From Oceanispirochaeta sp. (GTDB taxonomy: Bacteria; Spirochaetota; Spirochaetia; DSM-2461): a DNA stretch of 64,000 bases. The stretch is taken from positions 64,001 to 128,000 of the forward strand of contig CAXXOA010000001.1 in the NCBI GenBank assembly GCA_963666275.2, written 5' to 3'. Shown here one piece after another: positions 1-64,000 of the stretch. Both the position numbers and the translations under genes were made by a program. Positions within the stretch are counted from its first letter, which is position 1, and every line of letters begins with the position of its first letter. The notes beneath the pieces are model-generated. The model was not told where the DNA came from, searched no databases, and saw only the letters and a list, made by a program, of their open reading frames with translations.

Positions 1-55
1 AGAGGCAAAAGGGCTCTATGCCTGCATTGAGCAGATCCATTTTCACTTTCGGTAA

Positions 56-83
56 TTGACATTTCCTGTATTTACCCTATTCT
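56..83 (+). promoter_or_regulatory. putative sigma70 promoter of lacI-family gene
   Basis: TTGACA (56-61), 16-nt spacer, TATTCT (78-83) upstream of ATG 120. Confidence 0.5.
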
Positions 84-119
84 TAAAAACATCAATTGAC
101 TGCAAAATAGTGAGAATCA

Positions 120-1130
120 ATGGCTGTCACAATTAAAGACATAGCCCGGATTGCCGGGGTTACCCATTCCACAGTCTCCCGTTGTCTCAATGACAAGCCG
201 GGGGTCTCGGATGCCAAAAGAGAAGAGATAAAGAAAATAGCCCGGGATCTCGGCTTTGAATATAATGCCAATGCCAGAAGTCTGAATACAAGTAAGACAG
301 GGACAATTGGTATCATCCTGAATGATGATGCCGACGACGATCAGCCCCATTTCTATACCAATACATTTCTCGGTCATATCAGGCACCAGCTGGAAGAGGA
401 GGATCTGGATATCCTCACAACATTCACAAGGAATAATATTTCCGGAAAGGATAATGTGGTCAGGCTTGTGAACCGGAAAAAGGTGGACGGCTTTATTATC
501 CTCAGTTCTTCGATTGATAAGAAAACAGTTGAATTCCTCAGGGATCAGAAAGTCCCGTTTGTTTTTTCCCATCAGATTCCCTCAAAATCTCTGGGAAATG
601 TTAACACTGTTTACTGCGACCATGCCAACGGAGGGTACCTCGCCACCAGACACCTTCTGGAACAGGGCAGAAAAAGGATCCTCTGTCTGACCAGACCCGA
701 AAAACGCTCGGAGTTTACCCAGAGGACCCTGGGGTATAAATCCGCCCTCATGGAGTTCGGGCTGGCCTATGATAAATCCCTTGTTGTTCATGGTGTGAAT
801 GATCTTACTGCAACTGACAGGATGGGAGAGATCCTTACCCCGTTTATCGGAAAAATCGACGGGATCTTTGCCCATACGGACATTATGGCCATTGCGGTGG
901 AAAAGGCCATGGAGAAGAAAGGCCTGAGGGTTCCCGACGACATCGCACTGGTGGGGTATGACAATATCAGCCTCTGTACTTTTGCTGAGCCGGCCCTGAC
1001 CTCGGTAGCTCAGCCTTCCAAAACCATTTCGGTGAAAACCTGTGAGATCCTCATTAAACTGCTGGCAGGAGAAGAGGTGAACAGCAAAATTATTGTTCCC
1101 CCCTGGCTTGTTATCAGAGATTCTGTCTGA
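120..1130 (+). CDS. LacI family transcriptional regulator (LacI-1)
   Basis: N-terminal HTH VTIKDIARIAGVTHSTVSRCLN, hinge NANARSL, C-terminal VPDDIALVGYDN and LTSVAQP motifs. Confidence 0.95.
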   Translation: MAVTIKDIARIAGVTHSTVSRCLNDKPGVSDAKREEIKKIARDLGFEYNANARSLNTSKTGTIGIILNDDADDDQPHFYTNTFLGHIRHQLEEEDLDILTTFTRNNISGKDNVVRLVNRKKVDGFIILSSSIDKKTVEFLRDQKVPFVFSHQIPSKSLGNVNTVYCDHANGGYLATRHLLEQGRKRILCLTRPEKRSEFTQRTLGYKSALMEFGLAYDKSLVVHGVNDLTATDRMGEILTPFIGKIDGIFAHTDIMAIAVEKAMEKKGLRVPDDIALVGYDNISLCTFAEPALTSVAQPSKTISVKTCEILIKLLAGEEVNSKIIVPPWLVIRDSV

Positions 1131-1164
1131 TCTTATTGTTTCTTCCCCTATAAAAAGAAAAAAC

Positions 1165-1236
1165 TTTACAAACTCATGATTGTGGAAGTATTATCAAAAA
1201 ACACGTGTGTGCAATAATAAAAGCACACGTGTGAAC
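1165..1236 (+). promoter_or_regulatory. promoter plus two CACACGTGTG palindromic operator boxes upstream of phytase gene
   Basis: TTTACA 1165-1170, 18 nt, TATTAT 1189-1194, then ACACGTGTGTGC (1201-1212) and GCACACGTGTGA (1223-1234); same architecture recurs at 2991-3041. Confidence 0.7.
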
Positions 1237-1382
1237 AAAAAAGTTTGAAATATTATGACGTCTGTTGTTTCAAGCTTTCCTGTTTTATTTTCCGGAAAAT
1301 ACTCGGATATGTCAGGCAGCTGCATTTCTGGCTGCCATTGCTTTACGTTTCTTTTCTACCAAATAAAAAGGAGATAGATTTA

Positions 1383-2780
1383 ATGAAACGGATAATTCTT
1401 TCATTTGCATTACTGGTTCTTTCTTTTTCACTGTTCGGCAAAGGGGCTCAGGAAGAGTCCCTTTATCTTGCCTCAAAGACTCCATATCCCTCACCGGCAG
1501 AAATCTCTGTTACGGCTCCGCCGGCAGGCTATGAACCATCATTCATATTTACGGTTAACAGGCATGGGTCAAGAAGCCTTTCCGGTTTCAAGTATGACAA
1601 GGGCTGGCTTGATATGCTTGCCGATGCTGATTCCCGTGGAGCCCTGTTGGATGAGGGGAGAAAACTCTGGGAAGATATCAAAGTGATTGCGGCTTTTGAA
1701 GAAGGAAAATACGGCCTGCTGACTCAACTGGGAAAAGACGAACTGTATGGGATCGGAAGCCGTGTAGGTGATGTCTATGGTGAAATGCTGACAAATGACA
1801 CTCTGATCAGAGCAGAGGCTACCTATAAAGAAAGAACTCAGGAATCGAGAGATAGTTTTCTTTCCGGCCTTGTTTCTGCCGGATATAAGGGAAATGCAGA
1901 TATCATGGCGTATGATAAAAAGAAAGATCCCTATCTGAGACCAATGGATCTGGCTACAAACTATAACAGATTCCTGGATGAGGGAGACTGGAACGACTAT
2001 CTTACCGCTTTCAGAGAGACTCCTGAGGCCAGTGCCATGTCCTACCGAATCTGTTCCCAGTTCTTTACAGATGAATACCTGAAGCTCCTTGATTCAGGAG
2101 AGCTGAAGTTCTACAAGGAAGGAGGAGAAGATGTTGTTATAAATAGTGTGGCAACGGCGGGATCCTGTCTTTTTGAACTATACATAATTCTTCCTTCTCT
2201 GAGAGAGGACGGCTTTGAAGGTATGAATCTGAGGAAATATTTCACTGATGAAGAACTGGCCATGTATCAGGAAGTACAGGGAGGAAAAAACTTTTTCAAA
2301 TACGGAGCCGGAAGACCGGAATATAACAATATTTCTCTGAATATTCTGGCACCTCTGGCCAAACGTTTTATAAATGAGACAGATCTGTATCTAAGCGGTG
2401 AGTCTCCCTATAAAGGTGTTTTCCTCTTTGCCCATGCAGAGACTGTTGTTCCCATGGAAGGATTCATGGAGATTGAAGGCAGCAACAAGGCCTACAGCGA
2501 TCTTTCTGAGGCTCTGGAAAACTGGCACGGTTACTATTATGGCCCCATGGGCGCAAATCTCCAGTTTATCCTGTTTACTTCTGAGGAGGGGGAACCTCTG
2601 GTTAAGGTCATGCTTAATGAAAGAGAGAGCACACTTTCTCCTTCACTGGAACCTGTTGAAGGACCATATTACAGTTGGAACGAAGTAAGAGCTTTTTATG
2701 CTAACAAGGTATCCACCCTTGGTATCTTTCTTGACAATACTCTGGAAGAGGATATTGAAGCTCTGAAAATAAAATTCTAG
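1383..2780 (+). CDS. exported histidine acid phosphatase, MINPP/phytase type (multiple inositol polyphosphate phosphatase-like)
   Basis: RHGSR catalytic motif, FAHAET (HAE proton-donor motif of MINPPs rather than HD), N-terminal SKTPY; signal peptide MKRIILSFALLVLSFSLFG; AAGGAG RBS before ATG 1383. Confidence 0.85.
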   Translation: MKRIILSFALLVLSFSLFGKGAQEESLYLASKTPYPSPAEISVTAPPAGYEPSFIFTVNRHGSRSLSGFKYDKGWLDMLADADSRGALLDEGRKLWEDIKVIAAFEEGKYGLLTQLGKDELYGIGSRVGDVYGEMLTNDTLIRAEATYKERTQESRDSFLSGLVSAGYKGNADIMAYDKKKDPYLRPMDLATNYNRFLDEGDWNDYLTAFRETPEASAMSYRICSQFFTDEYLKLLDSGELKFYKEGGEDVVINSVATAGSCLFELYIILPSLREDGFEGMNLRKYFTDEELAMYQEVQGGKNFFKYGAGRPEYNNISLNILAPLAKRFINETDLYLSGESPYKGVFLFAHAETVVPMEGFMEIEGSNKAYSDLSEALENWHGYYYGPMGANLQFILFTSEEGEPLVKVMLNERESTLSPSLEPVEGPYYSWNEVRAFYANKVSTLGIFLDNTLEEDIEALKIKF

Positions 2781-2804
2781 AAATCTGATATAATTTTTTA
2801 CTCG

Positions 2805-2840
2805 GGTGTGCTGAAATTAGCTTTCAGTACACCTTTTTTT
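2805..2840 (+). terminator. rho-independent terminator after phytase
   Basis: GGTGTGCTGAAA/TTTCAGTACACC stem followed by a T run. Confidence 0.8.
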
Positions 2841-2990
2841 ATAATTCAAGTTGGGATTATCAGCGCTTTGAACAGGATATCAGGAGTAGAAACAGCAGTT
2901 TGTTCAGGTTAGGGGCTGTTCTGAATAAACATTCCCGAAATCCGGTTTTCCTCTTCTCAAATATTCAGGAACTATTTATGAAAAAAAAAC

Positions 2991-3041
2991 TTTACAAATC
3001 ATGGGAGGGGGCGTATTATCAATAAAACGCACACGTGTGAG
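2991..3041 (+). promoter_or_regulatory. promoter plus GCACACGTGTGA operator upstream of ABC operon 1
   Basis: TTTACA 2991-2996, 17 nt, TATTAT 3014-3019, GCACACGTGTGA 3029-3040; matches the region at 1165-1236. Confidence 0.7.
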
Positions 3042-3085
3042 TTCTAGAAAAGGTGTATCGTGTGCATCGCAAAAATGGAGGTCTT

Positions 3086-4144
3086 ATGCGAGTTAAAATT
3101 ATTGCTTTACTGTCAGTTTCTCTTGTAGCTCTGGCATTGCTGATCGGGTGTATGGACAAAAAAGGAGATGCCGCCGCTGCGGGTGGAAAAAAATCCACAC
3201 ATCTGACCATCTACTGTGCTCTTCCCGAAACTGAAATCCCTTCCTATATCGAAGCTTTTAAAGAAGATACAGGTATTACTGTGGATTTTGTCCGACTCTC
3301 TGCAGGAGAAGTCCTTTCCAAAGTTCAGGTGGAAAAGAACAACCCCCAGGCCAGTGTCTGGTACGGTGGAAACTGTGACACTTTTATTGCCGCAGCTGGT
3401 AATGATCTTCTGGAACCATATGTTTCCCCTGAGCTGAAAAACATTCCTGAAAGCTATCAGGATCCCGAAGGATTCTGGTCGCCTGTCTATGTGGGAGCCC
3501 TTGCTTTCGCCGTAGACCGGGACTGGTTCAAAGAGAAGGGAATGGACTATCCCTCTTCCTGGAATGATCTTCTGGATCCCGTTTACAAGAATCAGATTTC
3601 CATGGCTCATCCCGGATCTTCGGGAACCGCCTATACCATCCTGGCCACTCTGGTTCAGATGCTGGGTGAAGACGAGGCGATGGATTATCTGAAAGAGCTG
3701 AATGCCAATATCCGTCAGTATACAAAATCCGGATCAGCTCCTCCCAAAAATGTGGGACTCGGTGAAGCCGCAGTAGGTCTCTCATTTTCCCATGACTGCC
3801 TGAAACCGGCTCTCCAGGGGTATCCAGTGGAAGTTTCTTTTCCCGAAGAGGGAACCGGATACGAAATCGGTGCGATTGCTCTGATCAAGGGCGGTCCCGA
3901 AGATGAAGTGGAAAATGCCAAAACTTTTATTGACTGGGTTCTCAGCAAAAAAGGCCAGGATATCTATTCCCAGAACGGTTCCTTCCGGCTGCCTGTCAAT
4001 GTGAACGCTCAGGTTCCCGAAGGGGCTGTGAATATCAAGGATCTTCCCATCATCGAGTATGATTTTATCTGGGCCGGTGAAAACCGGACACGACTGATTG
4101 AGAAATTTTCCGCCACCATCGCGGGGAAAGATAATCTGAAATAA
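3086..4144 (+). CDS. ABC transporter substrate-binding lipoprotein, AfuA/Fe3+/sugar-phosphate family
   Basis: lipobox LLIGC; RLSAGE, EKNNPQASVWYGG, PGSSGTAY, PEEGTGYEIG motifs; GGAGG RBS before ATG 3086. Confidence 0.85.
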   Translation: MRVKIIALLSVSLVALALLIGCMDKKGDAAAAGGKKSTHLTIYCALPETEIPSYIEAFKEDTGITVDFVRLSAGEVLSKVQVEKNNPQASVWYGGNCDTFIAAAGNDLLEPYVSPELKNIPESYQDPEGFWSPVYVGALAFAVDRDWFKEKGMDYPSSWNDLLDPVYKNQISMAHPGSSGTAYTILATLVQMLGEDEAMDYLKELNANIRQYTKSGSAPPKNVGLGEAAVGLSFSHDCLKPALQGYPVEVSFPEEGTGYEIGAIALIKGGPEDEVENAKTFIDWVLSKKGQDIYSQNGSFRLPVNVNAQVPEGAVNIKDLPIIEYDFIWAGENRTRLIEKFSATIAGKDNLK

Positions 4145-4154
4145 TTCCTTTTTC

Positions 4155-4207
4155 GTTTCTTCCGGAGTCTACGCAAGGGTTCTCCGGAATTCTGCTCCGG
4201 AAGAAAC
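4155..4207 (+). other. intercistronic stem-loop after binding-protein gene
   Basis: GTTTCTTCCGGAG...CTCCGGAAGAAAC 13-bp inverted repeat without T tail; typical mRNA-stabilising hairpin. Confidence 0.6.
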
Positions 4208-4233
4208 ACCCCAATATAACGACAGGATTTACT

Positions 4234-5910
4234 ATGACCAACTCTTTAAAAGATTTAACCTGGAAACTGAAAATGCTCGGGAAGGAACCGGTCCTCCTGG
4301 CTTTTATCATTATCCTTATAGCCCTGCTGACTCTCTTCGTCATGTTTCCGCTCTTTATGATACTGCGTTACAGTATCTCAACCGAAGAGGGCAGGCTTTC
4401 TCTGGACACTGTTGTGTCTGTTCTTAAAAACAGTTCCTACAGAACCACTTTTTTCAACAGTATCAAGCTGGGTGTTATCTCAGCGGTGATTGCGACAATA
4501 ATCGGGTATTTATTTGCCTTTACCATAACCAGAACAGAAGCCCCTTTTAAGGGATTTCTCAAAACCATGGCAACCCTTCCGGTTATCTCACCCCCCTTTG
4601 TTCTCTCCCTTTCCATTATCTTCCTCTTCGGAAGAAAGGGACTGATAACCAATGGCCTGCTGGGTATAACCGATTTTAATGTCTATGGCATGCACTCTCT
4701 CATTCTTGTGCAGTCCATCTCGTTTTTTCCGGTAGCCTATCTCACCCTTTCGGGGATCCTGCAGGCCATAGATTCTTCTGTGGAGGATGCGGCTCTGAAC
4801 CTGGGTGCCTCCCGGTGGAAAATTTTCTGGACTGTCACCTTTCCCCTCTCCCTTCCAGGGATTTTCAGCGCCCTTCTTCTTGTTTTCATCCAGTCCCTGC
4901 AGGATTTCAGCAATCCCGCGGTTATCGGCGGGGGATTCCCCACCCTGGGGGTCGAGGCCTACAGAGTCATCACCGGAATGTACGACCTGAGAACCGGAGC
5001 AATCCTTTCGATCATGCTCCTGGTTCCCAGTCTGATCGCCTTTCTGCTGCAGAAGTACTGGGTCAGCGGCAAAGGGTTTGTTACAGTCACGGGAAAGCCC
5101 TCCCAGAACCGGACCAAACTGGACGAAAAACACATTGTCATTCCCCTTGTGGGATTCTGCCTTCTCTTTAGCGGCGTGATCGTTCTGTTTTACGGTACCG
5201 TGATCGGAGGGGCCTTTGTAAAGGTCTGGGGCGTGGACTACTCTCCCACGTTCAATCACTTCAGATATGTTTTCTCCATAGGGTTCAAACCTCTGAAGAA
5301 TGCGGTACTTCTGGCTGTGATCGCCACCCCGCTGACGGGGCTCGCCGGTATGGCCATAGCCTTCCTGACAGTCCGTAAAAGCTTTATCGGTAAAAAGTAT
5401 ATGGGCCTGGCCTCTCTTCTGACTTTTGCCCTCCCGGGGACCGTGGTGGGAATCAGTTTTATCCTTGCCTTCAATGACAGGCCTTTCCTGCTGACAGGTA
5501 CCGCACTGATCCTCATCTGTGTTTTTGTATTCCGGAACCTGCCGGTAGGTATCGAAGGAGCGACGTCCGCTTTAATGCAGATAGATCCCTCCATTGAAGA
5601 GGCTGCAGTGAACATGGGGGCCAACAGCTTTCAGACATTTTTCCATGTCACTCTGCCTCTCATAAAAGGGGCATTCTTTTCGGGACTTGTCTACTCCTTT
5701 GTGCGGGCCATGACGGCGGTCAGCGCCATCATCTTTCTGGTTTCAGCCCGGTGGAATGTGGTTACCACAAGAATCTTTTCCCTCTTTGAAGTCAGTCAGT
5801 ACAGCGATGCCGCCGCGTATATCGTCATCATGATAGCTGTGATTATCACAGCCATTTATATTCTCAACAATCTGGTCGAGCGCATCAGTCCGGATCAAAA
5901 AAACAAATAA
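4234..5910 (+). CDS. ABC transporter permease, AfuB/FbpB type (two fused permease domains)
   Basis: many hydrophobic segments, two EAA loops (EDAALNLGAS, EEAAVNMGAN). Confidence 0.92.
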   Translation: MTNSLKDLTWKLKMLGKEPVLLAFIIILIALLTLFVMFPLFMILRYSISTEEGRLSLDTVVSVLKNSSYRTTFFNSIKLGVISAVIATIIGYLFAFTITRTEAPFKGFLKTMATLPVISPPFVLSLSIIFLFGRKGLITNGLLGITDFNVYGMHSLILVQSISFFPVAYLTLSGILQAIDSSVEDAALNLGASRWKIFWTVTFPLSLPGIFSALLLVFIQSLQDFSNPAVIGGGFPTLGVEAYRVITGMYDLRTGAILSIMLLVPSLIAFLLQKYWVSGKGFVTVTGKPSQNRTKLDEKHIVIPLVGFCLLFSGVIVLFYGTVIGGAFVKVWGVDYSPTFNHFRYVFSIGFKPLKNAVLLAVIATPLTGLAGMAIAFLTVRKSFIGKKYMGLASLLTFALPGTVVGISFILAFNDRPFLLTGTALILICVFVFRNLPVGIEGATSALMQIDPSIEEAAVNMGANSFQTFFHVTLPLIKGAFFSGLVYSFVRAMTAVSAIIFLVSARWNVVTTRIFSLFEVSQYSDAAAYIVIMIAVIITAIYILNNLVERISPDQKNK

Positions 5911-5924
5911 AGGAAGACTTGAAA

Positions 5925-7055
5925 ATGAAAGATCATTTTGAGGAAGAAATAAAAGCCAAAAGCAGCGGATTGAAAATGGTCAATCTGACAAAGAAATTTT
6001 CCAGTCACGACGGGACAGGGGAGTTCACAGCTGTGGATTCAATCAACCTGGAGATCAAGTCAGGGGAACTGACCACACTCCTGGGGCCTTCGGGCTGCGG
6101 AAAAACAACCACCCTCCGTATGGTGGCGGGGTTTGAGAGCATCACTTCCGGGTCCCTCCTTCTGGGAGATGAGTCCATTGAGTCGGTTCCTCCCAATAAA
6201 AGGGATATGGCCATGATGTTCCAGAGCTACGCCCTTTTTCCCCATATGACAGTCTACAACAATATCCGTTACGGACTGAAAATTCAGAAACTGCCGGAGA
6301 AGGAGATTGAGGAAAGGACCAACAAGATCATCGATCTTATGCAAATCCGGGGTATGGAAAACAGACTCCCTTCAAAAATCTCCGGAGGACAGCAGCAGAG
6401 AGTCGCCCTGGCCAGAGCTGTGGTGATTGAGCCCAAAGTCCTGCTATTCGACGAACCCCTTTCCAATCTGGATGCCAAACTGAGGGAGTATATGAGAGAC
6501 GAGCTCCGGTCCCTTCAGCAGAGGCTGGGAATTACAAGTCTCTATGTCACCCATGACCAGTCAGAAGCCATGGCCATCAGCGACAAGGTCGTCCTTATGA
6601 ATGAGGGACGGATTCAGCAGGTGGGATCTCCCGCGGAACTCTATAACGAACCGGCCTCTCTCTTCGTAGCGGATTTCATCGGCAAATCCAACTTTCTGCC
6701 CTGTCTGGTGGCTTCCCGGTCCGCCGATGGAGCTGTCGCTTCCATACTGGGGGAGAATTTCCTTCTGAAAGCTCCGGGTAAAGCCTATACGGGAGAAACC
6801 GGAGAGATGACCGCCGTCATAAGGCCCGAAGCTGTCAAACTGGTCGATCCGGAGGAGGAAAAACTCACAGGTGTGGTCCGGAAGGCCATTTTCTTCGGCA
6901 ATTTTGTGGAGTATGAGGTCCGGGTAAAGGACAGAAATTTGCGAATCGAATCCTACTGTCCCCAGGAACAGAAAATCTACAGGGTCAACGATCCGGTGGG
7001 TATCCGGTTCAACCTTGAAAGTATCCGTCTTCTGGAAGAGTCGGAAAAGGACTGA
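5925..7055 (+). CDS. ABC transporter ATP-binding protein, AfuC/PotA type
   Basis: Walker A GPSGCGKTT, signature ISGGQQQR, Walker B LLFDEP, C-terminal TOBE-like region; alternative TTG start 5919. Confidence 0.95.
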   Translation: MKDHFEEEIKAKSSGLKMVNLTKKFSSHDGTGEFTAVDSINLEIKSGELTTLLGPSGCGKTTTLRMVAGFESITSGSLLLGDESIESVPPNKRDMAMMFQSYALFPHMTVYNNIRYGLKIQKLPEKEIEERTNKIIDLMQIRGMENRLPSKISGGQQQRVALARAVVIEPKVLLFDEPLSNLDAKLREYMRDELRSLQQRLGITSLYVTHDQSEAMAISDKVVLMNEGRIQQVGSPAELYNEPASLFVADFIGKSNFLPCLVASRSADGAVASILGENFLLKAPGKAYTGETGEMTAVIRPEAVKLVDPEEEKLTGVVRKAIFFGNFVEYEVRVKDRNLRIESYCPQEQKIYRVNDPVGIRFNLESIRLLEESEKD

Positions 7056-7060
7056 ATCCT

Positions 7061-7867
7061 ATGAAAAGCGCATATAAACTGGTGGTCTGTGATCTCGACG
7101 GAACTCTGGTCAATGAGGAAAAGCAGATCTCCCGGAAGAACCGGGAGGCCATTGAACAGTTCCGGGAGTGCGGAGGTGAAATCACTTTTGCGACCGGCAG
7201 GATCGAAAAATCCGTCAAAAAGTACGCCACTGAGCTGAATGTCCGTGTTCCCATGATCCTCTATAACGGTGCCAGGATCTATCATCCCGAAACAGGGGAT
7301 GTGGTCCGGGATCTGACCCTCTCGGCATCAGAAGTCGGAAAAGCGGTTGAACTGATGGAACAGTTCCCCTTCGACTATATTTTCTACTCCGCAGGAGAGG
7401 CCTATATTCTGAAGTCCACTGAAGCCGTCCGGACCTATGAAAAAGGGGATGGATTCCAGTGCGTAGTGGATCCGGACATTGAAAAGATATCCCGGCTGAA
7501 GATAACCAAAATCCTGATGATCGGGGATAACAGATATTTCGAAGATTTCAGACGGCAGTTTCAGGCCGATCCGGAATGCCGGGCCAATCTGGTCCAGTCT
7601 GAGAATACCTACCTGGAAATACTCCCCGAAGGAGTTAACAAGGGAAATGCCCTGGAGGTCCTCTCTGATCATCTTGGTATTCCCATGAAGGAGATCATCT
7701 GCTTCGGAGACAATCTGAATGATCTGGAGATGATTGTCAGAGCCGGAGTGGGCGTAGCCATGTCCAACGGGCGTGAGGAAGTCCGGGCTGCCGCAGATAT
7801 TGTGGCCCCAAGCAATAATGAAGATGGAGTGGGAAGCGTTCTGACTTCCCTGATGGAGGAATCGTAA
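7061..7867 (+). CDS. Cof-type HAD-IIB phosphatase
   Basis: DLDGTL motif I, ATGR motif II, KG motif III, FGDNLND motif IV. Confidence 0.93.
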   Translation: MKSAYKLVVCDLDGTLVNEEKQISRKNREAIEQFRECGGEITFATGRIEKSVKKYATELNVRVPMILYNGARIYHPETGDVVRDLTLSASEVGKAVELMEQFPFDYIFYSAGEAYILKSTEAVRTYEKGDGFQCVVDPDIEKISRLKITKILMIGDNRYFEDFRRQFQADPECRANLVQSENTYLEILPEGVNKGNALEVLSDHLGIPMKEIICFGDNLNDLEMIVRAGVGVAMSNGREEVRAAADIVAPSNNEDGVGSVLTSLMEES

Positions 7868-8742
7868 TGAAGGATATTACAATGGTAGGTCATATATCCA
7901 GGGATATCATGATCTATGAGGAGGAGACTCAGCGTTTTACAGGAGGGCCGGTCATCTACTCTTCCGTGGCTGCGGCCCGTTCGGGAGCCCGGGTGCAGGT
8001 GATCACGGCCTGCAGCGAAGAAGACGACAGGTCTCTGGATGTCATGAGAGATAACGGAGTGGATGTGGTCCGCCTGGAATCGGAAACTTCCACGAGTATT
8101 GAAAATATCTATCTATCTGCCGACAGGGAGAGGCGGAAAGTCACACTCCTGTCCCAGGCTGTTCCCTTCAGCACGGAGAATTTCCCGGAAACAGAGAGCC
8201 GGATCTATCATCTGGCAGGGCTTTTCCGGGGGGAGATTCCCGATGACTTTATTCCCTATTTTGCAGCAAAAGGACGCCTGGGGATTGATGCGCAGGGACT
8301 GCTGCGCTGCAGTGAAGAGGGCAAGCTCCTCTTCCGGAACTGGGAGAATATGGATGACCTGATGCCCCATGTCTCCTTTTTCAAGGTCGATGCCGCGGAA
8401 GCCGAGATCCTGACAGGATTGAATAACCGGGAGGAAGCGGCAAAGGTTCTTGCCGGGAAGGGCGCTGATGAGGTCGTCCTGACCCATAATAATGAGGTCC
8501 TTGTCGTGGCGGAGGGGAAGGTTTTCCGGGCGCCCTACAATCCGTCGAATCTGTCGGGAAGGACCGGACGGGGAGATACCACCTTTGCCGCCTACATGGC
8601 CAGGAGGCTCAGCGCCGGACCGGAGGAGAGCACCTATTACGCCGCGGCCCTCTGTTCCATCAAAATGGAGCAGCCCGGTCCTTTTTCCGGAACTGAAGAG
8701 GATGTGTACAAGCGGATGGAGGCGATAGGGTTCAGAGCCTAG
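7867..8742 (+). CDS. PfkB/ribokinase-family kinase with PPi-dependent myo-inositol-kinase signature (kinase 1)
   Basis: GRTGRGDT replaces canonical DTTGAGD; also FKVDAAEAE, APY, SIKME, DAQGLLR, TSIEN; translationally coupled (TAATG) to HAD gene. Confidence 0.85.
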   Translation: MKDITMVGHISRDIMIYEEETQRFTGGPVIYSSVAAARSGARVQVITACSEEDDRSLDVMRDNGVDVVRLESETSTSIENIYLSADRERRKVTLLSQAVPFSTENFPETESRIYHLAGLFRGEIPDDFIPYFAAKGRLGIDAQGLLRCSEEGKLLFRNWENMDDLMPHVSFFKVDAAEAEILTGLNNREEAAKVLAGKGADEVVLTHNNEVLVVAEGKVFRAPYNPSNLSGRTGRGDTTFAAYMARRLSAGPEESTYYAAALCSIKMEQPGPFSGTEEDVYKRMEAIGFRA

Positions 8743-8745
8743 GAG

Positions 8746-8799
8746 TCTTTCCCTTTGAGGGCGGTAAAATTGTGAAATAATCCGCCTGAAAGGGAAAGA
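8746..8799 (+). terminator. stem-loop ending cluster 1
   Basis: TCTTTCCCTTT-GAGGGCGG...CCGCC-TG-AAAGGGAAAGA inverted repeat right after kinase stop; no + strand T tail. Confidence 0.5.
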
Positions 8800-8805
8800 A
8801 AAAAA

Positions 8806-8854
8806 TTGACGGATCCTTTTTACCGTAGTACTATTACTTAAACGTTTTAGTAAT
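8806..8854 (+). promoter_or_regulatory. promoter and LacI-type operator of LacI-2
   Basis: TTGACG 8806-8811, 17 nt, TACTAT 8829-8834, overlapping palindrome ATTACTTAAACGTTTTAGTAAT 8833-8854. Confidence 0.75.
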
Positions 8855-8863
8855 GAGGGTCAA

Positions 8864-9871
8864 TTGAGAGTTACCATAAAGGATATTGCCAGAAAAGCCG
8901 GAGTTTCTCCGGCTGCCGTATCCAAGGCATTGAATGGTCAGCCTGATATAGGAGAGGCCACCAGAGAGAATATCCTGCGCATAAGCAGGGAGCTGGGGTA
9001 CACGCCGAATATGATCGCCAGGAACCTTGTGAAGAAGGGAAATAAAACCGTAGGCGTTCTGATTCCGGATATCTCCACTCCGATCTATCCGGTGATCTAT
9101 AAAGGGATCAACGAAAGGGCCATGGAGTACGGGTATACTCTCTTTCTGGGTGATACAAAAAGGGATCTGGCAAATGAGCGGAAGTATATTGCCACCATGA
9201 TGGAAAACAGAGTGGCAGGACTACTTGTCAGTCCGGTGAGCAATGATATTTCCCATCTTGAGGAGGTTGTACAGAATCAGATACCAGTCATTTATTTCGG
9301 CGGTAAAGTCAATGAATCCATGAATGATTACATTGGTATTGATAATTTGCGGGGAGGAGCTCTGGCAGTTGAACATCTGACAGAACTGGGGCATCAGCGG
9401 ATTACCATGATCTGTGATGACCTGAATACCAGAACCCGGCATGACAGGGTGGAAGGATACAGAAAGGCGATGATCCAACGCGGTCTGACTCCTGATGTCT
9501 TTATCGACGATGAAGGCCTGAAGGGGAGAGAGTGCGGCAGTGCGGCTATCAACAGGATTCTGAAACGGAATCAGAAAGTTCCCACGGCGGTTTTTGCCCT
9601 GAATGACCTGATGGCTATCGGGGTCATGGAAGCTCTCAATACAGCAGGATTGCGGGTTCCCGAAGATATTTCTGTAATGGGTTACGATGATATCCCTTTT
9701 GCATCCCTTCCCATGATCGGTCTATCCACCATCTGGCAGCCCAAGTTTGAGACAGGTGAAATGGCTCTGGAGCAGCTGCATCACAGGATCATCAGAGATA
9801 ACTGGGAGGGGGAGAGACAGGTGGTACTGCAGCCGGAGCTGAGAGTCCGGACATCGACCTGCAGGGTCTGA
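8864..9871 (+). CDS. LacI family transcriptional regulator (LacI-2)
   Basis: VTIKDIARKAGVSPAAVSKALN HTH, YTPNMIARNL hinge, VPEDISVMGYDD; TTG start with GAGG RBS. Confidence 0.95.
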   Translation: MRVTIKDIARKAGVSPAAVSKALNGQPDIGEATRENILRISRELGYTPNMIARNLVKKGNKTVGVLIPDISTPIYPVIYKGINERAMEYGYTLFLGDTKRDLANERKYIATMMENRVAGLLVSPVSNDISHLEEVVQNQIPVIYFGGKVNESMNDYIGIDNLRGGALAVEHLTELGHQRITMICDDLNTRTRHDRVEGYRKAMIQRGLTPDVFIDDEGLKGRECGSAAINRILKRNQKVPTAVFALNDLMAIGVMEALNTAGLRVPEDISVMGYDDIPFASLPMIGLSTIWQPKFETGEMALEQLHHRIIRDNWEGERQVVLQPELRVRTSTCRV

Positions 9872-9887
9872 TATTTTTTTTAATTTG

Positions 9888-9906
9888 TTACTAAAACGTT
9901 TAAGTA
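9888..9906. promoter_or_regulatory. second copy of LacI-2 operator
   Basis: TTACTAAAACGTTTAAGTA is the exact reverse complement of 8835-8853. Confidence 0.75.
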
Positions 9907-9935
9907 TATGTTTAATTTTCCTGAAAGGAGTCCCT

Positions 9936-10628
9936 ATGGGGAAGTATAAGTATGAAATTCACGCCCATACGGCGGAAGTCAGCAGCTGCGGTCATGTAAA
10001 GGCGGCAGATGCTATAGCCCTGTACAAAGAGGCAGGGTATCAGGGCATTGTTTTTACAGATCATTTCAACCGGGAGTATTTTGACAGGCTCGATGGAATG
10101 GGCTGGGAGGAGATGATCGATGCTTTTCTGGAGGGGTACAGAAGTGCCCTGCCGGCGGCGCAGGCCCTTGATATGGATGTTTTCTGGGGAGTGGAACTCC
10201 GCTTTACAGAAAACGATAACGACTATCTGGTTTATGGCCTGGAAGAGGATTTTCTGAAAAGTCTGCCCTTTGTTCACACAACTTCCATAAAGGAGTTTAT
10301 GGAGCAGATCAGCAGCAGACCGGATATCCTTGTCTTTCAGGCTCATCCCTTCAGAGACGGCTGTTCTCTGGTGGATCCTCTGATTGTTGACGGACTGGAA
10401 GTTCATAACGGGAATCCCCGGCATGATTCCAGAGATGCACTGGCCGCGGAAATCGCCAGGGAGAATAACCTTCTTATTCTTTCGGGTTCGGACTTTCACA
10501 GGACGGGAGATCTGGCAACGGGAGGAATCATTTTACCCGAAAGAGTTGCATCCATGGGGGAATTTGTCTCCCGTGTGAAAAAACTGGACTGGGAATCACT
10601 CATAGTAAAGGAACGGGTATGCAGATAA
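9936..10628 (+). CDS. PHP-domain phosphoesterase
   Basis: HAHT, TDH, GVE, AHP, EVHNG, GSDFH metal-binding motifs; AAGGAG RBS before ATG 9936. Confidence 0.88.
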   Translation: MGKYKYEIHAHTAEVSSCGHVKAADAIALYKEAGYQGIVFTDHFNREYFDRLDGMGWEEMIDAFLEGYRSALPAAQALDMDVFWGVELRFTENDNDYLVYGLEEDFLKSLPFVHTTSIKEFMEQISSRPDILVFQAHPFRDGCSLVDPLIVDGLEVHNGNPRHDSRDALAAEIARENNLLILSGSDFHRTGDLATGGIILPERVASMGEFVSRVKKLDWESLIVKERVCR

Positions 10629-11377
10629 AGACAATTCTTTTTGATATGGGAGGGACCCTGGAGGACATCCATTATTCCGATAATGTCCCCCAGATCATAG
10701 GGAAAAGGATGGAGGAGATCCTTGAAATTCCCTTTGAAAAGATTACGGAGAAAAACGGCACTGATTTTTACAGTCACCTCCAGGGCCGCTATAAAGAGTA
10801 TCGGGATTTCAGGGAGAAAACCTGTATAGAGGTTCATCCCGCCATGGTATGGAAAGACTGGATTCTCAAGGGCCTGCCGGTGCCTGACTCCATTATTTTC
10901 GATAATCATGAAAAGCTGGCCTATTTCTGGGAAACCGAAGTGATCCAGCGCAGATGCCGCACAGAAGCGGTGGAAATGCTGAATGAGATCCGGAAAAGAG
11001 GAATCCGGATGGGAATAATAAGCAATACAGGCAGCTTCACCCAGGTTTACAAATCCCTGGATAAATACGGTATCCGGGATTTCTTTGAAAAAATTGCCCT
11101 TTCCGCAGACTACGGAATCAGAAAGCCTCATGGTTTTCTTTTCCGGGACATTATTAATCAGATGGGATGCGAAGCGGAAAATACACTTTATGTGGGTGAT
11201 ACGGTTTCCCGTGATGTAGTGGGCGCCAGGAACGCCGGACTGTACGGGTCTATTCAGATCTGCTCAGAGTTCACAAAACTGAGTGATCAGGAGCACAGTC
11301 CCGGAATCAAACCCGATTACATCATTCATGATCTGATGAGTATTCCCGAAATCGTGGACCGTATTAATCAGATCTGA
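10619..11377 (+). CDS. HAD-IA family hydrolase
   Basis: FDMGGTL motif I, ISN motif II, RKP motif III, YVGDTVSRD motif IV. Confidence 0.88.
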   Translation: MQIKTILFDMGGTLEDIHYSDNVPQIIGKRMEEILEIPFEKITEKNGTDFYSHLQGRYKEYRDFREKTCIEVHPAMVWKDWILKGLPVPDSIIFDNHEKLAYFWETEVIQRRCRTEAVEMLNEIRKRGIRMGIISNTGSFTQVYKSLDKYGIRDFFEKIALSADYGIRKPHGFLFRDIINQMGCEAENTLYVGDTVSRDVVGARNAGLYGSIQICSEFTKLSDQEHSPGIKPDYIIHDLMSIPEIVDRINQI

Positions 11378-11409
11378 AAGGAGGAAATTGTGAAAAAAAG
11401 GAGATATCT

Positions 11410-13248
11410 ATGGAAAATATAATCCAATCGGCAGTTTATGATAAATGGACAGGCAAAATCCGCTGCTCCATAAACAGAGCTGTCAATTATATACGAGACC
11501 CTCAGAATCTTCTGAGTGTGGTTTCTATCATTCTGCTGATCTATCTTGTGGCTTTTCCCCTCTGGGAAATCTTAAGTACCACATTTCAGCTTCAGTTCCG
11601 GGATTCCATGAAAACAGGCATTCCCGAAGGGTCATTCACGCTGCGCTACTGGGCATCCACCTTTGCCAGCGAAATCAGTAAGGCCATGTTTTACAAACCC
11701 CTGATGAATTCTCTGATGATTTCATTAAGTGTTTCGTTTTTCGGCATTATGATCGGAGGAATACTGGCCTGGCTGGTTTCCAGGACCGACCTGCCCATGA
11801 AGAAATTCTTCTCGTTCATCCTGGTGGTAGCCTATATGGTTCCCTCCTGGTGTAAAGCTCTTGCCTGGCAGGTTATGTTCAAGAACGACAGGATCGGAGG
11901 ACATCCGGGGATGTTTCAGGCCATTACCGGAGTCAGTCTTCCCGACTGGTTCTCCTACGGCTTTGTTCCCATTGTGGTGACCCTGTCGCTGCACTATTTT
12001 GTTTTCTCTTTTCTGCTGATCTCTTCCGCTCTGGCTTCCATCGGGGGAGACCTGGAGGAAATGGCAGAAATTACAGGGGCCAAACGGGGAACCATCCTGA
12101 GGAAAATTACTTTTCCCCTGGTCCTCCCGGCCATTCTGTCCTCATTTATTCTGACTTTTTCAAAAGCCATCGGTTCTTTCGGCGCTCCCGCTTTTCTGGG
12201 GCTGAAAGTAAACTATTACACTCTTTCCACCATGATCTATGCCAATATCAGGAACAGAATGACCACTCAGGCATTCACCCTGGGAATCGTTCTGATGGTT
12301 GTGGCCAGTTTTACTGTCTACCTCAACCAGAAAGCTATCGGTAAAAGGAAGAGTTTTACCACCATCGGCGGAAAAAGCACAAGAAAGAACTTCATCAAGC
12401 TGAAAAAGCTGAAACCGGTGATTACGGCTCTGGTTCTGCTCTTTGTTATTCTCGGAGTGATCATGCCCCTGGTGGTGCTGGTCCTTCAGAGTGTTATGCT
12501 CACCGAAGGAGTCTACAGCCTGGATAATCTGACCCTCCATTTCTGGATAGGCGATGGAAACCCGGCTATTGCCGACGGAGAAGCCGGTATCTTTCATAAT
12601 CCGCGTATATGGAAAGCCCTTTTCAATACCCTGAGGCTTGTCTTTATTGTGTCCATTATAGCAACTGTGGCGGGACTGCTTCTGGGGTATCTCATATCCC
12701 GGGGAAGAAGGAAAATGAGCGGCAGATTTATTGAACAGATCTCTTTTACGCCCATGCTGATTCCCTCTATTGCCCTGAGTACCATTTATCTCTCCATGTT
12801 TTCCAAACCCCAGCTGTTTCTGCCGGTGCTCTACGGAACATTTGCCCTGCTTGTGCTTATCAGTATTGTCAAATATCTGCCCTTTGCGGTCCGTTCCGGA
12901 ACCAGCAGCATGATGCAGATCAATACGGAGCTGGAAGAGGCGGCCAAGATTGAAGGAACCCCCTGGGTGAAAATCTTTTCAAAGCTAATCCTTCCCCTGG
13001 CAAAGGGCGGTGTCTTCAGTGCTTTTCTTCTGATCTTTATCAGCGGAATGAAAGAACTGGCGCTGATTATGCTTCTGGTTACTCCTGAAACAGCCACCCT
13101 TACCACTTTGACCTACGCCTATACAGAGTCGGGGTTTGAGCAGTTTTCCAATGCCATTACTACACTGATCATTTTTATCATTATCACTGTGAACTTTATT
13201 GCTCGGAAAGTGAGCAAAGCGGACATTTCCAAAGGAATAGGAGGTTGA
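11410..13248 (+). CDS. ABC transporter permease, Fe3+/FbpB type
   Basis: multi-TM protein, two EAA-like loops (EEMAEITGA, EEAAKIEG). Confidence 0.9.
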   Translation: MENIIQSAVYDKWTGKIRCSINRAVNYIRDPQNLLSVVSIILLIYLVAFPLWEILSTTFQLQFRDSMKTGIPEGSFTLRYWASTFASEISKAMFYKPLMNSLMISLSVSFFGIMIGGILAWLVSRTDLPMKKFFSFILVVAYMVPSWCKALAWQVMFKNDRIGGHPGMFQAITGVSLPDWFSYGFVPIVVTLSLHYFVFSFLLISSALASIGGDLEEMAEITGAKRGTILRKITFPLVLPAILSSFILTFSKAIGSFGAPAFLGLKVNYYTLSTMIYANIRNRMTTQAFTLGIVLMVVASFTVYLNQKAIGKRKSFTTIGGKSTRKNFIKLKKLKPVITALVLLFVILGVIMPLVVLVLQSVMLTEGVYSLDNLTLHFWIGDGNPAIADGEAGIFHNPRIWKALFNTLRLVFIVSIIATVAGLLLGYLISRGRRKMSGRFIEQISFTPMLIPSIALSTIYLSMFSKPQLFLPVLYGTFALLVLISIVKYLPFAVRSGTSSMMQINTELEEAAKIEGTPWVKIFSKLILPLAKGGVFSAFLLIFISGMKELALIMLLVTPETATLTTLTYAYTESGFEQFSNAITTLIIFIIITVNFIARKVSKADISKGIGG

Positions 13249-13249
13249 T

Positions 13250-14392
13250 ATGAGCCGGATTGAATTGAATAAGGTAAATAAATTTTATGATAAAGTGCAT
13301 ATCCTCAAAGATGTGGACCTGGTAATAGAACAGGGCGATTTCATGACCCTTCTGGGCCCCTCTGGCTGTGGGAAAACCACCACGCTCCGGGTCATTTCGG
13401 GACTGGAGAATCCCCAGAGCGGGACTGTTGTTATCGACGGTCAGTCTGTGGCTGATCCTGTGACCGGAAAATTCGCCCCTCCCTCCAAAAGGAATCTGAA
13501 TCTTGTTTTTCAGAGCTATGCGCTCTGGCCCCATATGACTGTATTTGACAATGTGGCATTCGGTCTGACAGTTAAAAAAGAGCCAAAAAGTGAAATAAAG
13601 AAAAAAGTCATGGCCGCTCTGGAGAAAATGCAGATAGCCGAGTACGCCGAAAGGTATCCTTCCGAGCTTTCAGGAGGTCAGCAGCAGAGGGTCGCCATTG
13701 CCCGGGCGATCGTTTCCCAGCCCAAGATCCTCCTGCTGGATGAACCTCTTTCCAACCTGGATGCCAAGCTCCGGGTGGATATGAGAGCCGAGCTGAAAAG
13801 GCTGCATAAGGATCTGAAAACCACCATTATCTATGTGACTCACGATCAGGTGGAGGCTCTGACCCTCTCTTCAAAGATTGCTGTTTACTTCGAGGGGGTT
13901 CTTACCCAGTGCAATACCCCGTCGGAAATCTATAACAATCCATCCACCCTCAAGGTGGCGGAGTTTATCGGTAATCCTAAAATCAACTTTATCAAAGGGG
14001 TCGTTAATGACATGGAGAAGGGGCAGCTCAAGGTGAAAAGCTCCTTCGGAGAGATTTCTCTCAAAGATATCGATGCCAGAGACAGTGGGATTGTAAAACT
14101 CTTCAGTGAGAATAATCCGGGATCCGAGGTGACCCTTGCCATCCGTCCAGAGGACATTCTTGTTTCCAGAGAGAAGGCGGAAGGGGCTTTCCCCTGCACA
14201 GTCGTTTCCATTCTGCCCGCCGGATCGGAAACCCTTCTGGAACTGGAAATGGGAGATTCTCTGCTCATGGCCAAAGAGATTGGTCAGCACCGGTATGAAA
14301 TGGGCGATGTCCTGTTTGCCACGTTAAAGCAGGAGAGGATGAATGTGTATGAGAACGGAGAGGGATCCCTGGTGGTTCGTGCCGTTGACTGA
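13250..14392 (+). CDS. ABC transporter ATP-binding protein
   Basis: GPSGCGKTT, LSGGQQQR, LLLDEP. Confidence 0.95.
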   Translation: MSRIELNKVNKFYDKVHILKDVDLVIEQGDFMTLLGPSGCGKTTTLRVISGLENPQSGTVVIDGQSVADPVTGKFAPPSKRNLNLVFQSYALWPHMTVFDNVAFGLTVKKEPKSEIKKKVMAALEKMQIAEYAERYPSELSGGQQQRVAIARAIVSQPKILLLDEPLSNLDAKLRVDMRAELKRLHKDLKTTIIYVTHDQVEALTLSSKIAVYFEGVLTQCNTPSEIYNNPSTLKVAEFIGNPKINFIKGVVNDMEKGQLKVKSSFGEISLKDIDARDSGIVKLFSENNPGSEVTLAIRPEDILVSREKAEGAFPCTVVSILPAGSETLLELEMGDSLLMAKEIGQHRYEMGDVLFATLKQERMNVYENGEGSLVVRAVD

Positions 14393-14473
14393 GACCAATA
14401 AGGGTTAGGTTCGGGAAACTCCCCGCAAGGGGATTTCCTGATAATAATAGATTCTATTCTAAAGGAGCGTTCT

Positions 14474-15646
14474 ATGTTGAAAATGAGAAAGGTCGGATTT
14501 TTTCTATTTACCGCACTTCTGGTATTGTCTTTTTCCGGATGCAGTAAAAAAGCCGCGGACACTGTTCAGGCCGTCGAAGAAAAAAGTTGGGACGAGCAGG
14601 TCGGTCTGGCCGAAAACCTGAGCACCGAGGAACTGTATGAGAAAGCCAAGGAGGAAGGCACAGTTACAGTTTATTCCATGTCCAGCAGATTCAACGATGT
14701 AAAGGAGACTTTTGAAGCTCAGTATCCCGGGGTCGAAGTTGTCGTTTATGACATGAGAAACTCGGAAATTCTGGAAAAATTCCAGAGAGAGCATGAGGCG
14801 GGCATTAGAAATGCGGATCTTCTTTTTGTGAAAGATACGGATGGCGCCGTGTACAATGAGTTTGTCAGAATGGGACTGCTGAAAGAGTTCGTCCCCCAGG
14901 ATATGATGAAAACCGCCCCTGCCAGTTTTCAGAAAGGCGGCTATGCTCCCTATTTTGAAATGAAGCAGGTGTTCTACAATACCGAAGTCTATGATTCCTG
15001 TCCTATCGACAGCTGGTGGGATCTGACCCGGCCTGAATACAGGGGAAAAATCATACTGAGAAGTCCCATTGAAAACTCTGAAATCATGGGTCTTTTTACA
15101 GCGATTGTGAAAAACAGTGACGAAATGGAACAGGCTTATAAAAAAGAGTTCGGCCAGGACATTGTGCTGAATGACACTAAAAATGCCGGTTTTGAGTTCC
15201 TGAAAAGACTGACAGACAATGACCTTATCGTGATGACCAGTGATACGGACATCGTCGAAGCCGTGGGAACTCCCGGACAGATTGATCCTCCCTTCGGAAT
15301 CGCCACTTCCAGTAAAATGCGGAAAGCCGGTCCCAACCTGATGATCAATGTTGCGGAAGATCTCTCCCCCCGTCTTGGTATTGTCGATCCGGCCTACCTT
15401 TACATCGCCGATCACTCCGAGCACGTGAATGCGGCCAAACTGGTTATGAGATGGGTCGGCGGAGAAGCTGATGGATCCGGAGCCGGATTCAATCCCTTCC
15501 ATGTCAGGGGTTCCTGGCCTTCCAGAGCGGATGTTGAACCTGTTCAGACTCCTGCCCTGGCGTCTCTGAATCTCTGGGATCTGGACCTGGAATACAACTA
15601 CAGCGTTCTGGATGATATGAGAAATTTCTGGATTACCCTGCAGTAA
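14474..15646 (+). CDS. ABC transporter substrate-binding lipoprotein (Fe3+/phosphoester-binding family)
   Basis: lipobox FSGC; AKEEGTVTVYS, FEAQYPGV, FYNTE, SWWDL, NAAKL motifs; AAGGAG RBS. Confidence 0.85.
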   Translation: MLKMRKVGFFLFTALLVLSFSGCSKKAADTVQAVEEKSWDEQVGLAENLSTEELYEKAKEEGTVTVYSMSSRFNDVKETFEAQYPGVEVVVYDMRNSEILEKFQREHEAGIRNADLLFVKDTDGAVYNEFVRMGLLKEFVPQDMMKTAPASFQKGGYAPYFEMKQVFYNTEVYDSCPIDSWWDLTRPEYRGKIILRSPIENSEIMGLFTAIVKNSDEMEQAYKKEFGQDIVLNDTKNAGFEFLKRLTDNDLIVMTSDTDIVEAVGTPGQIDPPFGIATSSKMRKAGPNLMINVAEDLSPRLGIVDPAYLYIADHSEHVNAAKLVMRWVGGEADGSGAGFNPFHVRGSWPSRADVEPVQTPALASLNLWDLDLEYNYSVLDDMRNFWITLQ

Positions 15647-15658
15647 GTTAAAAAAACG

Positions 15659-15682
15659 GGACAGCCTGAGTGCAGGCTGTCC
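15659..15682. other. stem-loop between binding protein and kinase 2
   Basis: GGACAGCCTG-AGTG-CAGGCTGTCC perfect 10-bp stem. Confidence 0.6.
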
Positions 15683-15704
15683 TATCTGAAAAGGATATTT
15701 CACA

Positions 15705-16583
15705 ATGCAATATGATATAACTATGATCGGCCATGTCTGCAAGGATACCCTGGAGGATATGGGACAGATCTCCCATAGTCTGGGAGGGGCGGTCTATTAC
15801 TCCTCCATCGCCGCAGCAAGAAGCGGTTCCCGAATCCATGTGGTCACAAAGGCATCCCTTCAGGATGATCTTCTGATGGACGTTATGCGCAAGAATGGCG
15901 TTGAGGTCACACGGCTTGACGACGATAAAACTACCGAAATCAAGCTGATTTATGATTCTCCCGACAGGGAAAGACGGCAGGTCATCCTGGAGCAGCAGGC
16001 CGAACCATTCGCCACAGCGGGATTCCCCGCCTCGGAAAGCAGGATCTATCATATGGCAGGACTGTTCAAAGGGGAAATCCCGGATGATTTTATTCCCTTC
16101 CTCGCCGAGAGGGGAGAGGTGGCCATGGACGTGCAGGGGGTTCTGCGATGCAGTGAAGAGGGAAACCTGGTTTTCCGTAACTGGGAACTGGCCAATGAAT
16201 ACCTTCCCCGGGTTACCTATCTGAAAACCGATGCGGCGGAAGCGGAAATTCTGACAGGCCTGAAAGACAGGGAAGCCGCCGCCCGGGAGCTGGCAGCAAA
16301 GGGTGTGAGGGAAGTGATGATCACCCACAATGAAGAAGTCCTTCTTCTGGCAGAGGGCAAAATGATGAAGGCTCCCTTCAATCCGGCGAACCTTTCGGGA
16401 AGAACCGGTCGGGGAGATACCACCTTTGCGGCCTACCTTTCCAAACGGCTGGAAGCGGGGCCCTATGAATCCCTCTTTTACGCCGCCGCCCTCTGTTCCA
16501 TAAAAATGGAGAGTCCCGGTCCCTATCTGGGAGGGATTTCCGAGGTATACAAACGGATGGAGCAGATAGGATACAGGCAGTAA
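15705..16583 (+). CDS. PfkB/ribokinase-family kinase with PPi-dependent signature (kinase 2, paralog of 7867-8742)
   Basis: GRTGRGDT, LKTDAAEAE, APF, SIKME, DVQGVLR; collinear and strongly similar to kinase 1. Confidence 0.85.
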   Translation: MQYDITMIGHVCKDTLEDMGQISHSLGGAVYYSSIAAARSGSRIHVVTKASLQDDLLMDVMRKNGVEVTRLDDDKTTEIKLIYDSPDRERRQVILEQQAEPFATAGFPASESRIYHMAGLFKGEIPDDFIPFLAERGEVAMDVQGVLRCSEEGNLVFRNWELANEYLPRVTYLKTDAAEAEILTGLKDREAAARELAAKGVREVMITHNEEVLLLAEGKMMKAPFNPANLSGRTGRGDTTFAAYLSKRLEAGPYESLFYAAALCSIKMESPGPYLGGISEVYKRMEQIGYRQ

Positions 16584-16612
16584 AGCCTGTACGGGGAAAA
16601 ACACTTTCTTTT

Positions 16613-16644
16613 ACAGAAAGGTCTCTTTAATGAGCCCTTTCTGT
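16613..16644. terminator. hairpin between convergent genes
   Basis: ACAGAAAGG...CCTTTCTGT inverted repeat. Confidence 0.45.
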
Positions 16645-16761
16645 CTCACTATTTTCACCTTCTAATATCAATTTCCCGCTGTATATCTGGATATTCAGGA
16701 ATAATCAGTTATCAGGATAATGAAATACTGTTGAGAACACCCATCTTTACTGCAATGACTT

Positions 16762-17790
16762 TTATAAGCGGATTCCTCCGAAAAGAGTGGCATCCAGAAC
16801 CGTTGCAGACATTTGCAGGTTTTCCTTCGGATTGGCTATATCAGTCACATCAAGGTATGCATGAAAACCGCAATAAAAATTGTTGAAATTCATTCCAGTA
16901 GCCAGGCGGATGTTGTATTTCATCATCAGGATCTGTGCTTTGATTGTCTCGCTGCTTACACTATAGTCCCGGGCATCCTTGCTGAGAGTCTCATAGCTCT
17001 GCCACTGATAGGCCGGACCGGCAAAAATTACGGGTGTAAAATAGAAGTGTGACAGGACAAAGCTGTATCCGAACCCGGGCAACAAGCTCACTGAGTGGTA
17101 GCTGGATTCGCTGAATGCCGCTGCCTGGCCATAGTAGGATATCTGTTCTTCCGGGATGAGGGGTTTGTCGTTTGAAAAGCTGATATAATTGTAGGATGTC
17201 ATCAGCATCATCGCCCCGGCTCTTTTCAGTTGGACGGCAGAATTTTTAAAGGCGCTTTTCAGGGAGAAATTGTCTCCCGCAATGGTATAGAAAAAATCGG
17301 CCCCGATATTGTAGCACTCCATATCGCCCTGCTGAATCATTACCCCATTCTCCGGAGGTGAGGAAACCAGATCGGAGGTATTGGAAATATAATAGCCCTT
17401 GTACCGCATATAGTAGGTATCCAGGCCCCAACTGTCGCTGTAATAGGTAAGATTTATATCCTGATAATCTGTTTCTCCGTATTTGGTGCTGTCTCTTCCG
17501 TTCAGTAAACCATAGGAAGCACTGATTCCCCACTGTTTGTAGGAAGCCTGCATTCCCAGGTTCAGGGGGACATTCGGTCTGTATTCAATGGAGGTGCTCT
17601 CTGAGTCGGATGAGGAAAAGTTCAGAAAAAACATCCTGGATGAAACAGATGGCTGAATAATGAGATCGCTGTCATAGGACATATAGTAGAGTGAGTCATC
17701 AGTGCTCTCGGGTTTCGGAACTTCCCCGGAAATAAAAAAGGCAGTTAGAAGTAAAGCCGTGATAAATAGTCTCAGTTTCAATTCAGCCAT
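16762..17790 (-). CDS. putative outer-membrane beta-barrel protein, DUF4421-like
   Basis: signal peptide; YRPN..LG..ASYK, YKGYY, FSLKSAF..QLKRAG motifs, alternating aromatic beta-strand pattern, C-terminal GGIRL. Confidence 0.6.
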   Translation of the reverse strand: MAELKLRLFITALLLTAFFISGEVPKPESTDDSLYYMSYDSDLIIQPSVSSRMFFLNFSSSDSESTSIEYRPNVPLNLGMQASYKQWGISASYGLLNGRDSTKYGETDYQDINLTYYSDSWGLDTYYMRYKGYYISNTSDLVSSPPENGVMIQQGDMECYNIGADFFYTIAGDNFSLKSAFKNSAVQLKRAGAMMLMTSYNYISFSNDKPLIPEEQISYYGQAAAFSESSYHSVSLLPGFGYSFVLSHFYFTPVIFAGPAYQWQSYETLSKDARDYSVSSETIKAQILMMKYNIRLATGMNFNNFYCGFHAYLDVTDIANPKENLQMSATVLDATLFGGIRL

Positions 17791-17887
17791 GGAAAATCCT
17801 TATATGGTTGGAATCATTTTATCATATCAACTCATAGAAAAAAGATCATTAAAATCCTCGAGTCAGCCTTTAATTCCAGAAATTCAG

Positions 17888-17940
17888 ACAAAAAAAGCCC
17901 ACCCGAAGGTGAGCACACTAAATGTAACAGAAGAGTATCC
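17888..17940. repeat. left copy of ~53-bp direct repeat containing a minus-strand terminator
   Basis: ACAAAAAAAGCCCACCCGAAGGTGAGCACACTAAATGTAACAGAAGAGTATCC, near-identical to 18805-18858. Confidence 0.9.
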
Positions 17941-18030
17941 TGAATTCGACTGATCATACTGACAGTTCTATTATGAGTATCTTTCTTGATCCAGTATAAA
18001 AAGAACGCTATTATATAATCAGAGGTTTAT

Positions 18031-18333
18031 ATGCATCCTTTAGAAGAAGCTGCCGAAAAAATCAGATCTCATTACCATGATGCCAGAGTTCTGTTATTCG
18101 GATCTCAGGCAAAAGGAGATGCTAACGAGGATAGTGATATTGACCTCTGCATTATCATTACTGATCCTCAGAAGCGGTTACTGGAAATAAGCCGAGAAAT
18201 CAGAAAAGATATTTATCCTATACTCAGAAGACCTCTTGATATTCTGGTGTATGACAGTAAATCTTTTGAAGAACGTTCATCTTTCCCCCTGACCATGGAA
18301 TCAGAAATACTTGAGTATGCAAGAGACTTATGA
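18031..18333 (+). CDS. minimal nucleotidyltransferase (MNT) domain protein
   Basis: LFGSQAKGDANEDSDIDL (GS-x10-DxD), 100 aa; candidate promoter TTGATC-17-TATTAT at 17986-18014. Confidence 0.9.
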   Translation: MHPLEEAAEKIRSHYHDARVLLFGSQAKGDANEDSDIDLCIIITDPQKRLLEISREIRKDIYPILRRPLDILVYDSKSFEERSSFPLTMESEILEYARDL

Positions 18334-18710
18334 ATAAGGATGACCTTGTTAAAGAATGGCTTGATTACAGTCTGAAGGATCTGGAATCAGCCAAATTCCT
18401 GACAGCGATGGTTCCTGAGCCATTTGAAATTATCTGTTTCCATTGTCAGCAGTCCGTCGAAAAAGCATTGAAAGCTGTTTTGTATAAAAAGAATGTGCGG
18501 CCGCCGAAAACACATGATCTGGATGAATTAATTACTCTTTGTGCTATAAAAGAGGTGGAGGATTTCAGAGAATCAGTACTGCCCCTTAATGACTATTCTG
18601 TCATGATTCGCTACCCCTCCCTGGAAACTGTAGAAGAGCAGGATACCCGTCAGGCAACCCATGCTGCCGAACAATTCTTTTCAATGGTTTCAGATCTTAT
18701 CTCAAAATAA
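18330..18710 (+). CDS. HEPN domain protein, partner of MNT
   Basis: CFHCQQSVEKALKA, KTHDL, RYP motifs; ATGA overlap with MNT gene. Confidence 0.9.
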   Translation: MNKDDLVKEWLDYSLKDLESAKFLTAMVPEPFEIICFHCQQSVEKALKAVLYKKNVRPPKTHDLDELITLCAIKEVEDFRESVLPLNDYSVMIRYPSLETVEEQDTRQATHAAEQFFSMVSDLISK

Positions 18711-18804
18711 ATCTTTTTCCTGAAAGATAATCAGGTCTTTTGAATCAATCCGGGGAAATCAAATATATTCCGACTTAATAAAGAGAAAATTTCATTTCAG
18801 CTGC

Positions 18805-18858
18805 ACAAAAAAAAGCCCACCCGAAGGTGAGCTCTCTATATGTAACAGAAGAGTATCC
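18805..18858 (-). terminator. right copy of direct repeat; rho-independent terminator downstream of nifJ
   Basis: minus strand GCTCACC-TTCG-GGTGGGC-T8 (UUCG loop); further hairpins at 18848-18873 and 18891-18921. Confidence 0.85.
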
Positions 18859-18937
18859 CGTGGAACACTCTTCCGATTCTCCCCATTATCGACTGCCTGA
18901 ACCAGTGATTCAGGCAGCGTCTAAATCAGAGATTAGA

Positions 18938-21900
18938 TTACATGATTTCTCCCATTTTCTTGAAGAAATCCCATCTTTTCTTGGCATCTGCTTCACATTC
19001 CGCGTAGAGGCCTTCGGCTTCTTCGGGAGCAGTTTTAAGCAGCGCGGTGTAACGTCTTTCGCTTCTGATGAACTCCTGGAAATCTCCGGTAGGATCTTTG
19101 GCATCCCAGCTGAATTTCTTTCCTTCTTCCAGAGCGGGGTTGTAGCGGTACATAGGCCAGTAACCGCAGTCTACGGCTCTTTTCTCTTCGACCTGAGTTT
19201 TCATCATGTCGATACCGTGGGCAATACAGGGCGCGTAAGCGAAGATGATGGAAGGTCCGTCATACGCTACAGCTTCCTGGATGGCTTTCTGAGCATGGTT
19301 CCTGTTGGCACCCAGAGCGATAGAGGCTACGTAACAGTAACCATAGCTCATGGCCATGAGGCTCATGTTCTTTTTACCCAGTCTCTTACCGGCGTTGGCA
19401 AACTTGGCAACAGCACTGATCTGGGTAGATTTGGAAGCCTGTCCACCGGTGTTTGAGTAAACCTCGGTATCCAGAACAAGGATGTTTACGTTTTTACCGG
19501 CAGCCAGTACGTGGTCTACACCACTGAATCCGATATCGTAAGCCCAACCGTCACCACCGATGATCCATACCGACTTATCTACAAAGTAGTCCTGGAGTTC
19601 GATGATTTTGGCCATGGTTTCGTCGCCGGCGGCATCAGCAGGAAGAGCTGCTTTTACAGCATCCTGAGCGTCGATGGCTTTCTGAGTTGTATCATCCCAC
19701 AGCTCCAGAGAAGCTTTCAGGGCTGATGTCAGTTCGGGAGTGGTTCCCGCAGCCAGAAGTGCGTCGACTTTTTTCTTCAGCAGAGTTCTGTTGGAATCTA
19801 CAGCCAGTCTCATACCGAAACCGTATTCCGCATTGTCTTCGAAGAGTGAGTTACCCCAGGCGGGTCCTCTTCCCTGTTCGTTTTTACAGTAGGGAACTGT
19901 GGGGAATGTACCACCGTAGATGGAGGAACATCCTGTTGCATTGGCTGCCAGCATGTGCTCACCGCAGATCTGGGTTACCAGTTTAACATAGGGAGTTTCA
20001 CCACAACCTGCACAGGCTCCGGAGAACTCGAACAGAGGTCTCTTGAACTGAGTTCCCTTGACGTTGTCTTCGGAAGATCCGTCGAGAGCTCCGTAGGGAA
20101 GGGGTTCGAAGAATTTTTCATTTTCGTGTTCACCCAGCTCTCTTTCTTTTTCAAGAGTAGAGAATACAAGGGCTTTTTCTTTGGCGGGACAGGTTTCGAT
20201 ACAGACACCACAACCCTGACAGTCGTCAGTGTAAACCTGAACTTTGTATTTCAGGTCAGCGTCTTTATCTTTGGATGCTTTCAGGTCTACAACGTTGAAA
20301 GTATCGGGTGCACCGGCCAGGTCGGCAGGTCTGATCTGTTTTGCCCGGATAGCCGCATGGGGACAGGACTGTACACACTGGTTACACTGGATACAGTTGG
20401 CACTCTGCCACTGGGGTACACGGGGTGCAACACCACGTTTTTCCAGTTTGGTGGTTCCTGTGGGGAGCACACCGTCAAAGCTCATGTGAGATACGGGGAT
20501 ATCATCACCCTTCATGAGCATGGATTTTTCAATGATGTTTTTGGTGAAATCATCTGCATCCGCGGGGATCAGAGTTTCGGGAACGTAAGATTTGGTGATG
20601 GAAGAAGGAACTTCAACCTTGATCAGGGCGGCAGCAGATTTATCTACGGCTTCCCAGTTCATCTTAACGATATCTTCACCCTTTCTGCTGAAAGTTTTCT
20701 TGATGTAGGATTTCATCAGGTCGATGGCCTGCTCTTCGGGCAGTACACCGGAGATCTTGAAGAAAGCAGCCTGCAGTACAGTATTGGTTCTGTTACCCAG
20801 TCCGACTTCTTCGGCAATCTTGTAGGCGTTCATGGCGTAGAACTTGACTTTTCTGTCGATGATAATCTGCTGTTCCTCTTTGGTGAGGCTGTTGAAGATC
20901 TCATCAGCGGGAACTTCAGTGTTCAGCAGGAATACTCCGCCTTCCTTGATAGGACCGAGCATATCGTAACGACCGATATAAGCGGGGTTTGAACAGGCTA
21001 CAAAGTCGGCTTTGTTGATCAGCCAGGGCATATTAACGGAAGATTTTCCGAATCTCAGGTGAGAAGTGGTAACACCACCGGACTTTTTAGAGTCGTATAC
21101 GAAGTAGGCCTGAGCGTTCATGTCGGTGTTGTCACCGATGATTTTGATGGAGTTCTTGTTGGCTCCGACGGTACCGTCAGATCCCAGACCCCAGAACATA
21201 CCGCTGAAAATATCGTCTGCGGCTACGCTGATCTCTTCTTTGATTTCAATGGACTTGTTGGAAACGTCATCGGTAATACCAACTGTGAATCCGTGGAAAG
21301 CCGCACCGTCGAGGTGATCGTAGATGGCTTTGACGTGAGAGGGGTTGAACTCTTTGGAAGACAGACCGTAGCGTCCTCCGATGATTTCAATACCTTTTCC
21401 GTTCAGAACAGTCACAACATCTTTGTAAAGAGGTTCACCCAGTGAACCGGGTTCTTTTGTTCTGTCCATAACAGCGATTTTCTTAACACTGGCGGGCAGG
21501 GCATCGATAAACGCTTTGGCAGAGAAAGGTCTGTAAAGTCTTACTTTGATAGCACCGACTTTTTCACCTTTGCTTACAAGGTAGTTTACAGTCTGTTCTG
21601 TTGTGTCACAGGCGGATCCCATGATGATGATAACTTTTTCAGCATCGGGAGCACCAACGTAATCAAACAGGTGGTACTGTCTGCCCACTTTGGAAGCCAG
21701 CAGATCCATATATTCCTGAACAACTTCAGGAACTGTATCATAAATGTTATTGGTTGTTTCACGACCCTGGAAGTAAACGTCGGGGTTCTGAGCTGCCACT
21801 TTTACAACGGGCTTTTCAGGTCTCATACCTCTGGAGCGGAATCTTTCGATATATTCAGGCTCGATCATGGATTTGATCGTATCGTAGGAGATTTCCTCTA

Positions 21901-22453
21901 CCTTCTGGATTTCGTGAGAGGTTCTGAATCCGTCAAAGAAAGACAGGAAAGGAACCTGGGTTTTCAGAGTTGCCAGATGAGCAACAACAGCCATATCCAT
22001 TGTTTCCTGAATGGAGGAAGCAGCGGTCATGGCGAAACCGGTAGCCAGACAGGACATAACGTCTGAGTGGTCACCGAAAATAGACAGAGACTGTGCCGCC
22101 AGTGAACGGGCGGAAACATGGAAAACTGTCGGAATCATTTCACCGGCAATCTTGTACATGTTGGGGATCATCAGCAGAAGACCCTGAGACGCGGTAAACG
22201 TGGTTGTCAGGGCACCACCGGAAAGGGCTCCGTGAACGGAACCGGCTGCACCGGCTTCAGACTGCATTTCTACAACATCGACTTTTTTGCCGAAGACGTT
22301 TTCCCGGCCCTGGCTCGCCCAGGCGTCGGAATACTCACCCATCGGTGATGAGGGAGTAATGGGGAAAATTGCGGCTACTTCACTGAAAGCATACGCTACA
22401 TGAGCTGCAGCGGCATTACCGTCAATGGTAACCATTTTCTTTTCATTTGACAT
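18938..22453 (-). CDS. nifJ: pyruvate:ferredoxin (flavodoxin) oxidoreductase
   Basis: FPITPSS, EMQSEAGAAG, GLGSDGTVGANK, two CxxCxxCxxxCP ferredoxin motifs, GACAGCGETPY, GGDGWAYDIG; 1171 aa. Confidence 0.98.
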   Translation of the reverse strand: MSNEKKMVTIDGNAAAAHVAYAFSEVAAIFPITPSSPMGEYSDAWASQGRENVFGKKVDVVEMQSEAGAAGSVHGALSGGALTTTFTASQGLLLMIPNMYKIAGEMIPTVFHVSARSLAAQSLSIFGDHSDVMSCLATGFAMTAASSIQETMDMAVVAHLATLKTQVPFLSFFDGFRTSHEIQKVEEISYDTIKSMIEPEYIERFRSRGMRPEKPVVKVAAQNPDVYFQGRETTNNIYDTVPEVVQEYMDLLASKVGRQYHLFDYVGAPDAEKVIIIMGSACDTTEQTVNYLVSKGEKVGAIKVRLYRPFSAKAFIDALPASVKKIAVMDRTKEPGSLGEPLYKDVVTVLNGKGIEIIGGRYGLSSKEFNPSHVKAIYDHLDGAAFHGFTVGITDDVSNKSIEIKEEISVAADDIFSGMFWGLGSDGTVGANKNSIKIIGDNTDMNAQAYFVYDSKKSGGVTTSHLRFGKSSVNMPWLINKADFVACSNPAYIGRYDMLGPIKEGGVFLLNTEVPADEIFNSLTKEEQQIIIDRKVKFYAMNAYKIAEEVGLGNRTNTVLQAAFFKISGVLPEEQAIDLMKSYIKKTFSRKGEDIVKMNWEAVDKSAAALIKVEVPSSITKSYVPETLIPADADDFTKNIIEKSMLMKGDDIPVSHMSFDGVLPTGTTKLEKRGVAPRVPQWQSANCIQCNQCVQSCPHAAIRAKQIRPADLAGAPDTFNVVDLKASKDKDADLKYKVQVYTDDCQGCGVCIETCPAKEKALVFSTLEKERELGEHENEKFFEPLPYGALDGSSEDNVKGTQFKRPLFEFSGACAGCGETPYVKLVTQICGEHMLAANATGCSSIYGGTFPTVPYCKNEQGRGPAWGNSLFEDNAEYGFGMRLAVDSNRTLLKKKVDALLAAGTTPELTSALKASLELWDDTTQKAIDAQDAVKAALPADAAGDETMAKIIELQDYFVDKSVWIIGGDGWAYDIGFSGVDHVLAAGKNVNILVLDTEVYSNTGGQASKSTQISAVAKFANAGKRLGKKNMSLMAMSYGYCYVASIALGANRNHAQKAIQEAVAYDGPSIIFAYAPCIAHGIDMMKTQVEEKRAVDCGYWPMYRYNPALEEGKKFSWDAKDPTGDFQEFIRSERRYTALLKTAPEEAEGLYAECEADAKKRWDFFKKMGEIM

Positions 22454-22493
22454 ATGAGAAATCCCTTATAATTAGAATAGTTTTGACCCCAAC

Positions 22494-22522
22494 ATCATAA
22501 AGGTTATGCCAGAAGTGGGCAA
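22494..22522 (-). promoter_or_regulatory. putative sigma70 promoter of nifJ
   Basis: minus strand TTGCCC-17 nt-TATGAT, 40 nt upstream of start. Confidence 0.55.
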
Positions 22523-22738
22523 GGGCAATTCTCCAACCCTTTCTTAAAATAGGTAGGGAAATATCGAATAATTCGCAATTCTATGATGCAAAAAATCCAA
22601 CATAAGAATTTTAGGGGAATCCTGACAAAATCCTAATATAAATGAATCAGAATAGACGGAAATATCACCACTATAGGACCTTATTTACTAATATTAGCTC
22701 CTTTCAGGGGGTATATAAGTGACTTTTGGAGAAAAATT

Positions 22739-23626
22739 ATGGAAATACGGGAAGAAATCCTCGGAAATGTCCGGGTGTGTCATCTATCAGGGGAGTTGGA
22801 TCTTTATACCTCCGGAAGAGTGAAAGAGGCTGTGACCGGCCAGATAAACCGGGGAGCAAGGAAGGTCATTCTGCACTGCAAAGATATGACATATATTGAT
22901 TCCAGCGGGGTGGGAGTTGTCATTTCCCTTTTCACATCCCTTAGAAAAATGAAAGGAGATCTGTACCTCTGCGGACTTCTGCCGCAGGTCCTCTCGGTCC
23001 TCTCCTTTACAAAACTGGTGGGATTTCTTCCTGTTGCGGAGACCCTGGGGCAGGCTCTGAAGGACATCGGCCAAACCGCAGAGGATGAAAGGGAGAAATT
23101 TTCCGCAGAACATAAATACAGAGAGATTATTCAGGATGATGAGCATGTACTTCTGAAGACAGATAAAATGAATCATAAGGACTTCAATCTGGATCTGAGA
23201 AAGGTCCGCCGTCTGAGTCAGCTGATTGTGCAGAAGGCTCCCCGGGAGATCCTGGAGATTAACCTTCTGGAACAGCAGATCTGTGAAATCATAAAAAATG
23301 CCGTACGCCACGGCAACAGGAATGATCCCAATAAAAAAGTGAGGATATGGTACTCTTTCAGTGAGAAACACGCCCATCTGGTGGTCCAGGATGAGGGCGA
23401 AGGGTTCAGGAATCTCGACCGATGGAACTCTTTCTACAGGAAAAAGATGAAAGCCTTTGAAGAGAAAGACTTTGATACCATGATGGATTATCTCTCCTAC
23501 AGAACCGCCGACAGTAATGACAATGACGGGGGGAATGCCCTTTTTGCGGCTGTGGAATTCTGGAACCGGGGTGTGGTTTTTTCGGAAAAAGGAAATACAG
23601 TGGCTGTGAAACGGATCTATAGCTGA
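22739..23626 (+). CDS. STAS anti-anti-sigma domain fused to RsbW/SpoIIAB-like HATPase domain
   Basis: LSGELD and YIDSSGVG (phospho-Ser motif) in N half; EIIKNAVRHGN and VQDEGEGF in C half. Confidence 0.85.
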   Translation: MEIREEILGNVRVCHLSGELDLYTSGRVKEAVTGQINRGARKVILHCKDMTYIDSSGVGVVISLFTSLRKMKGDLYLCGLLPQVLSVLSFTKLVGFLPVAETLGQALKDIGQTAEDEREKFSAEHKYREIIQDDEHVLLKTDKMNHKDFNLDLRKVRRLSQLIVQKAPREILEINLLEQQICEIIKNAVRHGNRNDPNKKVRIWYSFSEKHAHLVVQDEGEGFRNLDRWNSFYRKKMKAFEEKDFDTMMDYLSYRTADSNDNDGGNALFAAVEFWNRGVVFSEKGNTVAVKRIYS

Positions 23627-23643
23627 TTTCAGGCTCCCGCCCT

Positions 23644-24858
23644 TTATAACCTGATATCTTCGGCTTCATCCGGATGGGGGTAGCGGATCAGCAGGAAGGT
23701 CATATCGTCATGATAGGGCGTGTCCTGCCGGAAGGTTTCGAAATCCAGAAGCACCGCATCGCGGATCTCCTCCAGGGAGCAGTCTCTGTAGATTTTGATA
23801 AGGTCCTGGAGCTGCCGCATCTCATAGCATTGTCCCGAAGCATCCTTCTGCTCCACAAGACCGTCTGTAATGGTCATGATAATGTCGTTGTATTTCAGAG
23901 TCAGGGCTCCCGCTTTAGGTTCCAGGGATTCTGTGACCCCCACCGGGAGATTGTCCATTTCCGATGCGATCCTGTTGGACTTCCCCTCCCTGATCAGAGA
24001 GAGATAGGAGTGGCCCATGTCCAGAATAATCACTTTGCCGGTGAGTTCGTTGAACTGCATGAAGACTCCTGTGAGGAAACGGTCCCCTTTGAAGGTTTCA
24101 AAGATGATGCGGTTGAGATCTCTCACAAAGGCTTTCAGCCCTTTCCGGAAATCATAGGTCTGGGCAATGCCGTAGAGCATGGCTGTCACAATAGAGGCCG
24201 CCACCCCTTTGCCTGAGACATCGCAGAGCATGAGGATCCAGTCACTGGTGTTGATCTTCTTGGTCAGGTAGAAATCTCCTCCCACGCCCTGTGCGGGGGT
24301 GAAGGATGTGGCCACTTCTACACCGAAGGCCATGATATTATGACGGCTCTTCACCATCCTGTTCTGAACTTTTCTTGCAAGCTGCAGATCTTTCCGGCTC
24401 TGTTCGGACAGGTGTATCAGAAGGTTCCTTGTAGAGAAAATCCCGGCAAAACCTCCTTTTTTATCCAGAACCGTATAGTAGCTCTCCTTCTGAAGTTTCA
24501 TTTCATGCTTCAGTTCCTCGCTGACTGTGAGGAGAGGGGTTTTCAGTTCGAATTCCCGGGGCATCACTGTGACTTTGCTGACCGGTCTTTTTTTAAGCAC
24601 ATCCAGGCCGAAAGGGCGGCTGACCAGTTTCATCAGCTCTTTCCTTACTATAATGCCTCTGTAGGTTCTCCTGTCATCGCTGACCACGCCAACCGCATTG
24701 ATCTCCGAGCCGGGGCCGTTGAAGAGATTGACAAGCTCCTGGATCGGCAGATCCTCCCTGATATAGGAGCGGCTCGAGATGAGGCGGCACACCGAATAGC
24801 CCGAGTCCATCAGCTCGTCGGGAACCCTTCTGAGTATAGTCGTCTCTGCTGTATTCAT
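23644..24858 (-). CDS. SpoIIE/RsbU-type PP2C phosphatase with N-terminal CBS-like pair
   Basis: VGGDFY, CDVSGKGVAAS, TDGLVE, DDMT; N-terminal GIIVRKEL and GIFSTRNLL CBS-like motifs. Confidence 0.88.
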   Translation of the reverse strand: MNTAETTILRRVPDELMDSGYSVCRLISSRSYIREDLPIQELVNLFNGPGSEINAVGVVSDDRRTYRGIIVRKELMKLVSRPFGLDVLKKRPVSKVTVMPREFELKTPLLTVSEELKHEMKLQKESYYTVLDKKGGFAGIFSTRNLLIHLSEQSRKDLQLARKVQNRMVKSRHNIMAFGVEVATSFTPAQGVGGDFYLTKKINTSDWILMLCDVSGKGVAASIVTAMLYGIAQTYDFRKGLKAFVRDLNRIIFETFKGDRFLTGVFMQFNELTGKVIILDMGHSYLSLIREGKSNRIASEMDNLPVGVTESLEPKAGALTLKYNDIIMTITDGLVEQKDASGQCYEMRQLQDLIKIYRDCSLEEIRDAVLLDFETFRQDTPYHDDMTFLLIRYPHPDEAEDIRL

Positions 24859-24934
24859 ATGATCTCTCCTTTTTTCGTATGGACAGAGATCAGAGTATCA
24901 GCGGAGTATGAATGTTTTGTTAAATCCCGGAAAT

Positions 24935-26482
24935 TCAGGAGTAGAGCAGTCTCAGATATTCCAGCCTGGTGAAGTCCCTGAGAAGTGTCTCGCCGGGATC
25001 CCGGTTAAGACTGAAAGTTCTGCCATCCTGAAAAGAGTCTAGTATTTTCTGAAACGCACTGTTATAGGCATCAAACCCATAGTGCCTGAAAAGCTCTTCC
25101 CTGTGGGAGTCCTTCTCCACTTTTTCCATGGATGTGATGGATCTGATCAGAGAATGATTCAGCTCTTTGAGTTCCTTCCGGTAGCCCTTGTCCTCTTTCT
25201 GTGTCTGCAGCGATGAGTACTGATCCAGAACGGAGAGGAAGGAGAAGTCTATTCCTTCCTGATTCAGCAGGGCATCCAGTTCGCCGATCAGTTTTTCCTT
25301 CAGTGCTGCAGAAGGGCCCGGATTCAGGGCGTCAAAGCGGAGTATATACTCTTCCCGGAGGGACTGTTTCAGCTGTTTTTTACCTGGGACTTTCACCTGC
25401 CTGTAGAAATGGGAGGGGTAGGTCTCAAACAGGGGAAGGAATCCGCCCATTATGTCCAGATAGCGGGCTATCAGGGGTTTGTTCCAGAGAATCGCATTCA
25501 GATACATATAGCCGAATCCCTCCTGAACTGAGGAAGAAAAAATCCGGTCGGCATGCCGGATCATACCCTGATAGGTAATTCCCGATTCTTCGGGAAGAAT
25601 TCCGGTTCCCCAGAACCCCGGGATAAGCCCTTCCAGAAAGGCCCTCTCCACTGTTTCCGAGTACTCTTTCTCCTGTTCTGATATGCCCGGCAGGGTCACA
25701 ATCAGGTTGGCCGGGGAGTCAAGAAGCCGGCAGATCAGTCCCCCTTCGAGGATATTCTTTCTGCGTATGGTTCTGACAGGGTACAGCCAGAGTTCACCCT
25801 GGGGGAGGAAGCTGCCGTGATCCGGTGCATAACGGGACAGATTCTCGATCAGGACAGCCCTTTCCTCCGGAGAGGGAAGGGGGGCGGCCGGTTTAAAGGG
25901 GAGAGGGTTCTCAAGGAGGAAAATCTGATTCTCCGGCAGGCCCGCCTGAATCATAAGATCGTAATCCCGCTGGTTGATGACCGAGTACCTGACAGAAAGG
26001 GAGCCTGTGTAGAGGCTTTTTTTCAGATTGTCTCTCAGGATCTTCAGGTTTTCATATCTGCCGCATTCTGGGAAATCATGAACCTGAAAGATCATTTTCT
26101 GATCACCCTTTTCGGCCAGCTGAAGGAGCGCGGCTGTAAAAATCCAGTTTTTTCCCAGATGGTAGTTGTGAATCAGCCAGACCGACTGCTCTGAACCGAA
26201 CTCTCTCTCCAGTTTTCCGGCCAGGACCGCAGGCTCGTCCGGGGGGGAGTCCCGTTGGGACAGATAGTCTATAGCGGGGTATACCCTGACCTCTATGTCC
26301 CTCTCGGGATCTGCGGCATACTCCCTCAGTGAATCCAGGTTTTCATCTCTCCCGCAGACGATTGTTATTTTACCTACCGAAGGCCCCGGGTTGAAGGCCT
26401 GCAGAGAGAGGCGCACAACATCGGTCACACCTCCCGGCAGAAGATGGTAGTGGAATATGACAAGGTTCACTGGCTGGTTCAT
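24935..26482 (-). CDS. GT-B fold glycosyltransferase-like protein
   Basis: HYHLLPGGVTDV, HNYHLGKN, YPVRTIRRKNI, SSVQEGFG motifs. Confidence 0.65.
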   Translation of the reverse strand: MNQPVNLVIFHYHLLPGGVTDVVRLSLQAFNPGPSVGKITIVCGRDENLDSLREYAADPERDIEVRVYPAIDYLSQRDSPPDEPAVLAGKLEREFGSEQSVWLIHNYHLGKNWIFTAALLQLAEKGDQKMIFQVHDFPECGRYENLKILRDNLKKSLYTGSLSVRYSVINQRDYDLMIQAGLPENQIFLLENPLPFKPAAPLPSPEERAVLIENLSRYAPDHGSFLPQGELWLYPVRTIRRKNILEGGLICRLLDSPANLIVTLPGISEQEKEYSETVERAFLEGLIPGFWGTGILPEESGITYQGMIRHADRIFSSSVQEGFGYMYLNAILWNKPLIARYLDIMGGFLPLFETYPSHFYRQVKVPGKKQLKQSLREEYILRFDALNPGPSAALKEKLIGELDALLNQEGIDFSFLSVLDQYSSLQTQKEDKGYRKELKELNHSLIRSITSMEKVEKDSHREELFRHYGFDAYNSAFQKILDSFQDGRTFSLNRDPGETLLRDFTRLEYLRLLYS

Positions 26483-26645
26483 GACGGCTGCTCCCTGATT
26501 CTAATAATAGGAAAAAACAAGGGGGATTCGCAAGAGAATACCAACATGGGGCTGTAATATTGATAAACCTGTACCAATGAAATATATTCTAAGTTGTTAG
26601 ACATCATTGATATCATTATATAATACAAAGAAAAGTAGGGCTGTT

Positions 26646-29222
26646 ATGAAGAAGATTCTGTTGTTATTTCTTTCTCTTCCTCTGCTGTTTACTGCATGCG
26701 GACCGAAAACCATTACACCTGATATTCCGGTTCAGAAGGAGCAGGCTTCCGCCCCGGCTCCGGTCACTTCCACGCCGGCAGAATCTCCCCGGTCGATCCA
26801 GATGGAAGCCCTCAGTGAGGGACTGGTTGTTTTTACTTCGGGAGATGTTTTTGTCAGGAGAGACGGAGAGGAAAATTATCTTGATATCGGAGACATGCTC
26901 TTCCAGGATGATATTGTCGGAACAGGACCGGACTCCTACTGTGAGATCCAGCTGGGAGAAATAGCGGTTGTCCGTATGGAGGCAGAGTCTCTTATCACCA
27001 TGAGTTCTCTTTTCAGCTCCGAATCCGGCAGCCGTATGGGGGTGGATCTTGAGGAGGGACAGGTCCTCTGCAAGGTGAAAAAGCTCCTGGAGGATGATTC
27101 CTTCAAGGTCAAAGCCGGGACTGTTGTCTGCGGTGTCCGGGGGACTGAATTCGGAGTCTCCTCCAGAGGGGATGAAAAGGTTCTTCTTGCAGTCAAGGAG
27201 GGCGCCGTGGCTGTCACTCCTGTTTCTCTGGAAAAAGTCTCGGAACTGTCCCGGGATGAGGAGTCTCTCAGGGGCGTTGCTTCTCTCATACAGGAAGCCT
27301 CTCTTGTGGTCGGAGCTTCAGAAGAACTGAATATCGAAGATGAAACCTTCAAAGATCTGGAGGAAATTGCTCCTGTCCTCGAGCAGGTTGTTCAGAAAAT
27401 AGAAGAGAAAAATACAGCCAGAGAAAAACAGGAGGCCGCCGGCGAGGCCGGTACGGAAGAGCAGGCCGACCTGGAAGAGGCTGTGGCAGTCCTTGAACAG
27501 GAAGTCAGCCGGCAGGCCCGGGACATCCTCACTGTCATTGAAAGTAAACCGGAAATTGTGGCACCTGCTGTGCTTGAGAAGAAAGAGATTTCGGAAGAGT
27601 CAAAGAAAGTCCTGGAATCCACCGATCAGATGGAACTGATCACCTTCGCCGCTCCCGAAACGGAAGAGAAGGCCCGGAGTGAGTCATCGGCGCCAGCGGC
27701 TCCTGTTCTTCCCACTCTATATAAGGTTGCTGTCCGTGTGGTCCCCGCAGACGCTGAGATCATCAGTGCGGGAAGGGTCATTGCCAGAGGAAGTCTCAGT
27801 AAGCTCTACAGCGAGGGAAAGACCCTCTCTCTTGAGTTCAGGCTGGAGGGGTACAAAGCTGAAACTCTGAATATCACAGTGGATGAAAATATGGAGGCCG
27901 AATACGCTGTCGAGCTTAAACCAGAGGAAGATCAGAACACCTCTCTGCCGATCCAGGCTCCTGAAGAAAATATGACGGCTCCCATCGCGGCTGCAGACCC
28001 TGCTGCTTCAGTACCCGGTTCCGTTGATACAGCGGCTGAACCGGTTCGGGTTGCCCTGACGACAAGTCCTGCAGACGCCGCACTGAAAATTGACGGATCC
28101 TCTGCGGGAAAGGGATCCTGGGACGGTAAGGTTAAACCGGGGGATCAGATCCGGGTTTCCGCCGAAAGGAATGGTTATGCTCCCGCTTCCCTGACATTGA
28201 CAGTGCCTCCGGAAGGACTGGAACGGGTCATTACTCTGGATCCCCGGCCGCTGGAGGTCTCAAATGATCTTTCTTCTGCCGGCCTTGTGGGGGTTCTGGC
28301 AGGAGATCCTTCCCTGATGATCGGTGCAGATACAGCGGGAAAACTGACCGCCTTTGACAGAAACGGAAAGCTCCTGTGGCAGTATGCTTCTGCCAACAGT
28401 CCCAATGCCAACTCCTCTGCGGTTCTTCATAATGGTAAGGTGTATTTTTCAGGCGGTTCAGAGCTTGTTATTCTCAGCAGTAAAGAGGGCAGTCTGGTTT
28501 CCCGTATTCCCCTGGAAGAGGAGCGTTCCCATATCTACGGGCGCCAGGTGATGCCTCTGGACGGGGATATTCTGTATCCAGCCAACGATGAACTTGTACT
28601 GATGGACTCTTCAGGCAATGAACAGGCCTCATACTCTCTTCCGGAAGGATCCAGTATGTCTCCTGCTCTGTGGGAGGGGAAAATCCTTATTGCCGACAAG
28701 AAAGGCGAGCTATTAATAATGGATCCTGCTGACGGCTCCATTATTACGTCCGTTTCGACAGGATCTCTTCAGTCTGTCGCCCAGAGCCCGGCTGTACAGG
28801 GCAATATTGCGGTTTTTACCAGCCGGAAAGGAGTTGTCTCTGCAGTGGATCTGACAAATGAAACTGTCCTCTGGGAACGGGATCTGGACAGTACGGTCTT
28901 TGCCAATATTGTAGCTTCGCCCGAGGGCTGTTACGTGTTTACCACAAAACGGGAAGTATACCCTCTCTCCTGGGAGAGCGGTGAAGACCTCTTCTCTCCT
29001 CTGAAAGATATAAGTTCCGCTCCCGGCTATGCTCAGGGGCAGCTCTACATCACGACGACCTCGGGGATCATGCGGATTCTCAACGCCCGGACAGGAACTG
29101 TGGCCGCCGAGATGGATCTGGGAGATTCTTTTTCGGCCCGGCCTATCATCCGGGAGGGGCTTGTCTTCGGAGTGGGACGCAAGGGGAAATTCTACAGAAT
29201 AAATCCGGCGGGTCTTGAATAG
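26646..29222 (+). CDS. lipoprotein with FecR domain, acidic linker, PEGA-like domains and PQQ-type beta-propeller
   Basis: lipobox LFTAC; TGPDS and VCGVRGTEF (FecR); P-A-D-A...GY repeats (PEGA); GKLLW, VLW, SPA repeats (propeller). Confidence 0.75.
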   Translation: MKKILLLFLSLPLLFTACGPKTITPDIPVQKEQASAPAPVTSTPAESPRSIQMEALSEGLVVFTSGDVFVRRDGEENYLDIGDMLFQDDIVGTGPDSYCEIQLGEIAVVRMEAESLITMSSLFSSESGSRMGVDLEEGQVLCKVKKLLEDDSFKVKAGTVVCGVRGTEFGVSSRGDEKVLLAVKEGAVAVTPVSLEKVSELSRDEESLRGVASLIQEASLVVGASEELNIEDETFKDLEEIAPVLEQVVQKIEEKNTAREKQEAAGEAGTEEQADLEEAVAVLEQEVSRQARDILTVIESKPEIVAPAVLEKKEISEESKKVLESTDQMELITFAAPETEEKARSESSAPAAPVLPTLYKVAVRVVPADAEIISAGRVIARGSLSKLYSEGKTLSLEFRLEGYKAETLNITVDENMEAEYAVELKPEEDQNTSLPIQAPEENMTAPIAAADPAASVPGSVDTAAEPVRVALTTSPADAALKIDGSSAGKGSWDGKVKPGDQIRVSAERNGYAPASLTLTVPPEGLERVITLDPRPLEVSNDLSSAGLVGVLAGDPSLMIGADTAGKLTAFDRNGKLLWQYASANSPNANSSAVLHNGKVYFSGGSELVILSSKEGSLVSRIPLEEERSHIYGRQVMPLDGDILYPANDELVLMDSSGNEQASYSLPEGSSMSPALWEGKILIADKKGELLIMDPADGSIITSVSTGSLQSVAQSPAVQGNIAVFTSRKGVVSAVDLTNETVLWERDLDSTVFANIVASPEGCYVFTTKREVYPLSWESGEDLFSPLKDISSAPGYAQGQLYITTTSGIMRILNARTGTVAAEMDLGDSFSARPIIREGLVFGVGRKGKFYRINPAGLE

Positions 29223-29244
29223 GAATTGTATCAGGAATCTATGG

Positions 29245-29275
29245 AGGGGAATCGGGTAGGATTCCCCTTTTTTTT
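29245..29275 (+). terminator. rho-independent terminator
   Basis: AGGGGAATC/GATTCCCCT stem plus T run. Confidence 0.8.
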
Positions 29276-29403
29276 ACGGCGGCATCTGTTACTGTAACAA
29301 TCTCATCTGTAACGGTAACAGACGGGGAAGCCCGGGATTCCGTGCTATCTTATGTATATGACACATTTAAAAATACAGAAACAAATACATAAGAAGGTAC
29401 TCT

Positions 29404-30057
29404 ATGAAAAAAATCCTATTGCTGCTGGTCCTTGCCGGAGCCGGCTCTCCGGCCCTCTGGTCCACCCAGAATTCCGCAAAAGTTGCTATTATTTCGCAGA
29501 TGGCAGGCTCTGAAGATCCGGAACAGAAGCTTTCCGCCCTCTCTCTGGTTCGGGAGCAGTTCTCCACGGGCAGACTCAGCCGTCCGGAAGAAGAGGACCT
29601 CATCGGCATTGTGGGTTCCCTGGCGAGAGAAGGGATTGTGTTTCTCAGTTATGACAGCAGAAAGGTGGGAAACAATCACACCCAGGTAAGGCTGGAAGCC
29701 AACAGAATCCTCAGGACCATAGGGAATCCGGGTTCATACGAAACAGTCCTGGATATCCTGGAGAATGAACCTCTTTCCTACATCCTTTCCGTTGCTGTTG
29801 AAACCTCCGGTGAAATCGGTGAAGTGACTGAGGAGCTGGAGCAGCTCTATTATAATATCCTCACAGGAAGAGAGCTCCGTTTTAAGGATGAGCTTCTGGT
29901 TTCAAAAACAATGGGTGCCATTGAGGCTCTAAAAGAGAAGGATGAAGCCATTCTTCTGTCAGACAGAATCCGGGGCGGGCTTATCTATGTTTTCAATCCC
30001 ATGAACGGATGCAGCAGAAGGCTCCGGGACCAGGCGGGAGATATCCTTAAAAACTGA
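29404..30057 (+). CDS. exported hypothetical protein, HEAT-repeat-like
   Basis: signal peptide; helical pattern VRLEANRILRTIG and AVETSGEIG. Confidence 0.55.
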   Translation: MKKILLLLVLAGAGSPALWSTQNSAKVAIISQMAGSEDPEQKLSALSLVREQFSTGRLSRPEEEDLIGIVGSLAREGIVFLSYDSRKVGNNHTQVRLEANRILRTIGNPGSYETVLDILENEPLSYILSVAVETSGEIGEVTEELEQLYYNILTGRELRFKDELLVSKTMGAIEALKEKDEAILLSDRIRGGLIYVFNPMNGCSRRLRDQAGDILKN

Positions 30058-30085
30058 CAGGCCCTTTGCCCGGGGAAGTCTTTTT

Positions 30086-30997
30086 TTAAACCGATTGATT
30101 TCCCGACTGGGCATAGCGGTTCTTCAGGACATAGTCCGCCGGTTTGTTGTACACCACGCTGTCCGCCGGTATGGAAGATGTAATCCAGACATTTCCCCCG
30201 ATGACCGAATTGGCTCCCACTGTCGTATTTCCTCCCAGGATGGTGGCTCCCGCATAGATGGTGACATTGTCTTCCAGGGTGGGATGGCGTTTGACATTGG
30301 CATCCTCTTTTTTAACGCTCAGAGCACCCAGGGTGACTCCCTGATAGATTTTGACATTTTCGCCGATGATGGAGGTCTCTCCGATAACGACTCCTGTCCC
30401 GTGGTCGATAAAAAATGATTCACCGATAGAGGCCCCGGGATGGATATCAATTCCAGTTTTCCGGTGAATGTGTTCATTCATCATACGGGGAATCAGGGGA
30501 ACATCCATATTGAACAGTTCATGGGCCAGGCGATGCACTGTGATGGCTTCCAGCCCGGGATAGGCCAGGATCACTTCCTCTCTGGACCGGGCGGCGGGGT
30601 CGCCTTTCAGGGCGGCATTCACATCCTTCAGCGTTTTTTCTCTGATGGCCGGGAGCTTATCCATAAAATCGAAAGTCAGTCCTCTGGCTTCCTTTCCGCA
30701 GTCAATTTCGTCTCTGTCTGTGAGTTCCCGGCAGCGGAACTCTATGCTTTTGCGAATTTCCACCATAAGACGGCTACCCAGACTCAGGAGTTTTTCGCCC
30801 AGATTGAAGGGAAGATTCTCTTCGTCGACCTGCTCGTTTTCCTGATACCCGGGAAATATGATGGATTCCAGAGTCGTTATTATATCAATGATACTCTGCC
30901 TGGAGGGAAGAACCGGACCGTTCAGATGGTTGATCCCCTCTTTGATCCGATAGGTCTTCATAATCTCTTCAGTTATGGTATCGATTTTCTTTATCAT
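30086..30997 (-). CDS. cysE: serine O-acetyltransferase
   Basis: GDPAA, YPG, TGIDIHPGA, FFIDHGTGVVIGET, KRHPT hexapeptide repeats. Confidence 0.93.
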   Translation of the reverse strand: MIKKIDTITEEIMKTYRIKEGINHLNGPVLPSRQSIIDIITTLESIIFPGYQENEQVDEENLPFNLGEKLLSLGSRLMVEIRKSIEFRCRELTDRDEIDCGKEARGLTFDFMDKLPAIREKTLKDVNAALKGDPAARSREEVILAYPGLEAITVHRLAHELFNMDVPLIPRMMNEHIHRKTGIDIHPGASIGESFFIDHGTGVVIGETSIIGENVKIYQGVTLGALSVKKEDANVKRHPTLEDNVTIYAGATILGGNTTVGANSVIGGNVWITSSIPADSVVYNKPADYVLKNRYAQSGNQSV

Positions 30998-31860
30998 ACG
31001 CTTATGGTCCTCCGTCCTGTAAATGGGGCATGTACGGCTCTTTTTATGGCCCTCAGCTCTTTGAGCGCTGCCTCTTCTCCCGATTGAATAATTTTTTCCG
31101 CATCTTCAAAATTGAAACTGGTTGAACCGGGCTTTCCAAGATGAAGAGTTAAACTGGCTTTATCAAACTTTGTGCGTCTCCGGGTCTGGCAGGAGGTGAC
31201 AAAACTCCTGAACATCACCGCCAGAGCGTTATCTATTTCGGATGAGGGAATCCGGCTGTAGTGTCCCACATCCACACCGATGACTCTTGAACAGCCGAAA
31301 CGGCGGGCAATCCAGACGGGATAGTTGTTCAATACAGAGCCGTCGCACAGGAGCTCTTCTGCCCGTTCGAGAGGTTCGAAGAATCCGGGATACGCCATGG
31401 AACTGTAAACCCCGTCACTGAGAAGCCCATCGTGGAGTATCATTTCATGCCCTGTCAGAAGATCTACCGCATTGCAGTAGAAGGGGATCTCCGTCTCCTG
31501 AAAGGTCTTGCCTTCAAAAAGTGTATCCAGGTAATTCCTTACTTTCAAACTGCTTATGAGTCCTCTTTTGGTCAGCATATTCCCGAAAGCCTCCTCGGCC
31601 TGCAGGAATTTGATAAGCATGTTTTCAAAGGGAATCTTGTAGGTTATCCCCTCCATAAAATCGGAGATCTTAAAATCCAGGGCTATGCGGATCATCTCCT
31701 CACTGCTGTGACCGGTTGCCCATAGGGCTCCTACTATGGCTCCCATGGAGGTTCCGCTTATGGCACAGGGCCGGAGGTTCTCTTTTTCCAGTACTTTCAA
31801 TACGCCAAGGTGAGCCAGCCCCAGGGCTCCTCCACCGGACAACACCAGTGCCCATTTCAT
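30994..31860 (-). CDS. patatin-like phospholipase
   Basis: LSGGGALG, GTSMG nucleophile elbow, DG motif (CDGS). Confidence 0.92.
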   Translation of the reverse strand: MKWALVLSGGGALGLAHLGVLKVLEKENLRPCAISGTSMGAIVGALWATGHSSEEMIRIALDFKISDFMEGITYKIPFENMLIKFLQAEEAFGNMLTKRGLISSLKVRNYLDTLFEGKTFQETEIPFYCNAVDLLTGHEMILHDGLLSDGVYSSMAYPGFFEPLERAEELLCDGSVLNNYPVWIARRFGCSRVIGVDVGHYSRIPSSEIDNALAVMFRSFVTSCQTRRRTKFDKASLTLHLGKPGSTSFNFEDAEKIIQSGEEAALKELRAIKRAVHAPFTGRRTISV

Positions 31861-31915
31861 GGGTTAACCATAGAATTCGGTTTATCAAAAGTCAAGGTTC
31901 CGCTAAGATGGGACC
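31861..31915. promoter_or_regulatory. overlapping divergent promoters, both apparently leaderless
   Basis: + TTTATC-17-TAAGAT-6-ATG(31916); - TTGACT-17-TATGGT-6-ATG(31860). Confidence 0.6.
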
Positions 31916-32995
31916 ATGGTGAATAAGGACTGGAAAACTCTACTGAAAAAGAGCTGTCGTCAGGAAGTGTCCCTCAGGGAAACAATAACCCTCTCAAAAG
32001 AGGAGGAAACCTGGTTCGACGCCGGCTCTCCGGGGCTGTCTCTGCTTGTAAATCCCTATTTTCTGGAACAGGCAAAGCACTCCCGGCCTCTCAGGTCCCA
32101 GTGTATTCCTACAGGGAATGAGCTGAAAAAGGCGGAAGGGGAGAGCCCCGATCCTCTGACCGAAGCGCCCTATTCCCCTGTTCCCCGGATGATTCACCGC
32201 TATCCCAACCGGGTGGCCGTTCTGACTACCGACCAGTGCGCCATGCACTGCCGGCACTGTTTCCGGCGGAGTTTTACAGGCAAAGGGAATCCTCCGCTGA
32301 AAGAGGCGGAGCTGAAACCCATGGGGGATTACATTACCGCCCATCCTGAAATCCGGGAGATTCTCCTGACAGGAGGGGATCCTCTGACAATGGAGACCGG
32401 GCTTCTTCTGAGGATGATCAGGCAGTTCCGGGAACTGTCCGACTCCCTGGTGATCCGCCTGGCCACAAGGACTCCCTCTGTTCTGCCCGGAAGGATCGAT
32501 TCCGAGCTCGCCCGGGGACTGGCCGGATGCGGGCCTCTGTGGGTCATCACCCAGTTCAATCATCCCGACGAACTGACACAGGAAAGCCGGCAGGCTCTGA
32601 AACATCTCCGGGAAGCGGGACTCCCTCTGCTGAGTCAGACTGTCCTTTTGAAAGGCATCAATGATGATGCGGAGGTCCTGGGTGAACTTTTTCAGATGCT
32701 GCTTGTGGAAGGGGTGAAGCCCTACTACCTTTTTCAGGGAGATCTGGCGGAAGGCACCTCCCATTTCAGAACGTCCCTGGAAAAGGGATGGGAGATTATG
32801 GCCCGGTTGAGACAGACCATTTCCGGGCTGGCCATGCCGGTTTACGCCGTGGATCTGCCCGGGGGGGGAGGGAAGATCCCCCTGAGTGAATCTCTTCTGG
32901 TGGAAAAAAATGCTTCCGGTTATGTCTTCAGGAATCCCGCGGGAGATCTGTATACCTATCCCGATGAAAGGAGTGATGTGAATGAACGGAACTGA
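31916..32995 (+). CDS. KamA family radical SAM protein (lysine 2,3-aminomutase/EpmB-like)
   Basis: HRYPNR, CAMHCRHCFRR, LTGGDPL, FNHPDE, QTVLLKGIND, PGGGGKIP. Confidence 0.92.
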   Translation: MVNKDWKTLLKKSCRQEVSLRETITLSKEEETWFDAGSPGLSLLVNPYFLEQAKHSRPLRSQCIPTGNELKKAEGESPDPLTEAPYSPVPRMIHRYPNRVAVLTTDQCAMHCRHCFRRSFTGKGNPPLKEAELKPMGDYITAHPEIREILLTGGDPLTMETGLLLRMIRQFRELSDSLVIRLATRTPSVLPGRIDSELARGLAGCGPLWVITQFNHPDELTQESRQALKHLREAGLPLLSQTVLLKGINDDAEVLGELFQMLLVEGVKPYYLFQGDLAEGTSHFRTSLEKGWEIMARLRQTISGLAMPVYAVDLPGGGGKIPLSESLLVEKNASGYVFRNPAGDLYTYPDERSDVNERN

Positions 32996-33554
32996 TGAGA
33001 ATAAAGCCCTTGTCTGGAAAGAAACAGGAAAAAAAAGGGTTGTCTATAAAGGACCTATCTTTGAAATAGATCAGGTGGAGAGAGTCTCCCCCGAAGGGAA
33101 TTCCTATCCTTTTGTGATCTGCCGGACTCCCGACTGGGTGACAGTCATACCCGAACTCCCCGGGGCAGAGGATTTCCTCATGGTCCGGCAGTTCCGACAT
33201 GGATCGGGGGAGCTCACAATGGAGTTTCCTGCCGGTGTGGTTGATCCGGGGGAGGAGCCTTTAACCGCTGCCATAAGGGAACTCCGGGAAGAAACGGGAT
33301 ATGAGGCAGAGCAAATGATCCTGATCGGCAAAATCAATCCCAACCCGGCCTTTATGAGCAATACCTCCTGGACTTACCTGGCCCGGGGACTGAAGAAAAC
33401 CTCCGTCCTGGATCTGGACGACTCCGAATTTATCCAGGGAAAAACCGTTGACAAGACCACTGTGGACCGGGAGATGGGACGGGGTGAGTATGACAGTGCC
33501 ATTATGGTCCAGGCCTGGTTCTGGTACGGGAAGTTTACTGAACAGGAGAGCTGA
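32982..33554 (+). CDS. NUDIX hydrolase (ADP-ribose pyrophosphatase-like)
   Basis: Nudix box GVVDPGEEPLTAAIRELREETGY; VRQFR, EFPAG. Confidence 0.92.
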   Translation: MNGTDENKALVWKETGKKRVVYKGPIFEIDQVERVSPEGNSYPFVICRTPDWVTVIPELPGAEDFLMVRQFRHGSGELTMEFPAGVVDPGEEPLTAAIRELREETGYEAEQMILIGKINPNPAFMSNTSWTYLARGLKKTSVLDLDDSEFIQGKTVDKTTVDREMGRGEYDSAIMVQAWFWYGKFTEQES

Positions 33555-33560
33555 AGAGAA

Positions 33561-34424
33561 TCAGTACCTTTTCTGTTTGAGGATTGCTTTGCCCTTCTGA
33601 ATCTGGCCGGAACGCATCTTGTAGTCGCCGGCCACAATGGCAATCTGGATAAAACTCAGAACGCACAGTTCACTGATCCGCGCCGCCGGGAGGTCGCTCA
33701 TTTTTTTCGAGTCCCAGGCTCCGGTATAGAGAATAATGTCGGAATGTTTTGTAATGGGCGACTGGGAATAACCGGTCAGGCAGATGGTTGTTGCTCCTGA
33801 TTCCTTTGCTTTCTGCAGAGAATCAACCGTGTTGATACTGCTCCCGCTGTAACTGATGGCCAGGGCCACATCACCGGGTTTCAGCTGGCAGGCGGCGGTC
33901 ATTTCCATGATCGGGTCCTTGTAGTACTTGCAGTTGATGCCGATCTGCATCAGCTGGTTTATGAAATTCTGAGCTGTAATTCCCGATCCGCCTTCGGCGT
34001 ATATGTCGATCCTGTTGGCCTGAATAATGGCGTCAATCGTTTTCTGGAGAGCTTCGTCATCCAGGATGTTCTGTGTTTCTTCGATGATATGGCGGTTAAA
34101 CCGGAAAATCTTCTCTTTCAGTTCCGGGATACTGTCGTCTTTATGGATTTCAATGATTTCAGATGACGGAGAGAGCAGCTCCTTTTCTATATAGAATTTC
34201 AGATCCAGGTAGCCTTTAAATCCCAGTGTCCGGCAGAAGCGCACAACCGCGGCGGCGCTGGTTCCTGTGGCTCTTCCCACATCCTGGGTGGTTTTATTCA
34301 GGATCTCACCTTTCAGTTCCATTACATAGCGGGCTATCTTTTTTTCTGTGCTGTTCAGTGAGTCGAACTGGCTGTATATATGGGTAAAGTCACTGTAGGT
34401 TTCCAGAGCTTCTTTCTTTTCCAT
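33561..34424 (-). CDS. MurR/RpiR family transcriptional regulator (RpiR-1)
   Basis: HTH TSAAAVVRFCRTLGFKGY plus SIS domain (AISYSGSS); start set at MEKKE by alignment with RpiR-2. Confidence 0.92.
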   Translation of the reverse strand: MEKKEALETYSDFTHIYSQFDSLNSTEKKIARYVMELKGEILNKTTQDVGRATGTSAAAVVRFCRTLGFKGYLDLKFYIEKELLSPSSEIIEIHKDDSIPELKEKIFRFNRHIIEETQNILDDEALQKTIDAIIQANRIDIYAEGGSGITAQNFINQLMQIGINCKYYKDPIMEMTAACQLKPGDVALAISYSGSSINTVDSLQKAKESGATTICLTGYSQSPITKHSDIILYTGAWDSKKMSDLPAARISELCVLSFIQIAIVAGDYKMRSGQIQKGKAILKQKRY

Positions 34425-34564
34425 GAAATGCATTTTACCATATTTTAAAATTAATGAAACAAATTTCAAAAAAAAGTTGACAGCTCAGAAAAGTGGGTTT
34501 AATGTGGTCCTACGGTTGTGAAATGCGTTTCAATAAACGCTCAATTCAGCTGATATATATTTCA
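34424..34564. promoter_or_regulatory. divergent control region with TGAAA-N4-TTTCA boxes and sigma70 promoter
   Basis: boxes at 34424-34437, 34455-34468, 34519-34532, 34551-34564; TTGACA 34477-34482, 17 nt, TAATGT. Confidence 0.7.
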
Positions 34565-34576
34565 TTGGAGAAAAGT

Positions 34577-35332
34577 ATGACATTAACTGATAGAGTTGCC
34601 ATTGTAACAGGCGCCGGTTCTCCCAAGGGGATCGGAAGAGCTATCGCTCTGACCCTGGCAAAATACGGAGCCAACATTGTAGTCGCCGACCTGGATCTGG
34701 AAGGGGCGGAAAAAGTGGCCGCAGAGATCAAAGCTCTCGGACAGAAAGCTCTGGCTGTAAAGGTCAATGTAATTGATAAAAAAGCCATCGATGAAATGAT
34801 GGATAAAACAGTCGCCGAATTTGGAAGACTGGATATTCTTGTGAATAATGCCGGTATTACCCAGCCTGTCAGTGTAGCCAACACCACGGAAGCTGACTGG
34901 GACAGAATCATTGCGGTTAACCTGAAGAGTACTTTCCTCTGTTCTCAGGCAGCTGTAGAGATAATGAAAAAGAACAAGTACGGACGGATCGTCAATATGA
35001 GTTCCGTTTCGGGAAAGCAGGGCGGCGGCGTTTTCGGCGGTGCACACTATTCTGCAGCCAAAGCGGGGATCCTGGGATTTTCCAAAGCCCTTGCCAAAGA
35101 AGTGGTTCTGGACGGTATTACAGTGAACTCAGTCGCTCCCGGTGCCGTGGCTACAGAGATCCGCAAGGGAATCTCTGATGAAAAAGAAAAGGCTATCGCC
35201 GATGGGATTCCCATGAAGAGAGTGGGAAAGCCTGAAGAGATTGCTTTTACAGTCGCATTCCTGGCAGCTGATGAAGCCGCCTACATCACCGGTGAAGATA
35301 TTGATATCAACGGTGGATCTTTTATCGATTAA
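34577..35332 (+). CDS. SDR family NAD(P)-dependent oxidoreductase
   Basis: TGAGSPKGIG, NNAG, YSAAK; GGAG RBS before ATG 34577. Confidence 0.93.
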   Translation: MTLTDRVAIVTGAGSPKGIGRAIALTLAKYGANIVVADLDLEGAEKVAAEIKALGQKALAVKVNVIDKKAIDEMMDKTVAEFGRLDILVNNAGITQPVSVANTTEADWDRIIAVNLKSTFLCSQAAVEIMKKNKYGRIVNMSSVSGKQGGGVFGGAHYSAAKAGILGFSKALAKEVVLDGITVNSVAPGAVATEIRKGISDEKEKAIADGIPMKRVGKPEEIAFTVAFLAADEAAYITGEDIDINGGSFID

Positions 35333-35380
35333 GTAATAATTTTTGACCAAATTAAAATATAAACAGAAGGACTTTAATAC

Positions 35381-36373
35381 ATGAAAAAAATTACAGCACT
35401 ACTTTTGACAGCTTTTTTAATGACAGGAATCATCTTTGCCGAAGGTCAGCAGGATAGCGGATCCAAGGTGATAAAACTGAAATTAGGCTATGGAGGTCCC
35501 ACATCCAATCCCCGGCATATCGTAGCTGAGCAGTTCGCTCAGTGGGTTTCCGAAGAGTCTGAAGGCCGTGTGCAGATCGATCTCTATCCTTCTGAAATGA
35601 TCGGAACAGATAGACAGATGGCAGAGATGGTTTCCATGGGAACTCTGGATATGTCGATCAATGCTCCCGGTGTGGTTGCCAGCTATGAACCTAAGCTGGC
35701 TGTTATTGAGCTTCCTTTCCTTTTCAGCTCTCCCGATAAAATCGGTCCGGTTCTGGACGGTCAGATCGGTGAACTGATCGCTCAGGATCTTCCTTCCAAA
35801 GGGATGAGAATCCTGGCGTACTGGGAAAACGGTCTGAGACAGATCACCAACAGTGTTCGTCCTGTAGAGGCTCCTGCGGACCTTGAAGGTCTGAAACTGA
35901 GAACTCCCGAGAACAAAATGACTCTCTCCATTTTCAAGTCTCTGGGAGCCAGTCCTGCCCCCCTGGCATTTTCCGAGCTTTATATGGCCCTTTCCCAGGG
36001 TGTCTTTGATGGTCAGGAAAATCCCATTACCAACATCCACTCTGCCAAGTTTGATGAAGTTCAGGGATACATTTCCATTACGAATCACAAGTACGAAGCT
36101 CTTCCCTTTATCATAAGCGAAAGTGTGTATCAGAAACTGCCTGCGGATATTCAGGCCATCCTGAAAGAGGGTGCAGTGAAGTTTGCCCAGGCTCATAGAG
36201 CCATGGTTCAGGAAAATGAAGCCAAACTGCTGTCTGACCTGGAATCCAAGGGTATGAAAGTTTCCCGTCCTGACATCGTTCCTTTTCAGGAAGCCACAGC
36301 GGGAGTCTATAAAGAATGGGAAAGTGTTCTGGGAGCGGATCTTATTGAGATGATTCGCGCTGAGGCACAATAA
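35381..36373 (+). CDS. dctP: TRAP transporter substrate-binding protein
   Basis: signal peptide; ENGLRQ, GLKLRT, ELYMALSQGVFDGQENP. Confidence 0.93.
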   Translation: MKKITALLLTAFLMTGIIFAEGQQDSGSKVIKLKLGYGGPTSNPRHIVAEQFAQWVSEESEGRVQIDLYPSEMIGTDRQMAEMVSMGTLDMSINAPGVVASYEPKLAVIELPFLFSSPDKIGPVLDGQIGELIAQDLPSKGMRILAYWENGLRQITNSVRPVEAPADLEGLKLRTPENKMTLSIFKSLGASPAPLAFSELYMALSQGVFDGQENPITNIHSAKFDEVQGYISITNHKYEALPFIISESVYQKLPADIQAILKEGAVKFAQAHRAMVQENEAKLLSDLESKGMKVSRPDIVPFQEATAGVYKEWESVLGADLIEMIRAEAQ

Positions 36374-36381
36374 TATAAGTT

Positions 36382-36420
36382 TTGAGCGCTTATCAGGTTT
36401 ATTTCCCTGTAAGCGCTCAA
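36382..36420 (+). other. stem-loop after dctP copy 1
   Basis: TTGAGCGCTTA...TAAGCGCTCAA. Confidence 0.65.
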
Positions 36421-36437
36421 CAACTAAGGAAGTAGAT

Positions 36438-36941
36438 ATGAATGTAATACATAAACTGAACGACATTGTTATTAAGATTGTCACAGCTATCAGCCTGAGT
36501 CTCCTTAGTTTGTTAACCATCGGCACCATGGGCGGAGTCATATTCCGGTATGTACTGAAGAGTCCTGTTGTCTGGCTGTATGAGGCTGTTGTGCTGATTT
36601 TCGCCTGGGCTGTTTTCAGCGGAGTTGTTCTGGCCTATTCCAAAAAGGAACATATCCATCTGACCTTTGTAATGAATGCTCTTTCTGCAAAAGGAAAAGC
36701 AGTTCTGGCTCTGGTGATTGATATTATCAATTGCGCTTTTATTCTGATGGTTATCTTCTATGGGTTCAAACTCGTCAAGAGTACGTCCATGCAGACCTAT
36801 AACACGATTCCCGTTTCCCTGGGATGGTTTTACGCCTCCTTTCCGGTTATGGGGATCCCTATGGTTATCACACTGATAGACAGGTCTATCCGGCGGTTTG
36901 AAAAATCTGAAATGCTAAATACAAATGAGGAGGCCGCCTGA
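36438..36941 (+). CDS. dctQ: TRAP transporter small permease
   Basis: four TM segments, VIFRYV, EHI motif, between dctP and dctM. Confidence 0.9.
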   Translation: MNVIHKLNDIVIKIVTAISLSLLSLLTIGTMGGVIFRYVLKSPVVWLYEAVVLIFAWAVFSGVVLAYSKKEHIHLTFVMNALSAKGKAVLALVIDIINCAFILMVIFYGFKLVKSTSMQTYNTIPVSLGWFYASFPVMGIPMVITLIDRSIRRFEKSEMLNTNEEAA

Positions 36942-38221
36942 TGGGTTTTATTCTTTTAATCTGTTTCGCCGTTCTGATGGCCATAGGAGTGCCCATTGCG
37001 GTATCCCTGGGACTGAGTACGGCCCTGTCGATCATGATTACCGGTCAGTATAACCTGATCACGGTATTTCACCGGGCTATCAGCGGTGTGGATTCCTATA
37101 TCCTGCTGTCTATCCCCTTCTTTATCCTGGCGGGACAGCTTATGAACACCGGGGGAATCACCCGGAAGATCTTCAAATTCGCCACCTGCCTTGTGGGGCG
37201 TATCCCCGGAGGTCTGGGGCATGCGAACATCGTTGCCAGTATCATCTTTTCGGGCATGTCCGGTTCGGCCGTTGCCGATGCGGGCGGTCTGGGACAGATC
37301 GAAATGCAGGCCATGACCGATGAAGGGTATGATCCCGAGTTCAGTGCGGCGGTCACCACCGCTTCGGCCACCATAGGTCCGATCATTCCGCCCAGCATCC
37401 CCATGGTTGTCTACGGTGCAGCCGCAGAGGTCTCTGTGGGAGCCCTGTTCCTGGGCGGTTTTATCCCCGGTATTCTCCTGGGGCTGACCTCCATGGTTCT
37501 TGTACTGATCATATCCCTGAAACGGGGCTATCCCCGGAGCGATTACTTCAGTTTCAAGGAAGTTGCGATCTCCTTCAAAGAGTCCTTCCTGTCCCTGCTG
37601 ACGCCTGTGATCATCATCGGAGGAATCCTGGGGGGAATCTTTACTCCCACCGAAGCCGCCGTTGTGGCCACAGTCTATGCCTTTGTACTGGGAGTGTTTG
37701 TCTACAGAGAGATCAAACTGAAGGATCTGGCGCAGATCATGATCAGTACGATCATCACCGCCTCTTCGGTTATCTTCATCATCTCGGCGGCGACCTCTTT
37801 CAGCTGGCTGATCGCCATGGAAGGGATCACCATGAAGGTGGCCAACTTCCTGCTGTCTGTGACCACAAACAAGTATCTGATCCTGCTTCTTCTGAACCTG
37901 ATTTTCCTTGTTCTGGGAATGTTTATGGAGAGCCTTTCGATCCTGCTGATTACGGTTCCCTTCCTGATGCCCCTGATCACCCAGGTGGGACTGAACCCTG
38001 TTCATATGGGAGTTGTACTGGTACTGAACCTTATGATCGGTCTGTCCACGCCGCCTGTGGGAATGTCGCTGTTCGTTTCGAGCAAGATAGCCAAGGTGAG
38101 TCTGGAGAGCCTGTACAAGGAGATCCTGCCGTTCCTGATTCCCCTGATTCTGGTACTGCTTGTGATTACCTATGTGCCTGACACGGTTCTCTGGCTGCCC
38201 AGGGTGGTTTTCGGATACTGA
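36941..38221 (+). CDS. dctM: TRAP transporter large permease
   Basis: IPFFILAG, SGSAVAD, IGPIIPPSI, FTPTEA, TPPVG. Confidence 0.95.
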   Translation: MGFILLICFAVLMAIGVPIAVSLGLSTALSIMITGQYNLITVFHRAISGVDSYILLSIPFFILAGQLMNTGGITRKIFKFATCLVGRIPGGLGHANIVASIIFSGMSGSAVADAGGLGQIEMQAMTDEGYDPEFSAAVTTASATIGPIIPPSIPMVVYGAAAEVSVGALFLGGFIPGILLGLTSMVLVLIISLKRGYPRSDYFSFKEVAISFKESFLSLLTPVIIIGGILGGIFTPTEAAVVATVYAFVLGVFVYREIKLKDLAQIMISTIITASSVIFIISAATSFSWLIAMEGITMKVANFLLSVTTNKYLILLLLNLIFLVLGMFMESLSILLITVPFLMPLITQVGLNPVHMGVVLVLNLMIGLSTPPVGMSLFVSSKIAKVSLESLYKEILPFLIPLILVLLVITYVPDTVLWLPRVVFGY

Positions 38222-38335
38222 TAGATTTCCGGGATTCCCGGGGAGGCTGCCGAGAGGAGGTTCTGACGGAAATCCCGGATGATATATTTTTTGAGATGGT
38301 AAACAAAGTTATACGATATTGATTGGAGAATAATT

Positions 38336-39169
38336 ATGAACAATGAAGAAAAAGTTGCCTACCTGAAAGGTAAGGCCAAAGAGCTTCGAAAGACGGCATT
38401 GACCATGATTCATACCGCTCAGTCAGGACACCCCGGTGGATCCCTGTCTGCTGCAGACTTTATGGCGGCCCTCTATTTCGATGAGCTGAATATCAATCCC
38501 AAAGACCCCAAATGGGCCGACCGGGACCGCTTCGTCCTTTCAAAAGGGCATGTCTGTCCCATCCTGTACTCCTCTCTGGCTCTGAGAGAGTACTTCCCCT
38601 ATGACACCATCTACACCCTGAGAAAACAGGGCTCCATTCTGCAGGGCCACCCTGACATGAAGGTCTGCCCCGGTGTGGATATCTCCACAGGATCTCTGGG
38701 ACAGGGCCTGTCCACCGCCGTGGGAATGGCCATAGCGGGAAAACGGGACAAAAAAGACTATCGTGTTTTCTGCCTTGTAGGAGACGGGGAGTGCCAGGAA
38801 GGTCAGATCTGGGAAGCCGTGATGACCGCTGTGAAATACAAACTGGACAACCTGGTGATCCTTGTGGACAACAACAATCTGCAGAACGACAACACCTGTG
38901 ACGTGGTTATGCCTACGGGAGACCTGAGACTGAAGTTCGAGGCCTTCGGCTGTGAGGCAGTACGGATCAACGGACACGAAATGTCTGAAATCGTGGATGC
39001 CCTGGATATGGCAAGAAAGCAGAAAGATAACGGAGTTCCCAAAGTGATCGTGGGAAATACAGTGAAAGGCAAGGGCGTTTCCTTTATGGAAGGTGTTGTC
39101 ATGTGGCACGGTGTTGCCCCGGACAAAGAACAGTTCGCCCAGGCAGTAGAAGAAGTGGAGGCCATGTAA
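38336..39169 (+). CDS. split transketolase, N-terminal (ThDP-binding) subunit
   Basis: GHPGGSLS, DRFVLSKGH, STGSLGQG, GDGE...EG, KGKG. Confidence 0.95.
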   Translation: MNNEEKVAYLKGKAKELRKTALTMIHTAQSGHPGGSLSAADFMAALYFDELNINPKDPKWADRDRFVLSKGHVCPILYSSLALREYFPYDTIYTLRKQGSILQGHPDMKVCPGVDISTGSLGQGLSTAVGMAIAGKRDKKDYRVFCLVGDGECQEGQIWEAVMTAVKYKLDNLVILVDNNNLQNDNTCDVVMPTGDLRLKFEAFGCEAVRINGHEMSEIVDALDMARKQKDNGVPKVIVGNTVKGKGVSFMEGVVMWHGVAPDKEQFAQAVEEVEAM

Positions 39170-40098
39170 TGGAAGGAAAAGCAACCAGAGACGCCTACGG
39201 AGAAGAAATCCTGGCCCTCGGAAGAGAAAATAAAAATATCTATGTCGTAGACGCGGACATCGGAAAGTCCTGTAAAACCGTTCCCTTTTCACAGGAGCTG
39301 CCTGATCAGCATGTGAATGTGGGAATCGCCGAGCAGAATGCGGCGGGCGTGGGAGCCGGACTGGCCACCACAGGAAAAATCCCCTTTGTCACCACCTATG
39401 CAATCTTCGGCTCCATGAGGATGGGCGAACAGATCCGACAGGAAATCTGCTATCCCAAACTGAATGTGAAGATAGCCTGTTCCCACGGAGGATTCACTCC
39501 CGCCAACGACGGTGCAAGCCATCAGGCCATCGAAGATATGGGAATCCTCAGAACCATTCCCAATATGACAGTCATCATGCCCGCCGACTACTATGCGGCA
39601 AAGAAACTGGTAAGAGCGGCGGCCGAGTACTACGGCCCTGTCTACCTGCGGTTTACCCGGGACCCGATCCCCTTTATCTACGACGAAAGTGTGGAACTGG
39701 AAATCGGAAAGGCCCACCAGATCAAAGACGGAAAAGACGTGGCCATCATTGCCAACGGCGATATTATGAGCCGGGCCGTGAAAGCGGCGGAGGAGCTGGA
39801 AGCCAAAGGGATCTCTGTAAGAGTCCTGGATATGCACACCATCAAACCCCTGGATGAGGAAGCGGTGGGAGCCTGTATCGATGAGATCGGTAAGATCATC
39901 ACCGTGGAGGATCACAACATCCTGAACGGTCTGGGAAGCGCCGTCTGTGAAATGGTAGCCGAGAGAGGCGTGGGACAGGTGACCCGGATCGGAATCCGGG
40001 ACCAGTTCGGAGAGTCCGCTCCCTATGACTATCTGCTTGAAAAGAACGGCGTCACCGTAGAGAATATAGTCGCTTCCGCAGAGGCCCTGCTGAAGTGA
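39169..40098 (+). CDS. split transketolase, C-terminal subunit
   Basis: NVGIAEQN, DGASHQ, GPVYLR, TIKPLD, VEDH; TAATG coupling. Confidence 0.95.
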   Translation: MEGKATRDAYGEEILALGRENKNIYVVDADIGKSCKTVPFSQELPDQHVNVGIAEQNAAGVGAGLATTGKIPFVTTYAIFGSMRMGEQIRQEICYPKLNVKIACSHGGFTPANDGASHQAIEDMGILRTIPNMTVIMPADYYAAKKLVRAAAEYYGPVYLRFTRDPIPFIYDESVELEIGKAHQIKDGKDVAIIANGDIMSRAVKAAEELEAKGISVRVLDMHTIKPLDEEAVGACIDEIGKIITVEDHNILNGLGSAVCEMVAERGVGQVTRIGIRDQFGESAPYDYLLEKNGVTVENIVASAEALLK

Positions 40099-40109
40099 TT
40101 TGGCATGTT

Positions 40110-40216
40110 CCCTCTCCCTTTGGGAGAGGGCAAGGGTGAGGGTTGGATAGAGGCTGTTTCATTTGGCCGGTTCCCCCCCCTCTCCCCCCTTAATCCCCTC
40201 TCCCAGAGGGAGAGGA
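40110..40216. repeat. pair of inverted BoxC-like palindromic elements
   Basis: CCCTCTCCC-TTT-GGGAGAGGG-CAAGGGTGAGGG and inverted C-rich...CCTCTCCC-AGA-GGGAGAGG. Confidence 0.65.
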
Positions 40217-40241
40217 GGAGATTCTTTATAAGGATAGAAAC

Positions 40242-41198
40242 ATGAAAATAGTAGTATTAGACGGATACACTCTGAACCCGGGAGACCTTTCCTGGGAGGG
40301 AATGGAAGCTCTGGGTGAGTTTACCTGTTATGACCGGACCAAACCTGAAGAGATCTTGAGCCGTATTGGAGATGCCGATGCGGTGATTACCAACAAGACG
40401 CCTCTCAGCAGAGAAACCCTGGAGGCCTGTCCTTCCATTAAATACATCGGAGTGCTTGCCACAGGGTACAATGTGGTGGATGTGGCAGCTGCCGCTGAGA
40501 AGGGGATTCCCGTGTGCAATATCCCCACCTACGGAACCACCGCGGTGTCCCAGTTTGCCTTTGCTCTGCTGCTGAATATCTGCCACCATGTGCAGGACCA
40601 CTCCAATTCGGTATACGCCGGAGACTGGGCGAACTGCAGTGACTGGACCTACTGGAACTTTCCACTCACCGAGCTGGCGGGTAAGACTATGGGAATCATC
40701 GGTTACGGCCGGATCGGCCAGGCAACGGGAAAGATTGCTCAGGGATTCAGCATGAATGTGCTGGCCTTTGATGAGTATCAGAACAAGGATCTGGAGTGCG
40801 AGACCATGTCCTACGGGACTCTGGATGAAGTTCTCAGTCAGTCCGATGTGATTTCCCTGCACTGTCCTCTCTTTCCCTCAACCGAAGGGATTATCAACAA
40901 AGAGAACATTGCCAAAATGAAAGACGGTGTGATTCTTCTCAATACCTCAAGAGGTCCTCTTGTGGTGGAACAGGATCTGAAAGAGGCCCTGGACAGCGGC
41001 AAGATCCGGGCGGCCGGTCTGGATGTGGTCTCCACCGAGCCGATTAAGAGCGACAATGTTCTTCTGAAGGCAAAGAACTGCTTTATTACTCCCCATATCG
41101 CCTGGGCTCCCATTGAAGCCCGTTCCCGGCTGATGAACATCGCCGTGGACAATCTGAAGGCCTTTGTGGATGGTAAGGTTATCAATAAGGTGAATTGA
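40242..41198 (+). CDS. D-2-hydroxyacid dehydrogenase (glycerate dehydrogenase/hydroxypyruvate reductase-like)
   Basis: LNPGDLSW, ATGYN, GIIGYGRIG, SLHCPL, NTSRG, EP, TPHIAW. Confidence 0.93.
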   Translation: MKIVVLDGYTLNPGDLSWEGMEALGEFTCYDRTKPEEILSRIGDADAVITNKTPLSRETLEACPSIKYIGVLATGYNVVDVAAAAEKGIPVCNIPTYGTTAVSQFAFALLLNICHHVQDHSNSVYAGDWANCSDWTYWNFPLTELAGKTMGIIGYGRIGQATGKIAQGFSMNVLAFDEYQNKDLECETMSYGTLDEVLSQSDVISLHCPLFPSTEGIINKENIAKMKDGVILLNTSRGPLVVEQDLKEALDSGKIRAAGLDVVSTEPIKSDNVLLKAKNCFITPHIAWAPIEARSRLMNIAVDNLKAFVDGKVINKVN

Positions 41199-41229
41199 AC
41201 CTGAAATTATAGGAATCTTTTTACAACTC

Positions 41230-41273
41230 AGGCTGCAGGCAGTTTTCCTCCTTTCTGTCTGCAGCCTCTTTTT
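41230..41273 (+). terminator. rho-independent terminator
   Basis: AGGCTGCAGGCAG/CTGTCTGCAGCCT stem followed by T run. Confidence 0.75.
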
Positions 41274-41335
41274 ATTTGTATTAACAGAATATTTTTCAGT
41301 GAAGCCTGAATGACCTCTGATGAACTTCTTGCGTC

Positions 41336-42289
41336 TTACTTAAGAAAATCAAGGATATCCTGAACTTTTTCCGGAGGAACCAGCTCATAGGGAACATCCA
41401 CATAGGAGGGGAGGGATTGTTTCTGAATCAGCTGATAGGCGGACTTTGCTGCTGTATAACCCTGCATCAGCCCATTCTGAAACACGGTAACATTCAGACG
41501 GCCTTCCTGCATCATCTTGAGAGCAGCCTCTGTTGCATCAATTCCGCCGAACAGCATCTGTCCGGCCTCACCGGCTTCTTCATAGGCTTCCACCGCTCCG
41601 ATAATCATCTCGTCGTTGTCTCCCATGACAATATCCACATCCAGATCAGCATCGATCCAGGAACGGGCGATGTCTCTCCCCCTGTCCCTGTCCCAGAAAC
41701 CTACGATTTCAGCGATGATTGTCATTTCCGGGTACTGGGCTATCACCTCCCGGAAACCATCGGTCCTGTCTCTGGCGGCGTCATGGGATGGGTCTCCCAC
41801 AAGGATGGCAACATTCCCTTTGCCTCCGGATTGTTCCGCCAGATATTTCGCCTGTGCCACTCCCATGGCTTTATTGTCTGAACCAACGTAGGTGTCACTG
41901 GGAGAATTGATTTCTGAATTCACAGCAATAAGGGGAATCCCTGCTTCCATACAAGCTTCCGAGATGGGTTTTGTCGCATCCGGGTCGGTCGTTTTTATGA
42001 TTACCGCATCAAATCCTCTGTCTATAAAATCTAAGGTGTGCTTTACCTGTGTTTCGGCATCATAATCGGCATCCAGGACCTCAATCGTCAGGTTTGAGGT
42101 TTCCCCGGCGAATTGCTGCAGTCCCTTATCAACGTAGGCTAAAAATGCGTCCTTTGTTTCCAGGGTGACTCCTATACGGATCTGCCCGCCCCTGCCTGAG
42201 GCTTCCGTGCTGCCGCCGGCAGAAACGGGGAAAGGAAATGTGATTGCCATGAAAGCAATGACTCCAATAAAACGGAAACTCCTTAACAT
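41336..42289 (-). CDS. RbsB-type periplasmic sugar-binding protein (no cognate permease nearby)
   Basis: signal peptide; AGIPLIAVN, YVGSDN, RTDGF, NDEM, GID, TVFQ; AGGAGG RBS before ATG 42289. Confidence 0.88.
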   Translation of the reverse strand: MLRSFRFIGVIAFMAITFPFPVSAGGSTEASGRGGQIRIGVTLETKDAFLAYVDKGLQQFAGETSNLTIEVLDADYDAETQVKHTLDFIDRGFDAVIIKTTDPDATKPISEACMEAGIPLIAVNSEINSPSDTYVGSDNKAMGVAQAKYLAEQSGGKGNVAILVGDPSHDAARDRTDGFREVIAQYPEMTIIAEIVGFWDRDRGRDIARSWIDADLDVDIVMGDNDEMIIGAVEAYEEAGEAGQMLFGGIDATEAALKMMQEGRLNVTVFQNGLMQGYTAAKSAYQLIQKQSLPSYVDVPYELVPPEKVQDILDFLK

Positions 42290-42496
42290 TTTAGCCTCCT
42301 TTAGAATGGTAATTCTGATTCCCGGATACTTATCAAAAAATACGACACTCTGGAATGTGATTTCAAGAAAAAACGAAATATTCATTTTTTTTCTTTTATT
42401 AAAATGCTATCTGTGCATTTTTTACTCTATTGTATTAGTCTTTAAAATAATTAATCGTATTTGGAATTCGAAACGTTGAATAAAAGGAGTTGGGGT

Positions 42497-44503
42497 ATGT
42501 TTCAGGAATGGAAAGTTCGAACAAAACTGCTGGTCGGTTTTTTTCTTTTGGTTGCATTTACTCTCTCCGTGGGCATATCAGGTATTTTCGGGATAAACAG
42601 AATCATTCATCAGATGAATATCAGCAATCTTTCCAACAGCAGTATTGCGGATGCCCAGGATGCCCAGACTAGCTCTCTGCGGTATATGATTTATAACGAT
42701 TTTAAATATTACATTCAGGTCAAGGATAAATACCGGACCGTCATGGAGCAGGCTAAAGAGGTGGAATCTCTCATGCGGGACGAGGAAAGCAGAAAAATTA
42801 CCCAGGACTTGATGAATAACATGGTCTCCTATAATCAGGCAAATCAGAAATATTTTAATAATACCTATCAAAGGAATTCTGCTGAAAGAATCCGCATGGA
42901 GACGTTTTCCCGTATGCAGCAAAAGCTGGAATCCATTGTTTCCATAGGGAATTCAGCACTTAAGCAGGAAATGCGATCCCCTGGAAATAATCTTATGCTC
43001 CTTCAGATGGATCTGGCAAAAATGTCTAACCTCATTACCCGGTTAAATACCAATGCCCTGATGTATAGCTTGAACTCCCAGGTTTCCGATAAAGACAAGT
43101 TTGTTCAGGACTGGGTGGAGGCCTATAAGAATTCCTCGGAAACGATTGCCGATATCATTCCAGAATTTAAAAATGACTCGGAGGTTCTAACAGTTCTGGA
43201 ATCTATCATCAGTGATCTGAAAACCTATCAGTACAATCTGGAAGTTTACAGAAATCTGGATGCCGAAATGAGCAGCATTCAGGATGCCCAGATGAATGCC
43301 GCCCTCTCGGTTGTAGAGAGCTCCCGGGAGGTTCAGGGTTCTGTCGCTTCTGTGATACAGGGGATAACACGGCAGAATACTGTTATCACTATCGTCTTTT
43401 CCCTTGTCGCCGCTCTCCTCGGGCTTCTTGTCGCCATGCTGATTACCAACTCCCTTGCAGTGCAGCTTGGAGGCGAACCACACGAAATCCAGCATATTAC
43501 GTCACAGATCGCCAGCGGTGATTTAAATCTGATTTTCCCCGATCGGAAACTTACGGGAGTATATGCGTCGATGAAGGTGATGACAGAAAAACTCTCCGAG
43601 ATCGTCCGCCATATCATTACCGCGGCTGATCAGGTTACTAATGGGAGTCAGCAAATCTCCGCCTCATCACAACAGATCTCATCCGGAACAAGCGAACAGG
43701 CCTCCAATATGGAGGAGGTCTCTGCATCCATAGAGCAGTTGAACTCCAATATTCAGCAGAACACATCAAATGCGCAGCAGTCGAATGCGATGGCTAAAAA
43801 AGTTGCCGACGACTCACAGGAGGGAAGTCATGCCGTTTCCGATGCTGTAGAGGCTATGACTGAAATAGCTGAGAAAATATCGGTTATTCAGGAAATCGCC
43901 CGGAGTACCAATATGCTCGCCCTGAATGCGGCCATAGAGGCGGCCAGGGCCGGAGAAGCGGGTAAAGGTTTTGCTGTTGTGGCTTCAGAAGTCAGGAAGC
44001 TGGCCGAGTCCAGCGGTGCGGCAGCAAAGGAGATTACGAATATTACCCATGACAGTGTAGAGCGTGCGTCTGTTGCTCAGCAGAAAATTACAGATATCGT
44101 CCCGTCAATGCAGAAAACAGCCGATCTGGTGGAGGAAATTTCCAGTGCCAGTATGGAGCAGAGTAAGGGGGCTGAGCAGATCTCTTCGGCTATCAATCAG
44201 CTGGATATGGTGGTACAGCAGAACGCCTCTTCATCGGAAGAACTGGCATCCATGTCGGAAGAGCTTTTTGCCCAGGCCATGTCGATGAAGGAGACCATCA
44301 GTTTTTTTCGTGTAAGAGGTTCCGATTTGAACTCCGGCTACGACGTTGAAAGAAAAGCAGCCCCTCCGAAGGCATTGTCGCAAAGGCCTTTCAGGAAATC
44401 AATTCCTCCGCAAGGAGTGGAAAAAGCGGATCCGTACAGGGACGCTGATAGACTCCTTTCCAAACCCGAAAATGTAGATGGGGAAGAATTTGAGGAATTT
44501 TGA
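42497..44503 (+). CDS. methyl-accepting chemotaxis protein
   Basis: two TM segments around a long helical periplasmic domain, LGGEP HAMP-like region, [34 protein letters not shown]. Confidence 0.96.
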
Positions 44504-44553
44504 AGCACCCGGGAAAGGGGGGGGATACCCGAGTGAAGTGGGACCGAGGGAGC

Positions 44554-45417
44554 CTAGTACCTTTTCAGTTTAAGGATTTCCTTCCCCTTCTGTATCTGAC
44601 CGGAATGCTTTTTATAATCGCTCACAACCAGTGAAATCTGAATCACACTGAGGATGCACAGTTCGCTGATCCTGGCAGCAGGCAGATCGCTCATGACATC
44701 GGATTTTCTGGCACAGGTATGAAGGACTATATCGGAGCACTCTGTTATAGGGGAGTTGGCAAATCCGGTGATACAGATTGTTGTGGCTCCCTGTTTTTTG
44801 GCTTCTCTGAGAGAATCCACAGTATTTTTGGATCGTCCGCTGTATACCACAGCCAGGGCCACATCGCCCTTATGAAGCTGTGATGCCGCTGTGATCTCCA
44901 TAATAGGATCATTATAATAGTTGCAGTTAATACCTATCTGCATAAGGAGATTGAAGGCATTCAGGGCAGACGCACCTGATCCTCCTTCTCCGTAGATATC
45001 GATCCGGTTGGCATGGATAATTGCCTGGATTGTTTCTTCCAGAGCCTGATCATTCAGTATGTTCTGGGTTTCATCTATCACCTGTTTGTTGAACTGAAAA
45101 ATTTTCTGCTTCAGCACTTTGACAGAATCGTTCCTGTTGATCTGGATCACTTCGGAAGAGGGAGACAGCAGTTCCCTTTCTATATAGAATTTGAGTTCCG
45201 TGTATCCCTTGAAACCCAGTGTTCTGCAGAAACGGACAACCGTAGCGGCACTTGTCCCTGTTTCATCTGCAATATCCTGAGTTGTCATTTTAAGGATTTC
45301 AGTCTTCTGTTCCATCACATAGTCGGCAATCTTTTTTTCTGTTTCGCTCAGATTCTCATAGTGACTGGTGATCCTCGTCATATACTCATATTTTTCAATA
45401 GGTTCGTTATCGCTCAT
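44554..45417 (-). CDS. MurR/RpiR family transcriptional regulator (RpiR-2)
   Basis: TSAATVVRFCRTLGFKGY, SIS domain; clear paralog of RpiR-1. Confidence 0.92.
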   Translation of the reverse strand: MSDNEPIEKYEYMTRITSHYENLSETEKKIADYVMEQKTEILKMTTQDIADETGTSAATVVRFCRTLGFKGYTELKFYIERELLSPSSEVIQINRNDSVKVLKQKIFQFNKQVIDETQNILNDQALEETIQAIIHANRIDIYGEGGSGASALNAFNLLMQIGINCNYYNDPIMEITAASQLHKGDVALAVVYSGRSKNTVDSLREAKKQGATTICITGFANSPITECSDIVLHTCARKSDVMSDLPAARISELCILSVIQISLVVSDYKKHSGQIQKGKEILKLKRY

Positions 45418-45763
45418 GAAATGCATTTTACAATGGTTTTTTGGATTTAGAAACAGATTTCAGAAAAATACTGAAGTACATGGAATGAAAATAAATTTCA
45501 AATAAACAAAATAAAAGTTGAAAAAACTTTCATACTGGAGTATTCTGTTTGAGAAAGCAGCATTTAAAGGGTATTTCTTCCCGGTAAATCCGGACTTTCC
45601 GGTGCCGTGAAGTTCTGTAATGAAATATGTTTTATGAGACTTCGAAATATGAGGAAATATATTTCAAAAAAAAGTTGACAGCTGAAAAAACTGGGGTTAC
45701 TGTAAACATAAGACACATGAAATACATTTCATAAAAATAAAAAATTACTGATATATAGTTTCA
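45417..45763. promoter_or_regulatory. divergent control region with multiple TGAAA-N4/5-TTTCA boxes and two candidate promoters
   Basis: boxes at 45417, 45449, 45486 (N5), 45519, 45653, 45718; TTGAAA-17-TATTCT 45518-45546 and TTGACA-17-TACTGT 45675-45703. Confidence 0.7.
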
Positions 45764-45796
45764 TATAACTTGAGTAAGTGAGGAAGAGGAAAGCTT

Positions 45797-46552
45797 ATGA
45801 CACTGACTGATAGAGTAGCTATAGTTACCGGTGGCGGATCACCTAAAGGCATCGGGCGTTCAATTGCTCTGACCCTGGCGAAATACGGCGCCAGCGTTGT
45901 CGTTGCAGACCTGGATCTGGAAGGGGCACAGAAAGTGGCTGAAGAGATCAAGGCTCTGGGCCGTAAAGCCCTGGCTGTAAAGGTTAATGTAACAGATAAG
46001 AAAGCGATAGACGAAATGATTGCCAAAACAGTGGCTGAATTCGGCAAGCTGGACATTCTGGTTAACAATGCCGGTATTACTCAGCCTGTCAGCGTAGCTG
46101 ATACGACAGAAGCCGACTGGGACAGGATCATAGCGGTCAACCTGAAGAGCACATTTCTCTGTTCTCAGGCTGCTGTTGAGGTCATGAAAAAGAATAAATA
46201 CGGACGGATCGTCAATATGAGTTCCGTTTCGGGAAAACAGGGGGGAGGCGTTTTCGGCGGAGCCCATTATTCGGCCGCTAAAGCGGGAATCCTGGGATTT
46301 TCCAAAGCCCTGGCAAAAGAGGTTGTAAGCTACGGAATTACTGTGAACTCTGTTGCTCCGGGTGCGGTTGCCACAGAGATCCGGAAAGGGATCTCGGATG
46401 AAAAGGAAAAGGCTATTGCCGATTCCATTCCCATGAAAAGGGTGGGGAAGCCGGAAGAGATCGCTTTTACAGTGGCATTTCTTGCAGCTGATGAAGCTGC
46501 CTACATTACAGGAGAAGACATCGATATTAACGGTGGTTCTTACATAGATTAG
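45797..46552 (+). CDS. SDR family oxidoreductase (copy 2)
   Basis: TGGGSPKGIG, NNAG, YSAAK; about a dozen substitutions versus copy 1. Confidence 0.93.
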   Translation: MTLTDRVAIVTGGGSPKGIGRSIALTLAKYGASVVVADLDLEGAQKVAEEIKALGRKALAVKVNVTDKKAIDEMIAKTVAEFGKLDILVNNAGITQPVSVADTTEADWDRIIAVNLKSTFLCSQAAVEVMKKNKYGRIVNMSSVSGKQGGGVFGGAHYSAAKAGILGFSKALAKEVVSYGITVNSVAPGAVATEIRKGISDEKEKAIADSIPMKRVGKPEEIAFTVAFLAADEAAYITGEDIDINGGSYID

Positions 46553-46580
46553 GAAATTATTTTTTTTAAAGGAGAATTTT

Positions 46581-47588
46581 ATGAAAAGATTGTTAGCATT
46601 GGTAGTAATGGCTGCAGTTCTGACAGGTGGTGTATTTGCCGCTGGTCAGCAGGAAGGCGGAGCTTCCGGTGGTGGAGATGAGAAAATCGTTCTGAAACTC
46701 GGATACGGTGGACCTACCACCAACCCCAGGCATATGGTTGCAGAACAGTTCAAGGCTGCCGTAGAGAAAGAAAGCAATGGTAGAGTTCAGATCGACCTGT
46801 TTCCTGCTGAAATGATTGGTACTGACAGACAGATGGCTGAAATGGTTTCCATGGGAACCCTGGACATGACCATTAATGCTCATGGTGTTATTGCATCCTA
46901 CGAGCCCAAGCTGGCTGCCCTGGAACTTCCTTTCCTTTTTACCTCCAATGAAAAAGTGGGACAGGTTCTTGATGGACCCATGGGTGAAGAAATTGTAAAA
47001 GATCTGCCTGCCAAAGGGATGAGAGTTCTGGCATTCTGGGAAAATGGTCTGAGACAGATCACCAATAGTGTAAGACCTATCGAAAAACCCGAAGATCTGA
47101 AGGGACTGAAACTCAGAACTCCTGAAAACCCCATGACACTGGCTATTTTCAAAGCCCTTGGAGCAAGCCCCGCTCCCCTGGCTTTCTCTGAACTCTACAT
47201 GGCTCTGTCTCAGGGTGTGTTCGACGGACAGGAAAACCCCGTTGTAAATATTCACGCAGCCAAGTTTGACGAAGTTCAGAAATACATTTCCATTACTAAT
47301 CATAAATATGAAAGCTGTCCTTTCGTAGTGAGTGAAGCTGTATGGCAGGACCTTCCTGCTGACGTTCAGGTTATCCTGAAAGAAAATGCGGTTGAGTTCG
47401 CCGGTGTTCACAGACAGACTGTAGCTGATGGGCAGGCTAAACTTCTGGCTGAACTGGAATCCAAGGGAATGCAGGTCAGTCGTCCTGACACCGCTCCTTT
47501 CCAGGCTGCTACTGCCAGTGTATATGCTGAGTATGAGAAAAAACTCGGAAAAGATCTGGTTGACGGCGTGAGAGCTGCAGCAAAATAA
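46581..47588 (+). CDS. dctP: TRAP transporter substrate-binding protein (copy 2, diverged)
   Basis: ENGLRQ, GLKLRT, DGQENP; many substitutions versus copy 1. Confidence 0.93.
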   Translation: MKRLLALVVMAAVLTGGVFAAGQQEGGASGGGDEKIVLKLGYGGPTTNPRHMVAEQFKAAVEKESNGRVQIDLFPAEMIGTDRQMAEMVSMGTLDMTINAHGVIASYEPKLAALELPFLFTSNEKVGQVLDGPMGEEIVKDLPAKGMRVLAFWENGLRQITNSVRPIEKPEDLKGLKLRTPENPMTLAIFKALGASPAPLAFSELYMALSQGVFDGQENPVVNIHAAKFDEVQKYISITNHKYESCPFVVSEAVWQDLPADVQVILKENAVEFAGVHRQTVADGQAKLLAELESKGMQVSRPDTAPFQAATASVYAEYEKKLGKDLVDGVRAAAK

Positions 47589-47614
47589 TCAGCTTTAATC
47601 AGGGAAAATATTTG

Positions 47615-47658
47615 ATGGGGTTGTTTCTATTACTTATAGTTTTAGGAAACAACCCCAT
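47615..47658 (+). other. stem-loop after dctP copy 2
   Basis: ATGGGGTTGTTTC...GAAACAACCCCAT; unrelated in sequence to the copy 1 hairpin. Confidence 0.65.
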
Positions 47659-47678
47659 TTTTAAGGAAAAAACACACA

Positions 47679-48167
47679 ATGAGTTTCATTCATAAAGTAA
47701 ATGAGCTGGTGATCAAAGCTGTAACCGCTCTAAGCCTTGTTTTACTCGGAATACTGACAGTGGGTACCATGGGCGGAGTCATATTCCGGTATGTACTGAA
47801 GAGTCCTGTGGTCTGGTTATACGAATTTATAGTTCTTATCTTTGCCTGGACTGTTTTCAGCGGCGTTGTCCTGGCATACTCTAAAAAAGAAAATATACAT
47901 CTGACCTTTGTTATGAATGCTCTTTCCCGCAATGGAAAGAGGATTCTGGCTCTGATCATAGATCTTATAAATATGATATTTCTCTTCATGGTTGTTTTCT
48001 ACGGTTTTAAGCTTGTGAAAAGTACATCCATGCAGACCTATAATACAATTCCCGTTTCGCTGGGATGGTTCTATGCCTCCTTTCCGGTTATGGGGATTCC
48101 AATGATTATTACCATCATAGACCGGGCGGTTAGCCGGTTTGAAAAAACTGACAGGGAGGCCGCCTGA
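47679..48167 (+). CDS. dctQ: TRAP transporter small permease (copy 2)
   Basis: paralog of 36438-36941. Confidence 0.9.
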   Translation: MSFIHKVNELVIKAVTALSLVLLGILTVGTMGGVIFRYVLKSPVVWLYEFIVLIFAWTVFSGVVLAYSKKENIHLTFVMNALSRNGKRILALIIDLINMIFLFMVVFYGFKLVKSTSMQTYNTIPVSLGWFYASFPVMGIPMIITIIDRAVSRFEKTDREAA

Positions 48168-49447
48168 TGGGTTTTATTCTTTTAATCTGTTTCGCCGTTC
48201 TGATGGCCATAGGAGTGCCCATTGCGGTATCCCTGGGACTGAGTACGGCCCTGTCGATCATGATTACCGGTCAGTATAACCTGATCACGGTATTTCACCG
48301 GGCTATCAGCGGTGTGGATTCCTATATCCTGCTGTCTATCCCCTTCTTTATCCTGGCGGGACAGCTTATGAACACCGGGGGAATCACCCGGAAGATCTTT
48401 AAGTTCGCCACCTGCCTTGTGGGGCGTATCCCCGGAGGTCTGGGGCATGCGAACATCGTTGCCAGTATCATCTTTTCGGGTATGTCCGGTTCGGCCGTTG
48501 CCGATGCGGGCGGTCTGGGACAGATTGAAATGCAGGCCATGACCGATGAAGGGTATGATCCCGAGTTCAGTGCGGCGGTCACCACCGCTTCGGCCACCAT
48601 AGGTCCGATCATTCCGCCCAGTATTCCCATGGTTGTCTACGGCGCCGCCGCAGAAGTCTCTGTGGGAGCCCTGTTCCTGGGCGGTTTCATTCCCGGAATC
48701 CTTCTGGGGCTGACCTCCATGGTTCTTGTACTGATCATATCCCTGAAACGGGGCTATCCCCGGAGCGATTACTTCAGTTTCAAGGAAGTTGCGATCTCCT
48801 TCAAAGAGTCCTTCCTGTCCCTGCTGACGCCTGTGATCATCATCGGTGGAATCCTGGGGGGAATCTTTACTCCCACCGAAGCCGCCGTTGTGGCCACAGT
48901 CTATGCCTTTGTACTGGGAGTGTTTGTCTACAGAGAGATCAAGCTGAAGGATCTGGCGCAGATCATGATCAGTACGATTATCACCGCCTCTTCGGTTATC
49001 TTCATCATCTCGGCGGCGACCTCTTTCAGCTGGCTGATCGCCATGGAAGGGATCACCATGAAGGTGGCCAACTTCCTGCTGTCTGTGACCACAAACAAGT
49101 ATCTGATCCTGCTTCTTCTGAACCTGATTTTCCTTGTTCTGGGAATGTTTATGGAGAGCCTTTCGATCCTGCTGATTACGGTTCCCTTCCTGATGCCCCT
49201 GATCACCCAGGTGGGACTGAACCCTGTTCATATGGGAGTTGTACTGGTACTGAACCTTATGATCGGTCTGTCCACGCCGCCTGTGGGAATGTCGCTGTTC
49301 GTTTCGAGCAAGATAGCCAAGGTGAGTCTGGAGAGCCTGTACAAGGAGATCCTGCCGTTCCTGATTCCCCTGATTCTGGTACTGCTTGTGATTACCTATG
49401 TGCCTGACACGGTTCTCTGGCTGCCCAGGGTGGTTTTCGGATACTGA
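48167..49447 (+). CDS. dctM: TRAP transporter large permease (copy 2)
   Basis: translation identical to 36941-38221. Confidence 0.95.
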   Translation: MGFILLICFAVLMAIGVPIAVSLGLSTALSIMITGQYNLITVFHRAISGVDSYILLSIPFFILAGQLMNTGGITRKIFKFATCLVGRIPGGLGHANIVASIIFSGMSGSAVADAGGLGQIEMQAMTDEGYDPEFSAAVTTASATIGPIIPPSIPMVVYGAAAEVSVGALFLGGFIPGILLGLTSMVLVLIISLKRGYPRSDYFSFKEVAISFKESFLSLLTPVIIIGGILGGIFTPTEAAVVATVYAFVLGVFVYREIKLKDLAQIMISTIITASSVIFIISAATSFSWLIAMEGITMKVANFLLSVTTNKYLILLLLNLIFLVLGMFMESLSILLITVPFLMPLITQVGLNPVHMGVVLVLNLMIGLSTPPVGMSLFVSSKIAKVSLESLYKEILPFLIPLILVLLVITYVPDTVLWLPRVVFGY

Positions 49448-49452
49448 CAGGA

Positions 49453-49634
49453 GGGGCTGCGGATCTGCATTCTCTGTCGGAATTTTTAATTTTAATTGCA
49501 GAAGGGGACGCAGATCTGCGTCCCGTACTGCATAGGTAAATCGAATGGACAGGTAATTCCTATAAATTGATGATTTCTGAAAGTGAAATGTTATGCGAAA
49601 TCATTATGGCAAAGGCTGCCGATCTGCAGCCGTA
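49453..49634. repeat. three REP-like palindromes with GCnGATCTGC core
   Basis: perfect GGGACGCAGATCTGCGTCCC 49505-49524; degenerate copies at 49453-49472 and 49614-49631. Confidence 0.6.
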
Positions 49635-49646
49635 AAGGAGAATAAT

Positions 49647-50480
49647 ATGAATAAGGAAGAAAAAGTTGCCTATCTGAAAGGTAAGGCCAAAGAGCTTCGA
49701 AAGACGGCATTGACCATGATTCATACCGCTCAGTCAGGACACCCCGGTGGATCCCTGTCTGCTGCAGACTTTATGGCGGCCCTCTATTTCGATGAGCTGA
49801 ATATCAATCCCAAAGACCCCAAATGGGCCGACCGGGACCGCTTCGTCCTTTCAAAAGGGCATGTCTGTCCCATCCTGTACTCCTCTCTGGCTCTGAGAGA
49901 GTACTTCCCCTATGACACCATCTACACCCTGAGAAAACAGGGCTCCATTCTGCAGGGCCACCCTGACATGAAGGTCTGCCCCGGTGTGGATATCTCCACA
50001 GGATCTCTGGGACAGGGCCTGTCCACCGCCGTGGGAATGGCCATAGCGGGAAAACGGGACAAAAAAGACTATCGTGTTTTCTGCCTTGTAGGAGACGGGG
50101 AGTGCCAGGAAGGTCAGATCTGGGAAGCCGTGATGACCGCTGTGAAATACAAACTGGACAACCTGGTGATCCTTGTGGACAACAACAATCTGCAGAACGA
50201 CAACACCTGTGACGTGGTTATGCCTACGGGAGACCTGAGACTGAAGTTCGAGGCCTTCGGCTGTGAGGCAGTACGGATCAACGGACATGAAATGTCTGAA
50301 ATCGTGGATGCCCTGGATGTGGCAAGAAAGCAGAAAGATAACGGAGTTCCCAAAGTGATCGTGGGAAATACAGTCAAAGGCAAGGGCGTTTCCTTTATGG
50401 AAGGTGTTGTCATGTGGCACGGTGTTGCCCCGGACAAAGAACAGTTCGCCCAGGCAGTAGAAGAAGTGGAGGCCATGTAA
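49647..50480 (+). CDS. split transketolase N-terminal subunit (copy 2)
   Basis: two amino-acid differences from copy 1 (MNNEE/MNKEE, DMARK/DVARK); AAGGAG RBS before ATG 49647. Confidence 0.95.
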   Translation: MNKEEKVAYLKGKAKELRKTALTMIHTAQSGHPGGSLSAADFMAALYFDELNINPKDPKWADRDRFVLSKGHVCPILYSSLALREYFPYDTIYTLRKQGSILQGHPDMKVCPGVDISTGSLGQGLSTAVGMAIAGKRDKKDYRVFCLVGDGECQEGQIWEAVMTAVKYKLDNLVILVDNNNLQNDNTCDVVMPTGDLRLKFEAFGCEAVRINGHEMSEIVDALDVARKQKDNGVPKVIVGNTVKGKGVSFMEGVVMWHGVAPDKEQFAQAVEEVEAM

Positions 50481-51409
50481 TGGAAGGAAAAGCAACCAGA
50501 GACGCCTACGGAGAAGAAATCCTGGCCCTCGGAAGAGAAAATAAAAATATCTATGTGGTAGATGCGGACATCGGAAAGTCCTGTAAAACCGTTCCCTTTT
50601 CACAGGAGCTGCCTGATCAGCATGTGAATGTGGGAATCGCCGAGCAGAATGCGGCGGGCGTGGGAGCCGGACTGGCCACCACAGGAAAAATCCCCTTTGT
50701 CACCACCTATGCAATCTTCGGCTCCATGAGAATGGGCGAACAGATCCGACAGGAGATCTGCTATCCCAAACTGAATGTGAAGATAGCCTGTTCCCACGGA
50801 GGATTCACTCCCGCCAACGACGGAGCGAGCCATCAGGCCATCGAAGATATGGGAATCCTCAGAACCATTCCCAATATGACAGTCATCATGCCCGCCGACT
50901 ACTATGCGGCGAAGAAACTGGTAAGAGCGGCGGCCGAGTACTACGGCCCTGTCTACCTGCGGTTTACCCGGGACCCGATCCCCTTTATCTACGACGAAAG
51001 TGTGGAACTGGAAATCGGAAAGGCCCACCAGATCAAAGACGGAAAAGACGTGGCCATCATTGCCAACGGCGATATTATGAGCCGGGCCGTGAAGGCGGCG
51101 GAGGAGCTGGAAGCCAAAGGGATCTCTGTAAGAGTCCTGGATATGCACACCATCAAACCCCTGGATGAGGAAGCGGTGGGAGCCTGTATCGATGAGATCG
51201 GTAAGATCATCACCGTGGAGGATCACAACATCCTGAACGGTCTGGGAAGCGCCGTCTGTGAAATGGTAGCCGAGAGAGGCGTGGGACAGGTGACCCGGAT
51301 CGGAATCCGGGACCAGTTCGGAGAGTCCGCTCCCTATGACTATCTGCTTGAAAAGAACGGCGTCACCGTAGAGAATATAGTCGCTTCCGCAGAGGCCCTG
51401 CTGAAGTGA
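50480..51409 (+). CDS. split transketolase C-terminal subunit (copy 2)
   Basis: translation identical to copy 1. Confidence 0.95.
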   Translation: MEGKATRDAYGEEILALGRENKNIYVVDADIGKSCKTVPFSQELPDQHVNVGIAEQNAAGVGAGLATTGKIPFVTTYAIFGSMRMGEQIRQEICYPKLNVKIACSHGGFTPANDGASHQAIEDMGILRTIPNMTVIMPADYYAAKKLVRAAAEYYGPVYLRFTRDPIPFIYDESVELEIGKAHQIKDGKDVAIIANGDIMSRAVKAAEELEAKGISVRVLDMHTIKPLDEEAVGACIDEIGKIITVEDHNILNGLGSAVCEMVAERGVGQVTRIGIRDQFGESAPYDYLLEKNGVTVENIVASAEALLK

Positions 51410-51420
51410 TTTGGCATGTT

Positions 51421-51568
51421 CCCTCTCCCTTTGGGAGAGGGCAAGGGTGAGGGTTGGATAGAGGCTGTTTCATTTGGCCGGTTCCCCCCCCCTCTCCCCT
51501 TAATCCCCTCTCCAGTGGTTGCATTGGCGAGCAGGAAGCTTGCTTCCGACCAGCCCAAAGGGAGAGGA
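51421..51568. repeat. BoxC-like inverted pair with 42-nt insert (51514-51555)
   Basis: same as 40110-40216 plus AGTGGTTGCATTGGCGAGCAGGAAGCTTGCTTCCGACCAGCC. Confidence 0.7.
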
Positions 51569-51593
51569 GGAGATTCTTTATAAGGATAGAAAC

Positions 51594-52550
51594 ATGAAAA
51601 TAGTAGTATTAGACGGATACACTCTGAACCCGGGAGACCTTTCCTGGGAGGGAATGGAAGCTCTGGGTGAGTTTACCTGTTATGACCGGACCAAACCTGA
51701 AGAGATCTTGAGCCGTATTGGAGATGCCGATGCGGTGATTACCAACAAGACGCCTCTCAGCAGAGAAACCCTGGAGGCCTGTCCTTCCATTAAATACATC
51801 GGAGTGCTTGCCACAGGGTACAATGTGGTGGATGTGGCAGCTGCCGCTGAGAAGGGGATTCCCGTGTGCAATATCCCCACCTACGGAACCACCGCGGTGT
51901 CCCAGTTTGCCTTTGCTCTGCTGCTGAATATCTGCCACCATGTGCAGGACCACTCCAATTCGGTATACGCCGGAGACTGGGCGAACTGCAGTGACTGGAC
52001 CTACTGGAACTTTCCACTCACCGAGCTGGCGGGTAAGACCATGGGAATCATCGGTTACGGCCGGATCGGCCAGGCAACGGGAAAGATTGCTCAGGGATTC
52101 AGCATGAATGTGCTGGCCTTTGATGAGTATCAGAACAAGGATCTGGAGTGCGAGACCATGTCCTACGGGACCCTGGATGAAGTTCTCAGTCAGTCCGATG
52201 TGATTTCCCTGCACTGTCCTCTCTTTCCCTCAACCGAAGGGATCATCAACAAAGAGAACATTGCCAAAATGAAAGACGGTGTGATTCTTCTCAATACCTC
52301 AAGAGGTCCTCTTGTGGTGGAACAGGATCTGAAAGAGGCCCTGGACAGCGGCAAGATCCGGGCGGCCGGTCTGGATGTGGTCTCCACCGAGCCGATTAAG
52401 AGCGACAATGTTCTTCTGAAGGCAAAGAACTGCTTTATCACTCCCCATATCGCCTGGGCTCCCATTGAAGCCCGTTCCCGGCTGATGAACATCGCCGTGG
52501 ACAATCTGAAGGCCTTTGTGGATGGTAAGGTTATCAATAAGGTGAATTGA
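51594..52550 (+). CDS. D-2-hydroxyacid dehydrogenase (copy 2)
   Basis: translation from MKIVVLD identical to copy 1. Confidence 0.93.
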   Translation: MKIVVLDGYTLNPGDLSWEGMEALGEFTCYDRTKPEEILSRIGDADAVITNKTPLSRETLEACPSIKYIGVLATGYNVVDVAAAAEKGIPVCNIPTYGTTAVSQFAFALLLNICHHVQDHSNSVYAGDWANCSDWTYWNFPLTELAGKTMGIIGYGRIGQATGKIAQGFSMNVLAFDEYQNKDLECETMSYGTLDEVLSQSDVISLHCPLFPSTEGIINKENIAKMKDGVILLNTSRGPLVVEQDLKEALDSGKIRAAGLDVVSTEPIKSDNVLLKAKNCFITPHIAWAPIEARSRLMNIAVDNLKAFVDGKVINKVN

Positions 52551-52560
52551 ACAGGCTTTC

Positions 52561-52585
52561 GGCGCCCCGGAGAAACCGGGGTGCC
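52561..52585. terminator. GC-rich hairpin between convergent genes
   Basis: GGCGCCCCGG-AGAAA-CCGGGGTGCC; no clear T tail. Confidence 0.5.
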
Positions 52586-52593
52586 CGGCTGTA

Positions 52594-53445
52594 TCAGATT
52601 TTCCGGCTGTCCAGAGCTGTACGGGTCTTTTTCATATTGGAGAGGGCCTTATCATAGTTCTGAAGGACCGTTCCCATGAAAAGGGCATCAATTATGGTCA
52701 GCTCTGCAATTCTGGAAGAGAGGGCTTCTGTTTTGAATTCCGTTTCGGCAGACGCTGTGAACAGGGGAATGTCACTGTACTTCAGGATCGGGCAGCGGCT
52801 GTAGTTGGTTATGGTTATGACTTTGGCTCCCGCTTCCTTGGCAATGGAGGCGACGTCAATAGTTGTTCCCGAAGCTCCCGAGTGGGAAATAGCTATGACC
52901 ACATCGTTCTTTCCCAGTATAGAGGCGGCCATGGCCTGTATGTTGGCATCTGTTGAAGAGATGGGAGGATAACCGATCCTGACAAATTTATGCTGACCGT
53001 CCTGGGCTATGATGTTGGAACCGCCCACACCGAAGAAGAGCAGCCGATCCGCCTGGATGATCAGATTTACGGCTTTTTCAATGTTCTTTTTATTTATCAC
53101 CGAAAGGGTATCTTTTAAAGCCTGCATGTTCGAGTGAAAAACTTTTTCAACAATAGTTGGGACTGTATCACCGGGTGCCAGCTTTTCAAAAATCTGCATG
53201 GAAGGTTCAATGACATCCTGAGCGATACTGATTTTCATGGCCTGGAACCCTTTGTATCCCAGTTTCTTTGCCAGTCTGACAAGTGAGGCTTCACTGGTGC
53301 TGCAGAGTTCAGCAACTTCTGTGATAGAGGAGTGGATAACATTTTTGCTGTTTTCCTGAATATAGGTACAGAGCTGTTTCTCCTTTGTACTCAGACTGTT
53401 CTGTTCCATAGAGATCCGGATGGCGAAACTCACTTTATCTGTCAT
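52594..53445 (-). CDS. MurR/RpiR family transcriptional regulator (RpiR-3)
   Basis: TSEASLVRLAKKLGYKGF, FGVGGS, AISHSG, SRIAEL. Confidence 0.93.
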   Translation of the reverse strand: MTDKVSFAIRISMEQNSLSTKEKQLCTYIQENSKNVIHSSITEVAELCSTSEASLVRLAKKLGYKGFQAMKISIAQDVIEPSMQIFEKLAPGDTVPTIVEKVFHSNMQALKDTLSVINKKNIEKAVNLIIQADRLLFFGVGGSNIIAQDGQHKFVRIGYPPISSTDANIQAMAASILGKNDVVIAISHSGASGTTIDVASIAKEAGAKVITITNYSRCPILKYSDIPLFTASAETEFKTEALSSRIAELTIIDALFMGTVLQNYDKALSNMKKTRTALDSRKI

Positions 53446-53466
53446 GGCGTAAAGATCCTTCTAATA

Positions 53467-53681
53467 TGAAAATTATTTTCAAGATTTATTCTTTTATATG
53501 GTACTGTCTCGAGGGATAGCTAAAGAAACTGTAGCTTTATTTCCCGGTTTTGACAATAAAAATCCCCGGGCTTCAGGGTATTTCTCCGGGATTTTGTAAA
53601 AAGGTGAAAATTTGAATCAGAAATAAGTGAAAAAAACTTTCGTAAAGGATGCCTTGCTATTGAAGAAATTTTAGTTATGAT
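53467..53681. promoter_or_regulatory. divergent control region with TGAAA-N5-TTTC boxes
   Basis: TGAAAATTATTTTCA 53467-53481, TGAAAAAAACTTTCG 53628-53642, TTGCTA-16-TATGAT 53654-53681. Confidence 0.55.
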
Positions 53682-53756
53682 GTAGCTTTATATCAACAAA
53701 AACCCAGTGAATCTAATTTTAAAAGGATGCCCAGGAGCATTCTGTAGGAGATATTT

Positions 53757-54557
53757 ATGAGTGTTGGAAAGAAAGTAAGATTAGCAAGGCTTCTTCATGA
53801 AGAAAACGGCCGACTTCTGGCTATAACAATGGATCATCCCATTACCAGGGGTGTCCTGCCCGGTCTGGAAAATATCAGAAAAACGATGGAGCTGGTTGTC
53901 GCAGGCCGCCCCGATGCCATTACCATTCAGAAAGGAATCGCCAGGAGCGTATTCCCTCCCTATGCCGGTAAAGTGGCTCTGATTATGAAATCCACCAGTT
54001 ACTCTATCCCTTATCACCCCAATTTTGATACACCTGTAGCGGATGTGGAAGAAGCTGTGGAACTGGGTGCCGATGCCATTTCTGTGGGTATGATTATGGG
54101 CGGTCCCGAACAGGCTCAGCAGCTGTCCAATCTGGGACGGATCAGCAGGGAAGCGGAAAAAGCAGGAATGCCTCTGGTGGCCCATATCTATCCCAAAGGG
54201 TCAATGGTTCAGAATCCCAATGACGCGGATGCCCTGGCCTACTGTGTAAGAGCCGGTGCGGAACTGGGAGTGGATATTATCAAGACTCTCTGGAGCGGTT
54301 CTGCAGAGACTTTTCAGAAAGTTATTGAATCCTGTCCGGCAAAGGTCTGTCTGGCCGGAGGATCTGCCGGAAACGACCTGAAATCCTATCTGCAGATGAC
54401 CCGTGACGGTCTGGATATCGGCCTTGCCGGTGTTACCTACGGACGGAGCGTCTGGCAGGATCCCAACCCCACAGCGGTTGTGAAAAGTCTGAAAGCCATG
54501 ATCCATGACGATGTGACTGTAGAAGAAGCATTAGAAGTATATAATCAGAATAAATAA
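53757..54557 (+). CDS. class I aldolase, archaeal-FBA/LsrF/DhnA family
   Basis: MDH, VEEAVELGADA, YPKG, GAELGVDIIKT (Schiff-base Lys), AGG, GRSVWQ. Confidence 0.9.
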   Translation: MSVGKKVRLARLLHEENGRLLAITMDHPITRGVLPGLENIRKTMELVVAGRPDAITIQKGIARSVFPPYAGKVALIMKSTSYSIPYHPNFDTPVADVEEAVELGADAISVGMIMGGPEQAQQLSNLGRISREAEKAGMPLVAHIYPKGSMVQNPNDADALAYCVRAGAELGVDIIKTLWSGSAETFQKVIESCPAKVCLAGGSAGNDLKSYLQMTRDGLDIGLAGVTYGRSVWQDPNPTAVVKSLKAMIHDDVTVEEALEVYNQNK

Positions 54558-54583
54558 TACTTTTCAGGAGTAGAAAACTGCCT

Positions 54584-55621
54584 ATGAAAGCCGGTGTATT
54601 TACACAAATAGATAAAATGGAAGTTCAGGAGTGGAAGAAACCTGTTATTGAATCGGGGGATGTCCTGATTCAGGTCAAAGCTGCGGCTCTCTGCGGCACA
54701 GATCTGAGAATCTTCCACGGGAAAAAGACAAAGGGCGTCCGGATGCCATCCATTATCGGTCATGAAGTTTCCGGTGTGGTTGTTGAAGCCGGAAAAGATG
54801 TTAAAACCCTTTCCGTCGGAGACAGAGTCTGTGTTGATCCTGTGCTCCCCTGCGGAGAGTGCGCCTATTGTATGAACGGAATGGAAAATGTCTGTCAGAA
54901 CAGGGTCGCCATTGGATATGAGTACGATGGATGCTTTGCCGAGTATATGCGTATACCCGGTCAGTTTATCAGACGGCAGAATGTACAGAAACTCCCCGAT
55001 TCGGTTTCCTGGATCGGCGGGGCTCTGGCCGAACCTCTCGGCTGTGTTATTAATGGCCAGAGAAAACTGAATATCACTCCCGGGGACAATGTGGTTATCC
55101 TGGGAACCGGACCTATCGGCCTGATGCACTGTATGCTGGCAAAAGCTTCCGGTGCGGCTAAAGTCTTTGTCAGTGAGCCGGCGGAAATGCGCCGGAATAT
55201 GGCTGCCGACTTTGGAGCGGATATTCTTGTAGATCCTCTGAAAGAGTCTCTGGAAGAGGTCGTTCTGGCTAATACCTCCGGATTGGGAGCCGACGTGGTT
55301 ATTATGGCCATCGGGATTCCCGCTCTGGCTAATGATGCCCTGAAAATCGCAAGAAAGGGCGGAAGGGTCAGTTTCTTCGCCGGCTTTTCCAAAGGGGATA
55401 TGCCTCCGGTGGATGTGAATCTGATCCATTACAATGAGCTGTATGTCTCCGGCTCCTCTTCTCTACAGAGGAAGGACCTGCAGACCGCCCTGGCTCTGAT
55501 TGCCAGTAAAGCCATAGATGTGGAAAAACTGGCAACCCATAAGTTTCCTCTGGATAAAATCGAAGATGCCTTTGCCGCTGCAGAAAGCGGGCAGGCTCTG
55601 AAGGTGATTCTGGAAGGATGA
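54584..55621 (+). CDS. zinc-dependent polyol/sugar dehydrogenase (MDR family)
   Basis: CGTD, GHE, CGECAYC..C structural Zn site, EPL, GTGPIG. Confidence 0.93.
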   Translation: MKAGVFTQIDKMEVQEWKKPVIESGDVLIQVKAAALCGTDLRIFHGKKTKGVRMPSIIGHEVSGVVVEAGKDVKTLSVGDRVCVDPVLPCGECAYCMNGMENVCQNRVAIGYEYDGCFAEYMRIPGQFIRRQNVQKLPDSVSWIGGALAEPLGCVINGQRKLNITPGDNVVILGTGPIGLMHCMLAKASGAAKVFVSEPAEMRRNMAADFGADILVDPLKESLEEVVLANTSGLGADVVIMAIGIPALANDALKIARKGGRVSFFAGFSKGDMPPVDVNLIHYNELYVSGSSSLQRKDLQTALALIASKAIDVEKLATHKFPLDKIEDAFAAAESGQALKVILEG

Positions 55622-57108
55622 AAAAAAAGGCCCTCCTCGGTATTGATGCAGGCAGCAGCAGTGTAAAAATCTGTTCCTTTGCTCCGGACGGATCGATGCT
55701 TCAAAGCATTAATCGACCTGTTACGCTGCAGTTTGAACCGGGAGGGTCGGTTTCGTTTGAACCCGAAGCCTACTGGCATCTCTGCTGTTCTATTATAAAA
55801 GAGATGCTCTGTCCGGGTGATCTGGATGTTCAGGGAATCGGGTTCTCCACAGCCTGTCCATCCATGGTCTTTATGGATCATCGATTTGCTCCCGTTCGGC
55901 CCGGAATCCCCTATCTGGATAACCGGGCTTCCCGGCAGGTGAAGAGACTCAGGGAGAAGGGACTCCGTCTTGATAATCCCTACTCAGTCTCTTCCTGCAG
56001 CATAGCCAATGCCATGTGGGTCCGGGAGAATGAACCTGAAACCTGGGGGAACACTGATTCGGTCGGAATGCTCAACAGTTACCTTGCCGGTAATCTTACA
56101 GGACAGGCCGCTGTGGACTGGACTCAGGCTTCCTATTCGGGGATTTTTGATCTGAAAGCCCCCGGTCTCTGGGATCAGTCCTCTCTTGCCCTAACGGGAA
56201 TCGAAGAGGAAAAGCTCCTTCCCCCGGCAAAGCCCTTTGACAGGATAGGGACAGTGAACTCTGCCGCCTCCAGGCTTACGGGGCTTCCCGAAGGCTGCCC
56301 TGTAGCCTTAGGTGCCGCAGACACGGCGGCTGCCGCGTTTGCGGTGGGGCTGGAGGAACCCGGATGGGCCTTTGAGTCTGTGGGGACTTCGGGAGTTCTC
56401 ACTTTTGTTCTGGATAAACCGGATTTTGATCCGGTCTTTATGAACCGCTGTCATGTCTATCCCGGAAAATGGCTGGCCCACGGGGCTATGTCTCTTATGG
56501 GCGGAGCACTCGAGTGGGTGAGGAAAAAAATATGGGATGAGTATTCCACACCCTCCGAAATGGACGCGGTCCTCTCCGAATCCCGGCCCGGTGCGGGAGG
56601 CGTTGTGTTTCTTCCCTATCTGGCTGGAGAAAGGTCTCCTGTCTGGGATCCTGATGCCGTGGGAGTCTGGTACGGACTGACCCTGGCCTCGTCAAAAGCA
56701 GATATGATTGAGGCTGTTTATGAGTCTTCCGCCTACGGAATGAAGCAGATCCTGGATATAGCTTCAGAGAAGTTCGGCTGTCAACCGGGATCAATACTGG
56801 CTGTGGGAAACGGTACAAAAGGAGAATGCTGGAACCAGATCAAGGCGGATGTCCTTCAGGTGCCGTATTATCCCGTTCAAAATGCTGATGCTGCGGCTTT
56901 TGGCGCCGCTATGATGGGGGGAATTGCGTCCGGCCTGTTTTCGGGGCCTTATGATCCGCAGATACCCCAACTGCAGAAAAGCGGTAAAGAATACCTTCCC
57001 TGCGGCAACGACTTGTTCAGAGAGTATGAAAAGTCCTACAGGGTATACATCTCCCTTTACCCTGCCTTAAAGTCTATTCACGGGAATCCGGAAGAGCCGA
57101 CTTCATAG
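55618..57108 (+). CDS. FGGY family carbohydrate kinase (xylulokinase-like)
   Basis: GIDAGSSSVK, DNR, SVGTSG, FLPYLAGERSP, FGAA; ATGA overlap. Confidence 0.92.
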   Translation: MKKKALLGIDAGSSSVKICSFAPDGSMLQSINRPVTLQFEPGGSVSFEPEAYWHLCCSIIKEMLCPGDLDVQGIGFSTACPSMVFMDHRFAPVRPGIPYLDNRASRQVKRLREKGLRLDNPYSVSSCSIANAMWVRENEPETWGNTDSVGMLNSYLAGNLTGQAAVDWTQASYSGIFDLKAPGLWDQSSLALTGIEEEKLLPPAKPFDRIGTVNSAASRLTGLPEGCPVALGAADTAAAAFAVGLEEPGWAFESVGTSGVLTFVLDKPDFDPVFMNRCHVYPGKWLAHGAMSLMGGALEWVRKKIWDEYSTPSEMDAVLSESRPGAGGVVFLPYLAGERSPVWDPDAVGVWYGLTLASSKADMIEAVYESSAYGMKQILDIASEKFGCQPGSILAVGNGTKGECWNQIKADVLQVPYYPVQNADAAAFGAAMMGGIASGLFSGPYDPQIPQLQKSGKEYLPCGNDLFREYEKSYRVYISLYPALKSIHGNPEEPTS

Positions 57109-57115
57109 ATAAGTG

Positions 57116-58303
57116 TTATCTCTGGGGAAATGTGAGAGTCGCCAGGCAGCCGTTTTCGCTGTTGATAATGGAAAAGTTCCCTTTGAATTCCTCTTTCATA
57201 AGAATCTCAACAGCTGTCAGTCCCAGTCCTATATGATTTTTTCTTGTTGTAAAGAAAGGCTGGGAAATCCTATGGGCATTGTCTTCGAGAAAGCCTCCCC
57301 CATTGTCCTGGAGGGTTATTTTCAGTTCCTTGTCGGCCCTCTCCATGGAAATCACAATGGCTGGCTCGGTATTGCGGAACCGGGCCGCATCCATGGCGTT
57401 GTCAATCAGGCTTAAAAGAACCTGCATAAACCTCTCTTCCGATCCGACCACATAGGGGTTGGAAAACTCATCAGGCTCAAAGTTTATATTCTCTGGAAAA
57501 GCGGAAACAAGTGTTTTCAGCATCGAGACAGGAAGTACATCCTGAACACCCGCCGTATAGTCTTCGGCTCTTATTTCTGAAGTCAGGTCCACAATTTTAA
57601 ACTGATTGTTCTGCATATCCTCATAGAGGGTATGCAGGATTCCGGTCAGATCCGGATTTGTTTTATCCTTGTTCACTTTATTCAGCTTGTCTTTTACAAG
57701 ATTCTGAGAGTTCGTATCCAGACTGAGAATCAGCTCCTCCATGTGGCTGATGTAATCAGTCAGGAGAGGCAGCGTCCGGGTGATGGTATTCAGCTGATCT
57801 TCCAGGTCATCCAGTTTTTCGCAGGTCCGGTTCTTGAAAAAATCGAAATAGAGTTTTGTGTTCTGGGTTCTATTATCGCAGAAAAGAGGGCAGTTCGCTG
57901 TATCAGACACGGCTCTTCCCGCAGTGGCCGTAGACGTTCCGGGGAGTACTTTTGCAATTCTCTCAGTGACTTCCTCTTTTTCAAAAGGTTTTAAAATATA
58001 CCCCTGTCCTCCCAGTTCGTAACTTTTTATAACACTCTGTTTGTCTGCCTTGGCTGTAATAAACAGGATAGGAATAGGGGCCAGGACAGGATTGCTTTTG
58101 ATCCTTTTACAGACTTCGAAACCATCCATTCCGGGCATCATAATATCGAGCAGAATGAGGTCAGGACGGGATTTCTCCAGAATTTTGAGGGCTTCGGCCC
58201 CGCTTGTGGCAAAACTCAGAGAATAGATATCCTGAAGCATATTCCCCAGAAGTTTCAGGTTGGGAACAGTATCATCAACAAGAAGCAGCTTTTTTTTAGG
58301 CAT
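57116..58303 (-). CDS. response-regulator receiver domain fused to HATPase_c domain
   Basis: VDD, LLDIMMP, ITA, KPF; LIDNAMDA, DNGGG, PFFTT, GLGL; start set at MPKK overlapping the upstream kinase stop. Confidence 0.85.
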   Translation of the reverse strand: MPKKKLLLVDDTVPNLKLLGNMLQDIYSLSFATSGAEALKILEKSRPDLILLDIMMPGMDGFEVCKRIKSNPVLAPIPILFITAKADKQSVIKSYELGGQGYILKPFEKEEVTERIAKVLPGTSTATAGRAVSDTANCPLFCDNRTQNTKLYFDFFKNRTCEKLDDLEDQLNTITRTLPLLTDYISHMEELILSLDTNSQNLVKDKLNKVNKDKTNPDLTGILHTLYEDMQNNQFKIVDLTSEIRAEDYTAGVQDVLPVSMLKTLVSAFPENINFEPDEFSNPYVVGSEERFMQVLLSLIDNAMDAARFRNTEPAIVISMERADKELKITLQDNGGGFLEDNAHRISQPFFTTRKNHIGLGLTAVEILMKEEFKGNFSIINSENGCLATLTFPQR

Positions 58304-61226
58304 GCATTTCTCCCCTTTGGTTTTCAAGATGTTCTGCCAGTTCATCCATCCTGGCATTCATTATCTCAATTTCAAATTCCTGCAGGGCATGGGATAGTTC
58401 TCCGGCAAACTGACGTACCTGATCATCCTTTTTCTCCATAAGTTCGATCATTTCCATTATATCACTGCTGTCTCTGCTGTCGAGAGCCCTTCTGACAATG
58501 GAAATCTCCTCTTTGCTGAAGCTCTGCAGATTCATCCTGTTGCGGGCGTTCATCTCAGGACGGAGTTCTGACAGGTAGGATCTGACTTTGGCTAAAAATT
58601 TGTATTTCGGAATGCCGTCGGCAATGGTCTTTGTATTTTTTGTGATTCTGATGGCGTCCTTCTCGCTGTCCGAGCAGACATAAATAACCGGTATTCCCGC
58701 CGGAAGAGTCTGTCCCTTTCTGTATCTTATAATAAGAAATCCGAAATTGTCTGGAAGGTTTTTCAGTCCCGGGATATCCTTTTCGTCAATTTTCCGGATG
58801 GAGAAGTCCCAATCTTCCGGCCGGGAGTCGGTTCCGCTAAAATCCAGAGTGCTGTAGCAAACCGGTGAATCCAGAAAGATCTCAGGCATGGATTCCCATT
58901 GTACTCCGGGGAGTTTGTTTTCTGAAGGCTCTTCTAAAGGAAGGGTCAGGTTAAAAGAGCTTCCTCTGTTCAGCTCGCTGCTGAGGGATATTTTCCCCTT
59001 CATAAGACTTATAAGCTGCTTTGTAATAGCCAGACCGAGACCGGTTCCTTCAAAATTCCTTTTATCCGCTTTTTCCTGCTGTTCAAAAGGATTGAAAATC
59101 ATTTCATGGTCCGATGGGGGGATACCGATTCCTGTATCGATAATCCTGATTTCCAGCAGCCTGTCACCGTCCCGGTAGGACAGTTCCACCGAAACAAAAC
59201 CGCTGGGTGTGAATTTCAGGGCATTTCCCACAAGGTTTATCAGGATCTGTCGGATTCGAACAGGATCATTGAGAAACGTTTCGGGAAGTCCCGCTTTCAT
59301 CAGGATCCGGAAGGAAAGATGGCGCTCTTTTGCCTGGAAGCTGAACATCTGGTAAATCTGCTCAAAGAATGTACGGGTTTCTATGGTGCTCCTGCTGATG
59401 GTCATCTTTCCCGCTTCAATTTTTGAAAAGTCCAGAATATCTGTGATCAGGCTCTTTAGAATTTCACTGCTGGATACCAGGTTTTTCAGGTATCCCTGTG
59501 CTTTGCCTTCGGTAATTTCTTCCGAGAGAAGTTTGGAAAATCCGATGATGCCGTTCAGTGGGGTCCGGATCTCATGGCTCATGTTGGCAACAAAGGAACT
59601 TTTCATGATAGAGGCTTTTTCGGCGTGATCTCTGGCGGAAATAATGGCCCTGCGGGCCTCTTTCATCTGGGTTATATCCAGACAGGTAAAGGCTATCCCC
59701 TCCGGATTAAGCGGATCTTCCCCATACATAACACTGTTCATTATGACAGTGAAGGGTTCCTGCATCATCGAGAGAAGATCCATTTCAATCTGTCCGGGAC
59801 TATGATCGCCTCTCTGGTAGGATATTCTGACGGACTCTTTGAGTTTTGCAAGGTTCTCACTGTCAAAGAGGATTTCAAGATTCTGTCCAGTCAGTGAGTA
59901 TTCGGGGTACTCGAAGAGTTCCTCCCAGTATCTGTTGCAGTAGTGGATCTGCCATTCCATATCAGTTATCAGGACTCCGTAGTTGGCGCTGTCGGCTACG
60001 GTTTTGAAGCGCAGGGCTTCTTTCTCACTTCTCCTCAGATCTGTGGTATTGATGAGGATAATCGTTACTCCGCTGATCTCTTTTTTTTCCGAATACAGGG
60101 GAGATATGATGGCGTCGTAGTACTGCTCGCTTCCGTTATCCAGAACATAGGAGAGCTCCGTATTGATAATCACCCCGTACAGAGCGTTCTGCAGATAATT
60201 TTTCATGTGGTTGTAGAAATCGGGATATCTCTGGATGCTTTCCAGATAGGAGGTCCCCTTTTCGGTTTCCACATTGAACTGCTTCTTCATAACATCCTGA
60301 TGATAGTGGTTGAATACCCGGTACCGGAAGTTCCTGTCCAGGGAAAAAATGCTCACTCCGATGGAGGTGTTCAGAATTGAGGATATTTCCGCTGTTGTCT
60401 CGTCCAGCTGCAGAGAGGTCTTTACAAGATTCTGTTCCAGTTTCTTTTTGTATTTTTCGAGTCTTCTGTCCTCAAGTCGCTGTTCTGTAATATCATCCAT
60501 AATACCCAGAATATTATTTATCTCGCTGGAGTCCTGTTTGATGGGGACAAGGTTCAGATTGAAATATCTTACTTTGGAATCGATGACAATTGTCAGTTCC
60601 GGCAGTTTGTATATCAGCCCTGTCCTTATGACTGATGAGATGGCATCGGAGATCTCATTGATTACACCTTCAAACGCAGGAACCTCAGCGAGGCTCTTTC
60701 CGAAAAGATCTTTCTCTTCAATGCCGAAGTATCTGACCATGGCAGGATTCCAGTGAGATATCTGAAATTCCCTGTCCAGAATGTCAATCAGAAGCACTCC
60801 GAGAGGGGTATGCCTTATGAGCTGGGAAAAAAACTGGATTTTCTGATTGAGTTCTCTCTTCTGAAGTTCCCTGTCGGTGATATTATGAAGAATTATGATG
60901 CTATGATCCACCACGGTCTTCTCGTACCGTGGAATGATCACCATATCCAGATAGGCCGGAGTGGAGAAGAGGGTAATCATAACCTTCTGATGCATTACTT
61001 TACCCGACTGGAAACACTCTTCAATGGGGGGGATAATCTGTTTCAGCTCATCCGGCAGGACGTCTCTGAGATCTCTTCCCGAAAAATCTCTACTGTCCTG
61101 AACCGTCAGCATCAGGAGGGTTTCAAAACTCTGATTTCCATAGCTAATAGAATATTCTCTGTTCACAACCAGTATGTGGTCATGAATAGAGTTTAATATA
61201 TCCTGGTAGAAATCCTGATGAGACAT
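58296..61226 (-). CDS. soluble multi-PAS sensor histidine kinase
   Basis: several PAS/PAC repeats (NITDR, DDITE, NTTD, LDITQ); SHEIRTPLNG H-box, NLVGNALKFT, DTGIG, GTGLGL; no TM segment. Confidence 0.93.
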   Translation of the reverse strand: MSHQDFYQDILNSIHDHILVVNREYSISYGNQSFETLLMLTVQDSRDFSGRDLRDVLPDELKQIIPPIEECFQSGKVMHQKVMITLFSTPAYLDMVIIPRYEKTVVDHSIIILHNITDRELQKRELNQKIQFFSQLIRHTPLGVLLIDILDREFQISHWNPAMVRYFGIEEKDLFGKSLAEVPAFEGVINEISDAISSVIRTGLIYKLPELTIVIDSKVRYFNLNLVPIKQDSSEINNILGIMDDITEQRLEDRRLEKYKKKLEQNLVKTSLQLDETTAEISSILNTSIGVSIFSLDRNFRYRVFNHYHQDVMKKQFNVETEKGTSYLESIQRYPDFYNHMKNYLQNALYGVIINTELSYVLDNGSEQYYDAIISPLYSEKKEISGVTIILINTTDLRRSEKEALRFKTVADSANYGVLITDMEWQIHYCNRYWEELFEYPEYSLTGQNLEILFDSENLAKLKESVRISYQRGDHSPGQIEMDLLSMMQEPFTVIMNSVMYGEDPLNPEGIAFTCLDITQMKEARRAIISARDHAEKASIMKSSFVANMSHEIRTPLNGIIGFSKLLSEEITEGKAQGYLKNLVSSSEILKSLITDILDFSKIEAGKMTISRSTIETRTFFEQIYQMFSFQAKERHLSFRILMKAGLPETFLNDPVRIRQILINLVGNALKFTPSGFVSVELSYRDGDRLLEIRIIDTGIGIPPSDHEMIFNPFEQQEKADKRNFEGTGLGLAITKQLISLMKGKISLSSELNRGSSFNLTLPLEEPSENKLPGVQWESMPEIFLDSPVCYSTLDFSGTDSRPEDWDFSIRKIDEKDIPGLKNLPDNFGFLIIRYRKGQTLPAGIPVIYVCSDSEKDAIRITKNTKTIADGIPKYKFLAKVRSYLSELRPEMNARNRMNLQSFSKEEISIVRRALDSRDSSDIMEMIELMEKKDDQVRQFAGELSHALQEFEIEIMNARMDELAEHLENQRGEMHA

Positions 61227-61292
61227 CTTTTACTTTTCTTCTTCTTTTCAAAAAAGTCTAATTGTTCATAGAGGGGAATGCAAATCCTCTCT

Positions 61293-62162
61293 TCAGATTT
61301 CTATACCGATAAATTCCTTGATGAGGATCCCGATCAGAAAGGACAGTGCGGCAATTCCCAGGGATATGCCCGCCATCTCAAGAAAGCGGCTTCTGAAGTT
61401 GTAATCTTTTGCAACAGAAATATAAAAGTTGAAACAGAAAATTATGAATACAGCCAGAAGGAGAGAGATCCCCAGGCAGATGAAAGGATTGAGAGACAGT
61501 GTAAAAGGAAAGACCAGGACTATGACTGTAAGGACATAGGCTATCCCTGTATAGAGGGAGGCCCTCCCCGCGTTTTCTCCCCCTTCATGGCGTGTCGATA
61601 GGTATTCGCTGGCCGCCATGGAAAAGGAAGCGCTGATTCCTGTAATGAGACCTGTCAATCCTATCAGTTTGGTATCCTGAAAGGCTATGGTATAACCGGC
61701 CAGAGCTCCCGTCAGTTCCACAAGGGCGTCATTAAGACCGAGGACGATAGATCCCACATATTTGAGTCTGTCCTCGTCGAGCATGTCAATCAGCTCCTGT
61801 TCATGCCTCTCCTCATCGGCTATCACATCGTTGAGATAGTTCAGGTTCCTGTCATGATCTCCATAATTCTCCTGGGCTTTTCCTTCGGCTTTTTCAAGCA
61901 TTTTTAAGCCGAAGGTCAAGCCGAAAAGGCGGACAAACCAGAAATGGAGCCAGACAAAAAATTTTCCAGGTTTCAGTTCCACTCCAGTGAGGGTTTTCAG
62001 CCTCTGGTAGTGTTTCATTTCATCTTTTGCAATATGTTCCAGAGTTTTCCGGTTATGACTGTCTTTTGTGACTCCGGCGATCCTTGTATACAAATGATAG
62101 GCATTGATTTCATCCTGCTGATCCTGGAGCAGCCATTTCATTACTTCCGGTTTTATATCCAT
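61293..62162 (-). CDS. rubrerythrin/ferritin-like domain fused to VIT1/CCC1 transporter domain
   Basis: DEMKH and DEERH diiron motifs; VLGLNDALV, SFSMAASEYLS; GGGAG RBS before ATG 62162. Confidence 0.88.
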   Translation of the reverse strand: MDIKPEVMKWLLQDQQDEINAYHLYTRIAGVTKDSHNRKTLEHIAKDEMKHYQRLKTLTGVELKPGKFFVWLHFWFVRLFGLTFGLKMLEKAEGKAQENYGDHDRNLNYLNDVIADEERHEQELIDMLDEDRLKYVGSIVLGLNDALVELTGALAGYTIAFQDTKLIGLTGLITGISASFSMAASEYLSTRHEGGENAGRASLYTGIAYVLTVIVLVFPFTLSLNPFICLGISLLLAVFIIFCFNFYISVAKDYNFRSRFLEMAGISLGIAALSFLIGILIKEFIGIEI

Positions 62163-62258
62163 TCTAACAAACTCCCGAGGCAGAAAGCTGCCGTCTGTCA
62201 ATATTTGTTTTTTATTAAACGGGATTGAGATCTTCTTGGCAACCCCTCAGGGGGGCGG

Positions 62259-62290
62259 AAAAAAAGGGACCACATGGTGTGATCCCTTTT
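62259..62290 (-). terminator. terminator after cstA
   Basis: GGGATCACA/TGTGGTCCC stem followed by T7 on the minus strand. Confidence 0.7.
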
Positions 62291-62319
62291 CTCATTCTAC
62301 TGCTGACTGGAGCAGAAGA

Positions 62320-63933
62320 TCAGACTGATTCCGCTGCCAGTTTCTGTTTCTGTCCGAAAAGGATCTTGTAGGATTCCTTGATAAGGACAAGAGCCAGAAT
62401 GAAAAGGACAACCGCAAAGAATACAAGCACATAGTTTCCGGCGGCAATGTTGTTTTTCGCCAGAATCACAAGTGCTGTCAGGGTCACAAGGAACATAAAA
62501 ATCATGGGTATTTTTACCATTCTGTTGTCTTTTCCTGTCTGAGCGAGCCAGGCTCCAATGGCCAGCAGGGCCAGTGCGGAAAGCAGCTGGTTGGCAGATC
62601 CGAAGATCGGCCAGATGGTGCGCCAGTCTGTAAAACCGACAGCTCCGCCTATGGCGACGGAAATGGCTGTTGCCACATACATGTTTGAAAGAACTTTTGC
62701 AGTGGCACTTTTCTCCTGCTCTGCCGCTTCCATAAAAAACTCCTGGAATACAAAGCGGGCAAGTCTTGTGGCTGTATCCAGACTTGTCAGAGCAAAGGCG
62801 GAGATTGCCAGGGCTACAAAGGGAACACCCACAGACATGGGCAGACCGAAGGCATTCATAAAGGTTCCGACACCCACAGAGAAGGTCTTAATCGCTCCGC
62901 CCTCCTGCATACCTACCGCACCGATGGCAATAAGGGCAATAACGGCCAGAACACCTTCAATCAGCATACCGCCGTATCCGATGAGTTTGGCATCGTCTTC
63001 CTTGTCTATCATTTTTGATGAAGTTCCGGATCCAACGAGTGAATGGAAACCGGAAATGGCACCGCATGCTACTGTTACAAACAGAATGGGGAACATCAAT
63101 GAACCTTTTATATTAAAGGCTGTGAAAGCAGGGACTTCGGTCATGCTGGGGGCTGCTATAAAAAGACCTAACAGAGCACCGCCGATCATCGCATAAAGGA
63201 GGAATGAGTTAAGGTAATCCCTGGGCTGGAGCAGGATCCATACAGGAGTGACAGAGGCTACGAAAATATAGGCCAGAAGGATCCACATCCAGGCTGTTAC
63301 AGACAGGGAAAGGGGAAAAAGCATTCCTATCCATATACAGATCACAAGGAGGATGGCTCCGATAATGCTGCTTATTATCAGATTGGTTTTTCTTCTGTAA
63401 ACGGAAAAACCGAAAAGAACAGCAACAATGATAAAAAGCATGGAGGCTGTAGCTGCCTGGGGGGTGGCGGCAAAGGTGACGGCAACAATATTCAGAAAAG
63501 CCGCAACAACAAGGATCAGAGTCAGCCAGGCAAAAATGGCGAAAAGTCTTTTGCCTCTTTTGCCAATATTCTTTTCTATAACTTCACCAATGGAATTCCC
63601 GTCATGTCTGATGGAGGCAACCAGAGCTCCGAAGTCATGAACGCCTCCGAAAAAGATGCTTCCCACAATAATCCAGAGAAGAACAGGTACCCATCCGAAG
63701 ATGGCTGCTGCGATTGGTCCGGTAATAGGGCCGGCGCCGGCGATGGATGCAAAATGGTGACCCAGAACAACCCCTTTTGAGGCCGGTACATAATCCACAC
63801 CATCTTCTTTCTCATGAGAAGGTGTAATCCGTTTGGGGTCGATACCCCACTTTTTGCAGAGCCAGCCGCCGTAGAAAATGTAGGCGACAACAAAGGCAGC
63901 TACAGCAAAAAGGATGATAATTAAAGAATTCAT
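62320..63933 (-). CDS. cstA: carbon starvation protein A family transporter
   Basis: DGVDYVP, GHHFASIAGAGP, QPRDYLN, ACGAISGFH, TSLDTATR, WPIFGSANQL. Confidence 0.96.
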   Translation of the reverse strand: MNSLIIILFAVAAFVVAYIFYGGWLCKKWGIDPKRITPSHEKEDGVDYVPASKGVVLGHHFASIAGAGPITGPIAAAIFGWVPVLLWIIVGSIFFGGVHDFGALVASIRHDGNSIGEVIEKNIGKRGKRLFAIFAWLTLILVVAAFLNIVAVTFAATPQAATASMLFIIVAVLFGFSVYRRKTNLIISSIIGAILLVICIWIGMLFPLSLSVTAWMWILLAYIFVASVTPVWILLQPRDYLNSFLLYAMIGGALLGLFIAAPSMTEVPAFTAFNIKGSLMFPILFVTVACGAISGFHSLVGSGTSSKMIDKEDDAKLIGYGGMLIEGVLAVIALIAIGAVGMQEGGAIKTFSVGVGTFMNAFGLPMSVGVPFVALAISAFALTSLDTATRLARFVFQEFFMEAAEQEKSATAKVLSNMYVATAISVAIGGAVGFTDWRTIWPIFGSANQLLSALALLAIGAWLAQTGKDNRMVKIPMIFMFLVTLTALVILAKNNIAAGNYVLVFFAVVLFILALVLIKESYKILFGQKQKLAAESV

Positions 63934-64000
63934 TCAATCCTCCAGTTAAAACTTTTTTCTATGATAAAAAGGATCCATCAGGATAGATTCCTTCAATCAT

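Follow-up and report, generated by a model that had tools for sequence, protein, structure and literature searches.

A putative LacI-controlled regulon for inositol-phosphate use in an Oceanispirochaeta genome

We analyzed a 64,000-nucleotide stretch of Oceanispirochaeta sp. DNA (hereafter, the window), in which a preliminary description had placed, at 120-8742, a LacI-family regulator, an MINPP-type phosphatase, an AfuABC-type importer, a Cof HAD phosphatase, and a PfkB kinase. The positions, domains, and motifs of this set were all borne out, and all seven genes lie on the + strand where they had been placed (Table 1). The start codon of the kinase gene (kinase A) overlaps the HAD stop codon by 1 base, and the closest solved relative of the Cof HAD phosphatase is 1nf2. 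In addition, we found a tandem paralogous cluster at 8806-16583 (cluster B) that had been overlooked, as well as two further AfuABC-type systems upstream that had gone unmentioned; the genome as a whole has a run of four AfuABC-type systems, together with a Ugp-GDPD system. For the binding protein of cluster B (SBP_B), we found no close relative among solved or curated proteins.

Table 1. Features of the two clusters in the window
Feature	Position	Strand	Basis
LacI-family regulator LacI_A	120-1130	+	Pfam LacI + Peripla_BP_3
Promoter-like site P1 (TTTACA, 18-nt spacer, TATTAT)	1165-1194	+	near-identical to P2
Two operator copies (degenerate core, 1200-1209; 12-mer GCACACGTGTGA, 1223-1234)	1200-1234	n/a	motif scan
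Exported MINPP-type histidine phosphatase (predicted)	1383-2780	+	His_Phos_2 E 2.5e-19; RHGSR, HAE
Terminator-like hairpin, 13 pairs, then T-run	2804-2834	+	separates MINPP unit from importer unit
Promoter-like site P2 (TTTACA, 17-nt spacer, TATTAT)	2991-3019	+	near-identical to P1
Operator GCACACGTGTGA	3029-3040	n/a	motif scan; conservation
Lipoprotein substrate-binding protein SBP_A, AfuA branch	3086-4144	+	lipobox LLIGC; homology, ligand residues
AfuB-type fused double permease (permease A)	4234-5910	+	domain/family profile matches
ABC ATPase with TOBE domain	5919-7055	+	domain/family profile matches
Cof-type HAD-IIB phosphatase	7061-7867	+	TIGR00099 206.7 bits vs cut-off 137
TM0415-type PfkB kinase A, predicted PPi-dependent	7867-8742	+	GRTGRGD; TM0415 E 1.2e-54
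Cluster B promoter-like site (8806-8834) and distinct LacI-type palindrome ATTACTTAAACGTTTTAGTAAT (8833-8854)	8806-8854	+	sequence scan
LacI-family regulator B	8864-9871	+	domain profile
PHP-domain phosphoesterase	9936-10628	+	domain profile; PHP-kinase fusions known among homologues
HAD-IA phosphatase	10619-11377	+	domain/family profiles
AfuB-type fused permease B	11410-13248	+	domain profile; ~25% identity to permease A
ABC ATPase B	13250-14392	+	homology
Lipoprotein binding protein B (SBP_B)	14474-15646	+	homology
TM0415-type kinase B	15705-16583	+	61% identity to kinase A; TM0415 N78 position = L

The phosphatase starts with a signal-peptide-like N terminus (MKRIILSFALLVLSFSLFG) without Cys, and its closest solved relatives are MINPPs, in keeping with its earlier assignment. 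More specifically, its NRHGSRS and FAHAETV segments correspond in the alignment to GRHGARF and FAHAETV in the Minpp from B. thetaiotaomicron (BtMinpp; 4fdt, E 1.5e-37). Like BtMinpp (4fdt/5cx4) and the Bifidobacterium MINPP phytases (6rxd, 6rxf), it belongs to histidine phosphatase branch 2, and it shares with BtMinpp the RHGxR nucleophile motif, the HAE proton-donor motif, and a full-length alignment, with export being predicted here. Unlike BtMinpp, the MINPP gene of the window is connected to an importer operon through common operators, and the Pro of RHGxRxP is Leu in 4/4 spirochete homologues in the alignment. Higher inositol phosphates are the substrates of MINPPs. The same genome encodes a second MINPP paralogue (C2:1207744-1209066), for which we found neither the operator nor a nearby transporter. 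Among 301 sampled genomes of the phylum, MINPP was found in two and the kinase in six, the kinase being present in both MINPP-bearing genomes.

The importer had been proposed to belong to the sugar-phosphate (AfuA) branch rather than to iron transporters, and the binding protein agrees with this view: the closest solved relatives of SBP_A are 8x1a (6.1e-75), AfuA (4r72, 8.5e-71), and the PLP-binding P5PA (6wce, 3.7e-58), whereas true Fe-binding proteins scored 1e-16 or worse. SBP_A keeps the AfuA residues H205, D206, E229, and T150, and the sugar-binding H/D/E triad is retained in all 18 A-type relatives examined except one divergent sequence. Since the triad is also kept across these relatives, it cannot separate an inositol phosphate from a hexose phosphate. 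AfuA itself has been shown to bind sugar phosphates (G6P, F6P, and S7P) and not iron (PMC4546632). The AfuABC systems described there, from Actinobacillus pleuropneumoniae and Citrobacter rodentium (4r72-4r75), share with our locus the binding-protein branch, the four residues, the fused double permease, and the TOBE ATPase. Unlike in AfuABC, S37 is Ala in SBP_A, the importer genes form one operon with those for a HAD phosphatase and a PPi-type kinase and are regulated together with MINPP, and the ligand is predicted to be an inositol phosphate, not G6P, F6P, or S7P.

Kinase A, to which the preliminary description assigned no role, proved to be a close relative of TM0415 (1vk4/5ysp; E 1.2e-54), as its motif had suggested. 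Of the five TM0415 donor-signature residues, kinase A shares four (K171, R229, R232, and M266) and has a conservative Tyr in place of F221; all four inositol contacts (D11, N78, Q141, and R145) are kept, and the S89 position is Val. TM0415 of Thermotoga maritima, a PPi-dependent myo-inositol kinase of the ribokinase family, likewise carries RxGRGD and is linked to inositol genes and an importer; it sits within the TM0411-TM0416 inositol operon and is said to lie beside an inositol-phosphate transporter. Unlike TM0415, the kinase described here occurs as two paralogues in tandem clusters, and its genomic links are with AfuABC-type importers and HAD/PHP phosphatases, not with the T. maritima oxidative pathway. 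The Km of TM0415 for myo-inositol is 12 mM, and its authors doubt that myo-inositol is the true acceptor (PMC5931981).

P1 and P2 are each embedded in near-identical AAAAAACTTTACAAA...GTATTATCAA stretches and an GCACACGTGTG(A/C) operator is present at both, so that the two transcription units do have promoter and operator in common, as had been claimed. The palindrome core CACACGTGTG has exact copies at 1224 and 3030 and a one-mismatch copy at 1200; allowing up to one mismatch, it matches four times in the window vs 0.47 expected, and four matches were reached in 1/100 shuffles. At the same tolerance, the 12-mer GCACACGTGTGC has just three sites in the whole 5.27-Mb genome, i.e., upstream of the MINPP gene, the SBP_A gene, and a Na/Pi-PhoU transporter gene, the last having gone unmentioned before. 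This third site adjoins a DeoR-Ugp-GDPD cluster. In related loci, the operator is kept upstream of SBP_A orthologues (L006, L008, and L102), the kinase gene (L008), and the MINPP gene (L102). An orthologue of LacI_A (63% identity) occupies the matching position upstream of MINPP in L102, and orthologues lie downstream of cluster B in L006 and L013. LacI_A is probably the repressor that acts at the GCACACGTGTG(A/C) operator, a candidate pairing that we infer.

The gene neighborhoods were surveyed in 80 kinase-anchored loci, a sample that is biased towards this kinase type because it was retrieved by the pattern RTGRGDT..F; related genomes in the survey are not independent observations. An AfuB-type permease was found in 30 loci, with the kinase gene directly 3' of the ATPase gene in 10 of these, GDPD in nine, and MINPP adjoining the kinase in one. 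This single locus and the 2/301 genomes indicate that the phytase link is recent and lineage-restricted. Iol-like genes adjoin the kinase in two loci (L023 and L051), and among 24 long homologues the kinase is fused to a Cof HAD (one, P0121), PHP (four), or GDPD domain (two). The survey uncovered independent inositol links in two places. A metagenome contig (L102) repeats the LacI_A-MINPP-SBP_A-permease layout with both operators present, and a genome from a different spirochete family (G250) carries one same-strand array ordered as GDPD-kinase fusion, Ugp-like transporter, IolB, IolD, IolG-like, EEP phosphatase, HAD-IA, permease B, ATPase B, four copies of SBP_B, and MINPP. Its IolD scored 905.9 bits, above the cut-off, with IolG, IolD, and IolB being "-like" calls.

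As in the canonical iol operon of Bacillus subtilis, the region at C2:1893-1903 kb of the Oceanispirochaeta genome has IolG, IolD, and IolE (each above its NCBIfam cut-off), a gene resembling IolB, and an ABC transporter for inositol. Unlike that operon, this iol locus lies apart from the window under its own LacI, and no canonical IolC was found in the genome (best 119.5 bits vs a cut-off of 300). MIPS was not found in the genome either, and a PPi-PFK and two H+-PPases were. Our locus also resembles Ugp/GlpQ-type glycerophosphodiester uptake, in which an organophosphate importer is paired with a cytoplasmic esterase, and this kinase family repeatedly has GDPD and Ugp-like genes as neighbors; the transporter family differs, however, and the Ugp/GlpQ genes lie outside the clusters of the window.

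Collectively, homology and neighborhoods support, by genomic inference, the earlier proposal that three clues converge on inositol phosphates. We put at roughly 0.6 the probability that 120-8742 is a substrate-induced regulon for inositol-phosphate use, most likely phytate-derived. The Sec-exported MINPP-type phosphatase would dephosphorylate phytate or lower inositol phosphates outside the cytoplasm, and SBP_A would capture a lower inositol phosphate and hand it to the AfuBC-type importer. That ligand is probably a monophosphate, since SBP_A retains the AfuA-like pocket, which suits a polyhydroxylated ring bearing a single phosphate. Once in the cytoplasm, the imported ester would be processed by the Cof HAD phosphatase and the TM0415-type kinase, the latter coupling inositol/inositol phosphate to PPi/Pi in a direction that we infer, and free myo-inositol would pass to the iolG/E/D/B locus. 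Both units would be held by a repressor of the LacI type, which is probably the neighboring LacI_A, and released phosphate may be handled by the Na/Pi-PhoU transporter behind the same operator. Cluster B, which has a LacI and an operator to itself, probably serves the same function for further isomers that may carry more phosphates.

Some points count against the regulon reading. If the phosphatase and the kinase of the operon both use inositol, the pairing looks futile, and the linkage of MINPP is rare, with the second paralogue standing apart from operator and transporter. In addition, the SBP_A triad is exactly that of AfuA, a G6P/F6P/S7P binder. This last point and the conserved T150 would suit a general scavenger of organophosphates or hexose phosphates, in which a true AfuABC orthologue imports G6P, F6P, or S7P, the exported histidine phosphatase is a broad acid phosphatase that feeds Pi to the co-regulated Na/Pi transporter, and inositol is incidental; the operator before the Na/Pi-PhoU gene and the run of AfuABC-type systems with Ugp-GDPD also suggest broad organophosphate foraging. 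We consider this unlikely, given that a hexose 6-phosphate, once imported, has no need of a phosphatase or of a PPi kinase, that the kinase keeps every TM0415 inositol contact, and that the G250 array joins MINPP and a related importer to IolG/IolD/IolB-like genes. Control is, moreover, of the LacI type, which is usually substrate-responsive, and Pho-type control was not seen.

A lipid origin of the inositol esters, in place of phytate, is similarly improbable. On this view, the natural substrates would be glycerophosphoinositol, or inositol 1-phosphate set free from the phosphoinositides in eukaryotic or plant debris, and MINPP would be an accessory that a few lineages recruited recently. In 9-12/80 loci the kinase does have genes for DeoR, a Ugp-like transporter, and GDPD beside it, GDPD-kinase fusions occur, and L008 has an AfuABC-HAD operon, a Ugp-GDPD operon, and the kinase contiguous under a common operator; the DeoR-Ugp-GDPD cluster beside the third operator site and the scarcity of MINPP also fit. 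However, MINPP is joined to the importer physically and by operators across the window, L102, and G250, MINPPs act on higher inositol phosphates, and phytate and lipid sources are not mutually exclusive. The automated-annotation reading, a ferric-iron or 2-aminoethylphosphonate importer with an ordinary ATP-dependent ribokinase-type sugar kinase, draws on the top NCBIfam names (phnS2, PhnU2, and PhnT2) and on iron-transporter titles of solved relatives, and is highly implausible given scores far below cut-off (phnS2, 243.9 vs 392.75; PhnU2, 288.9 vs 593.25), the distance from true Fe-binding proteins (1e-16 or worse vs 1e-71 for AfuA, itself a sugar-phosphate binder in the account cited above), no phosphonate-cleaving genes seen at 1-17000, and Arg, Tyr, and Met at the TM0415 ATP-pocket positions of the kinase.

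On the regulon reading, the component types are each already known. Our literature search found no published description of their combination as one system, in line with the preliminary description. The system would represent a seemingly undescribed bacterial route for feeding on plant phytate, in a marine-type spirochete, and the locus offers a test of the purpose of this odd PPi-using inositol kinase.

The seven genes of cluster A that the preliminary description had joined into one system were all found where it had placed them, and all lie on the + strand (see the table), with the start codon of kinase A overlapping the stop codon of the Cof HAD gene by 1 base. As judged from sequence comparison, the reading with the most support is that this cluster forms an inositol-phosphate regulon, whose predicted substrates most likely stem from phytate. 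The window corresponds to C1:64001-128000 of the genome (G000; 5.27 Mb, 3 contigs, 97% complete), and its proteins have their nearest named relatives in Oceanispirochaeta and Sediminispirochaeta. Pfam and NCBIfam agreed on the families of cluster A, and the only equivalog cut-off reached was that of the Cof-type HAD-IIB. The best NCBIfam names for the transporter (phnS2, PhnU2, and PhnT2) scored far under their cut-offs. Iron or aminoethylphosphonate transport was rejected from the scores together with the gene context.

Coordinates of genes and control sites in the window
Feature	Position	Strand	Remark
LacI regulator (LacI_A)	120-1130	+	cluster A
Histidine phosphatase (MINPP-type)	1383-2780	+	cluster A; PF00328
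Binding protein SBP_A	3086-4144	+	cluster A
Permease A, fused double	4234-5910	+	cluster A
ATPase A	5919-7055	+	cluster A
Cof HAD	7061-7867	+	cluster A
PfkB kinase A	7867-8742	+	cluster A
Promoter-like site	8806-8834		cluster B
LacI-type palindrome	8833-8854		cluster B; distinct from that of cluster A
DUF4421 gene	16762-17790	-	unrelated to regulon
HEPN protein gene	18330-18710		unrelated to regulon
Pyruvate:ferredoxin oxidoreductase, 1171 aa	18938-22453	-	unrelated to regulon
STAS/anti-sigma kinase-like protein gene	22739-23626		unrelated to regulon
SpoIIE-type phosphatase gene	23644-24858	-	unrelated to regulon

Directly after cluster A lies a second, paralogous operon that the preliminary description had left out, namely cluster B (8806-16583), which comprises a LacI regulator (LacI_B), a PHP phosphoesterase, a HAD-IA protein, an AfuB-type permease, an ATPase, a lipoprotein binding protein (SBP_B), and kinase B. 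The two kinases share 61% identity, and SBP_B has no close relative among solved or curated proteins. Genes unrelated to the regulon occupy the downstream span 16762-26482.

The phosphatase had been taken for an exported member of the MINPP clade, and this assignment is supported: all 14 solved matches at E ≤0.01 are MINPPs or histidine acid phytases, and BtMinpp (4fdt), the MINPP of Bacteroides thetaiotaomicron, was matched at 1.5e-37. The His_Phos_2 domain spans residues 57-412 (E 2.5e-19, Pfam), and the N-terminus is signal-peptide-like without a Cys. In the alignment, RHGSR and FAHAETV fall on the BtMinpp catalytic motifs, the latter being identical in both proteins. Compared with the RHGxRxP consensus, RHGSRSL retains R, H, G, and R and carries L in place of the final P, as do 3 aligned homologues. 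An HAE proton-donor tripeptide marks the MINPP clade, whereas classical acid phytases have HD. The genome also hosts a second MINPP paralogue with ~50-52% identity to the window enzyme (contig C2, 1207744-1209066; L005:9631-11079); it has a signal-like N-terminus and sits isolated amid efflux and regulator genes, and neither an operator nor a transporter was found in its surroundings.

As for the importer, which had been assigned to the AfuABC family of sugar-phosphate importers in spite of their usual iron annotation, the best solved relatives of SBP_A are 8x1a, the sugar-phosphate binding protein AfuA (4r72, 8.5e-71), and the PLP-binding P5PA, while Fe3+-binding proteins of the FbpA, SfuA, and YfuA types matched at 1e-16 or worse, which places SBP_A in the AfuA branch. 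In the AfuA paper, the sugar ligands are given as H205, D206, and E229, by which its authors define homologues, and the phosphate ligands as S37 and T150 (PMC4546632). The sugar-ligand equivalents in SBP_A are H236, D237, and E260; of the phosphate-ligand positions, T150 is kept as T181, and S37 corresponds to A73, with S72 adjacent. Of 17 relatives from other loci, 16 share this H/D/E triad (the exception being a divergent sequence), as do two upstream binding-protein paralogues; the triad is therefore a family trait that does not identify the ligand of SBP_A. Both binding proteins of the window contain a lipobox (LLIGC in SBP_A and FSGC in SBP_B). Just upstream of the window (contig C1, 54068-63896; L087:2068-11896), two more AfuABC-type systems were found, whose binding proteins show 48% and 40% identity to SBP_A, with the H/D/E/T ligand residues intact; together with clusters A and B, four AfuABC-type importers thus stand in tandem here. 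One of the upstream transporters adjoins a histidine kinase gene.

The two transcription units of cluster A carry the same control elements. Promoter-like TTTACA/TATTAT pairs at 1165-1194 and 2991-3019 lie inside near-identical stretches, and the palindrome GCACACGTGTGA comes after each of them (at 1223 and 3029); an additional, degenerate copy with its core at 1200 was also found. The candidate operator GCACACGTGTG(A/C) at 1223 and 3029, located 4-10 nt past the -10 hexamers, is a palindrome with a central CG, as expected of a LacI-type operator. A strong hairpin with a T-run (2804-2834) lies between the phosphatase unit and the importer operon. A genome-wide scan for the 12-mer GCACACGTGTGC yielded only 3 sites at ≤1 mismatch, against a zero-order expectation of ~9.8; the 12-mer is not over-represented, and it is therefore the placement of the sites, not their number, that stands out. 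The third site (C2:140158; L086:8159) falls between -35-like and -10-like hexamers directly before a Na_Pi_cotrans + PhoU gene, and this Na/Pi-cotransporter-PhoU fusion gene adjoins a DeoR, Ugp-like transporter, and GDPD cluster (L086:8197-14778).

The MINPP gene has a 180-nt leader (1200-1385) that folds much better than shuffled sequences (z -4.1), in part through pairing between the two operator copies, and that contains a further hairpin at 1315-1336. This leader has no Rfam match, and an Rfam scan of positions 1-17000 of the window returned nothing at E ≤0.1.

The operator is kept in three other loci (L006, L008, and L102). In L006, the closest relative, a perfect palindrome and the same promoter precede the SBP_A gene, and a perfect palindrome also precedes an ORF of 1009 aa; this ORF (L006:2095-5124) is located between the MINPP and SBP_A genes and has neither a Pfam match nor a homologue in our genome. 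In L008, the operator occurs twice before an SBP_A-permease-ATPase-Cof HAD operon and once before the kinase gene, with a DeoR-Ugp-GDPD operon between them. A metagenome scan started from MINPP gave 2 loci only, one of them informative: this contig, L102, repeats LacI_A (63%), MINPP (54%), SBP_A (74%), and the permease (83%), with operators both before MINPP and before SBP_A.

Further analysis of 301 sampled genomes of the phylum revealed MINPP in 2 (our genome and G250, a complete genome from another family) and the kinase in 6, including both MINPP genomes. Only G250 counts as a test of the link, because kin are not independent and our genome is the ascertainment case. In G250, a same-strand array starts with a GDPD-kinase fusion (529 aa), a Ugp-like binding protein with two permeases, GH123, and AraC; it continues with IolB, IolD (905.9 bits, over the cut-off), an IolG-like protein, an EEP phosphatase, and HAD-IA, and ends with permease B and ATPase B, four tandem SBP_B paralogues, and MINPP. 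An IolE-like gene lies near the array. The stretches L097:10946-15753 and L098:13539-15128 of this genome hold four SBP_B paralogues per one permease/ATPase pair, the MINPP gene after them, and the GDPD-kinase protein.

The preliminary description had also likened kinase A to TM0415, the PPi-dependent myo-inositol kinase of Thermotoga maritima, and the two indeed match at E 1.2e-54. The RxGRGD motif defined for TM0415-type PPi kinases by Nagata et al. 2018 (PMC5931981) is present in kinase A as GRTGRGD. At the donor-site signature K171/F221/R229/R232/M266, the residues read K, Y, R, R, M in kinase A and K, F, R, R, M in kinase B; among 24 aligned kinase homologues, the F221 position carries F (15) or Y (9). 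All four myo-inositol contacts (D11, N78, Q141, and R145) are found in kinase A, and in kinase B the N78 position is L; elsewhere in the pocket, I76 and L116 are retained and S89 is replaced by V. We predict from these sequence features that both kinases are TM0415-type enzymes of the ribokinase family that depend on PPi.

Taken as a pathway, the exported MINPP would trim a phytate-type substrate, a lower inositol phosphate would be captured and imported, the imported ester would be dephosphorylated in the cytoplasm, and the iol genes would catabolize the inositol, with the co-regulated Na/Pi-PhoU protein handling the Pi set free. Apart from the window, our genome carries an inositol ABC transporter and an IolB-like gene, and IolG (370.8 bits, cut-off 355), IolD (941, cut-off 715), and IolE (410.7, cut-off 290) exceed their cut-offs. 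No IolC was found above its cut-off in this genome (best 119.5 bits vs 300). The iol locus (G000:C2:1889000-1908900; L092) comprises the inositol ABC transporter, IolG, LacI, the IolB-like gene, IolD, and IolE, and lacks IolC and IolJ; the genes 5' of it, for an acylating aldehyde dehydrogenase and a methylmalonyl-CoA decarboxylase alpha-like protein, hint at a variant lower pathway.

Scanning genome contigs with an alignment of 24 kinase homologues gave 571 confirmed relatives, of which the best 80 loci were kept; since the retrieval patterns included RTGRGDT..F, this sample is skewed to the TM0415-like type. Locus content was scored with the window proteins (tblastn, coverage ≥50%). Among these best 80 loci, an AfuB-type fused permease was found in 30, an A-type or B-type binding protein in 26, LacI in 24, HAD or PHP in 18, GDPD in 9, one particular MFS in 6, and MINPP in 1 (L006). 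Where the kinase was flanked by 6 kb or more on each side (28 loci), the permease occurred in 12 loci. Pfam added a HAD in six further loci. Within the stretches covered, 15 of the 30 importer-linked loci have no HAD/PHP, and in 10 importer-linked loci the kinase gene lies on the same strand as the ATPase gene, directly 3' of it. With Atribacterota loci among those surveyed, the pairing of importer and kinase proved to be widespread. Iol-like genes adjoin the kinase in L023 (IolE-, IolD-, and IolG-like) and L051 (IolB and a class II aldolase). Clostridia-type loci (L061, L066, L067, L079, L084, and L085) combine 3-5 tandem HAD-IA genes with LacI, PHP, and the kinase, and these tandem paralogues are suggestive of a stepwise removal of several phosphates.

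Fusions were tallied in 24 longer kinase homologues (E 1e-30 or better): the kinase is joined to PHP in 4, GDPD in 2, a Cof HAD in 1, a metallo-beta-lactamase fold in 1, an Fe-ADH-like region in 10, and an unassigned extra region in 5, and 1 looks like an artefact. Neighboring pairs of the window (Cof HAD/kinase A and PHP/kinase B) are therefore single proteins elsewhere. The Fe-ADH-like fusions (protein clusters P0124, P0126-P0133, and P0141) are ~910 aa long and match PF13685, PF00465, and PF25137.

Three roles of the kinase were weighed. We propose that the one in which it works in reverse and forms PPi best explains the importer-kinase operons that lack a phosphatase; it also fits a host with a PPi economy, and our genome encodes a PPi-PFK (849 bits vs 588) and two H+-PPases. 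In its general form, the proposal would have TM0415-type enzymes act physiologically as phosphotransferases (InsP + Pi -> inositol + PPi) that bank PPi in PPi-economy anaerobes, which we rate as rather unlikely. By textbook free energies, phosphotransfer in this direction costs only a few kJ/mol, so it could be driven if Pi is in excess of PPi in the cell. This would dephosphorylate, without waste, the esters that AfuABC-type, InoEFGK-type, or Ugp/GDPD systems bring in. Such a role would account for the 15 of 30 loci without a phosphatase, the 10 with the kinase after the ATPase, and the fusions to phosphatases and GDPD, as well as for the T. maritima inositol operon, which has a phospho-inositol importer and no phosphatase. 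It would also explain the 12 mM Km of TM0415 for inositol, reported in the accessible part of a paper that, to that extent, does not discuss the reverse reaction (PMC5931981).

That the kinase generally replaces IolC as a PPi-dependent substitute is a minor possibility, which we did not adopt: both IolD-positive genomes (ours and G250) have no IolC above the cut-off, and an IolJ-like aldolase and IolB adjoin the kinase in L045, L051, and L070, but 4 of the 6 kinase-bearing sampled genomes have no IolD (E ≤1e-100). A supply of Ins3P for inositol lipids, prompted by the absence of an Inos-1-P_synth (MIPS) domain from our 97% complete genome, was dropped because the kinase gene resides in LacI-controlled operons of catabolic type, often in two copies.

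Each part of the system is of a known kind, and the whole combination, i.e., an operator-joined MINPP, AfuABC-type importer, HAD, and PPi-type kinase with a paralogous second cluster and a co-regulated phosphate transporter, was not found in the literature searched. A full-text search found no inositol-phosphate importer tied to a phytase, and a literature search found no paper on TM0418. To our knowledge, the uptake and use of phytate breakdown products by bacteria are poorly known, phytase work ends at the exported enzyme, and TM0415, described in 2018, is the only known PPi-dependent kinase of the ribokinase family.

Collectively, the locus is a concrete, conserved, and experimentally tractable candidate for inositol-phosphate uptake, which offers a binding protein, a putative repressor-operator pair, and two comparable paralogous clusters, and it gives the PPi-dependent ribokinase-family kinase a physiological setting. 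We predict that, in the genomes of anaerobes, the names "iron ABC transporter" and "ribokinase" in many cases hide components of organophosphate pathways. A kinase that runs in reverse would mean a new way of conserving energy, and phytate would then serve as a source of phosphorus and carbon and, in addition, of conserved phosphoryl-bond energy.

Follow-up and report, generated by a model that had tools for sequence, protein, structure and literature searches.

A second LacI-controlled gene cluster with a TM0415-type kinase of altered acceptor pocket in an Oceanispirochaeta genome, and its probable role in inositol-phosphate use

Positions 8806-16583 of the window (the 64,000-nucleotide stretch of Oceanispirochaeta sp. 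DNA analysed here) hold an operon, cluster 2, whose seven genes all lie on the + strand at the coordinates given in an earlier note on this DNA. In order, they encode a LacI-family repressor of 335 amino acids (aa), LacI2 (8864..9871; Pfam LacI plus Peripla_BP_3/1/4); a cytoplasmic PHP-family metal phosphoesterase of 230 aa (9936..10628; Pfam PHP plus PHP_C); a HAD-IA hydrolase of 252 aa (10619..11377; Pfam, NCBIfam); a fused two-domain ABC permease of 612 aa with two BPD_transp_1 stretches (11410..13248), which scores 145 bits as PhnU2-like, under the cut-off; an ABC ATPase of 380 aa in which a domain search finds a TOBE domain (13250..14392); a solute-binding lipoprotein of 390 aa (14474..15646), with a weak SBP_bac_1 match and an N-terminus, ...SFSGC, read as a lipobox; and kinase 2, a TM0415-type ribokinase-family (PfkB) enzyme of 292 aa, predicted to be PPi-dependent, whose acceptor pocket is rebuilt (15705..16583). 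The listed reading frame of the PHP gene spans 9885-10628, and its true start is the ATG at 9936, which has an AAAGGAG ribosome site just upstream and is where homologues start. A G+C-rich hairpin (15659..15682) lies after the binding-protein gene and ahead of kinase 2, with no T-run after it on the + strand. The last gene of the preceding cluster 1 encodes kinase 1 (7867..8742, +), the paralogue with which kinase 2 is compared.

Pairwise identity between the two clusters is 28% for the LacI proteins, 26% for the permeases and 50% for the ATPases, and the binding proteins show no significant likeness (E 0.006 over 103 aa). The LacI-PHP-HAD-permease-ATPase-SBP-kinase order was found in five more loci (L001, L003, L004, L110 and L111). 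Judged by sequence, the combination of this kinase with this gene order is more than a chance pattern, since the order recurs in these loci and both kinases of the window match TM0415 structures with E values of 1e-43 to 1e-55. PHP-kinase neighbours with D-x-G copies of the HAD protein are also present in Clostridia and Oscillibacter bins (L071, L073, L075, L078), and one locus, L069, joins a cluster-2-type importer to HADs, a kinase and a purple acid phosphatase. Among the 38 genomes of the order that were searched, kinase 2 types occur alongside kinase 1 types in five of the six that have them.

A promoter-like site (8806..8834, +; TTGACG, 17 nt, TACTAT; 9 of 12 in a consensus scan) opens cluster 2, and the same TTGAC..N17..-10 layout precedes the operator in L110, L111, L001 and L003. 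Operator O1, TACTTAAACGTTTTAGTA (8835..8852), a predicted LacI2 site, abuts the -10 box and has the same place in 6/6 orthologous loci; O2 (9889..9906), the exact reverse complement of the 18-mer O1, lies inside the 64-bp gap between LacI2 and PHP and is likewise kept in all six. These are the two cluster 2 copies of a ACTTAAACGTTTAAGT-like palindrome, which LacI2 would bind and which has only three exact sites in the 5.27 Mb genome. The cluster 1 operator is CACACGTGTG, at 1224 and 3030, with a one-mismatch copy at 1200. Having a LacI of its own and a conserved operator unlike that of cluster 1, cluster 2 is separately regulated, as the earlier note had proposed.

The third exact site, newly seen here, belongs to the promoter of a second MINPP phytase-like gene: it overlaps the -10, about 320 bp upstream of the gene. 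The product, a His_Phos_2 protein of 476 aa, is exported and has the motifs RHGSRNL and HAET. In two relatives, G008 and G009, orthologues of this gene (76-77% identity) sit immediately upstream of cluster 2 and carry both the cluster 2 operator and a cluster-1-type operator; the orthologue in G015 has a cluster-2-type operator at -284, and no cluster 2 operator was found upstream of that in G011. Only one MINPP is present in relatives that carry both types of kinase. In the present genome the two MINPP paralogues are 50% identical, and the one of cluster 1 matches BtMinpp (E 2e-37). IolG and IolE for free inositol are encoded, with five IolG-class dehydrogenases exceeding the curated cut-off, and no inositol-phosphate synthase was found in the genome. 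A GDPD gene is absent from cluster 2 and present elsewhere, in a separate Ugp-like ABC cluster.

Because the operator is common to cluster 2 and an exported MINPP gene, and because MINPP adjoins it in two relatives, cluster 2 is most likely a part of inositol-phosphate use and not of the use of glycerophosphoinositol, which the earlier note had given as an example of another phosphoester or diester source. The single MINPP in relatives with both kinases and the location of GDPD argue against that source as well. Together, these observations suggest that both branches draw on inositol polyphosphates and, given that the single MINPP of those relatives carries the cluster 2 operator, that they are fed from one precursor pool.

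Both hydrolases fall into uncharacterised subfamilies. In the PHP protein, H9, H11, H43, E87, H137, D186 and H188 are invariant across 62 sequences, and its AF2 model (pLDDT 96) has TM0559, PsfC, BAD_1165, RNase AM and Cv1693 as its closest folds. Motif I of the HAD-IA protein, whose PDB relatives are PH0459 and YihX, is a non-canonical D-M-G that lacks Asp+2, and D-x-G is found in 15/15 HAD homologues adjoining such kinases; without this general acid/base Asp, the protein may be something other than a usual phosphomonoesterase. In the forward direction, a kinase next to phosphatases seems a futile arrangement.

Kinases 1 and 2 are 61% identical over 288 aa, gap-free. K174, F225, R233, R236 and M268 of kinase 2 equate to K171, F221, R229, R232 and M266 of TM0415, the five PPi-donor residues as defined by Nagata 2018 (PMC5931981); the catalytic D238 equates to D234, and the RXGRGD motif is kept as RTGRGD. 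With all donor-signature residues present, the PPi-donor side is unchanged in kinase 2. The strings from which this had been argued earlier are where they were said to be: NLSGRTGRGDTTFAAY and AALCSIKME in both kinases, ISRDIMIY and TSIEN in kinase 1, VCKDTLED and TEIKL in kinase 2. TSIEN is indeed common to TM0415, whose PDB alignment reads TTSIENRY.

On the acceptor side, kinase 2 keeps D14, I79, L120, Q144 and R148 (TM0415 D11, I76, L116, Q141 and R145), and it replaces N78 by L81 and S89 by V93; three of the four inositol-bonding residues of TM0415 are retained. Leu at the N78 site is found in 13/120 homologues and in 3/79 kinase rows from genome loci. The 13 Leu-type kinases form one clade (SH-aLRT 100, stem length 0.33) nested in the kinase-1-type spirochaete enzymes, and eight positions (C12, T15, L16, D18, E/H24, Y31, L81 and V143) distinguish them from the other 107. 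All eight lie in the N-terminal acceptor half, none in the donor half, and they are invariant or nearly so across members that are themselves 63-86% identical to the kinase 2 of the window. The claim that the acceptor side is altered therefore stands, and the alteration, which includes the inositol-contacting N78, is systematic.

In the alignment with the archaeal myo-inositol 3-kinase MI3K_TK (3w4s/4xf7), position 24 is opposite E, and Y31, L81 and V143 are opposite Y, L and I, respectively; position 24 is Glu in 11/13 clade members and His in the kinase 2 of the window. Four of the eight changed positions thus equal or resemble the archaeal enzyme, C12, T15, L16 and D18 bear no resemblance to it, and kinase-1 types match it at one of the eight. 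The score of kinase 2 is also higher against 7e4l (153.3 bits), read from the alignment as TM0415 carrying N78L and S89L, than against wild-type TM0415 (149.0-149.8 bits), and kinase 1 shows the reverse trend (186.3 versus 188.8 bits). An engineered TM0415 N78L/S89L enzyme reportedly makes Ins3P. The kinase 1 pocket departs from TM0415 too, with S89 changed to V. Altered products have been reported for homologues with N78 or S89 changes, among them homologues changed at S89 alone (Nagata 2018, PMC5931981), so that a contrast of '1-kinase versus 3-kinase' between the two paralogues is a guess.

The reading we favour, to which we give an even chance, is that cluster 2 constitutes a LacI2-controlled second phytate branch in which kinase 2 would act on another hydroxyl of myo-inositol, oriented as in the archaeal 3-kinase. 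The four pocket changes toward that enzyme predict that the same cyclitol is phosphorylated at a different position, with no new polyol involved. The exported MINPP would trim inositol polyphosphates outside the cell, and the cluster 2 importer would take up a subset of the products differing from the cluster 1 cargo. In the cytoplasm, PHP and the D-x-G HAD protein would strip phosphates, and kinase 2 would interconvert inositol and one isomer of its monophosphate (probably D-Ins3P) with PPi/Pi, another isomer being handled by kinase 1. If this is true, the two clusters provide a natural test of target choice by these PPi kinases.

The earlier note had instead assigned kinase 2 to a different cyclitol or polyol, with another phosphoester or diester such as glycerophosphoinositol as source; on this reading the acceptor could be scyllo- or chiro-inositol, for instance, and a non-myo inositol phosphate could also be the source. 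The loss of the hydroxyl-contacting Asn, the seven further acceptor-side positions fixed differently and the new polar T15, D18, E24 and Y31, which suggest re-drawn hydrogen bonding, are compatible with this, as are the five IolG-class dehydrogenases, which fit the use of several inositol isomers, and the mere 50% identity of the MINPP paralogues. Diesterases exist among PHP enzymes, and relatives of the PHP protein exist as fusions with domains of the metallo-beta-lactamase or calcineurin-like phosphoesterase type. However, the D11, Q141, R145, I76 and L116 equivalents are all kept and half of the changes lead toward a known myo-inositol kinase, which makes another cyclitol or polyol less likely than the same cyclitol bound otherwise; the single MINPP under the cluster 2 operator and the lack of GDPD in the cluster also weigh against it. 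We regard it as a minority possibility, at somewhat better than one chance in five.

It is unlikely that kinase 2 simply repeats the acceptor and product of kinase 1, its changes being drift or adaptation to another partner or expression context. The gap-free similarity, identical donor sites and three retained inositol-bonding residues would suit such redundancy, but not a 13-member clade on a long stem in which eight nearly invariant changes are confined to the acceptor half, in a family where homologues with N78 or S89 changes are reported to give changed products.

The binding protein has 170 homologues, none with a functional name, although one source labels relatives 'iron(III) transport system substrate-binding protein'. 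Its AF2 model (pLDDT 92) matches MctA, IbpS, FbpA, PhnS-like, VcA0625, P5PA and AfuA in Foldseek, at 14-19% identity, with the metal-citrate binder MctA on top; the fold indicates only the anion-binding Fe3+/citrate/phosphonate/sugar-phosphate class. For cluster 2, the 'phosphoester uptake' proposed earlier has indirect support, through the fold class; no sequence match to solved phospho-sugar binders is significant (8x1a, E 0.41). The predicted cargo is an inositol phosphate. Import of a metal chelate (iron, metal-citrate) or another anion, with kinase and phosphatases in an unrelated pathway, would agree with the top fold matches and the iron(III) label, but is very improbable given the low identity, the absence from the 51-sequence consensus of the conserved Tyr-Tyr pair that forms the FbpA iron site, the LacI-type control of phosphoesterases together with an inositol-kinase homologue, and the operator shared with the exported MINPP.

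Among known systems, the AfuABC, VcA0625 and P5PA importers (PDB 4R72, 8X1A, 6WCE) share the architecture of one binding protein, a fused double permease and one ATPase; the cluster 2 binding protein belongs to their fold class but is no sequence relative, whereas that of cluster 1 is a clear one (E 7e-75). BtMinpp of Bacteroides thetaiotaomicron (PDB 4FDT, 5CX4) has the RHGxRxL and HAE motifs and the export common to both MINPP paralogues, whose genes, unlike that of BtMinpp, are under LacI-type operators together with importers and PPi kinases.

TM0415 of Thermotoga maritima, a PPi-dependent myo-inositol 1-kinase (PDB 1VK4, 5YSP, 5YSQ; Nagata et al. 2018, PMC5931981), shares with kinase 2 the fold family (E 1e-43 over residues 5-274), RXGRGD, the catalytic Asp, the Lys at the monovalent-cation site, the five donor residues and D11, Q141 and R145. 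It differs at N78 (Leu in kinase 2), S89 (Val) and the first lid hairpin, and in its context, the Thermotoga iol oxidation operon as opposed to an importer and phosphatases under LacI. MI3K_TK (TK2285) of Thermococcus kodakarensis, an ATP-dependent myo-inositol 3-kinase (PDB 3W4S, 4XF6, 4XF7), matches kinase 2 weakly (E 1e-8) and only over the N-terminal half. Both have Leu at the L77 site and an aliphatic residue at that of L87; they also share Tyr-Tyr behind the GG motif, a beta-branched residue that precedes the conserved Gln and, in the clade consensus, Glu at position 24, but kinase 2 has a PPi-type donor site with Arg in GXGD. The homologues No. 49 (Levilinea saccharolytica) and No. 7 (Acanthamoeba) are PPi-specific and use myo-inositol, with products other than Ins1P (Nagata 2018, PMC5931981); No. 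49 combines N78L and S89L with L116S and yields three products, whereas kinase 2 retains L116. LguH of Luteolibacter sp. LG18 is a KDG kinase that uses PPi and also ATP (PMC12632266); PPi-using sugar kinases thus already reach beyond inositol, though with another acceptor. With LguH and the other-hydroxyl inositol kinases already described, kinase 2 would widen the known acceptors of PPi kinases less than had been claimed.

The first 16.6 kb of the window contain two gene clusters, both on the + strand. Profile searches assign the seven genes of cluster 1 (120-8742), in order, to a LacI regulator, a histidine phosphatase of the His_Phos_2 family (511 aa as listed), a PhnS2-like binding protein, a fused permease, an ATPase, a Cof-type HAD-IIB phosphatase, and PfkB kinase 1 (7867-8742). 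Cluster 2 opens with LacI2 (8864-9871), in which Pfam detects a LacI helix-turn-helix and a periplasmic-binding-protein-like effector domain. It continues with a PHP/PHP_C protein (9936-10628), a HAD-IA hydrolase (10619-11377, Pfam), a fused permease (11410-13248) and an ATPase with a TOBE domain (13250-14392), both recognized by family profiles, a binding protein that barely passes the SBP_bac_1 profile (14474-15646), and PfkB kinase 2 (15705-16583), recognized by its family profile and of the TM0415 type. The PHP protein starts at the ATG at 9936, preceded by AAAGGAG, and not at the TTG of the listed open reading frame; its homologues start at the same residue. In both binding proteins, an N-terminal Cys following a hydrophobic stretch is read as a putative lipobox; no signal sequence was found in the N-termini of the PHP, HAD-IA, and Cof proteins. 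The genome comprises 5.27 Mb in 3 contigs, and the names attached to the close homologues and loci (Oceanispirochaeta, Spirochaetaceae, and Sphaerochaeta) assign it to marine-type Spirochaetia.

Directly downstream of kinase 2, on the - strand, lies a gene for a DUF4421 protein (16762-17790), a family mostly from Bacteroidota. Elsewhere in the window, there are two copies of a ~7.6 kb block (33561-41198 and 44554-52550), each encoding an RpiR regulator, a short-chain dehydrogenase, a TRAP transporter (DctPQM), a split transketolase, and a D-2-hydroxyacid dehydrogenase. Both copies give the same scores for DctM and for the transketolase, which suggests that this block was duplicated very recently.

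Recent tandem duplication as the origin of the two clusters as a whole is ruled out: the kinases alone are close (61% identity without gaps), with 50% identity between the ATPases, 28% between the LacI proteins, 26% between the permeases, and no significant alignment between the binding proteins. The kinase is the sole close paralogue, joined to an older and different transport and phosphatase module.

In sequence searches of the PDB, kinase 1 matches the TM0415 structures with E 1e-54 and kinase 2 with E 1e-43 to 1e-42; both also match the ATP-dependent archaeal myo-inositol 3-kinase MI3K_TK (TK2285) with E 1e-8. TM0415 of Thermotoga maritima is a PPi-specific myo-inositol 1-kinase with a donor signature consisting of K171, F221, R229, R232, and M266 along with the RXGRGD motif (Nagata et al. 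2018, PMC5931981). The three basic PPi-binding residues (K171, R229, and R232 in TM0415) are present in kinase 2 as K174, R233, and R236, and are invariant across all 13 members of the kinase-2 clade. Kinase 2 further possesses F225 and M268 at the F221 and M266 sites (kinase 1 has Tyr at the former), RTGRGD at 233-238 with D238 as the catalytic Asp, and D176-A-A-E179, a DxxE variant of NXXE. The small second residue of GXGD that marks an ATP-type donor site is replaced by Arg236. Kinase 2 thus carries every sequence feature of the PPi-dependent subgroup of the ribokinase (PfkB) family and is predicted to use PPi as the donor. It is not a member of the MI3K_TK type, yet its acceptor side may act in an MI3K-like manner.

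In TM0415, inositol is held by D11, N78, Q141, and R145, with I76, S89, and L116 lining the pocket; in the archaeal 3-kinase, L77, L87, and V112 replace N78, S89, and L116, and the ring is bound rotated by ~120 degrees, and homologues changed at N78 and S89 yield products other than Ins1P (PMC5931981). Alignment to these solved relatives, on which the pocket assignments for kinase 2 rest, indicates that D14, I79, L120, Q144, and R148 are kept and that L81 and V93 take the places of N78 and S89, a departure from the residue set of the TM0415 1-kinase. Kinase 1 retains Asn at the N78 site but has Val at the S89 site. In a weak alignment, L81, V93, L120, D14, Q144, and R148 of kinase 2 fall opposite L77, L87, V112, D12, Q136, and R140 of MI3K_TK. 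The PDB entry 7E4L is, as seen in the alignment, TM0415 with N78L and S89L; kinase 2 scores higher on 7E4L than on wild-type TM0415, and the opposite holds for kinase 1. This engineered form reportedly makes Ins3P.

Leu occupies the N78 site in 13 of the 120 homologues analyzed, with Ile in one more, and in 3 of the 79 kinase rows taken from 79 genome loci. In a tree of 81 rows (3 fragments and 36 more distant homologues left out), the 13 Leu-type kinases form a single clade (SH-aLRT 100) with a long stem (0.33), nested among the kinase-1-type spirochaete enzymes. Eight columns, all in the N-terminal half of the kinase, set this clade apart from the other 107 sequences: C12, T15, L16, D18, E/H24, Y31, L81, and V143. 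Four of these come directly after D14, in a stretch that we interpret, from the ribokinase fold topology, as the first hairpin of the lid; the others include a position just past the GG motif, the N78 site itself, and a position between D142 and Q144. When MI3K_TK is aligned directly, clade position 24 (Glu in the clade consensus, His in kinase 2 of the window) is opposite Glu, Y31 opposite Tyr, L81 opposite Leu, and V143 opposite Ile, and the kinase-1 types agree with MI3K_TK at one of the eight positions. The earlier note had described the acceptor region of kinase 2 as altered and called for both kinases to be aligned with TM0415 and TK2285; the alignment bears this description out, with the donor side kept and the acceptor side changed at the eight clade columns, among them the N78 site, and at S89.

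A kinase of this general type is encoded in 11 of the 38 genomes of the order, and the kinase-2 type in six, five of which also have the kinase-1 type; clusters 1 and 2 are neighbors in three genomes, and in two they are separated by 32 kb and 216 kb. Over the 79 loci, pocket type did not pair cleanly with importer type, both importer types occurring with several pocket signatures. Adjacency of PHP and kinase genes, together with several copies of a HAD with a D-x-G motif, recurs in Clostridia and Oscillibacter bins. One such locus, L071 from a Clostridiales bin, combines a LacI-PHP-kinase module (kinase at 10001-10873) with MgtC, an MFS carrier, a 1005-aa purple acid phosphatase, and, close by, a gene for an H+-translocating pyrophosphatase (13059-15185). 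Another, L069, contains a cluster-2-type importer, three HADs, the kinase, a Kelch-purple acid phosphatase, and an inositol-dehydrogenase-like gene.

Upstream of LacI2, TACTTAAACGTTTTAGTA (8835-8852) comes immediately after a promoter-like TTGACG-17-TACTAT, and its perfect reverse complement is located between LacI2 and the PHP gene (9889-9906). These operators are palindromic, with a central CG, lie near the promoter, and are both kept in all six loci that hold the region (the window and the orthologous loci L001, L003, L004, L110, and L111). Cluster 1 carries a different element, CACACGTGTG, at 1224 and 3030, with a one-mismatch copy at 1200; another one-mismatch match, at 6866, is inside a gene, and the chance expectation is 0.47. 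The proposal that cluster 2 is separately regulated thus holds at the sequence level, with LacI2 and its own operator set against the cluster-1 element, and we infer that repressors bind at both types of site. No known RNA elements were detected in positions 1-18000 of the window. Elsewhere in the genome, a cluster-1-type operator, GCACACGTGTGA (G000:C2:140158; 3159-3170 of locus L122), lies just upstream of a gene for a Na+/Pi cotransporter-PhoU fusion, so that a phosphate carrier may likewise be under the cluster-1 repressor.

The cluster-2 operator has three exact sites in the whole genome, two in cluster 2 and the third on the second contig (G000:C2:1207314), where it overlaps the -10 of TTGACA-17-TATTAT and is followed by a cluster-1-type half site, GCACACGTG. 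This site is ~320 bp upstream of the gene for a 476-aa exported His_Phos_2 protein, MINPP-2 (L121:8649-10079; Pfam), a second multiple inositol polyphosphate phosphatase. With its RHGSRNL motif, of the RHGxRxP type, the HAET motif containing the HAE proton donor, and a signal-peptide-like N-terminus predicting export, MINPP-2 belongs to histidine acid phosphatase branch 2. It shows 50% identity to the cluster-1 MINPP, which itself matches BtMinpp with E 2e-37. The ~320 nt that lead from the operator-covered promoter to the start codon (L121 8330-8648) include a stretch of the type ATGCC..TCAGCAT..GGGTGA that is present also in the leaders of two relatives, G008 and G009; this long leader has no Rfam match.

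Five relatives each have a single MINPP (E 1e-30 or better). In G008 and G009, a MINPP-2 orthologue (76-77% identity) is directly upstream of cluster 2, with the cluster-2 operator on the -10 and a full cluster-1 operator ~20 bp further on; in G015, where the orthologue heads cluster 1, a cluster-2-type operator is at -284. In G012, the contig ends, and in G011, the closest relative, no operator was found within 1.5 kb upstream of the orthologue. The latter gene (L123, G011:C15:31500-32915) contains one in-frame TAA, which may reflect a broken gene or an assembly error. Cluster 2 shares its operator with MINPP-2 and appears to be an independent unit, yet one wired into the same exported-phosphatase system.

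The earlier note had proposed as the source another phosphoester or diester, such as glycerophosphoinositol. We reject glycerophosphoinositol as the leading idea for the cargo because cluster 2 encodes no glycerophosphodiester phosphodiesterase (GDPD) and the operon is linked to MINPP; a GDPD is found in a separate Ugp-like cluster. The latter, an ABC importer with GDPD adjoining a DeoR-type regulator (L122 5964-9778, on the second contig), is the more likely route for glycerophosphodiesters.

As for the cargo of cluster 2, the binding proteins differ in their relationships. That of cluster 1 is clearly related to VcA0625, which binds glucose-6-phosphate (E 7e-75), AfuA (E 9e-71), and P5PA; that of cluster 2 reaches E 0.41 with 8x1a, with AfuA and P5PA absent among the matches with E up to 1, and has the fold class alone in common with AfuA. 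Its predicted structure (pLDDT 92) matches binders of the anion-binding class (MctA, IbpS, FbpA, a phosphonate-type binder, VcA0625, P5PA, and AfuA) at 14-19% identity, which makes an anionic cargo plausible. None of its 170 homologues is functionally named. In the PHP protein, the N-terminal HxH and the metal ligands (H9, H11, H43, E87, H137, D186, and H188) are invariant in 62 sequences, and the predicted structure (pLDDT 96) matches PHP structures, resembling in the fold search uncharacterized PHP esterases and the pAp-phosphatase/RNase AM group; in relatives, the protein is fused to further phosphoesterase domains. The HAD-IA protein is a member of the HAD fold by Pfam and lacks the canonical catalytic pair, with motif I being D-M-G-G-T in place of the D-x-D that provides the nucleophile and the Asp+2 general acid/base. 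D-x-G occurs in all 15 HAD-IA homologues found near such kinases, namely in the five orthologous cluster-2 loci, the Clostridia/Oscillibacter loci L069, L071 (four copies), L075, and L078 (three copies), and L054. NCBIfam yielded no match for the PHP protein at E 0.001 or better and only matches below curated cut-offs for the HAD-IA and binding proteins; the ESM Atlas gave generic names only, and PDB sequence and fold searches returned uncharacterized or distant relatives only.

The two kinases are the only ones of their type in a genome that also encodes two H+-PPases, five IolG-class proteins above the cut-off, and IolE, with no inositol-phosphate synthase domain at 97% completeness. A forward kinase acting after phosphatases looks wasteful because the Iol pathway consumes free inositol, which motivates, without showing, a reverse, PPi-forming reading. 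Inositol polyphosphates would be imported and partly dephosphorylated, after which orthophosphate would accept the last phosphate. The pyrophosphate so formed would power the two H+-pyrophosphatases as well as PPi-dependent glycolysis, and kinases 1 and 2 would each be specific for an inositol monophosphate isomer of its own, such as D-Ins1P and D-Ins3P. Against this direction, formation of inositol phosphate is expected to be favored at equilibrium. Hints in its favor are the need of IolG and IolE for free inositol combined with the missing synthase, the two H+-PPases, the H+-PPase gene beside the module in L071, and the Km values of TM0415, 12 mM for inositol and below 15 uM for PPi (PMC5931981). 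On this evidence, we consider it rather unlikely that both kinases run backwards in the cell. If true, this would amount to energy conservation from phytate and would explain why the "kinase" always accompanies importers and phosphatases.

Returning to kinase 2 as a predicted PPi-dependent enzyme with a changed acceptor pocket, the genome holds two closely related paralogues that form a natural pair, with near-identical donor sites and acceptor sites that differ systematically. Each comes with an importer, phosphatases, and a repressor of its own, and both are linked to exported, phytase-like MINPP enzymes. With this pair, it can be tested directly which pocket residues determine regio- or stereo-specificity in natural enzymes, what inositol phosphates are taken up by bacteria, and whether such kinases recover phosphate-bond energy as PPi. 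The pair is also relevant to the turnover of phytate in sediments and to the inexpensive, PPi-driven production of defined inositol phosphates.

In the literature searched, we did not find this operon context, the dual-repressor wiring with MINPP, or the paralogue pair described; a search for an inositol-phosphate ABC importer returned nothing relevant, a single paper among those searched names TM0415, and in a 2025 review of microbial inositol-derivative metabolism, the words kinase and ABC transporter are absent. The PPi-dependent kinases of the ribokinase family themselves were described in 2018, in a study that questions whether TM0415 truly has myo-inositol as its acceptor and already includes N78L/S89L forms among its candidates, as homologue 49 (PMC5931981). 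Set against these enzymes, kinase 2 is best called a new natural variant, one that by alignment departs from the TM0415 acceptor site at N78 and S89.
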